DNA from: an uncultured Verrucomicrobia subdivision 3 bacterium | GTDB lineage: Bacteria > Verrucomicrobiota > Verrucomicrobiia > Limisphaerales > UBA11358 | Length of the DNA stretch: 24,000 nt | Assembly: GCA_903922735.1 (NCBI GenBank) | Contig: CAIXUZ010000060.1 | Coordinates: 239,883 to 263,882, forward strand | Reading direction: 5' to 3' | Shown: positions 1 through 24,000 of the stretch, piece after piece | Layout of the letters: each line of letters starts with the position of its first letter | How positions within the stretch are numbered: position 1 is the first letter of the stretch | Notes under the pieces: model-generated | Seen by the model: the letters and a program-made list of their open reading frames with translations, nothing else | Told to the model about the DNA's origin: nothing | The model's database searches: none | Translations under genes and position numbers: made by a program

Positions 1-1877
1 GGATTGGTCAGGAGCAGGGCTGGATTTCCGGCTCCTGGTTTTTGCGCGACGACGACACGCTCTGGCTGATCCCCGGCGATTCGGCGATGGGGCTGCGCCT
101 GCCGCTCGATTCCGTGCCGTGGGTTGCGGAAAAAGATTTTCCGTGGTTGCGCCCGCAGGATCCCGCGGAGCCAAACCTGCCTGAGCTGCCGAAAGAATTT
201 CCTTATCGCCGCCAAGTCGTCGGCCGTCGCGAGGCGCCGATGCCGCCCGGTTACGGCCCCGGCCAGCGGGCGCAAAAACTCGGCAAGCTGGAAGAAAAAC
301 CAGAGCTGAAACCGGACGAAAATCCGAATCGCCGGCCCGCGCCGGGAGAATCCGCGCCGTGGATCATTCGCACCGCGCTGTGCGTGGAGCCGCGCGATGG
401 CCGCTTGCACGTTTTCATGCCGCCCGTGGAGAAGACGGAAGATTATCTAGATCTCATCGCCGGCATCGAATCCACTGCGGCCGAAACCGGTTTGCCGGTG
501 GTCATCGAAGGCGAAACCCCGCCGCGCGATCCGCGCCTGAACAAGCTCGCCGTGACGCCCGACCCGGGCGTGATCGAGGTGAACATGCACCCGAGCAAAA
601 CCTGGGAAGAACTGGTCGAACGGACGACAGTGCTTTACGAGGAGGCGCGGCAAACGCGGCTCGGCACGGAAAAATTCATGGTGGACGGCCGCCACACCGG
701 CACCGGCGGCGGCAACCATATCATAATCGGCGGGGAAACGCCGACGGATTCGCCCGTGCTACGCCGACCCGATTTGCTGCGCTCACTGCTGACGTATTGG
801 CAGAATCATCCTTCGTTGAGCTGGCTGTTCAGCGGCCTGTTCATCGGCCCGACATCGCAGGCGCCGCGCATTGACGAGGCGCGCAACGATTCCCTTTACG
901 AACTCGAGGTCGCGTTTAAAGAAATGGACAAGCAGATCGGGCAGTTCGGCCAGACGCCGCCGTGGCTGGTGGACCGGCTATTCCGCAATTTGCTGATCGA
1001 TTCCAGCGGCAACACGCATCGCGCGGAATTTTCGATTGATAAACTCTACGCGCCCGAAAGCAGCACCGGACGGCTTGGACTCGTGGAAATGCGCGCGTTC
1101 GAAATGCCACCGCATGCGGAGATGAGCCTCGCGCAACATCTGTTGCTCCGCGGCCTCGTCTCAAAATTCTGGAAGGAACCTTACCAGAACGGCCTGGTGC
1201 GCTGGGGCACCGATATTCACGACCGCTGGATGCTGCCGCATTTTTGCGAGACGGATTTCAAGGATGTCATCAACGATCTGCGCGAAGCCGGTTATCCATT
1301 TCAGGCGGAATGGTTCGCGCCGCATTTTGAATTTCGTTTCCCGCGCATCGGCGATCTGGAGCAGCGTGATCTGCAGATCGAACTCCGCACCGCGCTTGAG
1401 CCCTGGCACGTCCTCGGCGAAGAACCCGGCGGCGGCGGCACGGTGCGCTACGTGGATAGCTCGGTAGAACGTTTGCAGATCAAGGCGCGCGGCCTTGCGG
1501 GCGACCGCTTCGCCATCACTTGCAATGGGCATCGCGTGCCGTTGCACCCGACCGGCACCAACGGCGAAGGCGTCGCGGGCGTGCGCTATCGCGCGTGGCA
1601 ACCGCCGGTTTGTCTGCAACCCACCATCAAATCACACGCGCCGCTGCGTTTCGATCTCTACGACACCTGGAACCAGCGCTCACTCGGCGGCTGCACTTAC
1701 AACGTCGCACATCCCGGCGGCCGCAGTTACGACACCTTTCCGGTGAATTCGTATGAAGCCGAGTCGCGGCGCCTGGCAAGGTTTTTCCGGCACGGGCATC
1801 AACAGGGCAAGTTCACGCCGCCGGTGGAAAACTTGAACCGCGACTTTCCGTTCACGCTGGATTTGCGTAATGTCTGA
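1..1877 (+). CDS. C-terminal part of a large DUF2126-type putative amidoligase (transglutaminase-associated family); 5' end outside window
   Basis: The frame is open from base 3 to the TGA at 1875-1877. The tracked start at 42 is a TTG inside the open frame, so the N-terminus is off-window. Third codon positions are G/C-rich. The translation (LIPGDSAMGLRLPLDS, GTGGGNHIIIGG) matches my memory of the C-terminal 'putative amidoligase' region of large transglutaminase-like proteins. No HMM search was possible. The stop overlaps the next start by 8 nt. Confidence 0.75.
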   Translation, partial: IGQEQGWISGSWFLRDDDTLWLIPGDSAMGLRLPLDSVPWVAEKDFPWLRPQDPAEPNLPELPKEFPYRRQVVGRREAPMPPGYGPGQRAQKLGKLEEKPELKPDENPNRRPAPGESAPWIIRTALCVEPRDGRLHVFMPPVEKTEDYLDLIAGIESTAAETGLPVVIEGETPPRDPRLNKLAVTPDPGVIEVNMHPSKTWEELVERTTVLYEEARQTRLGTEKFMVDGRHTGTGGGNHIIIGGETPTDSPVLRRPDLLRSLLTYWQNHPSLSWLFSGLFIGPTSQAPRIDEARNDSLYELEVAFKEMDKQIGQFGQTPPWLVDRLFRNLLIDSSGNTHRAEFSIDKLYAPESSTGRLGLVEMRAFEMPPHAEMSLAQHLLLRGLVSKFWKEPYQNGLVRWGTDIHDRWMLPHFCETDFKDVINDLREAGYPFQAEWFAPHFEFRFPRIGDLEQRDLQIELRTALEPWHVLGEEPGGGGTVRYVDSSVERLQIKARGLAGDRFAITCNGHRVPLHPTGTNGEGVAGVRYRAWQPPVCLQPTIKSHAPLRFDLYDTWNQRSLGGCTYNVAHPGGRSYDTFPVNSYEAESRRLARFFRHGHQQGKFTPPVENLNRDFPFTLDLRNV

Positions 1878-4473
1878 CGCGAATCAAAGGCGGCCAGACC
1901 ACGATCCGAAGCCCATGTCCCAGGCCCAATTCCAATCCACAACCGGCGCGGGAGACGACGCTAAAAAAGCGGCGGGCGCCAGTCTGTTGTCCGGCTACCA
2001 ACCCGGCGCGGGCGCGTTTGATGAATTCCTCGCAACGAAAGGCGAAGTTTATCCCCATTACGAAAAACTGCTGGGACAGCTGGAGGAGTTTGGCGAGGGA
2101 GAAATGCAGCGGCGCGCGGATGCCAGCCAGCGGTTTGTCCACGAACACGGCATCACTTACAACGTCTATGGCGACCCGCGCGGCATGGAGCGTCCGTGGC
2201 AGCTCGACCCGATTCCGTTCGTTATCGCGCCCGATGAATGGCGCAACCTGGAAACGGGATTGATCCAGCGGGCGAAATTGCTGAATCGGATTCTAGCCGA
2301 CTGCTACTCCGGTCAGGAGCTCATCCGCTCCCGCTGGCTTTCGCCCGCGCTCATTTTTGGCCAGCCGGATTTTTTGCGGCCATGTCACGGCATCCGCGTG
2401 CCGGGTGACAACTATCTGCATTTCTACGCGGCGGATCTTTCGCGTTCGCCCGACGGGCGCTGGTGGGTGGTTTCCGACCGCACACAGATTCCCACCGGGG
2501 CCGGCTACGCGCTGGCGAATCGCCTCGTCACCTCGCGCATCCTGCCGGAATCGTTCCGCGATAATCAGGTGCATCGGCTGGCCGGCTTTTTTCTCACCGT
2601 GCAGAACTCACTGGCGCAACTCGCGCCGCGTCAGGCCGACAAGGCGCGCGTGGTCATGCTCACGCCCGGCCCGCACAACGAAACCTATTTCGAACAGGCC
2701 TATCTGGCGCGCTATCTCGGCTACATGCTGGTCGAGGGACAAGATTTGACGGTGCGCGACAATCACGTATTTCTTAAAACCTTGAGCGGACTGGAGCGCG
2801 TGGATGTGATTCTCCGCCGCGTGGATGATGATTTCTGCGATCCGCTGGAGCTGCGCAATGATTCTATTCTCGGCGTGCCGGGTCTGGTCGAAGCGGTGCG
2901 CGCCGGCAATGTCGTCGTCACGAACGCGCTCGGCAGCGGACTGGTGCAAAGTCCGGCGTTCATGTCGTTCCTGCCGGGCTTGTGCGAGCATTTGCTAGGC
3001 GAAAACTTAAAACTGCCGTCCGTCGCCACCTGGTGGTGCGGCCAGCAATCCGCGCGTGAACACGTTCTGAAAAATCTCGACAGTCTGGTGGTGAAGCCAG
3101 CGTTTCGCACGCATCTAAAAATCACCAACGCCGAGCGCAACGAATTAAAACAACGCATTGAATTTGATCCCGACCTGTTTGTGGCCCAGGAACAGGTGGA
3201 GCTCTCGACCGCGCCGTCCTGGAAAAAAGATTCGCTGGTCGCCCAACCGATAAGCTTGCGCGTATTTCTCGTTGCCGATGGCAAGGGCGGTTACTGTGTG
3301 ATGCCCGGCGGCCTGGTTCGCATCGCGCCCGACAACAGCGGCAGTTTCATCTCCATGCAACGGGGCGGCAGCAGCAAAGACACCTGGATCCCCTCCGCCA
3401 CGCCGGTGGCTGAACTTACTTTGCTCCATGCCTCCGGCCAGAGCGTCGAATTGCGGCGCACGGGAAACAATCTGCCCTCGCGCCTCGCGGATAATTTCTT
3501 CTGGCTCGGCCGCTACTCGGAACGCGCTGACGCAACTTCGAGATTTCTGCGCAGCGCCCTGCTGCGCTTCAATCCCGAGCGCGCCAGCGGCGCGCGGTCA
3601 CTATTGTCGCCGCTGCTGCAGACACTGGAAACACAAGGTCAGTTGCCCGGCATCTCCAACAAGCCGGAATTGCGGGCAAACGCCGAAGCCTTTGAAGCGG
3701 AATTGCTCGCCGCCATTTTTGCCCCCGACCGTCCCGGCAGTCTGCGCCGGACGGCCGAGCAACTGCATCGACTCGCGATGCTGGTGCGGGATCGCACTTC
3801 GAATGACATGTGGCGCGTGCTGAGCCAGATTGACGATCGCCTCGCTACGCCCACCACCAGCCTGGTGATGCTTTCCGGCGATGCCGTGGGCATCTTGAAT
3901 CAGACGCTGCTCGGCCTGGCGGCGTTCCATGGTCTCGCGAGAGAGAATATGACGCGCGCTCAAGCCTGGCGCTTCCTCGACATGGGCCTACGGCTTGAGC
4001 GGGCGGTTTATCTGTGCACGCTGCTGAATGCGACCCTTCACTCGGCTGATGCCGAGAATCCCAGCCTGCTGGAAGCCGTGCTCGAAGTTGTGGACTGCAG
4101 CATCACTTTCCGCTCGCGCTACAATTTGTTACCGACGATTCCGGCAGTGTTCGACCTGGTCCTGCTGGATGATAAAAATCCGCGCTCGGTCTTGTTCCAG
4201 ATCAAACAACTCGTAAAACATTTCGAGCGCTTACCCAAAGAACGCGGCGATTCCGGCGGCGCCGGCAAAATGATACTGATGAACACCCTGCAGCACCTGG
4301 AGCGTTCGGACGCGCGTGAGCTGGCCAGCCCGCCGGCAAAATGGGCGGACTCCGGCATTGCGGCAGCAATCAAGGAAACCCTGCAGGCGCTGCCGCAATT
4401 GTCCAATGCCATCGCCGCGAGCTACTTCGCCCACTCGGCGATTTCACGGACCGGCCGGGGAGGTGCGTCATGA
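1870..4473 (+). CDS. Fusion protein: circularly permuted ATP-grasp (type 2) domain + alpha-E domain
   Basis: The ATG at 1870 overlaps the upstream stop. The N-terminal ~500 aa (ITYNVYGDPRGMERPWQLDPIPFVI...EWRNLETGLIQRAKLLNRILADCY) look like the permuted ATP-grasp family. The alpha-E signature (NLPSRLADNFFWLGRYSERAD) starts near DNA 3460-3530 and runs to the C-terminus. It is one uninterrupted 867-aa ORF. Confidence 0.8.
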   Translation: MSDANQRRPDHDPKPMSQAQFQSTTGAGDDAKKAAGASLLSGYQPGAGAFDEFLATKGEVYPHYEKLLGQLEEFGEGEMQRRADASQRFVHEHGITYNVYGDPRGMERPWQLDPIPFVIAPDEWRNLETGLIQRAKLLNRILADCYSGQELIRSRWLSPALIFGQPDFLRPCHGIRVPGDNYLHFYAADLSRSPDGRWWVVSDRTQIPTGAGYALANRLVTSRILPESFRDNQVHRLAGFFLTVQNSLAQLAPRQADKARVVMLTPGPHNETYFEQAYLARYLGYMLVEGQDLTVRDNHVFLKTLSGLERVDVILRRVDDDFCDPLELRNDSILGVPGLVEAVRAGNVVVTNALGSGLVQSPAFMSFLPGLCEHLLGENLKLPSVATWWCGQQSAREHVLKNLDSLVVKPAFRTHLKITNAERNELKQRIEFDPDLFVAQEQVELSTAPSWKKDSLVAQPISLRVFLVADGKGGYCVMPGGLVRIAPDNSGSFISMQRGGSSKDTWIPSATPVAELTLLHASGQSVELRRTGNNLPSRLADNFFWLGRYSERADATSRFLRSALLRFNPERASGARSLLSPLLQTLETQGQLPGISNKPELRANAEAFEAELLAAIFAPDRPGSLRRTAEQLHRLAMLVRDRTSNDMWRVLSQIDDRLATPTTSLVMLSGDAVGILNQTLLGLAAFHGLARENMTRAQAWRFLDMGLRLERAVYLCTLLNATLHSADAENPSLLEAVLEVVDCSITFRSRYNLLPTIPAVFDLVLLDDKNPRSVLFQIKQLVKHFERLPKERGDSGGAGKMILMNTLQHLERSDARELASPPAKWADSGIAAAIKETLQALPQLSNAIAASYFAHSAISRTGRGGAS

Positions 4474-5345
4474 ATTATCACATCACCCATCGCACGTTTT
4501 ACGATTACGCCGCGCCAGTGTCCGTCTCGCATCATGTCGCACGTCTGGAACCGTTGATCACAGCCACACAAGCGCGCGAGGATTTCTCGCTCCAGATTTT
4601 TCCAGAACCGACCCTGCGAAAGGAACGCACGGATTATTTTGGGAACCGGCTTTGTTTTTTCGCGATTCAAGAAATCCACACCCAATTGGAGATCATCACT
4701 CACAGCCGCGTATCCGTGCAACCGCGCCGGGAAGCACAAAACGAGTCCACCGTCGCCTGGGAGTCAGTGGCGGAAATGTTTCGCGACCCGGTATCGCCGG
4801 AAGTCGTCGAGCCGTATCAATTCGTTTTTGATTCACCGCAGATTCGCGCCGCCCTGGATCTGGCGGATTACGCCCGCGACAGTTTTCGTGAGGGAACGCC
4901 GTTGATGGCCGGGACACGCGCGCTAACCCGGCGCATCTTCCAAGACTTCAAGTTCGACCCGGAAGCAACGACGGTAGCGACGCCGCTGGAAGAGGTCTGG
5001 AAAAAACGGCGGGGCGTGTGCCAGGACTTTGCGCATCTCGCCATCGCATGCCTGCGTTCGCTGGGTCTGCCGGCACGTTACGTCAGCGGTTATCTGCGCA
5101 CGCGACCGCCGGAAGGCAAACCGCGTCTCGTCGGGGCGGATGCGAGTCACGCCTGGTTTTCCATTTTTTCGCCGGGCAGGGGCTGGATTGATTTTGACCC
5201 GACGAATAATTGCCAGCCCGCGGAGGAACATATCACCGTGGCCTATGGCCGCGACTTTGGCGATGTGAGTCCCGTGGCGGGAATCCTCACTGGCGGCGGT
5301 CAGCATGAAGTCAAAGTTTCCGTCGATGTCGAACCCTTGGATTAA
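4470..5345 (+). CDS. Transglutaminase-fold protein (N-terminal bacterial transglutaminase-like domain + Cys-His-Asp core)
   Basis: I chose the ATG at 4470, inside tracked ORF 4341..5345. GGAGG sits at 4459-4463, 6 nt upstream. There is an ATGA overlap with the upstream stop (4471-4473). MNYHITHRTFYDY is the usual N-terminus of this family. The core motif is RRGVCQDFAH (Cys codon 5019-5021), followed by SHAW and DFDPTN. Confidence 0.85.
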   Translation: MNYHITHRTFYDYAAPVSVSHHVARLEPLITATQAREDFSLQIFPEPTLRKERTDYFGNRLCFFAIQEIHTQLEIITHSRVSVQPRREAQNESTVAWESVAEMFRDPVSPEVVEPYQFVFDSPQIRAALDLADYARDSFREGTPLMAGTRALTRRIFQDFKFDPEATTVATPLEEVWKKRRGVCQDFAHLAIACLRSLGLPARYVSGYLRTRPPEGKPRLVGADASHAWFSIFSPGRGWIDFDPTNNCQPAEEHITVAYGRDFGDVSPVAGILTGGGQHEVKVSVDVEPLD

Positions 5346-5348
5346 ACA

Positions 5349-6182
5349 ATGCGTTACCACATTCTCCATCGCACCCAATATGCTTACGCCGCGCCGGTGC
5401 GGGAGAGCCGCAATGAGCTTCATCTGCAACCGCTTTCCAATCAACAGCAAACTGTGGATTCGTTTTTGCTCAAAGTTTTACCCAGCACCCGGCTGAAGCA
5501 TTACTATGATTTTTACAGCAATTGCGTTCATTACTTTGAGCTATTGGAACCGCATGCTGCACTCACCGTGGAGAGCAGTTTCCGCGTCACGACCCAGAAA
5601 ATGAGCAGCCTGCCGCCCGACGCACGCCCCATCATGATCTCGCGGATTAAAGAAGCCCTGACCGAAGGACGCTGCTATGACTTCATTCAGGCAAGCCGCT
5701 ATGTGGACAATTCCCCGGAAGTCTGGCGGCTGGCGGTGGACGCCGTGGGTGACGAGCGGGATGTCTGGCAACAAGCGCTCCGCTTAATGGCCTTTGTGCA
5801 TTCCCATCTGGCTTATCAAAGCAACTCCACCAAGGTGCATACCCACACGCGCGAGGTATTGGCGCAGCGGCGCGGCGTCTGCCAGGATTTTGCCCATGTG
5901 ATGTTGAGCTTGTGCCGCTCCATGCAAATACCCGCGCTCTATGTGAGCGGATATCTGGCCACCGAAAAAGCCAGTGCAACCCATGCCTGGATTGAGGTAT
6001 TCATTCCCGGCCACGGCTGGCAGCCACTCGATCCAACGCATAATCTGCAGCCGGACGAAACCTACATAAAGATTGCCGTGGGTCGCGATTATGCCGATGT
6101 CGCCCCCATCTCCGGCACCTACAAAGGCACAACTGAAAGAAATATGAACGTCACGGTAAAAATTGAACGGATTGACGCCTAG
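5349..6182 (+). CDS. Transglutaminase-fold protein, paralogue of the preceding gene
   Basis: The ATG lies 3 nt after the upstream stop. N-terminus is MRYHILHRTQYAYAAPV. Motifs RRGVCQDFAH (Cys codon 5880-5882), THAW and LDPTH are present. Domain order matches 4470..5345. Confidence 0.85.
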   Translation: MRYHILHRTQYAYAAPVRESRNELHLQPLSNQQQTVDSFLLKVLPSTRLKHYYDFYSNCVHYFELLEPHAALTVESSFRVTTQKMSSLPPDARPIMISRIKEALTEGRCYDFIQASRYVDNSPEVWRLAVDAVGDERDVWQQALRLMAFVHSHLAYQSNSTKVHTHTREVLAQRRGVCQDFAHVMLSLCRSMQIPALYVSGYLATEKASATHAWIEVFIPGHGWQPLDPTHNLQPDETYIKIAVGRDYADVAPISGTYKGTTERNMNVTVKIERIDA

Positions 6183-6364
6183 CTAATATTCAAACCGGAC
6201 CGCCCCTTATATCTCTTCGCTTCTCCGAGCGACGCTCATGGTTTCCGACAAATTGATGTTTTGATAAAAACTCCAAATCTTGAAAAATAATCTGGTCAGG
6301 AAGCATGTCTAATTACTAACTTTGCGGGCAAGCAAAGCCAATCAAACCATTAAACGTTACCGCC

Positions 6365-6958
6365 ATGACTGAAAACCCCATTCAAATCAAGGATTCCACC
6401 GCCAATCCCGCACCGCTCGGCCTGCTGGGCTTCGGCATGACCACCGTGCTGCTGAATTTGCATAACGCCGGATTTTACGAACTCAACAGCATGATCCTCG
6501 GCATGGGCATTTTTTACGGCGGCATCGCGCAGGTGATTGCCGGCATCATGGAATGGAATAAGAAAAACACCTTTGCCACCACCGCCTTCATTTCCTACGG
6601 TTTCTTCTGGCTGACGTTCGTGGCTCTTATAACACTGCCAAAAATCGTCACCGGCATCGTTCCCGCCAAGCCGGAAGCCATGGCCGCGTTCCTCGGAATG
6701 TGGGGCGTTTTCACCGCCGTTATGTTTGTCGGCACACTCAAATTGAACCGCGCGCTCCAGTTCGTCTTTGGCTCGCTAACCGTGCTGTTTTTCCTGCTCG
6801 TCGCCGTAAAACTCACCGAAAATCCAGCGCTGGAACATTTCACCGGCTATGAAGGCATCCTTTGCGGTCTCTCGGCCATTTACACCGGCCTGGCGCAGGT
6901 TCTGAATGAGCTGTATGACCGCACGATTCTCCCGCTGGGGCAGCCAAAATCAAGCTAG
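6365..6958 (+). CDS. satP: GPR1/FUN34/YaaH-family acetate/succinate channel
   Basis: The family signature [11 protein letters not shown] lies near the N-terminus. The 197-aa protein has about six hydrophobic helices. An A/T-rich 180-bp upstream gap suggests its own promoter. Confidence 0.8.
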
Positions 6959-7070
6959 CCACATCGAGCCCGACAATTCCATCTTTTCAAACGCCCTCAA
7001 CCGGACTATCCTTCCGTTCCGATTTTGAGCTGCGCGGAGGATTTCCCGGCGCAACTCCAAAGATTTTTGT

Positions 7071-8288
7071 ATGGCATTGATTGTTCAAAAATATGGCGGC
7101 ACGTCGGTCGGCAACACCGACCGCATCAAGAACGTCGCCAAACGCGTCGCGGAATACCGTGCGAAAGGCGACCAGGTCGTCGTCGTCGTCTCGGCGATGA
7201 GCGGTGTCACGGATGGTCTCATCAAGCTGGCCAAAGACATCGCCCCGCTCCCCAGCGAACGCGAGATGGACATGCTCCTGGCCACCGGCGAACAGCAGAC
7301 CATCGCGCTCACGGCCATCGCGCTTCACACCATCGGTGTTTCCGCCGTTTCCATGACCGGCGCCCAGGCGGGCATTGTCACCGACGGCGTTCACACCAAA
7401 GCCAAGATTCACAACATCACCCCGAAGCAGGTTCACGAAGCGCTTGACGCCGGCAACGTCGTCATCGTAGCGGGTTTCCAAGGTGAAACGGCGGCGGGCC
7501 AGATCACCACGCTCGGCCGTGGCGGCTCGGATTTGACGGCGATAGCGCTCGCCGCCGCGCTCAAGGCCGATCTTTGCCAGATTTACACGGACGTGGACGG
7601 CGTTTACACCACCGACCCGCGCATCGTGCCGACAGCGAAGAAGCTTCAGGAAATTTCCTATGATGAAATGCTCGAGCTGGCCAGCCTCGGCGCGAAGGTG
7701 ATGCAGAGCCGCTCGGTGGAATTTGCGAAAAAATTTGGAGTCGTGTTCGAGGTTCGCTCCAGCCTCAATGACAACCCCGGAACTATTGTGAAAGAAGAAA
7801 CGAAAAGCATGGAAGGCGTCGTCGTTCGCGGCGTTGCCCTCGACAAAAATCAGGCCAAAGTCACGCTCGTCGGCGTGCCCGACAAACCTGGCGTGGCCGC
7901 GAAGATTTTCAAGGCGCTCGGTGACGCGACCGTGAACGTGGACATGATCATCCAGAACATCAGCCACGGGACCAGTTCGCCCGCCACGGACATTTCCTTC
8001 ACCGCCGACAAACCGGATTTGCTCAAGGCGCAGAAGGTCATCGAAGGCTTGAAGGGTGAAGTCGGCTACCGCGATGTCATCACCGCCGAGAAAATCGGCA
8101 AGCTGTCCATCGTCGGCGTGGGCATGAAATCGCACACCGGCGTGGCCGGCAAGCTGTTCGAGACGCTCGCCAAGGAAGGCATCAACATTGACATGATTTC
8201 CACCAGCGAAATCAAGATTTCTGTCGTCATCGACCTCGCGAAGGGCGAACAGGCGGTAAAAGCCGTCCACGCGGCCTTCATCGGCTAA
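7071..8288 (+). CDS. lysC: Aspartate kinase
   Basis: The N-terminus MALIVQKYGGTSVG is typical of the amino-acid kinase family. The protein is 405 aa with two C-terminal ACT-like repeats (VTLVGVPDKPGVAAKIF..., LSIVGVGMKSHTGVAGKLF...). The longer antisense ORF 6987..8486 is a G/C-composition artefact. Confidence 0.9.
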   Translation: MALIVQKYGGTSVGNTDRIKNVAKRVAEYRAKGDQVVVVVSAMSGVTDGLIKLAKDIAPLPSEREMDMLLATGEQQTIALTAIALHTIGVSAVSMTGAQAGIVTDGVHTKAKIHNITPKQVHEALDAGNVVIVAGFQGETAAGQITTLGRGGSDLTAIALAAALKADLCQIYTDVDGVYTTDPRIVPTAKKLQEISYDEMLELASLGAKVMQSRSVEFAKKFGVVFEVRSSLNDNPGTIVKEETKSMEGVVVRGVALDKNQAKVTLVGVPDKPGVAAKIFKALGDATVNVDMIIQNISHGTSSPATDISFTADKPDLLKAQKVIEGLKGEVGYRDVITAEKIGKLSIVGVGMKSHTGVAGKLFETLAKEGINIDMISTSEIKISVVIDLAKGEQAVKAVHAAFIG

Positions 8289-8325
8289 ACTTGACCGATC
8301 CGACCATCGCTTGTAGTTTACGAAC

Positions 8326-8391
8326 ATGAATCGCAACCTGAACCTGCTGCTTACGAACGCGCTGCCAACCAGCGCGGCAGTCGGGTTTTGA
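8326..8391 (+). CDS. Candidate leucine-rich leader peptide (MNRNLNLLLTNALPTSAAVGF) upstream of leuA
   Basis: This is a 21-codon ORF with 5 Leu codons (8338, 8344, 8347, 8350, 8362), including an LLL run. Its stop (8389-8391) lies immediately 3' of the segment that can pair with the left arm of the downstream terminator. There is no obvious Shine-Dalgarno, but lysC, leuA and satP in this window lack one too. Confidence 0.5.
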   Translation: MNRNLNLLLTNALPTSAAVGF

Positions 8392-8445
8392 GCGTTCACA
8401 AGATTTATCAAACCCACTGCCCGACGGCGGTGGGTTTTTTGTTTT
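8358..8445 (+). promoter_or_regulatory. Putative transcription attenuator controlling leuA (alternative hairpins)
   Basis: Segment 8376-8387 (GGCAGTCGGGTT) and segment 8426-8436 (GGCGGTGGGTT) are near-duplicates. Both are complementary to 8411-8421 (AACCCACTGCC), so antiterminator (2:3) and terminator (3:4) are mutually exclusive. There is an extra GC hairpin, CGCGCTG/CAGCGCG, at 8358-8376 inside the leader ORF. Confidence 0.55.
8411..8445 (+). terminator. Rho-independent terminator (ends lysC transcript and/or acts as leuA attenuator terminator)
   Basis: An 11-bp stem pairs 8411-8421 with 8426-8436 (one G.U), with loop CGAC. It is followed by TTTTTTGTTTT. Confidence 0.8.
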
Positions 8446-8484
8446 AACCCGGCCGCCGGATGGCAATAATACGAAAGCCAGACC

Positions 8485-10149
8485 ATGCAAAAAGATCCGT
8501 CGAAAAAATACCAGCCGTTTCAACACGCGCCGAAATTAACCGACCGCCAGTGGCCGGGCCGCACGCTCACCCACGCGCCGCGCTGGGCGAGCGTGGATTT
8601 GCGCGATGGCAACCAGGCGCTGGCCGTGCCGATGAACGTGTCGCAGAAACTGGAATTATTCCAGACGCTCGTGAAGATCGGCTTCAAGGAAATCGAAGTT
8701 GGTTTTCCGTCCGCGTCGAACACCGAATTCGCCTTCAACCGTTTACTCATCGAAAAAGGCCATGCGCCGGACGACGTGTGGTTGCAGGTGCTGGTGCAGG
8801 CGCGCGAAGATTTAATTGAGCGCACCATCGAATCGCTCGTCGGCGCGAAAAAGGTCATCATCCACATGTATAACTCGACGTCGCCGGCGCAGCGCCGCGT
8901 GGTGTTCGGCAAGTCGAAGGACGAGATCAAGGCCATCGCCGTGAATGGCGCGCAGATGATCAAGGACCGTTTACACCGGCTCACGGAAAATGGAACCGAA
9001 GTGATGTTGCAATATTCGCCGGAAAGTTTCTCGGCGACGGAACTGGAATACGCGAAGGAAGTTTCTGAAGCCGTCATGGATGTCTGGCAGCCGACACCGC
9101 AGCACAAGATGATTTTGAATCTGCCGGACACCGTCGAGGTGGCCATGCCGAACGTATATGCCGACCAGATCGAATGGATCTGCCGCAACATCAAGCAGCG
9201 CGACTCACTCATCATCAGCCTGCACGCTCACAATGACCGCAGCACCGGCGTGGCCGCAACGGAGCTTGGTTTGCTCGCCGGCGCGGATCGCGTCGAAGGC
9301 ACTTTGTTCGGCAACGGCGAACGCACCGGCAATCTGGACATCGTGACCGTGGCATTGAATCTTTACATGCACGGCATCAACCCGAAGCTGGATTTCTCGA
9401 ATCTCCATCCCATCATTGACGTTTACGAGCGTTGCACCGGGATGTCGGTGCCGCCCCGCCAGCCTTATGCAGGCGAACTGGTTTTCACCGCGTTCAGTGG
9501 GTCACATCAGGACGCGATCAAAAAAGGTTTAGCCGAACGGGAGCAGAACGGCGGCCAAGCCCACTGGGATGTGCCGTATCTCACGATTGATCCGGCAGAC
9601 ATCGGCCGCGAATACCGCGAGGTCATCCGCGTCAATTCGCAATCCGGCAAGGGCGGCGTCGCTTACTTGCTGGAAAGTGAATTCGGCATCGAGCTGCCGA
9701 AGGATATGCAGCGCGAGTTCGGCCCCATTGCCAACGACGCCGTGGACCAGCTTGGACGTGAAGTCAGCGGCACGGAACTCAAGGCGATGTTCTGGAAGGA
9801 ATATGTCGAGCGCAGTTCGCCGTGGCAATTGTCCGGTTTTGAAACGGAAAGTAAAAATGGCGTGGTTAAATGCCGCGCAAAATTCCTGCGCTACGGCCAG
9901 CCAGTCGTTTTCTGCGGCGAGGGTAACGGCCCGCTGGCGGCGCTCGTCCATGGTTTGGGAACCGTCGGCGCTCGTTTTGAAATCTCCAATTACAGCGAAC
10001 ACGCCTTAAGTTCCGGGGAAGGTGCGGCGGCGATTTCCTACATCCAGGTCAAATCCGCCGACGGCAAAACCCGCTGGGGCGCGGGCGTGGACACGAATAT
10101 CGAGCTTGCCTCGGTGCGCGCGGTATTGAGCGCGCTAAACCGGTTGTGA
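8485..10149 (+). CDS. leuA: 2-isopropylmalate synthase (long form with C-terminal regulatory domain)
   Basis: Motifs RWASVDLRDGNQAL and LHAHNDRSTGVA...GTLFGNGERTGN are characteristic of alpha-IPM synthase. The 554-aa length fits the long LeuA type. Confidence 0.9.
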   Translation: MQKDPSKKYQPFQHAPKLTDRQWPGRTLTHAPRWASVDLRDGNQALAVPMNVSQKLELFQTLVKIGFKEIEVGFPSASNTEFAFNRLLIEKGHAPDDVWLQVLVQAREDLIERTIESLVGAKKVIIHMYNSTSPAQRRVVFGKSKDEIKAIAVNGAQMIKDRLHRLTENGTEVMLQYSPESFSATELEYAKEVSEAVMDVWQPTPQHKMILNLPDTVEVAMPNVYADQIEWICRNIKQRDSLIISLHAHNDRSTGVAATELGLLAGADRVEGTLFGNGERTGNLDIVTVALNLYMHGINPKLDFSNLHPIIDVYERCTGMSVPPRQPYAGELVFTAFSGSHQDAIKKGLAEREQNGGQAHWDVPYLTIDPADIGREYREVIRVNSQSGKGGVAYLLESEFGIELPKDMQREFGPIANDAVDQLGREVSGTELKAMFWKEYVERSSPWQLSGFETESKNGVVKCRAKFLRYGQPVVFCGEGNGPLAALVHGLGTVGARFEISNYSEHALSSGEGAAAISYIQVKSADGKTRWGAGVDTNIELASVRAVLSALNRL

Positions 10150-10985
10150 AAATGATGATCTCCATGAAGCTGAATATCGCTCTTTTTGCCGCTGTCACAT
10201 TTTTGTGTTTCACCGCCGCCGCCCAGCCCAGTAATAGCATGGCAACGGCGCCGGATTACTCTCACGCCAACGAACCGTTGCCGGACGGCGTGATAAACTG
10301 GGACGCGCTCCTGAAGACCGTGGATATATCGAACGATCAGCAAGTGGCGCAATTCACCTTTCTTTTCACCAATGTCTCTCCCAGCGCGATCACGGTGCTT
10401 ACGGTGCATCCCTCGTGCGGTTGCACCACCGCCGAACTGCCGCCAGTGCCGTGGTTGATCCCCGCTGGGACCAACGGCCAAATCAAACTAACCGTCAATC
10501 TTCAGGGCAAGGCTGGCACCCTTTTCAAATCCGTCAACGTCGCCACGGACAAGGGCAATAAAAACCTCATGCTCCGCATCAACATCCTGCCGCCACCGCC
10601 CCTGCCGGAAATGACCGAGGCGCAGCGGGCCGCCGGCATCGCCGCCGCAAAAATTGACCGGCAGGCAGTGTTCAAAGGCGATTGCGCGAGCTGCCACCTG
10701 AAAAAAGTCGAAGGCAAATACGGCCAGCCGCTTTTTGCCGCCATCTGCGCTATCTGTCACGAGGCAAAAAACCGTGCCACGATGGTACCCGACCTGCACA
10801 ACCTCCAAGTGCCAACCAGCGAAGAATTCTGGCGCGCCTGGATCACCGTCGGCAAGGAAGGTTCGCTCATGCCGGCCTTCGCCACCTCGCAGGGCGGCCC
10901 GCTGAACGACTTGCAAATCGCCTCGCTCGCCGCCTATCTCAACGCAACTTGCCCATCCAAGGTCCCGTCGGCGGCGACCAAGTGA
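10146..10985 (+). CDS. Secreted DUF1573-like domain protein fused to a region with two CXXCH haem-binding motifs
   Basis: The signal-like N-terminus is MKLNIALFAAVTFLCFTAAAQ. The true start may be ATG 10152 or 10164 rather than GTG 10146. HPSCGCTTAEL resembles the DUF1573 'SCGCT' motif. CASCH lies at 10683-10697 and CAICH at 10746-10760. Confidence 0.7.
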   Translation: MKMMISMKLNIALFAAVTFLCFTAAAQPSNSMATAPDYSHANEPLPDGVINWDALLKTVDISNDQQVAQFTFLFTNVSPSAITVLTVHPSCGCTTAELPPVPWLIPAGTNGQIKLTVNLQGKAGTLFKSVNVATDKGNKNLMLRINILPPPPLPEMTEAQRAAGIAAAKIDRQAVFKGDCASCHLKKVEGKYGQPLFAAICAICHEAKNRATMVPDLHNLQVPTSEEFWRAWITVGKEGSLMPAFATSQGGPLNDLQIASLAAYLNATCPSKVPSAATK

Positions 10986-10999
10986 AGGCCGTATTTCGC

Positions 11000-11065
11000 G
11001 CGAAGACAGCGAAGGTGGCGAAGGAAAAACATATTCCATTTGGCTATTCTTCGCATCCTTCGCTG
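11000..11065. repeat. GCGAAG hexamer array forming an imperfect inverted repeat upstream of bioB
   Basis: GCGAAG occurs at 11000, 11009 and 11018 (9-bp spacing). Its complement CTTCGC occurs at 11049 and 11058 (9-bp spacing). The outer arms CAGCGAAGG (11007-11015) and CCTTCGCTG (11057-11065) are perfectly complementary. No T-tract follows. Confidence 0.6.
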
Positions 11066-11142
11066 CACACGCCACTCCCAGCCGACCGCTCCCAATGTGA
11101 AGGCCGCTTGCGGATTTTTCAGCGCCGGCTATCCTGTCAACT

Positions 11143-12246
11143 ATGACAGCGAAACCGGTTGACGCGAACAATCACCACAAAATCTCCGCCCTGGGTGAAA
11201 AGGTTTTAGGCGGAGGCCGTATCACCCATGATGAGGCGATGTTTCTCTTCAACCTTGAATCATCCGCCGATATTCTCGATTTGCTGGCGTGGGCCAACCG
11301 CCTCCGGGAACACTACAAGGGCAACAAGATCCATCTCTGCTCCATTGTCAATGCGAAGGCCGGCGCGTGTTCCGAAAATTGCAGCTTTTGCTCACAATCG
11401 TCGCATTACCAGACCGGCTCGCCGAAATACGGCTTTGTTGATCCCGAGCCCGTGGCTGAAGCCGCCGAGGAGGCGAATAAGAACTCCGTCACGGCCGTCG
11501 GTCTGGTGGCCGCGTGGAAAGGGTTGAACGAAGGACCCCTGCTCGATGAAATTTGCGACCGCGTCCGCGAGATGAAAGTCGCTGGCAAGACGCGCCCCGA
11601 CGTTTCGCTTGGTATCATCAAAAGCCAGCGCATCGCTGACCGCTTGAAAGAAGCTGGCGTCGAATGTTACGGCCATAACCTTGAAAGCTCGCGCCGCTTT
11701 TTCCCACAAACCTGCACCACGCACACGTTCGATGACCGGCTGGAGACCATCGGCTATCTCAAAAAGGCCGGCATCAAGATTTGTTCCGGCGGCATCATCG
11801 GCATGGGCGAAACGCGCGAAGACCGCTGCGACCTGGCGTTTGAATTGAAAGCCATCGGCGCGAATGTCGTGCCCGTAAACATCCTCAATCCCATTCCCGG
11901 CACGCCGTTCGCCCAGAACGCCCCGCTGCCGGTCATGGAAATCCTGAAAACCATCGCCTGCTTCCGTTTCATTTTGCCGCGGCAGGAAATCATGATCGCC
12001 GGCGGACGCACCGTGAACCTGCGCGATGCGCAGAGCATGATTTTCATGGCGGGCGCGAGCGCCCTGATGGTGGGTAATTATCTCACCACGCTGAACCAGC
12101 CGGTGGAAAAAGACCTGCAGATGCTCAAAGACCTCGGCCTCGATCCGAATTGGGACAGTCACGATTTCACTGATCAGGAAACAAGCGTCTGTGGTTGCGG
12201 TGAGACTAACCGCGAAGCAGAAACCGAACTGACCGCCGTGAAATGA
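11143..12246 (+). CDS. bioB: Biotin synthase (radical SAM)
   Basis: The CxxxCxxC motif (CSENCSFC) lies at 11368-11391. YGHNLESS and ICSGGIIGMGET resemble BioB-conserved blocks. The protein is 367 aa. Confidence 0.8.
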   Translation: MTAKPVDANNHHKISALGEKVLGGGRITHDEAMFLFNLESSADILDLLAWANRLREHYKGNKIHLCSIVNAKAGACSENCSFCSQSSHYQTGSPKYGFVDPEPVAEAAEEANKNSVTAVGLVAAWKGLNEGPLLDEICDRVREMKVAGKTRPDVSLGIIKSQRIADRLKEAGVECYGHNLESSRRFFPQTCTTHTFDDRLETIGYLKKAGIKICSGGIIGMGETREDRCDLAFELKAIGANVVPVNILNPIPGTPFAQNAPLPVMEILKTIACFRFILPRQEIMIAGGRTVNLRDAQSMIFMAGASALMVGNYLTTLNQPVEKDLQMLKDLGLDPNWDSHDFTDQETSVCGCGETNREAETELTAVK

Positions 12247-12989
12247 ATCGCCAGCCAGTCACCGGCATGAAATCTGCCTCCTTCACAGCCACGCTTACCT
12301 TATGCCTGTTGCTGGCAATGTCCATCCACGCGAAGGCCCAAGACGCCAAAGGCTCGCTGCGATTGGTGCTCATCGGCGACTCGACGGTTTGCGATTATCC
12401 CACCGACAAACCGCAGCGGGGTTGGGGACAATTTGTTCAGGCCTATTTCAAAGATGAGGTAAAGGTGATCAATCTGGCCAAAGGCGGACGGAGCACGAAA
12501 ACTTTTATTAAAGAAGGACTCTGGCAGAAAACGCTCAATGAAAAACCGGATGTCATCCTGATTCAATTCGGCCATAACGATTCGCACTCGCCGGACAAAC
12601 CCGAAGCGACCAGTGCCAGCACCGATTACAAAGACTATCTGCGCCGCTACATCGACGAAGCGCGCGCGGCAGGAGCGACGCCGGTTTTGATCACTCCGAT
12701 GGTGCGCCGGAATTTTGGCCCGGATGGAAAGCTTAGAGACATTTTGCAACCCTATGCCGAGGCGATGAAACAGGTGGGGGCGGAGAAAAAGGTGCCGGTG
12801 GTTGATTTACACACGTCAAGCTGGGCGCTGGTCGAACCGCTCGGATCTAAAGGCAGCGCCGACATGGCCAGTGCTCCCGGCGACGGCACGCATTTCAACG
12901 GGAAGGGCGCCAAGGCGATGGCGGAACTTGTAATGAAAGAACTCCCAGCCGCTGCGCCGGCATTGCAGAGCCATCTAAAAGGAAAATGA
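12243..12989 (+). CDS. Secreted SGNH/GDSL hydrolase, rhamnogalacturonan-acetylesterase-like
   Basis: All four SGNH blocks are present: LIGDSTV, GGRSTKTF, FGHND and DGTHFN. The signal peptide probably starts at the internal Met (MKSASFTATLTLCLLLAMSIHAKA, ATG 12267). ATG 12243 overlaps the bioB stop (ATGA). Confidence 0.8.
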   Translation: MNRQPVTGMKSASFTATLTLCLLLAMSIHAKAQDAKGSLRLVLIGDSTVCDYPTDKPQRGWGQFVQAYFKDEVKVINLAKGGRSTKTFIKEGLWQKTLNEKPDVILIQFGHNDSHSPDKPEATSASTDYKDYLRRYIDEARAAGATPVLITPMVRRNFGPDGKLRDILQPYAEAMKQVGAEKKVPVVDLHTSSWALVEPLGSKGSADMASAPGDGTHFNGKGAKAMAELVMKELPAAAPALQSHLKGK

Positions 12990-13014
12990 CGCCCTGCTCA
13001 GCCGCCATTTCAAA

Positions 13015-13049
13015 GCCGGGTTGAAACTTCAGCCCGGCGTTTTTCTTTT
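13015..13049 (+). terminator. Rho-independent terminator after the SGNH hydrolase gene
   Basis: The stem GCCGGG (13015-13020) / CCCGGC (13033-13038) is followed by GTTTTTCTTTT. Confidence 0.7.
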
Positions 13050-13175
13050 CATAAATTATATCCATGGACCACGACCTGGTGGCGCCCAGCAGGATTTGGC
13101 TCGACAACTGGCATCGCCGGAAATAGGGTCGTGCCGGTTTAGCAACCCAGCGAACCGGAAAATCGAGGTGACATC

Positions 13176-13466
13176 ATGCACGTTGTGATCCGCACATATT
13201 ACGGCAAAGGCACCAAAGCACTGTTCGACGCCGGTGAGCAGCACAAAGCCGAGCTGCAGCGCCTTATGCGCACCGTTGAGGGACTGGTCAGCTACACGCT
13301 GGTCCGCGACGGCCAAGGCGGTTATTCCGTGACCGTCTGCAAAGAAAAACGCGCCCTCCGGCAAAGCCGTAAAAAAGCCGTGGAATTCCTCAGCAAACAT
13401 GCTCCGGGGAAGAACTTGGCCGCCATGCACATCTACGAAGGCAAAGTCATCGCCCACGTCCAATAA
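13176..13466 (+). CDS. Small hypothetical protein (96 aa), possibly ferredoxin-like/ABM-type fold
   Basis: GAGGTG lies 6 nt upstream of the ATG. Third positions are G/C-rich. The fold guess rests only on the overall pattern (MHVVIRTYYGKG...GLVSYTLVRDGQGGYSVTVC) and is weak. The larger antisense ORF 13056..13550 was rejected. Confidence 0.6.
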   Translation: MHVVIRTYYGKGTKALFDAGEQHKAELQRLMRTVEGLVSYTLVRDGQGGYSVTVCKEKRALRQSRKKAVEFLSKHAPGKNLAAMHIYEGKVIAHVQ

Positions 13467-13641
13467 GCGGCGCGGAATCCGGATCGCCGGTTTTCCAAAG
13501 CACCGGCTCCCAGTGGTGGCACCACCTGCCAAGATGCTCGTTCCACCCAATTTTGACGGAAACGGCGCTAAAATGTTGATTTTAAACTGCTTCCAGCGAT
13601 TTTTGCCTTGGAAACGCCCGTTTTGAGCTTGGGAGAAAACG

Positions 13642-13851
13642 TTTTTCCCAAGGGGATTTTCTTTTTTCCCAAGGGGTAAAAGGTTTTTCCCAAGGGAAAT
13701 CTCTCTTTCCCCAAGGGGAAAACGCTTTTTCCCAACGGAAATCCCTCTTTTCCCAACGGGAAAATGTCTTTCCCCAAGGGGATTTTCTCTTTTCCCAAGA
13801 GGAAAATGGTTTTTCCCAAGGGAAATTTTATTTTCCCCAAGCCTAAAAGGT
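13642..13851. repeat. Ten tandem 21-bp repeats with core TTTYCCCAAGGGRAAA
   Basis: The CCCAA anchor recurs at 13647, 13668, 13689, 13710, 13731, 13752, 13773, 13794, 13815 and 13836, exactly 21 bp apart with no indels. Many units carry a 7-bp inverted repeat (TTTTCCC..GGGAAAA). Degenerate or inverted copies lie just upstream (13600-13641, e.g. CTTGGG at 13628-13633). Confidence 0.9.
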
Positions 13852-14129
13852 CGGGCTGAAGCCGGTCAGGCCGGATCCGGACGGTTTCCAATCATACCCG
13901 GGACAAACCTCCTCTCCCAGCGGGTTGGCCGAGGTAAAAACAGCTATCGCCAGCGCGCCTCATGGAACTGGAGGACGTTCAATACCTCATCGCCGAGGCC
14001 ATCAAAGAACTGGGGCCGGCGTAACGACGCGCCGCCTTTGCTGAACCGCTCGGCAAGGAAATCACCGGCGTAAAAAAGCGATGGACAGGAACTTACCGAC
14101 CAAATAGAGTCAAACCTTAAAAAAGGATA

Positions 14130-14163
14130 GGCCAACAAACCCGCCGTCCATTATCTGTTGGAC
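14130..14163 (+). other. Short inverted pair of integron-type core sites (GGCCAAC ... GTTGGAC); truncated attC or attI-like simple site
   Basis: GGCCAAC (14130-14136) and GTTGGAC (14157-14163, fits GTTRRRY) are separated by 20 nt. That is too short for a normal attC. GTTGGAC is the exact reverse complement of the R'' box of the next attC (14680-14686). Confidence 0.4.
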
Positions 14164-14796
14164 ATCATAGCACGCGTATGCGAATCCCGACAATTGCCAC
14201 CCTTCTGATTCTGCTCTCTTACGCATCAGTCGTTCGCGCCGACGAGCCCCTCGCGCCGCCGGCACGCTACGAAGTGCAGAACTCGTCCCACAAGTATGTT
14301 GCCACTCTCGATCCGAAGACCGGCGTGGCGGTGCGCGCCACGGGTTCTTCCAACATCCTCTGGACAGCGACGAACTGGTTTCGAGTCGCCTTTCTAGCAG
14401 ATGATGGCCATCACTTTGTTACAGGTTGCGACGGCATGAACCTCATTCCCCAAGATTACACGAAAGACCTGGTGTTGGTTACCTTCTGGCAACAGGACAA
14501 GAAGATTCGAGACCTGACCGTGGGAGAGTTGTTTCCAGACACGCGCATTTTGGAGAAGACTGTTTCGCACTATCACTGGGGCAGCATCACGGGCATCACG
14601 AATAGCACGCTGATTGTCAGCAGATGCGACGGCAAGGTGGTGCGGTTTGACGTGACCACCGGGAGGATCACGAAATGATGTCCAACAAGGCGCTGGAGCC
14701 AACAGCCGTTATGCCACTCACTTTGATGATCACCGACCACATCACATCACCGACTTCGGTCACGCCGCTTTCCACGGCTGTGGCTCAGCTTGGTCG
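14158..14796 (+). mobile_element. Putative integron gene cassette 1 (ORF + attC)
   Basis: It is bounded by G|TTGGAC (14157|14158) and G|TTAGGC (14796|14797). It contains one ORF that starts 20 nt after the left boundary and ends 1 nt before its attC. Circularising it would give R' GTTGGAC, perfectly complementary to its own R'' GTCCAAC. Confidence 0.65.
14178..14678 (+). CDS. Hypothetical secreted protein (166 aa), cassette-borne
   Basis: The signal peptide is MRIPTIATLLILLSYASVVRA|DE. I recognise no family. The ORF fills the cassette. Confidence 0.7.
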   Translation: MRIPTIATLLILLSYASVVRADEPLAPPARYEVQNSSHKYVATLDPKTGVAVRATGSSNILWTATNWFRVAFLADDGHHFVTGCDGMNLIPQDYTKDLVLVTFWQQDKKIRDLTVGELFPDTRILEKTVSHYHWGSITGITNSTLIVSRCDGKVVRFDVTTGRITK

Positions 14797-14802
14797 TTAG
14801 GC
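14680..14802 (+). mobile_element. Integron attC recombination site (123 bp)
   Basis: R'' is GTCCAAC (14680-14686, fits RYYYAAC). A 5-nt unpaired spacer follows. Left arm GCTG[G]AGCCA[A]CAGCCGT (14692-14709) pairs with ACGGCTGTGGCTCAGC (14774-14789), giving 16 bp with two single-base bulges (G14696, A14702). A variable loop spans 14710-14773, followed by a 6-nt spacer. R' is GTTAGGC (14796-14802, fits GTTRRRY). The site starts 2 nt after the ORF stop. Confidence 0.75.
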
Positions 14803-14822
14803 GCACTTGCGCTCCATCATAA

Positions 14823-15188
14823 ATGAAATCCATTCGAGAGCACGTCCGGTCAGAGTGGCTATACAAGTTGAGCGTGTATTTGTGTGCCACCGTGCCTCTT
14901 TGCTTGGGACTGATTTGGATATACACATTTGGATTTACGTCCTATCGCAGCCATTTGCGCTTTGTTGGTATCCCACTTGGCTTTGCATTCGTCGCTCTTG
15001 CAGTTAGCATGATGGCGATGCGCATATGGGCAGTTATGATTTCAGTAGTTCTTGCATTAGCTACCACCATTTTCTCATTTATGGTTGCCCTCTTAGGGCT
15101 TTGGTTTTATTGGAGTGTCGTGTTCCTCGGTGTTGCTTATGTGACCATCATTTTCGAGCGATTCCGCAACCGAGATACTTGGACATGA
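14823..15188 (+). CDS. Hypothetical small membrane protein (121 aa, ~3-4 TM helices), cassette-borne
   Basis: Hydrophobic segments include VYLCATVPLCLGLIWIY, IPLGFAFVALAVSMMAM, VMISVVLALATTIFSFMVALLGLWFYWSVVFLGVAYV. Codon usage is visibly more A/T-ending than in neighbouring genes. The ORF starts 26 nt after the G|TTAGGC boundary. Confidence 0.6.
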   Translation: MKSIREHVRSEWLYKLSVYLCATVPLCLGLIWIYTFGFTSYRSHLRFVGIPLGFAFVALAVSMMAMRIWAVMISVVLALATTIFSFMVALLGLWFYWSVVFLGVAYVTIIFERFRNRDTWT

Positions 15189-15195
15189 TAGATGC

Positions 15196-15228
15196 GCCTA
15201 ATATCAGGATAGGCTGCAAAGATTAGAC
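15196..15228 (+). other. Degenerate or terminal attC remnant (GCCTAAT ... ATTAGAC)
   Basis: GCCTAAT (15196-15202) lies 7 nt after the ORF stop. It is the exact complement of A+TTAGGC, where TTAGGC is the first 6 nt of this putative cassette. Two downstream xTTRRRY-like sites begin with A: ATTAGAC at 15222-15228 and ATTAAGC at 15293-15299. There is no convincing long stem, so this call is weak. Confidence 0.35.
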
Positions 15229-15240
15229 GAATTTCTGAAA

Positions 15241-15282
15241 ACAAAAAAGCGCGGACGGCTTTCGCCCTCCGCGCTTTTGAAT
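15241..15282. terminator. Bidirectional rho-independent terminator between convergent genes (cassette ORF and pnp)
   Basis: The stem AGCGCGGA (15248-15255) / TCCGCGCT (15268-15275) is flanked by an A-run on the left (ACAAAAAA) and a T-run on the right (TTTTGAATTT). Confidence 0.75.
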
Positions 15283-15293
15283 TTCCTGGCTGA

Positions 15294-17435
15294 TTAAGCC
15301 TTGGGCGCTTCGGCCGCCGCGGCTTCCTTGTCGCGGTCTTCCATCGCGGCTTTGCGCGAGAGGCGGACGCGGCCTTTTTCATCCACGCCGAGGCATTTTA
15401 CGGTGATGTCATCGCCGACCTTGCAGATGTCTTCCGTGTTCTTCACGCGGAAGTTCGCCAGTTCGCTGATGTGCACCAGGCCGTCCTTGCCCGGGAGGAA
15501 TTCGACGAACGCGCCGAATTCTTTCACGGTCACCACCTTGCCGCGGTAAATCTTGCCGATTTCCGCTTCCGCCGTGCAGCCGGTGATGGCGTCCACGGCG
15601 ATCTTCATGCCCTCCGCCGAGACGGAGAAAATGTTGACCGTGCCGTCGTCCTCGATGTCGATTTCGCAGCCGGATTCCTCGACGAGGCGCTTGATGTTCT
15701 TGCCGCCGGGCCCGATGATCGCGCCGATCTTCTCGGGGTTGATCTTGAGCGTGGTGATGCGCGGGGCGTATTTGCTGATGTCCTTGCGCGGCTCGGCAAT
15801 GGTCTTGGCCATCTCGGCGAGAATCGCGAGGCGGGCAATGCGGGCTTTTTCCACCGCAATGTCCATGATGGCATGCGGGAGGCCTTTGAGCTTCAAGTCG
15901 AGCTGGAAGCCGGTGATGCCCTTCTCGGTGCCGGCAATTTTGCAGTCCATGTCGCAATACGCGTCTTCCCAGCCGATGATGTCGGTGAGGAGCTGGTATT
16001 TGGAGATGGTGTTGCCGCTGTATTCCGTGCAGATGCCGACGCTGATGCCGGCCACCGGGCGGATCATCGGGACACCGGCGTCGAGCAGCGCGAGCGTGCC
16101 GCCGCAGACGGATGCCATGGAGGTGGAACCGTTGGATTCCATGATTTCGCTGGTGACGCGAATGGTATAGGGATAATTCGCCGTCGGAATCATGGATTCA
16201 ATCGATCGTTCGGCGAGGGCGCCGTGGCCGATTTCGCGGCGGCCGGGACCGCTGATGCGGCCGGTTTCGCCGACGGAGAAATTCGGGAAGTTGTAGTGCA
16301 GGATGAATTTCTTCTCGTTCGAGCCGCCGGTGTAGGAATCAAATTCCTGCGTGTCATCGCCGGTGCCGAGCGTGACGAGCGAAACGGCCTGCGTTTCGCC
16401 GCGGGCAAACAAGGCCGAGCCGTGCGCGCGGGGCAGGATGCTGACTTCGCTGGAGATCGGGCGGACCTGTTCAAAATTACGGCCGTCGAGACGCTTGCCG
16501 CTTTCGAGGATCAATTTGCGGACGGCTTCCTTCTGGATGTAGTAGAAAGCGTCGTTGATGACGAAGGGCGTGACTTTTTCGGCGCCGTATTTGGCGACGA
16601 GCTTTTCGCCGACTTCGTTCTTGATGGCGTTGCACGCGGCTTCGCGGTTGAGCTTGCCGGGCAGGAGCAGCGCGGGGACGAAACGGTCGCCGGCGAGGGC
16701 TTTCGCATCGGCGAGAATTTCGTCGGGGACGATCTTGAGCGTGATTTCGCGCTTTTTCTTGCCGACTTTCGCGACGAGTTCCTTCTGCGCCGCGATGATC
16801 GGCTGGATGGCTTCCTGGGCGAATTTCAAAGCCGCGCTGAAGTCGGCTTCAGAAATTTCCTTGGCCGCGCCTTCATACATGACGATGTCTTTTTCGTTGC
16901 CGACATAGACAAGATCGAGATCGCTCTCGGCCTGCTCGGCGTGCGTGGGGTTCGCCACGAACTTGCCACCGATGCGGCCGATGCGCGCCGCCCCGAGCGG
17001 GCCGGCCCACGGAATGTCGGAAACCATCAACGCGGCGCTCGCGCCGACGATGCTCAAAATATCGGGATCGTTCTCGCCGTCCGCGCTCAGCAGCACGGTC
17101 TGGACCTGGACTTCGTTATACCAGCCCTTCGGAAAGAGCGGGCGGATCGGGCGGTCGGTGAGGCGGCAGGTGAGAATTTCCTTTTCCGTCGGACGGCCTT
17201 CGCGCTTGAAATAGCCGCCGGGGAATTTGCCGGCCGCGGCCGCCTTTTCGCGATAGTCCACGGTGAGCGGGAAGAAGTCCTGGCCTTCCTTGGCCTTGGT
17301 CGCGGCCACGGCGGCCACGATGACGATGGTTTCGCCCATCTGGACGGTCACGGCTCCGTCCGCCTGCTTGGCCAATTTGCCGGATTCAATAATGATCTGT
17401 TTGTCGCCGATGGCGGCGGTAATTTTCTCTGACAT
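15294..17435 (-). CDS. pnp: Polyribonucleotide nucleotidyltransferase (PNPase)
   Basis: The 713-aa protein has two RNase PH-like halves, a KH region ([27 protein letters not shown]) and a C-terminal S1 domain ([20 protein letters not shown]). It shows the canonical rpsO-pnp arrangement. The antisense ORF 15471..17432 is an artefact. Confidence 0.95.
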
Positions 17436-17450
17436 AACTGCTTTCTTTCA

Positions 17451-17517
17451 CCGCCTCCCGAGGAACTTCAGTGAACCCCGAAAGATTTCGGAGCTGAATG
17501 AAATTTCCCGAAGGCGG
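17451..17517 (-). promoter_or_regulatory. Long imperfect hairpin in the pnp 5' leader (possible processing/autoregulation site)
   Basis: The outer arms CCGCCT (17451-17456) / AGGCGG (17512-17517) enclose further partial complementarity (GGAA/TTCC, CTTCAG/CTGAA) and an inner CCGAAA..TTTCGG element. Pairing was judged by eye only. Confidence 0.3.
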
Positions 17518-17574
17518 AATTTTTACGCGAGGTTTTGGTGGTGGAATCGGGGCGTTCGCGCGGACAACCAAATT

Positions 17575-17620
17575 CCAAAAACGAAAGGCGGGCTTGTAGT
17601 TAGAAAAAACCGCGCCTTCC
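17575..17620 (-). terminator. Terminator/attenuator hairpin downstream of rpsO
   Basis: On the minus strand, GGAAGGCGCGG pairs with CCCGCCUUUC (about 10 bp, one bulge, one G.U). The loop is 17 nt. GUUUUUGG follows. The large loop lowers confidence. Confidence 0.5.
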
Positions 17621-17634
17621 GTAAATTGATTAAC

Positions 17635-17892
17635 TTACCGGCGCAGCTTGAGCTTCTTGGTGACGTCCTGATAACGGCTCACATCCGCATCCTTGAGGTA
17701 GTCAAGCAGGCGGCGGCGCTGGCCGACCATCATCAGCAAACCACGGCGGGAGCTGTGATCTTTCTTGGCAGTCTGCAAATGCTCGGTCAAATGGTTGATG
17801 CGCTGGGTGAGCAGCGCGATTTGCACATCGGCGGAACCGGTGTCCTTGGCGTGCGTCTTGAATGTTTCAATCGTCTTGGTCTTCGCTTCCAT
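17635..17892 (-). CDS. rpsO: 30S ribosomal protein S15
   Basis: The 85-aa protein carries [23 protein letters not shown]...[23 protein letters not shown], the hallmark S15 sequence. Confidence 0.95.
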
Positions 17893-17912
17893 AAATATTA
17901 AATGAGCTCGGG

Positions 17913-17941
17913 AAGATAATTATTTGCTTTAACGGTGTAAA
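17913..17941 (-). promoter_or_regulatory. Candidate sigma70-type promoter for rpsO
   Basis: On the minus strand TTTACA (17941-17936) is followed by a 17-nt spacer and TATCTT (17918-17913). The site lies about 20 nt upstream of the rpsO ATG in an A/T-rich gap. This is a pattern match only. Confidence 0.3.
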
Positions 17942-17946
17942 GCGAA

Positions 17947-19353
17947 TTAAGCCGCCATTTTTGATTGTTTCCACACAAACTGACGGCGGGTCTGCCCGGT
18001 CAGCTTGAATTTTTCGCCGATGCGCAGGCCCTCCACCCAGAAAATTTCGCCGGTGCCCGTCGTGGCCAAAACCAGTTCGCGACGCCGCGCGGCGGGAATT
18101 TTGGCGTTCATGAACAAATCCTGCAACTTCACCGCCGACTTTAAGCCGATCGGCTGGAAGCGATCACCCGCACGCCAGTGGCGCAATATGATTTCGCCGC
18201 CGATTTTGTCCGCATCGAAAAACTCTGTCTGGTGGGGCGAGCGTCCCCGCGAGCCGCTGTATTTTTTCACCGCCCAGTAAATTTCCAGAGCACCCAACTC
18301 AAACCGCCCCGCCCTGCCCGATAACTTAATTTTCAATTCATCCGCGTTGAATGCAGCCGCCGCATGCTTCCGTAACGTGATCTTCCCGTCCCCGTTGCGG
18401 GCGATGGACAAACCGGAACCGACACTCACAAATTTCCCGGGCGACTGGCGCAATTGCTCGATCAACTCAAAATCCGCAGGCATGCCCGCCGGGATAAGTT
18501 GTCGCTGTAAAACTTTACGTTGCACGGCGACGGATAACTGGTCAAAACCGTTTACGCTTTCCGCTTTACGCTTTACGCTTTTGTTTTCAAGCCAGTTCCG
18601 CGCCGCAGCGCTGGCAAATTCCGCCTCGGCACCAACAATTTCCATCAGGCGCAAAACGGTCTTTTCCACGCCCCGCTGGTAGTTTTTCCGCAGCCGGGGC
18701 AACAGATCATTCCGGATCCGGTTGCGCAGATAATCCGCAGAATCATTCGAGGCGTCGTGGCGGAACCGCATTTTATTTTCCCGCGCCAGTACCAGCAGTT
18801 CCGCCTTGGTCAAGCCCAGCAGCGGGCGGACGAGTGAGATTTTTTTGTCCACCGGCGAGGATGATCGCCATTTCATGCCCGCCAGACCTTCGCCGCCGGA
18901 ACCGCGCAGCCAGCGCAGGAAAAAAAGCTCCACCTGATCATCCGCATGGTGCGCCAGAGCCACAACGGAAAGCTTTTCCTGCCGCGCCACGCGGGCAAGA
19001 AATTCATGGCGCAGATTGCGGGCAGCCATTTCGACGGAGAGCTTTGACTGCACAGCCAAACCGAAAACATCGCCCCGGCCGCTAAAGAACGGCAGCCCCA
19101 TTTTTTTTGCGGTCTGGCGGACGAAGGCTTCATCGGCATCACTGGCCCGGCCCCGCAGGCGGTGGTTGAAATGCGCGACCGAAAGGCTCCAGCGATTTGC
19201 CTGGGCAAGAACGTGGAGTGCGTGCAGCAAAACCATCGAGTCCACGCCGCCGGAGACGGCGACGAGGATTTTCTGCTCACGCGGAAGCAACCGGCGCTGC
19301 TGAATCGAGGCTTCCACCCGCTGGAGGATGTGGCTCACGCAACCAGCTTGCAT
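17947..19353 (-). CDS. tilS: tRNA(Ile)-lysidine synthetase
   Basis: The PP-loop motif ILVAVSGGVDSMVLLH lies near the N-terminus. The protein is 468 aa and has the typical TilS C-terminal region (RHWRAGDRFQPIGL). Confidence 0.85.
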   Translation of the reverse strand: MQAGCVSHILQRVEASIQQRRLLPREQKILVAVSGGVDSMVLLHALHVLAQANRWSLSVAHFNHRLRGRASDADEAFVRQTAKKMGLPFFSGRGDVFGLAVQSKLSVEMAARNLRHEFLARVARQEKLSVVALAHHADDQVELFFLRWLRGSGGEGLAGMKWRSSSPVDKKISLVRPLLGLTKAELLVLARENKMRFRHDASNDSADYLRNRIRNDLLPRLRKNYQRGVEKTVLRLMEIVGAEAEFASAAARNWLENKSVKRKAESVNGFDQLSVAVQRKVLQRQLIPAGMPADFELIEQLRQSPGKFVSVGSGLSIARNGDGKITLRKHAAAAFNADELKIKLSGRAGRFELGALEIYWAVKKYSGSRGRSPHQTEFFDADKIGGEIILRHWRAGDRFQPIGLKSAVKLQDLFMNAKIPAARRRELVLATTGTGEIFWVEGLRIGEKFKLTGQTRRQFVWKQSKMAA

Positions 19354-19385
19354 TTTTTTGATGCGCCGGGCAAGGGCGCGCGGTA

Positions 19386-22300
19386 TCAGGGGGCCCGTTT
19401 CAGCCGGTAGAAACGCAACATAAAGTTTGTGGCCTGCAGGTCGGTAAACTGCCAGGTGCCGCTGGCATCAAGAGTGTTGGTGGCCGCCGGCAGCCAGGTG
19501 GCAGGGTAGAGTTCCTCCGTGATTTCCAGAATGTATTGGCGCCCCGGGGTGCCGCCGAGTTGCAAAGTCACGCCACCATTGCCAGCAAGCACAACGCCGG
19601 AGATAATTGGCACGGGGTCGCGGACAATGACCGTGCGGCTGGCCATGTTGGTGTTGCCGCTGCCGTCGTTGGCGGTGTAGCTCAGCTGATTCGTGCCGGC
19701 GGTGTTGGTGTTGACCGTGCCGCTGACGCTGACAGGCACTACACCGGCACAAGTATCAACCGCGGTCGCGCCGGGATCGGTGAACGTGCTGCCGAGGTCG
19801 AGATACAATGGATTGCTGCCATTGAGCGTGATGACCGGCGGCGTCTGATCCCGCACGACGATGCGGTTGGTCGAATAGGCGGCGTTGCCGGAGGCGTCTT
19901 TTATGATGATCACGACCGGGTTGGTTCCAAGTGACAAAACCGCAGCGTTAGTCGGGCTTTGAAAAATTGTCAGCGCGCCGGAAAAATCAACGGCGCGAAT
20001 ACAGTTGGTTCCGGTGACATCCGGCATGACCGCGCTGCAATTCGTGTCCGCCGCCACCACGAGATTCGTGAAGCTCCACAAAATTGTCGGCGGCGTGGTG
20101 TCGCGCACGATGACCGTGCGCATGGCGGTGTTGGTGTTGCCGCTGCCGTCCACGGCCGTATAAGTCAGCAGGTTGGTGCCCAGAGCATTGACATTGACTG
20201 TGCCGTTCGTCGTCAAAAGCGCGAGTCCGGTACAAGTATCACTGGCGCTAACGCCCGGATCAACGAACGCAGCGCCCAATTCATTCGTCAGCGGGTTGAA
20301 ACCGTTGAGCACGATGACCGGCGGCGTCTGGTCGCGCACGATAACGCGGTTGGTGGAATAAGTTTTGTTGCCGGAGCCGTCGGCCACGGTGATGACCACC
20401 GCGTTGGTGCCCAGCTGCAAAATTGCATTATTGGTTGGACTTTGCGTTATCGTCAGCACCCCGGACAAATCGGTGGCGTTGACAAAATTGGTCCCGGTTA
20501 CATCCGGCATGACGGCGCTGCAATTTGTGTCCGCCGCCACCACCAGATTCGTGAAGCTCCAAAGGATCACGGGCGGCGTGGTGTCTCGAACCATGACGGT
20601 GCGCGTGGCGGTGTTGGTGTTGCCGCTGCCATCAGTGGCCGTGTAAGTCACGGTGTTCGTGCTGATGGCACCGGTATTGACGGGGCCAGCGATATTGACG
20701 GCCATCAAACCGGCGCAGAGATCATAAGCTGCCGCGCCCGGCTCGGTGTAAACGCCGCCCAATTCGATGTAAAAGGGATTGGTGCTGTTGAGCGTGATGA
20801 CCGGCGGCCGGGTGTCAAACACATTCAGGACCGCGTTGCTCGTGACGCTGCTGTAAAGGTTGGTGACGGTGACGGCGACGGTGTGGCTGGATGAAGTCAG
20901 ATTGGTGAGGCCGAAGCTGCTGTTGGTCGCGCCGGTGACGGGCGAACCGTCCAAATTCCATTGGATGCTCAAAGGCGACGTGCCGGCAGCGGTGATGGAA
21001 AAAATGTTGGTGTTCACGCCACACTCGCCGGTGCGGTTGGAGATGGAACTGGCGGTGATGGTCGGCGGCAACACCACGGTCAATGTGGCGACGGAACTGG
21101 TGATGGAGCCGTAGGCGTTGGTGACAACGAGGGTGTAGTTGCCGCTGTTGGCGGGCGTGATGCCGGTCAGGTTCAGGACATTCGTGGTCGCACCGGAAAC
21201 CCCGGAGCCGTTGGCGAGATTGATGCCGTTAGTGCGCCATTGATACGCCAGCGGCGGCGTGCCGGTGGCAGCGGCGGTAAAGGCGACATTGCCGCCGGCC
21301 AAGCCGGTTTGGCTGATGGGCGGCTGCGGGATGGCTGGCAAATTGACCGGCGTGACGGAAATGTCGTCGAGAGCAAACGAACGCGAAAAACTCGAAGCGG
21401 AGTTCAATCCAAACTGGAGCGGGGTGTTCGTGCTGGTGGCGGTGACGATGAATTTCTGGTTGTTCCAAGTAGTGGGCGGAGCAGTGGTGCTATAGACGGT
21501 GGAACCATTCCAATTCGCTTGGAACGATTGCCCGGTTCGAGTGCTTGAGACCAAAAACCAAAATGAAAGCTGGTAGGTTTGCCCCGGAACCGTGGGTAAA
21601 TTCTGGGTAATATAGCCCAGGGAATTTGCCGTCGCCTTGAGGCCATAAGCGCCGGAATGGACATAGCTCGTCGAACTGCTTACCGCAAAGGAACTTGAAC
21701 CCCCTGACAACGCCCAGCGGGTGAAATCGCCGGTTTCAAACCCGCCGTTCTGGACGATGTTCTGTCCAACCGCTATGGAAAAAAGCAGGCTTTGCGTCAG
21801 GTGACTGGACTGGTTTGAAAGCACGAGGGTCGCGGTGTAAATATTGCTGGATAAAGTTGCCATGCTGGCGTTGGTGGCAACAGTCACGGAAACCGAACTG
21901 TTGCCGCCCAGGGTTCCGCTGCTGGCGGAAACCGAGAGCCAGGCGGAAGTGTTGATGAGGCTCCAAGCTACCGCGCTGGCGGACAGGTTGGTGAACACAA
22001 CGGCTTGGGAACCGGGGTTGAACGGCCCGCCCACCGCTCCAGCGGCGGTGAATCCGTTGGTGGTCAGCAGCAGCAGCGAGTCGATAATTTGAATTGTAAA
22101 TTGGCGGCTTTGAAGAACGCCGCTGGTCTGATTCGAGAAACCAACCGTCGCGGTATAATTTCCAGGTGCGAAGCCATTGGCGACGGAGTTCAAACTGATG
22201 ATCACGGTGGTTTGCCCGGCAGGCGCCAGAGTGCCGCTGCTGGAAGAGACATTGAGCCAGGCCGACGTGTTAATAACCGACCAGTCGAATGAGGCAACGT

Positions 22301-24000
22301 CGGAATTGGTGAGCGTAAAAATTTGGGATGCGGGTGAGAACGGACCGCCAGCCAGTCCGCTTGAGGAAAATCCAATCGCCGGTGCAACCCCCAGTGAGTC
22401 GGCGGTGCCGGCCAGCGCATCGATCAAGGTCTGGCCGTTAGGCGTGCCCCAGCCGGTGCAAAGATCAAAGCCGGCCACGGCCGGATAATTGCCCGAACTG
22501 CCGGACCATGAGTTGTCCCCCGTCATGATGTCGTGAAAACAGGTGGCGTAACCGAAATTCGGATTCAAGCCTTTGCCGATGGCATAAATTGCCGGGTTAA
22601 TGAACCCGGCGGGCGGATTGCCGATACTCGCCGCCTGTTGATTGACGAGCGCCATAAAACCAGCCCACAACGGCGCGGCGCAACTGGTGCCGCTGGCGAT
22701 TTCCTGCTTGTTCGTGTCGGCGATGATAAACACATTCTTCCCTGTCAGCGCCACATCCGGCAAATTGCGCCTCGCCGTCGAGCCTAGATTGGCGGTCATG
22801 CTGATGCCTTGCTGCCAGCCCGGAATGGCGTACGTGGGGCTCACGCCGCCGCTGCTGCCCCAGTTGCCGCCGTTGGGGTTGACGGTGCGGTCGTTCCAAA
22901 CCGTTTCCGAAACATAGGCGCCGCCGGCACTGGCGGTGGACAACACCGTGCCTCCGACCAACGTTATGTTCGTATTATCCAATAGGAACGGGATGGAAGT
23001 GGTGTAGGCATCATTATCCCCGGAGGCGCAAAAAAACGACTGCCCCTGCGCGGCCATCTGCTTGAAAATTCCGTCCACGGCGGGGTCGGAAGCACCGCCG
23101 CCCCAGGAGCAGCTGATTTGTTTTGCCAGATTATCATTGGCGATGCGGCTCAGAATCGTTGACCAGGCGGTCGAACCATTGGGCGCCTCATAAACATAAA
23201 TTTTGGAAACACCCGGTGCCATCGCGATGACCATTTCTATGTCCAGACAGACTTCACCGTTGCCCGCGCCGGGAATGGAAACCCCGCCATTCACCGGCAC
23301 GTTGGTGATACTGATGGGATAACCCGTCAAGCCGGCCTGGCTGATATAAGCCGCGATGTCGTTGGAAACATAACCATCAAATTGCAGGAGGGCGACGTTT
23401 TGTCCGGTGCCCGTCAAACTCACTCCCGGCACATAAGCCGCCCGAAAATCTCCGCCCATATAGCTGCCACTGGTGCCCGACCCGGCGTTGGGAACCGCGC
23501 CGGAGGCGGCAATCGGTCGTTCGATTCTTGAATTCGGATGTGGCAGGGAGAAATTATCCAAACCGCTGACGTGCAAAATCGGCAATGCTGAATCAACGGT
23601 GGGTTCGGCGTCCGGCGCAAAAAATTCTCGCGGTTCGTCCGGATGGTCGTACCGGTTCAGCTTGATTTGAAAAGCCTGCTCGATGTTTGCCACGCTGCCT
23701 GCCACATCCAGCACCTGCCGGTTGGAATGTTCACCGGTGATTTTGAAACCCTTTGCCAGCGCAAAATTTCTTACCGCCGCATAATCCGCCTCGGTCGCGC
23801 TGAAACGCGCCGCGAATTCCTCCGGCGTCAAAAAGTGACGGTAATGGGCGCTGGCCGGACTGTAAACGTCCGCCAGAAACTGATCCAGCCCCGCCGGATC
23901 GCGCAGCGGCACGCCGATGGCCAGAGGCAGTTCGTCGGTGCCCGGCAGACGGCCCTTCGGCGTAAATTGCGACCCCGCCGCCGGCACATGACCGCGCAGA
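19386..24000 (-). CDS. Giant secreted S53 (sedolisin/kumamolisin-type) peptidase with multiple beta-sandwich/Ig-like/DUF5011- and HYR-like modules; N-terminus outside window
   Basis: The frame stays open to the window edge (…LRGH upstream of the tracked GTG at 23987). A pro-kumamolisin-type activation domain is present (SPASAHYRHFLTPEEFAARF). Catalytic motifs are GEVCLDIEMV and SGTSCAAPLW (Ser codon 22683-22685). Downstream lie two WxxINTSAWL...GNYTATV-type beta-sandwich repeats, a lectin/CBM-like module (NIVQNGGFETGDFTRW) and Ig I-set-like repeats (YQWRTNG...NSGNYTLVVTNAYG). These are followed by alternating DUF5011-like/HYR-like modules and a ~75-aa C-terminal domain. Confidence 0.85.
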   Translation of the reverse strand, partial: LRGHVPAAGSQFTPKGRLPGTDELPLAIGVPLRDPAGLDQFLADVYSPASAHYRHFLTPEEFAARFSATEADYAAVRNFALAKGFKITGEHSNRQVLDVAGSVANIEQAFQIKLNRYDHPDEPREFFAPDAEPTVDSALPILHVSGLDNFSLPHPNSRIERPIAASGAVPNAGSGTSGSYMGGDFRAAYVPGVSLTGTGQNVALLQFDGYVSNDIAAYISQAGLTGYPISITNVPVNGGVSIPGAGNGEVCLDIEMVIAMAPGVSKIYVYEAPNGSTAWSTILSRIANDNLAKQISCSWGGGASDPAVDGIFKQMAAQGQSFFCASGDNDAYTTSIPFLLDNTNITLVGGTVLSTASAGGAYVSETVWNDRTVNPNGGNWGSSGGVSPTYAIPGWQQGISMTANLGSTARRNLPDVALTGKNVFIIADTNKQEIASGTSCAAPLWAGFMALVNQQAASIGNPPAGFINPAIYAIGKGLNPNFGYATCFHDIMTGDNSWSGSSGNYPAVAGFDLCTGWGTPNGQTLIDALAGTADSLGVAPAIGFSSSGLAGGPFSPASQIFTLTNSDVASFDWSVINTSAWLNVSSSSGTLAPAGQTTVIISLNSVANGFAPGNYTATVGFSNQTSGVLQSRQFTIQIIDSLLLLTTNGFTAAGAVGGPFNPGSQAVVFTNLSASAVAWSLINTSAWLSVSASSGTLGGNSSVSVTVATNASMATLSSNIYTATLVLSNQSSHLTQSLLFSIAVGQNIVQNGGFETGDFTRWALSGGSSSFAVSSSTSYVHSGAYGLKATANSLGYITQNLPTVPGQTYQLSFWFLVSSTRTGQSFQANWNGSTVYSTTAPPTTWNNQKFIVTATSTNTPLQFGLNSASSFSRSFALDDISVTPVNLPAIPQPPISQTGLAGGNVAFTAAATGTPPLAYQWRTNGINLANGSGVSGATTNVLNLTGITPANSGNYTLVVTNAYGSITSSVATLTVVLPPTITASSISNRTGECGVNTNIFSITAAGTSPLSIQWNLDGSPVTGATNSSFGLTNLTSSSHTVAVTVTNLYSSVTSNAVLNVFDTRPPVITLNSTNPFYIELGGVYTEPGAAAYDLCAGLMAVNIAGPVNTGAISTNTVTYTATDGSGNTNTATRTVMVRDTTPPVILWSFTNLVVAADTNCSAVMPDVTGTNFVNATDLSGVLTITQSPTNNAILQLGTNAVVITVADGSGNKTYSTNRVIVRDQTPPVIVLNGFNPLTNELGAAFVDPGVSASDTCTGLALLTTNGTVNVNALGTNLLTYTAVDGSGNTNTAMRTVIVRDTTPPTILWSFTNLVVAADTNCSAVMPDVTGTNCIRAVDFSGALTIFQSPTNAAVLSLGTNPVVIIIKDASGNAAYSTNRIVVRDQTPPVITLNGSNPLYLDLGSTFTDPGATAVDTCAGVVPVSVSGTVNTNTAGTNQLSYTANDGSGNTNMASRTVIVRDPVPIISGVVLAGNGGVTLQLGGTPGRQYILEITEELYPATWLPAATNTLDASGTWQFTDLQATNFMLRFYRLKRAP
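19612..20815. repeat. About 2.5 tandem copies of a ~480-bp intragenic repeat (DUF5011-like + HYR-like module pair)
   Basis: Compare 20031-20180 with 20511-20660, and also with 19600-19740. Long runs are identical, for example GTGTCCGCCGCCACCAC, GATTCGTGAAGCTCCA and GGCGGTGTTGGTGTTGCCGCTGCC. At protein level TTPPVILWSFTNLVVAADTNCSAVMPDVTGTN matches TTPPTILWSFTNLVVAADTNCSAVMPDVTGTN. Confidence 0.8.

Follow-up and report, generated by a model that had tools for sequence, protein, structure and literature searches.

The 24,000-nt stretch of DNA analysed here (the window) is of chromosomal origin. Its genes include leuA, a gene for a DUF1573-cytochrome c protein, bioB, a GDSL lipase gene, pnp, an rpsO-like gene, and tilS, and also the gene for a giant kumamolisin/Ig protein. 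The encoded PNPase shares 98% identity with the PNPase of MAGs that bear the label Verrucomicrobia subdivision 3 or Limisphaerales. Between a 96-aa ORF (13176–13466) and the pnp terminator lie a degenerate leader, a tandem array of ten 21-bp units, and two orphan ORFs (Table 1). Elsewhere in the window, two long ORFs overlap on opposite strands (6987–8486, minus; 7071–8288, plus); the codon score favours the plus-strand ORF of 405 aa, and the minus-strand ORF of 499 aa has no Pfam family.

Table 1. Features in and around the array (window coordinates unless a contig is named) and copies of the two-gene cassette elsewhere in the genome
Feature	Position	Strand	Remarks
Segment absent in relative L013	13467..15240	.	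Holds the leader, the array, and the two orphan ORFs
Leader, degenerate	13551..13641	+	TTTTGAC box at 13551-13557, then T-tracts every ~10-11 bp
Spurious (FPLGKxx)n ORF across the array	13568..13891	-	Not a gene
Two degenerate "cap" units, TTTTTGCCTTGGAAACGCCCG and TTTTGAGCTTGGGAGAAAACG	13600..13641	+	Conserved in the sister array
Dyad with 11-pair arms, CTTGGGAGAAAACGTTTTTCCCAAG, at the leader/array junction	13628..13652	.	Inverted half-unit facing unit 1
Array of ten 21-bp units	13642..13851	+	Invariant core TTTYCCCAA(G), variable linker, 42-bp A/B super-repeat
Promoter-like site TGGACA-17-TAGAGT between array and next gene	14082..14110	+	Consensus match only
Orphan gene downstream, co-oriented	14178..14678	+	166 aa, signal peptide; no Pfam/PHROG family
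Possible small membrane-protein ORF	14823..15188	+	121 aa; poor codon score; no Pfam/PHROG family
pnp terminator	15243..15276	-	Synteny with relatives resumes here
Cassette copies	C11:121970-123295, C49:2904-4202, C49:44873-46192, C41:480-1811
Further cassette copies	Contigs C38, C29, C57, C56, C79, C53, C51

Comparison of gene order indicates that the region from 13467 to ~15240 is an inserted or variable segment of ~1.8 kb, which close relatives lack. Synteny with the ten closest relatives ends at the pnp terminator (about 15223–15244), and in relative L013 the 96-aa ORF lies ~55 nt from that terminator. The array is present in none of the 80 pnp loci of relatives, and no syntenic copy was found; the window copy is therefore dispensable. 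The analysis revealed no transposase, no terminal repeats, and no target duplications. The region downstream of the array, which the earlier note had described as a putative cassette array, turns out to be part of this 1.8-kb insertion with its two orphan ORFs rather than an integron-like array. No homologue of the 166-aa protein encoded by the first of these was found in 162 congeneric genomes. A 20-codon ORF, MELEDVQYLIAEAIKELGPA, located between the array and this gene (13963–14025, plus), is possibly a remnant or a chance ORF.

The array is strictly periodic. CCCAA occurs ten times, at 13647, 13668, and onwards to 13836, in steps of exactly 21 bp and with zero indels, so that the ten indel-free units first noticed from the sequence alone are borne out by the spacing of the motif, by TRF, and by comparison with shuffled sequence. 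TRF reports a period of 21 (9.5 copies, 68% matches) and a better-fitting super-repeat of 42 bp (4.9 copies, 80% matches), because odd and even units alternate. The motif TTTYCCCAA has ten matches in the window, all of them inside the array, versus 0.85 ± 0.93 (maximum 4) in shuffled sequences (n = 100). The GC content is 0.43 in the array versus 0.58 in the window. The units abut head-to-tail, and their linkers of 5–9 nt are variants of each other.

The conservation within the units is asymmetric. Of the palindrome that had been proposed as the basis of each unit, the left block stands: all 18 units of the window array and its sister array (described below) contain TTT[T/C]CCCAA. The full 16-bp palindrome, TTTYCCCAAGGGRAAA, does not; it is exact in one of the ten units of the window and has at most one mismatch in six. 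Its right arm, GGGRAAA, is variable and wanting in about half of the window's units (every second one). In the window array, 86% of the deviations from the consensus fall inside one 9-nt linker stretch (permutation p = 0.0015), and the variable positions of the sister array and of an array on contig C11 cluster in the linker in the same way. Only 5 of 31 arrays show such clustering clearly (Fisher p = 0.04), and in the window it may partly reflect the ancestry of the A/B super-repeat. The caps that had been recognized at the left end, CCTTGG (13611–13616) and CTTGGG (13628–13633), are present and also kept in the sister array elsewhere in the genome.

The window array is a member of a genome-wide family. 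A TRF run on the whole assembly (4.48 Mb; genome 95% complete) yields 119 rows of period 21, 34 rows of period 42, and 21 rows of period 63, which merge into ~40–50 arrays of at least 95 bp, including arrays on large chromosomal contigs; a few GC-rich 21-bp repeats inside ORFs, which are probably coding, were left out of this count. There are 39 distinct consensus units among the arrays, with GC contents ranging from 0.30 to 0.74. Many units contain short dyads (TTTCCCA-AGAC-TGGGAA, ACATCGATGT, CACATGTG, CTGCCCGGGCAG), others contain none, and TTTCCCAAG is common to six arrays of this genome. In composite arrays, the unit type switches block-wise and the 21-bp register is kept. Arrays of the TTTCCCCAAGGGG type, which have the same period and nearly the same core as the window array, are also present on unrelated metagenome contigs, in one case immediately 3' of a tRNA gene, and a recurring reader for a TTTCCCCAAGGGG-like core is possible.

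Further copies of the window motif in the same genome and copy-number changes in steps of 21 bp had been named as things to look for, and both were found. The motif occurs in one other place, the sister array (C72:47016–47191), which is 85% identical and comprises 8 units instead of the 10 in the window. Both arrays have two degenerate first units and an atypical last unit (…CCCCAAGCC[T/A]AAAA…), which identifies them as copies of one ancestor, two units apart. Their homology, as detected by BLAST, is restricted to the end of the leader and the array (13597–13852) and ends at the last unit. The window array is an orphan copy of a lineage-amplified module of leader and array that duplicates on its own.

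Other repeats are found in the same genome and beyond. A contig from a microbial mat (ORBV01005844; L128:3102–3181) carries a 21-bp array of four TTTCCCCAAGGGGCCCGGCCA units directly 3' of a tRNA gene. Tandem repeats of heptamers are very common throughout the genome (239 TRF rows of period 7 and 100 rows of period 14), with AAAGCGG/CCGCTTT as the commonest unit (37 rows); more than half of them lie outside called genes, although the non-coding portion of the genome is only ~17%. An example in the window is TTTACGC (4.4 copies; 18551–18581), which lies within tilS. A REP-like dispersed palindrome, GAGACTCCTYACGTCGTCTCCTAC, is located beside several arrays (e.g., C72:46900–46960, C20:148250, and C45:16990).

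Most arrays are accompanied on one side by a conserved stretch of 100–130 nt, the leader. An nhmmer profile of the leader recovers 25 copies at E < 1e-4, nearly all of which abut an array, and the leader precedes at least 25 arrays other than that of the window. Its T-tracts (TTTTTG…) are on one strand only, and the distances between their starts peak at 9–12 and 19–22 nt, a spacing that follows the helical repeat of DNA. The leader of the window is a degraded copy that is recognizable by comparison with the sister locus, with BLAST homology from ~13597. No protein family recurs beside the leader-bearing loci.

The leader box TTTTGACCnnTTTTTGGACAAAACCACCC is absent from 400 sampled genomes of the phylum. 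Within the genus, 7 of 163 genomes contain a 19-nt part of this box, with eight copies in the present genome and one copy in each of the others. In two relatives, the box precedes further 21-bp arrays of yet other sequence. In three others (L133, L134, and L135; ~1495–1550), the leader box TTTTTGGACAAAACCACC is present without an array and appears to be the −35 region of a promoter (TGGACA-17-TAAGAT) located ~20 nt before a gene for a secreted protein. There are hints in these sequences that the leader was derived from a promoter. One leader subtype contains TTGACC-17-TATACA, ending ~7 nt before the array. However, no sigma-70 promoter or consistent −10 element is common to all leader types, and none was found in the leader of the window.

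The arrays show an orientation bias relative to the genes that follow them. The next gene downstream is co-oriented with the direction from leader to array in 25 of 32 arrays; for the upstream gene, the ratio is 18:16. All ten arrays linked to FN3 genes are co-directional with the next gene, and the ratio among orphan arrays alone is 15:7, which is not significant (p = 0.13). The genome contains 11 FN3-like genes in two subfamilies and 11–12 copies of a gene for a 151-aa fibre-like protein. They form a two-gene cassette, in which the gene for a small protein with a helical hairpin and an FN3 domain is followed by the fibre-like gene. About ten arrays sit 130–430 bp upstream of an FN3 gene, often with the fibre-like gene next and with an AT-rich, promoter-like spacer between array and FN3 gene. 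The cassettes are mosaics that combine fibre genes with 86–96% identity from copy to copy, divergent FN3 genes, and hypervariable arrays. Hardly any copy of the fibre gene exists in 40 relatives, and none was found in viral contigs, which argues against a phage origin of the cassette and for a private expansion in this genome.

The association with FN3 genes does not extend to the majority of arrays. The window array, its sister, and ~25 other arrays have no FN3 gene, and searches of the window from 13852 to 15240 with tblastn and jackhmmer yielded no FN3-like ORF or remnant. Orphan arrays precede unrelated genes, including rlmN, rsmI, an MFS transporter gene, rph, and several genes for secreted proteins. 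Since most arrays are detached from the FN3 gene, the array is not simply the private operator of that gene. The predicted structure of one FN3 protein (pLDDT 88.8) consists of a long N-terminal helical hairpin and a C-terminal FN3 domain; comparison with PDB and BFVD matched only the FN3 domain and returned no DNA-binding fold. Moreover, two FN3 proteins that are 86% identical are encoded beside arrays with clearly different units. Both the model and this pair weaken, but do not refute, the idea of an FN3 protein that recognizes its own array.

Strong curvature is predicted for the window array. In a wedge model, the ratio of end-to-end distance to contour length is 0.49, compared with 0.93 ± 0.055 for random genomic 210-mers, and the predicted curvature vanishes at a period of 19 or 23 bp. 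However, the 39 arrays are no more bent than 600 tandem arrays of random 21-mers (Mann-Whitney p = 0.57), so that curvature is a generic consequence of the 21-bp period, and there is no sign of selection for it. The suggestion that the array represents phased bent DNA therefore agrees with the strong curvature predicted for it but describes what any 21-bp tandem repeat would do.

The interpretation that we tentatively favour, and to which we give close to an even chance, is that the array is a non-coding set of protein docking sites that lie on the same face of the DNA and shape the adjacent promoter region. Among the possibilities raised in the earlier note, a non-coding protein-binding array is the best supported, on the grounds of its strict register, its invariant core, and the lack of coding; the version modelled on iterons or sopC did not hold up (see below). 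Several further observations count in favour of an array that acts at the level of DNA. The strict register is kept in ~40 arrays with unrelated units, the conservation of the core is position-specific and asymmetric, and the signature of a structured RNA is absent. Arrays of the TTTCCCCAAGGGG type recur on unrelated contigs, the genes downstream are mostly co-oriented, the FN3-linked arrays are followed by AT-rich, promoter-like spacers, and some of the repeat periods reported in the literature are not divisible by 3. Together with the 21-bp register, the helical phasing of the T-tracts suggests that the double helix is what matters. What counts against a binding array is the diversity of the repeats: some 20 unrelated unit types would require either many specific binders or a single reader of DNA shape. 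No candidate binding protein emerged from the analysis, and the FN3 proteins encoded beside arrays are predicted to have no recognizable DNA-binding fold. Also unfavourable to a binding array are the similar FN3 proteins with different units, the non-significant orientation bias of the orphan arrays, the small share of arrays with clustered variable positions, and the lack of the array in close relatives.

If the array does serve as a protein-binding tract, it would be the variable body of a stand-alone module of leader and array that has been multiplied in this genome. The core TTTYCCCAA(G), presented in direct orientation every 21 bp, or two helical turns, would offer ten places on one face where a sequence-specific protein could dock. 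Binding of this protein, beside the T-tract-phased leader, would be cooperative, and the nucleoprotein tract formed in this way would determine how active or accessible the next promoter is, in this case that of the secreted-protein gene at 14178–14678. Gain or loss of whole units would alter the length of the tract and leave its helical phase unchanged.

It is also conceivable, if somewhat unlikely, that the array is part of a selfish or neutral, satellite-like module, which would be non-autonomous and BOX-like in its layout, with a body that turns over by slippage and unequal exchange. Its 21-bp period would then be inherited rather than selected. The following observations speak for such an origin: window and sister locus share nothing beyond ~13597–13852, with homology ending at the last unit; the window copy lies inside an insertion that is missing from relatives; eight copies of one leader box occur in this genome versus none or one in each of 162 congeners; unit variants are amplified block-wise; many arrays are located at contig ends; and the predicted bend of the units does not exceed that of random 21-mers. 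By contrast, drift should give rise to periods of 20 or 22 bp, whereas the period is strict in ~40 arrays of unrelated sequence. Moreover, the core is invariant while the linkers vary, the arrays are biased in their orientation relative to downstream genes, and neither a transposase nor terminal repeats or target duplications were seen.

A transcribed repeat RNA is an unlikely explanation, despite several features that would suit it. The leader would contain a promoter, and the array would form either a 5' leader or a stand-alone RNA with repeated hairpins or motifs. The direction from leader to array mostly agrees with that of the next gene, the subtype with TTGACC-17-TATACA has a plausible promoter aimed into the array, and the TTTTTGGACAAAACCACC box serves as a putative −35 element of TGGACA-17-TAAGAT in three relatives. 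Hairpins of 4–8 bp are possible in many units, the predicted single-strand fold is modestly better than that of shuffled sequences (z = −2.5), and bacterial satellites of 52 nt have been reported to be transcribed in B. coagulans. However, a −10 element is not consistent across leader types and is missing from the leader of the window. Among the stem mismatches in 21 arrays with a consensus stem, G:T and A:C are equally frequent (59 each), which means that wobble pairs are not tolerated on either strand, unlike in an RNA hairpin under selection. The left arm and the "loop" are invariant and the right arm is gone in half of the window's units, a pattern that fits sequence read-out rather than a hairpin. 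No terminator was found 3' of the array, Rfam has no matching family around the window or at six related loci, and the FN3 genes have an AT-rich, promoter-like region of their own after the array. A CsrB-like GGA sponge was considered and rejected, as CsrA (PF02599) was not found in the genome and control genomes gave matches.

An extension of the favoured reading of the array as a protein-binding tract, itself an unlikely one, is a portable cis-element in which the curved T-tract leader nucleates a protein filament or carries an upstream activating surface. In that case, the array would act as a track or as a spacer whose length can vary, tuning the promoter in quantized steps of two helical turns with its helical phase preserved, and the module would move alone and bring unrelated genes under its control. 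Such an element would also explain why repeats of constant size and free sequence occur across bacterial phyla.

A classical iteron or a partition centromere of the parC/sopC type, belonging to an integrated replicon, is very improbable. The iterons of R6K, P1, pSC101, and lambda ori are direct repeats of ~19–22 bp with same-face spacing and bent flanks containing A/T-tracts, and they act via one protein that binds cooperatively. The window array resembles them in its direct repeats of about two helical turns, its same-face spacing, and its position beside A/T-tract DNA. It differs from them in that the window, in agreement with the lack of an adjacent rep or par gene that had been noted, has no rep, par, or integrase gene, the neighbours being bioB, the GDSL lipase gene, pnp, and tilS. 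Furthermore, ~40 loci with unrelated units, including loci on large chromosomal contigs, do not fit the logic of a single origin, and no protein family recurs beside the loci that bear a leader. The likeness to iterons and to sopC/parC that had been suggested for the array is therefore not sustained. CRISPR arrays share with it an A/T-rich leader followed by regular, often partly palindromic repeats. The two are distinguished by the 21-bp period, by units that abut without unique spacers, and by a window without cas genes.

The least probable reading is that the array encodes a lysine-rich heptad-repeat protein, (FPLGKxx)n, on the minus strand; even together with the strict iteron or centromere reading, it has only a very small chance of being correct. 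The ORF at 13568–13891 exists as originally described and is open over 107 codons, in keeping with a 21-bp unit of 7 codons, but a unit of this length is stop-free in a given frame in ~70% of cases by chance, the codon score (0.041 per codon) falls short of the 5th percentile (0.09) for called genes with 90–130 aa, the start codon is an unconserved TTG, the N- and C-terminal flanks are wholly different in the sister array, the array is open in four frames simultaneously, three related arrays have stops in all six frames, and there is no Pfam match.

Among known systems, tandem arrays of regulatory sites provide a parallel to the favoured binding array. ToxR binds TTTTGAT heptads at ctxAB, and phosphorylated BvgA (BvgA~P) stacks at Pptx and Pfha; in both cases, a variable number of tandem sites upstream of a promoter is occupied cooperatively. 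The window array resembles them in its repeated sites upstream of a putative promoter and in a number of sites that can vary. By contrast, the arrays of ToxR and BvgA are short, serve one regulator, and do not form a genome-wide family of variable sequence. The BOX elements of Streptococcus pneumoniae (boxA-boxB(n)-boxC) are dispersed, intergenic elements in which one end is conserved and the number of internal tandem units differs; their boxB, 45 nt in length, does not vary in sequence from copy to copy, and they end in a conserved boxC. They share with the present module its modular structure, the many dispersed copies, the conserved end, and the variable number of units. In the present module, however, unit sequences differ from copy to copy, and the distal end is not conserved.

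The closest match is a class of "enigmatic" bacterial tandem repeats of constant size (20–21 or 52 nt) and variable sequence, which are described by Subirana & Messeguer in the accessible part of PMC8161180 as non-coding and species-specific, with many sequence families per genome. This account (IJMS 2021), which summarizes Subirana & Messeguer, J Bacteriol 2020, covers Bacillus and other groups; it points out that 21 nt correspond to two helical turns and proposes either protein polymerisation on DNA or small RNAs. A companion paper reports that the 52-nt class is transcribed in B. coagulans. Judging from its sequence, the window array belongs to this class of constant size and variable sequence, which has been described without a mechanism; all three features, namely a constant unit of 21 nt, differing sequences, and a non-coding state, are present in the arrays of this genome. 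A literature search found no description of such repeats that is specific to Verrucomicrobia. The accessible part of PMC8161180 mentions neither a shared leader nor a shared family of neighbouring genes, whereas at least 25 of the arrays described here have in common a leader with helically spaced T-tracts. To this class, the present genome adds the shared leader, a module of leader and array that duplicates as a unit of its own, and the detachment of most copies from the FN3 gene. With ~40 arrays, 11 FN3 genes, and 12 fibre-like genes in a single genome, this lake bacterium offers a compact test bed for the entire class.

Follow-up and report, generated by a model that had tools for sequence, protein, structure and literature searches.

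A locus beside the housekeeping gene pnp in a Limisphaerales-type genome of the Verrucomicrobiota is best read as a stranded fragment of an integron cassette array holding two cassettes, a reading to which we assign a probability of about 0.87. One cassette has an intact recombination hairpin and the other an eroded one, and the pair lies far from the genome's integrase. The window (the whole stretch of DNA analysed, 24,000 nt; features are on the plus strand unless marked) carries a canonical attC and defined cassette boundaries; both genes are mobile as cassettes elsewhere, and the genome encodes an IntI. At least four other samples yielded identical assemblies of this arrangement. The initial annotation had proposed an array of two or three cassettes abutting pnp. 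Every heptamer it named is found where it was placed (GTTGGCC, 13924-13930; GGCCAAC, 14130-14136; G|TTGGAC, 14157/14158; GTCCAAC, 14680-14686; G|TTAGGC, 14796/14797; GCCTAAT, 15196-15202; ATTAGAC, 15222-15228; ATTAAGC, 15293-15299). The fragment and its boundaries at 14157/14158 and 14796/14797 stand, and the third cassette is not supported.

Cassette 1 occupies 14158-14796 (639 nt), opening with TTGGAC and ending in the G of its R' box. Its proposed pairing with the R'' box GTCCAAC is real: the complementarity covers 12 nt rather than 7 (GTTGGACATCAT at 14157-14168 against ATGATGTCCAAC at 14675-14686), the attC scores 54.2 bits in a covariance model, and homologues are cut identically. Homologues of its gene, ORF1, occur in three metagenomic arrays (L023, L027 and L043; 75-85% identity) as cassettes cut exactly at G|TTGGAC and GTCCAAC. 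Homology to these copies begins at window position 14156-14157 and stops at 14688-14692, and in all three a canonical attC stands before G|TTGGAC. The L023 copy adjoins an intI carrying PF13495 and PF00589. The same unit, with identical end points, is present in different arrays, which is evidence of mobility, and L021 is a further locus that carries it. ORF1 (14178-14678) encodes 166 aa, a signal-peptide-like N-terminal helix followed by a small all-beta domain, and its product is read as a secreted protein. No Pfam family matches it, and its AlphaFold model (pLDDT 89.7) finds only partial WD40/beta-propeller-like matches in a fold search (TM about 0.43). The homologues make up 34 clusters; a search of 60 other species of the genus found none. 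Cassette 1 is a complete unit of the promoterless type, a gene for a secreted 166-aa protein with a canonical attC at its end.

The attC of cassette 1 (14680-14802, 123 nt) is identified by sequence, by fold and by an independent covariance model. It has the R boxes of an attC at its ends (RYYYAAC and G|TTRRRY), namely R'' GTCCAAC at 14680-14686 and R' GTTAGGC at 14796-14802. An attC stem is taken here to be an imperfect L''/L' inverted repeat with unpaired spacers of 5-6 nt and R''-proximal extrahelical bases, in about 57-141 nt. The window site has an L'' arm GCTG[G]AGCCA[A]CAGCCGT (14692-14709, the two extrahelical bases in brackets), then a variable loop, then an L' arm ACGGCTGTGGCTCAGC (14774-14789), with spacers AAGGC after R'' and TTGGTC before R'. 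The bulged G and A divide its 16-bp stem into helices of 4, 5 and 7 bp. The covariance model, R1, is our own build from 14 seed attCs, none of them from the window, and is distinct from IntegronFinder's attc_4.cm; the seeds have the same bulge pattern, with compensatory changes in 11 of 12 stem pairs. Against it the site reaches E = 1.6e-15 in the window and 3e-13 genome-wide. In a heuristic scan of the 4.48-Mb genome it is the top attC-like candidate. The strict version of this hand-written scanner, which ranks it first, missed the attC on contig C49, where the genome's integrase lies, and a relaxed version gave as many matches in reversed-sequence decoys as in the genome; both were replaced by the covariance model. 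Conservation among attCs lies in structure, not sequence, and the site used as a BLAST or nhmmer query against the genome has no match. Its minimum free energy is no better than that of shuffled sequence (z -0.4): the support for this attC is architecture and covariation, not stability. Its bottom strand can fold into the hairpin on which integron integrases act, made of R boxes, spacers and L boxes and carrying two extrahelical bases, and the predicted crossover point is the G|TT at 14796/14797.

Cassette 2 (14797-15228), which the initial annotation began at TTAGGC and ended at either of two sites, is real at its start and eroded at its 3' end, where its right limit falls between 15222/15223 and about 15235. 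Here the pairing spans 9 nt (TTAGGCGCA, with which the cassette opens, at 14797-14805 against TGCGCCTAA at 15193-15201), and by our own arithmetic the chance expectation of such a match in a 40-nt target is about 1.5e-4. The rule that R'' is complementary to the last base and the start of its own cassette, as at the junction of the circular form, which both cassettes follow, also holds in L026, C49 and C72. ORF2 (14823-15188) encodes a hydrophobic (membrane) protein of 121 aa in a segment of 45% G+C, against 57% for the genome. Its homologues include P0036 (75%) and P0037 and P0038 (55%), and in the L026 array a homologue forms a canonical cassette, G|TTAGGTGCA ... GCACCTAAC-attC-G|TTAGAC, so that this unit too is found as a mobile one. 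What remains of the attC in the window (15193-15228) is an R'' remnant, TGCGCCTAAt, with AAC changed to AAT, then 19 nt without L stems, then ATTAGAC; the covariance model gives 15195-15228 only 5.0 bits, all from the R boxes. A similarly shortened site (GATGCGCCAAC-12 nt-TTAGAC) follows the 75% homologue in L024. Cassette 2 (14797 to about 15222) has lost its attC stem and kept only the R'' remnant.

The other proposed end of cassette 2, ATTAAGC at 15293, has to be given up. Positions 15235-15299 (minus strand) hold the pnp stop codon and a bidirectional intrinsic terminator, whose stem spans 15249-15274 and whose fold z-scores are -4.5 and -5.6. This is native chromosome, conserved in 11 congeneric species, and a heptamer inside a terminator common to cassette-free relatives cannot end a cassette. 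The sequences upstream of it all differ among the 11 species, and no cassette or attC is found in their loci downstream of pnp; a conserved cassette hotspot after pnp was rejected on that ground. Homology to relatives in the genus begins only at 15235-15243. Across 40 relatives DNA homology covers pnp and the terminator only, synteny breaks at the terminator, and the neighbouring GDSL-lipase gene is not syntenic either. Relatives this divergent, with synteny lost at the terminator, do not allow insertion end points to be read from them.

The third cassette, placed at 13925-14157 (233 bp) and delimited by GTTGGCC and GGCCAAC (13924-14136), is judged to be a chance match. The 7-mer pair has no extension (the 8th base mismatches), and of 48,269 GTT positions drawn at random from this genome, 18.7% have an equivalent pair upstream; the background falls to 3.6% when the R''-like box must be 20-40 nt upstream. 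The covariance model gives 14130-14163 only 10.5 bits, equal to random matches elsewhere in the window. One attC is intact, and the remark that the sites at the outer ends are decayed is supported. Positions 14031-14157 are a leader of about 127 nt, directly 5' of the first G|TT and not an attC, which is shared with L044, a locus in another genome where it adjoins trpA. Upstream of the ORF1 homologue in L044, identity at the same offset is 67/130, against 32.4 +/- 5.4 (maximum 45) at control offsets, and two exact 10-mers stand at identical offsets; the GGCCAAC box is not conserved there. A promoter scan marks a candidate sigma-70-like element in the leader, TGGACA-17 nt-TAGAGT at 14082-14110, as a consensus match; both hexamers are kept in L044 (TCGACA / TAGTGT), and the spacer differs. 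The leader is absent from every other ORF1 locus. A decayed attC within it was considered and rejected (fold z -1.3 and -0.1, no covariance-model signal).

One could read the whole chain of core sites as chance complementarity in ordinary intergenic DNA with no cassettes at all, given how common such 7-mer pairs are and how unremarkable the fold energy of the attC is. This is hardly credible, since 12 nt and 9 nt are complementary rather than 7, an independent model gives E = 1.6e-15, and in five other loci these genes have their cuts at identical bases. Chance is refuted for the first two sites and holds only for the proposed third cassette. A core-site complementarity of seven bases is by itself no evidence.

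The integrase on C49, a contig other than that of the window, is a true IntI (423.5 bits against TIGR02249, cut-off 265) and the only match above cut-off in the genome; IntI passes the cut-off in 28 of the 60 other species of the genus, none of which yielded ORF1. The first attC on C49 shares GCYGGAGCCAAC...GTGGCTCAGC boxes with the attC of cassette 1, which has the same L-box type as the attC beside intI (C49:334-442). Elsewhere in the genome, the segment C60:59640-60250 matches the sequence immediately 3' of intI on C49 at 94.5% identity. Two attCs (C60:58156-58617) are found some 1 kb away from it, which shows that integron decay does occur in this genome. As a separate observation, five of the seven attC loci here lie within 2 kb of tandem arrays with a 21-nt period. 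A general link of such arrays to integrons was rejected (none in 80 IntI loci, 707 kb, of other genomes), and the association is specific to this genome.

For the route by which the pair arrived, we infer one of three histories: an array eroded, leader and cassettes were imported together as a block, or IntI inserted the cassettes at a non-att site. Erosion, which we put a little short of an even chance, holds that the locus (or the imported source block) once stood in a longer array or integron platform and that deletions took the integrase or upstream cassettes and the flanking attC stems; the leader would then be what is left either of an attI/Pc-type region or of an attC once present upstream. 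The decay on C60, the shortened attC after ORF2 in L024 and the company that the leader keeps with ORF1 in L044 all favour it; against it, tblastn finds no intI remnant in 13300-14300, and the leader has neither an attC-like fold nor a covariance-model signal. Insertion at a non-att site (attG-type, GWT) would have joined the attC of a circle carrying one or more cassettes to an intergenic GTT, leaving a junction exactly at G|TT and no attC on its left. The recipient would have been the leader, in an ancestor shared with L044, and not the pnp locus of today. Published work describes this mechanism, its GWT consensus and how SALINs and small CALINs form (bioRxiv 10.1101/2022.09.11.507474), the left junction is exactly G|TT with non-attC DNA upstream in both the window and L044, and L021 independently has a G|TT left junction with unrelated upstream DNA. 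We nevertheless hold this route to be unlikely: the complete attC expected at the right junction is missing, and the 127-nt left flank is common to L044 in a different neighbourhood (trpA rather than pnp), so it is not simply the native flank of the present locus.

Across five hosts the DNA of ORF1 has 77-88% identity, and the two ends of the cassette (TTGGAC... and ...GTCCAAC) do not vary. Homology stops 9-24 nt into the attC, and in each host the attC body is most like the attCs beside it in that host's array: the window attC is of the C49/L026 type, L023 has two nearly identical attCs, and those of L027 resemble one another. Cargo gene and attC body might evolve or move separately, by replacement or concerted conversion in the host rather than by neutral divergence. 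We consider this quite improbable; if true, replacement of attC bodies would bear on how cassettes acquire host-specific attCs.

Within the stranded fragment, transcription most likely starts in the leader, reads both genes and ends at the bidirectional pnp terminator; present-day expression is probable. The concepts of SALINs and small CALINs and of expression from nearby promoters have been described (bioRxiv 10.1101/2022.09.11.507474). Since the attCs used by the IntI on C49 are of this same type, that enzyme could still act on the single intact attC. Neither flank offers a good partner site, so the cassette pair is probably immobile and effectively fixed.

Locus types of this kind have been described before, and the biology is ordinary, already treated in work on integrons, CALINs, SALINs and the insertion of cassettes off-site. 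The locus is a clear illustration, from Verrucomicrobiota, of a small cassette remnant that has no integrase. It shows that a cassette whose attC has eroded, and which attC finders therefore overlook, is still recognisable once other arrays are compared. It is useful chiefly for annotation, for its two uncharacterised cargo proteins and as a possible lead on attC host-specificity. A complete integron, with intI (a tyrosine recombinase with the IntI-specific domain) beside attI and an array, is not present at the locus. Only one significant attC lies within the 24-kb window and the IntegronFinder rule for a CALIN needs at least two, so the locus is a SALIN by that rule, or by description a decayed CALIN; comparison with other arrays still shows two cassettes despite the single passing attC.

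Compared with attG (GWT) insertions, the locus likewise has a left junction exactly at G|TT, non-attC DNA upstream and a promoter-like element there; it differs in a left flank that is not demonstrably native and in the erosion of the right attC expected from that route. CALINs and SALINs are clusters of attC sites and single attC sites, respectively, without an integron integrase (IntegronFinder 2.0, PMC9024848; Loot et al., bioRxiv 10.1101/2022.09.11.507474). The locus resembles them in its canonical attC, its co-oriented cassette-type ORFs with no integrase nearby, and its small array in a chromosome with an integron elsewhere. It differs in having one intact attC and a second cassette recognisable only through other arrays, and in the promoter-bearing leader before the first cassette, common to another genome. 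Sedentary chromosomal integrons, such as the Vibrio superintegron, comprise IntI, attI and long arrays with host-specific attCs. The locus has no intI or recognisable attI and has two cassettes where they have tens, but its attC type matches the intI-adjacent attC of its own genome (C49) and the L026 array, and like theirs its cargo genes are small and of unknown function.

This locus holds a stranded fragment of two cassettes: cassette 1 (14158-14796) is intact, and the attC of cassette 2 (14797 to ~15222) is eroded. Along G000:C60:239883-263882 (source assembly 4.48 Mb, 82 contigs, 57% G+C), bioB (11143-12246) and a GDSL lipase gene (12243-12989) are followed by a 96-aa ORF, a 21-nt tandem array (13631-13841), a region without convincing ORF (13842-14157), ORF1 (14178-14678, a 166-aa secreted protein), ORF2 (14823-15188, a 121-aa membrane protein), a strong bidirectional terminator and, on the minus strand, pnp (15294-17435) and then rpsO. 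The locus is identical in four other assemblies, all from the same study.

The central site, 14680-14802, is a canonical attC of 123 nt. From its 5' end it comprises R'' (GTCCAAC), the spacer AAGGC, L'' (GCTG[G]AGCCA[A]CAGCCGT), a variable loop of ~64 nt, L' (ACGGCTGTGGCTCAGC), the spacer TTGGTC and R' (G|TTAGGC); the R''-proximal arm has two extrahelical bases. This site ranks first genome-wide in a strict heuristic scan, which returned 25 hits from the genome and 7 from decoys of reversed sequence. A covariance model, R1, was seeded with 14 attCs, all from outside the window (the genome's own integron on contig C49, contig C68, and metagenomic arrays L021, L023, L024, L026 and L027); RNAalifold on the aligned seeds recovers the L stem with its bulges, and 11 of the 12 pairs show compensatory changes. 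R1 scores the window attC at 54.2 bits (E 1.6e-15), and the next best positions in the 24 kb, 14130-14163 tied with unrelated ones, at 10.5 bits (E 0.39). In searches restricted to the two flanking sites, 14130-14163 reaches 10.5 bits and 15195-15228 reaches 5.0 bits, in both cases from R-box pairing alone, with the entire L stem deleted in the alignment. The attC's minimum free energy is no better than that of shuffled sequence (z -0.4); what supports it is its architecture and the covariation rather than stability. Naive attC scans of this genome also meet false positives from a hairpin family in which tandem ATTCAAC/GCTCAAC heptamers, facing their complements (GTTGAAT), mimic R''/R' boxes (C1:44714-44794, C11:72908-72995, C38:78737-78825, C43:18594-18678 and others).

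All heptamers named in the initial annotation are present where it placed them, and the complementarity it saw across cassette 1 exceeds the claimed length: GTTGGACATCAT (14157-14168) and ATGATGTCCAAC (14675-14686) are exact reverse complements. In cassette 2, TTAGGCGCA (14797-14805) matches TGCGCCTAA (15193-15201), which is followed by T at a position that has to be C in a functional R''. The 233-bp third cassette proposed at 13925-14157 is not there. Its GTTGGCC/GGCCAAC pair stops matching at 7 nt and is within chance, because 18.7% of 48,269 random GTT positions of the source genome, used as mock junctions, have an equivalent pair (NNNNAAC 20-140 nt upstream, and the exact complement GTTNNNN another 100-1500 nt upstream), or 3.6% with the box restricted to 20-40 nt upstream.

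The sequence directly left of cassette 1, a leader at 14031-14157, is instead homologous to the DNA upstream of the L044 ORF1 homologue (80% identity). At the same offset 67 of 130 positions are identical, versus 32.4 +/- 5.4 at control offsets, and two exact 10-mers stand at equal offsets; GGCCAAC falls in the least conserved block. The leader is absent from the other ORF1 loci. In L044 it adjoins a divergent trpA, and no attC follows ORF1. Inside the leader lies TGGACA-17-TAGAGT (14082-14110), the sole match to a promoter on the plus strand of the region; both hexamers are kept in L044, and the spacer has diverged. Transcription of both cassettes probably starts in the leader and stops at the pnp terminator. 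A tblastn search of 13300-14300 detects no intI remnant, and the leader shows no attC-like fold.

Comparison with other hosts shows that cassette 1 is mobile elsewhere, with identical ends. ORF1 has 34 homologue clusters. In L023 (75%) the cassette follows an integrase of 438 aa that carries PF13495 and PF00589, with limits ...TTTTCG|TTGGACATCC... and ...GTCCAAC-attC-G|TTAGCC; in L027 (76%) and L043 (85%) a canonical attC ending G|TTGGAC precedes it, and GTCCAAC plus attC follows. BLAST homology of the window to these three loci begins at 14156-14157 and ends at 14688-14692. L021 (79%) has the same G|TTGGAC junction, but with unrelated non-attC DNA upstream. Across the four loci the ends are kept, at a DNA identity of 77-88%; the attC body (window 14688-14796) is unalignable between hosts, and each resembles the neighbouring attCs in its own array, a difference that could reflect concerted evolution or replacement of attC bodies. 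No ORF1 was detected in 60 further species of the genus, and the gene is an acquired accessory one. Its predicted structure (pLDDT 89.7) is a signal helix and a small all-beta domain; a fold search gives only partial, WD40/propeller-like matches (TM ~0.43), and a Pfam search no match.

For cassette 2, L026 offers a canonical cassette with an ORF2 homologue (55% identity), G|TTAGGTGCAATGCGGCC-ATG ... TGA-N12-GCACCTAAC AAGTC GCCGGAGCCAAC... GGCTCAGC TTTTTTC G|TTAGAC. The 5' end of that cassette and the window's G|TTAGGCGCACTTGCGC are homologous, so 14796/14797 is a genuine boundary for the cassettes to its left and right alike. (L026:1-52, at the contig start, is Illumina Nextera adapter sequence, …AGATGTGTATAAGAGACAG, an assembly contamination.) The window copy has lost its attC body: after an R'' remnant come 19 nt and ATTAGAC. 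The site is similarly shortened in L024 (ORF2 homologue 75%), as GATGCGCCAAC-12 nt-TTAGAC. Judging from the alignments, cassette 2 cannot reach further right than ~15235, because the sequence from 15235-15243 onward (A-tract, GC hairpin, pnp stop) is common to 11 species of the genus, at 77-97% identity; this excludes ATTAAGC at 15293, one of two ends initially considered. Upstream sequences all differ among the 11, with no attC at that position. The pnp terminator hairpin (AAAAAAGCGCGGACGGCTTTCGCCNTCCGCGCTTT; 15226-15284) has several copies downstream of pnp in some relatives (L010-L012) and another in this genome at C76:34931-34984, and looks like a reused terminator module.

The genome encodes an integron integrase (TIGR02249, C49:1127-2050), which scores 423.5 bits where the cut-off is 265; all 14 control genomes stay below that value. 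Divergent from this intI is an attI-like junction, ...TAATTAATTAG|TTAGGTG, then a cassette and an attC, ACCTAAC CAGTC GCCG[G]AGCC[A]ACGTGG ... CCACGTGGCTCAGC TTTTTTC G|TTGATA, with L boxes of the same type as in the window attC. Genome-wide, R1 finds attCs on C49, C23, C52, C72 and C68 and two on C60 near 58 kb, plus the window site. At C72:47584-47769 an almost empty cassette of ~185 nt, in which G|TTAGAAAACATGAGGGCAGAGAG pairs with CTCTCTGCTCTCATGTTTTCTTAC, is followed by an attC (34.8 bits) and a cassette for a 200-aa protein with a PEP-CTERM-like tail. Outside the window, C60:58156-60250 is a decayed second integron: intI itself is missing, and two minus-strand attCs lie ~1 kb from a 94.5% copy of the stretch directly 3' of intI together with its 21-nt array (C49:2116-2707).

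Such arrays recur near attCs in this genome. The window's, at 13596-13852, has 9.5 copies of a TTTTCCCAAGGGGA-type palindromic unit and one other genomic copy (C72:47014-47226, inverted, 79-85% identity), which, like it, lies ~400 nt from a G|TT junction and attC. There are 49 arrays of period 21/42/63/84, each with a distinct unit and many with TTCC..GGAA palindromes, and 5 of 7 attC loci have one within 2 kb, where 4% would be expected at random (binomial p 2e-6). The L026 array also starts after a 21-nt x 13.6 array. None was found in 80 IntI loci of other genomes, so the array-attC link is not general.

The fragment may have arrived by erosion of an array or imported block, for which the same genome offers a precedent in the two attCs beside the copied intI 3' region at C60:58-60 kb. 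The other option is IntI-mediated insertion, in an ancestor, at a non-att GWT site, described as a route to SALINs (single attCs without integrase) and small CALINs (attC clusters without integrase) (bioRxiv 10.1101/2022.09.11.507474). The locus is a SALIN under IntegronFinder's rule and a decayed two-cassette CALIN on comparative evidence. Verrucomicrobiia/Limisphaerales MAGs supply the closest IntI relatives and cassette homologues. Among 60 other species of the genus, 28 have an IntI above the cut-off, so integrons are normal in this group. The element is of a known kind, in a lineage where integrons are common.

Follow-up and report, generated by a model that had tools for sequence, protein, structure and literature searches.

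In the attC sites (59-base elements) of chromosomal integrons the two extrahelical bases of the bottom strand stand opposite its AAC, a conserved T on the inside and usually a G on the outside, with 6 bp between them, while the central spacer is unpaired, the total length is 57-141 bp and the bottom strand is the more stable of the two (PMC5027507). Integrons in Verrucomicrobia and clusters of attC sites without a nearby integrase (CALINs) have already been described (PMC4889954). So have insertion at attG and the SALINs, defined as a single attC with a coding sequence and no other att site or integrase nearby (bioRxiv 10.1101/2022.09.11.507474). The locus presented here lies between the genes orf96 and pnp in the window, i.e., the whole 24-kb stretch of DNA that was analysed. 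We are highly confident that positions 14680-14802 are a functional-looking integron attC (attC1) that closes a 639-bp cassette carrying ORF1, within the remnant of a mini-array that has no integrase. The order of this mini-array is a decayed attC0, the ORF1 cassette and a 3'-truncated ORF2 cassette, all located at a hypervariable orf96-pnp spot.

The categories concerned (integron, CALIN and SALIN) are all already published, and the element itself is a correct identification that leaves the knowledge of integrons unchanged. Its value is as a case of a cassette that occurs both in a complete integron and at a chromosomal site without integrase, in a phylum whose integrons are known but little studied. 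Together with a variant found in the population, the locus provides a modest natural example with a bearing on the origin of SALINs and CALINs and on whether they stay active in trans. The apparent ongoing exchange at a site without integrase, and an L box conserved across many Verrucomicrobial lineages, are of mild interest. It also indicates that attC sites can be recognised by reading raw sequence, since the site was picked out by a sequence-only reading of the window.

Architecture of attC1

The R'' box, 5-nt spacer, 16-bp stem, 64-nt loop, 6-nt spacer and R' box that the sequence-only reading had described, adding up to 123 bp, were all recovered where that reading had placed them (Table 1). 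The stem is made of 16 Watson-Crick pairs with two unpaired bases, both on the 5' arm. That reading had named G14696 and A14702; two bases on the R''-proximal arm are indeed extrahelical, but which base it is remains ambiguous within each doublet (G14695 or G14696, and A14701 or A14702). Between the two, a 6-bp stem GAGCCA/TGGCTC is possible. Both share the top-strand 5' arm with the top-strand AAC and therefore stand opposite the AAC in the bottom strand, the arm on which they are expected.

Table 1. Features of the orf96-pnp locus and its surroundings (window coordinates; + is the top strand).
Feature	Coordinates	Strand	Remarks
bioB	11143-12246		Upstream of element
GDSL lipase	12243-12989		Upstream of element
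orf96, small conserved gene	13176-13466		Between GDSL lipase and lineage-specific segment
Lineage-specific segment, orf96 to pnp terminator	13467-15222	.	Tandem array, attC0 remnant and both cassettes
21-bp tandem array	13631-13841		Inside lineage-specific segment
attC0 remnant	14127-14163	+	R''-like GGCCAAC, spacer AAACC, 15 nt, R' GTTGGAC; L boxes and stem gone
Cassette 1: TTGGAC + ORF1 + attC1 up to its G	14158-14796	+	639 bp; from three-way alignment with L008 and L009
ORF1	14178-14678	+	166 aa; secreted; signal peptide and all-beta domain (AlphaFold model); no Pfam match
attC1, recombination site of ORF1 cassette	14680-14802	+	123 bp; top strand is +, recombinogenic bottom strand is -
R'' box GTCCAAC	14680-14686	+	Fits RYYYAAC; exact reverse complement of GTTGGAC 14157-14163
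R''-side spacer AAGGC	14687-14691	+	5 nt; read from sequence
L'' box and stem 5' arm GCTGGAGCCAACAGCCGT	14692-14709	+	Carries both extrahelical bases
Variable terminal structure	14710-14773	+	64-nt loop; sequence unconserved; aligns to insert states of both covariance models
Stem 3' arm and L' box ACGGCTGTGGCTCAGC	14774-14789	+	Read from sequence
R'-side spacer TTGGTC	14790-14795	+	6 nt; read from sequence
R' box GTTAGGC	14796-14802	+	Fits GTTRRRY; crossover point G14796|T14797
Cassette 2, truncated: ORF2	14797-15222	+	attC-less; homology with L091 ends at 15198; backbone resumes at 15223-15239
ORF2	14823-15188	+	121 aa; small multi-pass membrane protein; four known homologs
pnp	15294-17435	-	Downstream of element
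tilS	17947-19353	-	Downstream of element

Compared with the attC sites of sedentary chromosomal integrons (PMC5027507), attC1 has the same R''/R' boxes, spacers of 5-6 nt and L-box stem, extrahelical bases on the expected arm, the 6-bp spacing at least as a possibility, a length within 57-141 bp and a long variable terminal structure. Also like them, it follows directly on the stop codon of a promoterless ORF, and its R'' is complementary to the 5' end of the cassette that it closes. The inner extrahelical base (A14701/02 in the top strand) is a T in the bottom strand, as in those sites. They differ in that the outer base of attC1 is a C in the bottom strand instead of the usual G, and in that attC1 has no integrase in cis. 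The outer position varies across the Verrucomicrobial attC family, where the top strand has G, A or C. Unlike the proteobacterial attC types, attC1 carries the L box of a Verrucomicrobia-wide family (GAGCCAAC / GTGGCTC).

The folding energy of the isolated 123-mer is unexceptional (z = -1.22 on both strands, relative to shuffles), and its minimum-energy fold is non-canonical, pairing CCAA with TTGG and not the full R box. The fold of the bottom strand is more stable than that of the top strand, by 2.2 kcal/mol, and attC sites are reported to differ in this same direction (PMC5027507). We have also scanned both strands of the 24-kb window for stems with no more than two bulges on the 5' arm, enclosed by RYYYAAC and GTTRRRY at a distance of 50-160 nt. 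The only site with a stem of at least 8 bp was attC1. When the window was shuffled 300 times with its dinucleotide composition preserved, the longest stem reached 11 bp once and was otherwise 8 bp or shorter, compared to the 16 bp of attC1. An Rfam search, at the gathering threshold and at E values up to 10, gave nothing relevant and no attC match.

Covariance models and the ORF1 cassette

The integrase of a complete Verrucomicrobial integron (locus L008, see below) was used as a probe, and 80 integrase loci were fetched from at least 584 relatives, nearly all of them Verrucomicrobiota. The L-box motif of the window (GGAGCCAA ... GGCTCAGC, with one mismatch at most in each) occurs 58 times in these loci. 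The 16 loci that contain it include representatives of Limisphaerales, subdivision 3, Opitutaceae and Horticoccus. Model R1 was made with 58 sites that carry the window's own L-box motif, from intI-linked arrays of other Verrucomicrobia. Its alignment supports a 24-pair attC structure (84.8% paired), and its covariation was 0.263 vs. 0.082 in shuffles, with none of 500 shuffles reaching the observed value. Because the training set of R1 had been chosen by the motif of the window itself, model R2 was trained on 34 attCs whose L boxes have other sequences, coming from 13 further intI-linked Verrucomicrobial loci. (In a MAFFT alignment of these non-family attCs, A3, the inner stems were out of register, and a model-guided alignment, A4, was used instead.) With these surrogate models, under which known array attC sites score 32-77 bits, attC1 scored 64.3 bits with R1 (E 3e-14) and 62.2 bits with R2 (E 1.4e-15), in both cases on the + strand, while the opposite strand gave only 7.3 bits with R2. 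The central claim of the sequence-only reading, i.e., that the site is an integron attC, is thus supported by two models trained on intI-linked arrays, and in a strand-specific manner. No other significant site was found with R1 or R2 over the 24-kb window. Weak matches of 7-13 bits at 9146-9313 (- strand), 3674-3712 (- strand) and 9695-9724 fall within long ORFs and were treated as chance.

Neither ORF1 nor ORF2 has a match in Pfam. We found 34 homologs of ORF1, all of them from Verrucomicrobial MAGs or metagenomes. Its AlphaFold model is confident (pLDDT 89.7) but had only weak matches, to generic beta-propeller blades (TM about 0.43). Homologs of ORF1 are cassette-borne in L008, in L009 and in the 20-gene array of L119. 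In L008 (GCA_024233215.1, JACKPW010000001.1), a homolog 75% identical to ORF1 is located two cassettes downstream of the integrase, a divergent 438-aa tyrosine recombinase that matches TIGR02249 "integron integrase" with 375.7 bits (cutoff 265). The attCs on either side of this homolog score 61.7 and 52.4 bits. The upstream one ends with GTTGGAC, and the downstream one begins with GTCCAAC 2 nt past the stop codon, as in the window, where attC1 starts 2 nt past the stop of ORF1 (TGA, 14676-14678). The sequence-only reading had seen in this spacing the arrangement of a gene cassette, and the identical arrangement in L008 agrees with it.

The limits of the cassette were established by aligning the window with L008 and L009. 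Homology begins exactly at GTTGGAC (14157), with the boundary at G|TTGGAC, and runs through the ORF to GTCCAACAAG (R'' plus 3 nt), while the flanks are unrelated. The R'' of attC1 is complementary to the upstream GTTGGAC in seven of seven positions and to its own R' in only five, the latter pairing by 5 Watson-Crick pairs, with 1 G-T pair and 1 mismatch besides. Complementarity of R'' to the GTTGGAC at the 5' end of the cassette is a classical signature, because the crossover falls between the G and the TT. The same rule could be verified in six Verrucomicrobial arrays with 73 adjacent attC pairs, where R'' perfectly complemented the R' of the preceding site in 63 cases and its own R' in only 24. 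Judged by these sequence comparisons, ORF1 and attC1 make up a real gene cassette.

The window shares with the L008 integron a cassette family (with the 75% identity mentioned above) together with its boundary GTTGGAC and R'' GTCCAAC. The architecture of its attC is the same as in L008 and in L033 (Horticoccus sp. 23ND18S-11), and its L-box motif is that of L033 and others. In contrast, integrons of the L008/L033 type have a divergent or adjacent intI above the TIGR02249 cutoff and arrays in which the fetched sequence alone holds as many as about 19 attCs, neither of which is seen in the window.

The orf96-pnp spot and its variants

The sequence-only reading had rightly guessed at a PVC-group genome, since all the relatives found were Verrucomicrobiota. 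By probing JGI metagenomes with the GDSL lipase we obtained three close ones (L094, L118 and L095), of which L094 is 95% identical to the window in the bioB protein, 90% in the GDSL lipase and 93% in orf96. The three carry the same GDSL-orf96-pnp arrangement, with 283-445 bp between orf96 and pnp compared to 1828 bp in the window. Similarity between the window and these relatives is lost at the stop codon of orf96 (13465), and it is found again in the pnp terminator, from 15223-15239 onward. The orf96-pnp loci of L094, L118 and L095 contained no attC and no similarity to the window segment, which makes 13467-15222 lineage-specific DNA. The intergenic spot differs in every relative. The motif of the tandem array located inside the segment was absent from every fetched locus.

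A variant contig, L005, comes from the same metagenome project and was seen in two samples. It is 100% identical to window positions 14781-15271, covering ORF2 and the pnp terminator, and upstream of this identity it has unrelated DNA with an ORF on the reverse strand. There, a different attC of the same family, 99 nt long and with R'' GCCTAAC, agrees with attC1 in its L boxes and in its two extra bases; its score is 57.8 bits, and its bottom strand folds canonically (z -2.6). L005 is either a real allele of the window locus or the product of an assembly that merged a second copy of ORF2 located elsewhere (a chimera across a repeated ORF2 cassette), in which case the different attC need not be at this locus. 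Under either reading, two different attCs precede the ORF2 cassette, joined to it at the crossover where this is expected. The variant suggests recent exchange in the population at the remaining attC. The variation by presence and absence that would distinguish cassettes from ordinary intergenic sequence was thus found on two counts, i.e., relatives with flanking proteins 90-95% identical that have neither the segment nor an attC, and L005 with a different cassette and attC before ORF2.

On the right side of the crossover, the TTAGGC of the attC1 R' box (after G14796) is already part of cassette 2. A homolog of ORF2 (P0038) is found in L093 between two intact 52-bit attCs, with boundary GTTAGGT and R'' ACCTAAC. 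In the window, the sequence 8 nt past the ORF2 stop (15196-15202) reads GCCTAAT, one base off the GCCTAAC expected from the 5' TTAGGC, and L091 reads GCC-AAC at the equivalent position. On this comparison GCCTAAT is possibly the decayed R'' of cassette 2. The stretch GCCTAAT...GATAGGC (15196-15214) was considered as a minimal attC and rejected; it forms only a 5-bp hairpin and is homologous to the L091 region after its ORF2 homolog. Having lost its attC, ORF2 is fixed in place.

On the left side, the remnant that we have called attC0 was the second-best match of R1 and among the top ones of R2, the match lying at 14129-14164. Its 10.7 bits with R1 and 11.6 bits with R2 (E about 0.25-0.3) are not significant. 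The models align its R box only and no hairpin forms. Tentatively, we regard it as a probable upstream attC whose core has been deleted. A further upstream candidate at 13842-13935 (GCCTAAA AGGTC GGGCTGAAGCC...) was discarded, having no model match and a fold worse than that of shuffles (z +0.99).

Classification, origin and possible activity

A complete integron requires an intI (a tyrosine recombinase with the IntI-specific insertion) adjoining the cassettes, and no integrase or integrase fragment was found in the 24-kb window by tblastn with the L008 IntI (best E 0.32), as the sequence-only reading had said. That reading had offered two alternatives, a CALIN-type cluster or the distal end of a chromosomal integron. 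An intI-less cluster it is, but the housekeeping genes found on either side at less than about 2 kb show that no large chromosomal integron ends here. Nor is it a CALIN, a category that takes two or more attC sites in a stretch of 4 kb with no integrase nearby, since a single site passes here. With one intact attC and no integrase in the 24-kb window, the element formally falls under the definition of a SALIN and can be described as a SALIN or a decayed mini-CALIN. Like the known clusters of these kinds it is small and chromosomal, its attC cassette has no intI or intI pseudogene nearby, its cassette genes are uncharacterised, and an integrase acting in trans could mobilise the cassette. It departs from a CALIN in its single passing attC, although the flanking remnants suggest a former cluster of at least three sites, and from known CALINs and SALINs in general in that the last cassette has no attC and is fixed, and in that a variant suggests recent exchange at the remaining site.

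As to how the element arose, we lean slightly towards the remnant of a longer cassette array or integron that lost its integrase and whose neighbouring attCs were eroded by internal deletions. Several traces are consistent with this: the remnant at 14127-14163, consisting of R box only, has an R'' plus spacer (GGCCAACAAACC) close to the family consensus (GYCYAACAAGNC); a candidate GTTGGCC at 13924-13930 is the exact complement of its GGCCAAC; GCCTAAT is found where the R'' of cassette 2 is expected; and homologs of ORF2 elsewhere keep intact attCs. However, these remnants are individually non-significant (E about 0.25), the site proposed at 13842-13935 has neither structure nor model match, and there is no intI pseudogene in the 24-kb window. 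The housekeeping genes within 2 kb on both sides imply, in addition, that any former array was small.

A less likely, though conceivable, origin is that an integrase encoded elsewhere put one or more cassettes into the orf96-pnp spot at a secondary site (the attG route), later ones entering the resident attC. SALINs and small CALINs have been proposed to arise by attG insertion (bioRxiv 10.1101/2022.09.11.507474), and the relatives without the whole segment, the window without any intI remnant and L005, which suggests continued attC x attC exchange, all fit with it. Yet the right end does not show the intact attC followed by genomic TT that is expected of a clean attC x attG product, and about 690 bp of other lineage-specific DNA, including the tandem array, separate orf96 from the first cassette boundary. 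Moreover, the intergenic region being different in every relative, the empty target site cannot be reconstructed. Array decay and attG insertion are not mutually exclusive, and the remnants tip the balance modestly in favour of the decay of a small array. A third explanation, that the site is no attC and is instead an unrelated palindrome (REP-like element, terminator, structured small RNA or MITE end) with RYYYAAC/GTTRRRY ends by chance, finds some support in the unexceptional fold energy, the position close to the pnp terminator, where two regions terminate convergently on either side, and the missing integrase, but it is extremely improbable and already contradicted by the lack of Rfam matches, a 64-nt loop with no T-tract (hence no terminator), the single copy in the window, the strand-specific 62-64 bits from models trained on integrase-linked arrays and the homologous cassettes with identical boundary logic in a complete integron.

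If attC1 behaves as established for integrons, its minus (bottom) strand, once single-stranded, would fold into a hairpin in which GCCTAAC pairs with GTTGGAC to form the R box. The central spacer, with strands of 5 and 6 nt, would stay unpaired, and the L box and stem would give 16 bp, a C and a T being extrahelical on the arm that faces the AAC, the 64-nt loop closing the hairpin. Two integron-integrase monomers would then bind the R and L boxes and the bottom strand would be cut between the A and C of GCCTAA|C, i.e., at G14796|T14797 of the top strand. Strand exchange with attI or with another attC would result in excision or insertion of the cassette. With only one site passing the models and no integrase in the window, any such recombination at attC1 would have to use an IntI encoded elsewhere. 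We consider it possible, but rather doubtful, that the mini-array is still being recombined in trans in the natural Verrucomicrobial population, with the ORF1 cassette and that of L005 alternating before the fixed, attC-less ORF2 at the orf96-pnp spot.

The family to which attC1 belongs is conserved across Verrucomicrobia, and its L box (GAGCCAAC / GTGGCTC) may be far more conserved than is the case in proteobacterial attCs. Such conservation would hint at a sequence-specific reading of the L box by the Verrucomicrobial IntI clade, whose members carry an unannotated N-terminal extension of ~130 aa.

attC sites and the genes they accompany

In the alignment of attC sites sharing the L-box motif of the window (A2, 58 sites from 16 loci), the L boxes GAGCCAAC and GTGGCTCA and the spacer CTTTGAC were almost invariant over distant Verrucomicrobial lineages, and the inner stems covaried freely. 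Judging from these aligned sequences, conservation of the L box and spacer is unusually strong for attC sites. The homolog of the window cassette gene ORF1 found at locus L121 (64% identity) is directly followed by a 463-aa gene, with a faint match to DUF6242_C, and not by an attC. Two attCs are located ca. 3 kb from this homolog, on the opposite strand. Since the homolog abuts another gene instead of an attC, the ORF1 family also occurs in arrangements other than simple cassettes.

Integrases and arrays of Verrucomicrobial integrons

Many Verrucomicrobial integron integrases, represented by the L008 IntI and its relatives in loci L011-L090, are ca. 430-440 aa long and carry an N-terminal extension of ca. 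130 aa, for which no Pfam match was found. The extension is kept among these relatives, whose matches begin at residues 10-26, and other IntI relatives could be aligned only from residue 111 or 132 onward. In locus L052, 14 attCs of the family form a cassette array that follows downstream of intI and shares its strand, i.e., an inverted-integrase arrangement, in contrast to the divergent one of usual integrons. The cassette array of L008, the complete integron carrying an ORF1 homolog, is interrupted by two copies of a pair formed by an IS91-family Y2 transposase and a 337-aa tyrosine recombinase, the latter reaching 153.8 bits with the integron-integrase model and so falling short of its cutoff. 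L008 also carries an IS110 element, together with a toxin-antitoxin cassette of the PhdYeFM/YoeB type.

A putative insertion spot and repeats in the window

Between the small conserved gene orf96 and pnp, window positions 13467-15239 could not be aligned with the close-relative loci L094 (7218-7500), L118 (558-1000) and L095 (7158-7493), the region being different in every close relative. This comparison makes the orf96-pnp region adjoining the pnp terminator look like a hypervariable insertion spot. The ORF antisense to orf96 is probably spurious, because orf96 is better conserved in the relatives (93% vs. 76%).

The cassette remnants start shortly 3' of a tandem array of 21-bp units, with a higher-order period of 42 (80% match), that was found in none of the relatives. 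Every unit is a miniature inverted repeat with Ts after it, and the minus-strand translation gives FPLGKxx heptads. A library search returned 360 matches, among them the protein P0040, in which both the repeat and the C-terminal flank resemble those of the window array ORF, indicating that homologous arrays occur elsewhere. The window array may represent DNA repeats wrongly called as ORFs.

The R-box-like inverted pair sits within a 554-aa ORF and is probably a chance occurrence, given scores of only 7.0-7.6 bits with the Verrucomicrobial attC covariance models.

Table. Location of features in the window and in related loci
Feature	Location	Strand	Description
GCCGAAC...GTTCGGC	window 9146-9313	-	perfect 7-bp R-box-like inverted pair, 168 nt apart, attC-like spacers
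Antisense ORF	window 13056-13550	-	164 aa; overlaps whole of orf96, 13176-13466 (+)
Array ORF	window 13568-13891	-	contains the heptads
21-bp tandem array	window 13631-13841		~10 units; unit TTTTCCCAAGGGGAAAnnnnn
Tandem duplication	window 19810-20808		483 bp; ~2 copies, 73-76% match; inside 1533-aa ORF 19386-23987 (-)
IntI	L008 7498-8814		
Transposase-recombinase pairs	L008 11458-13623, 16185-18350		
Cassette array	L052 10001-20509		
ORF1 homolog and 463-aa gene	L121 8001-9895
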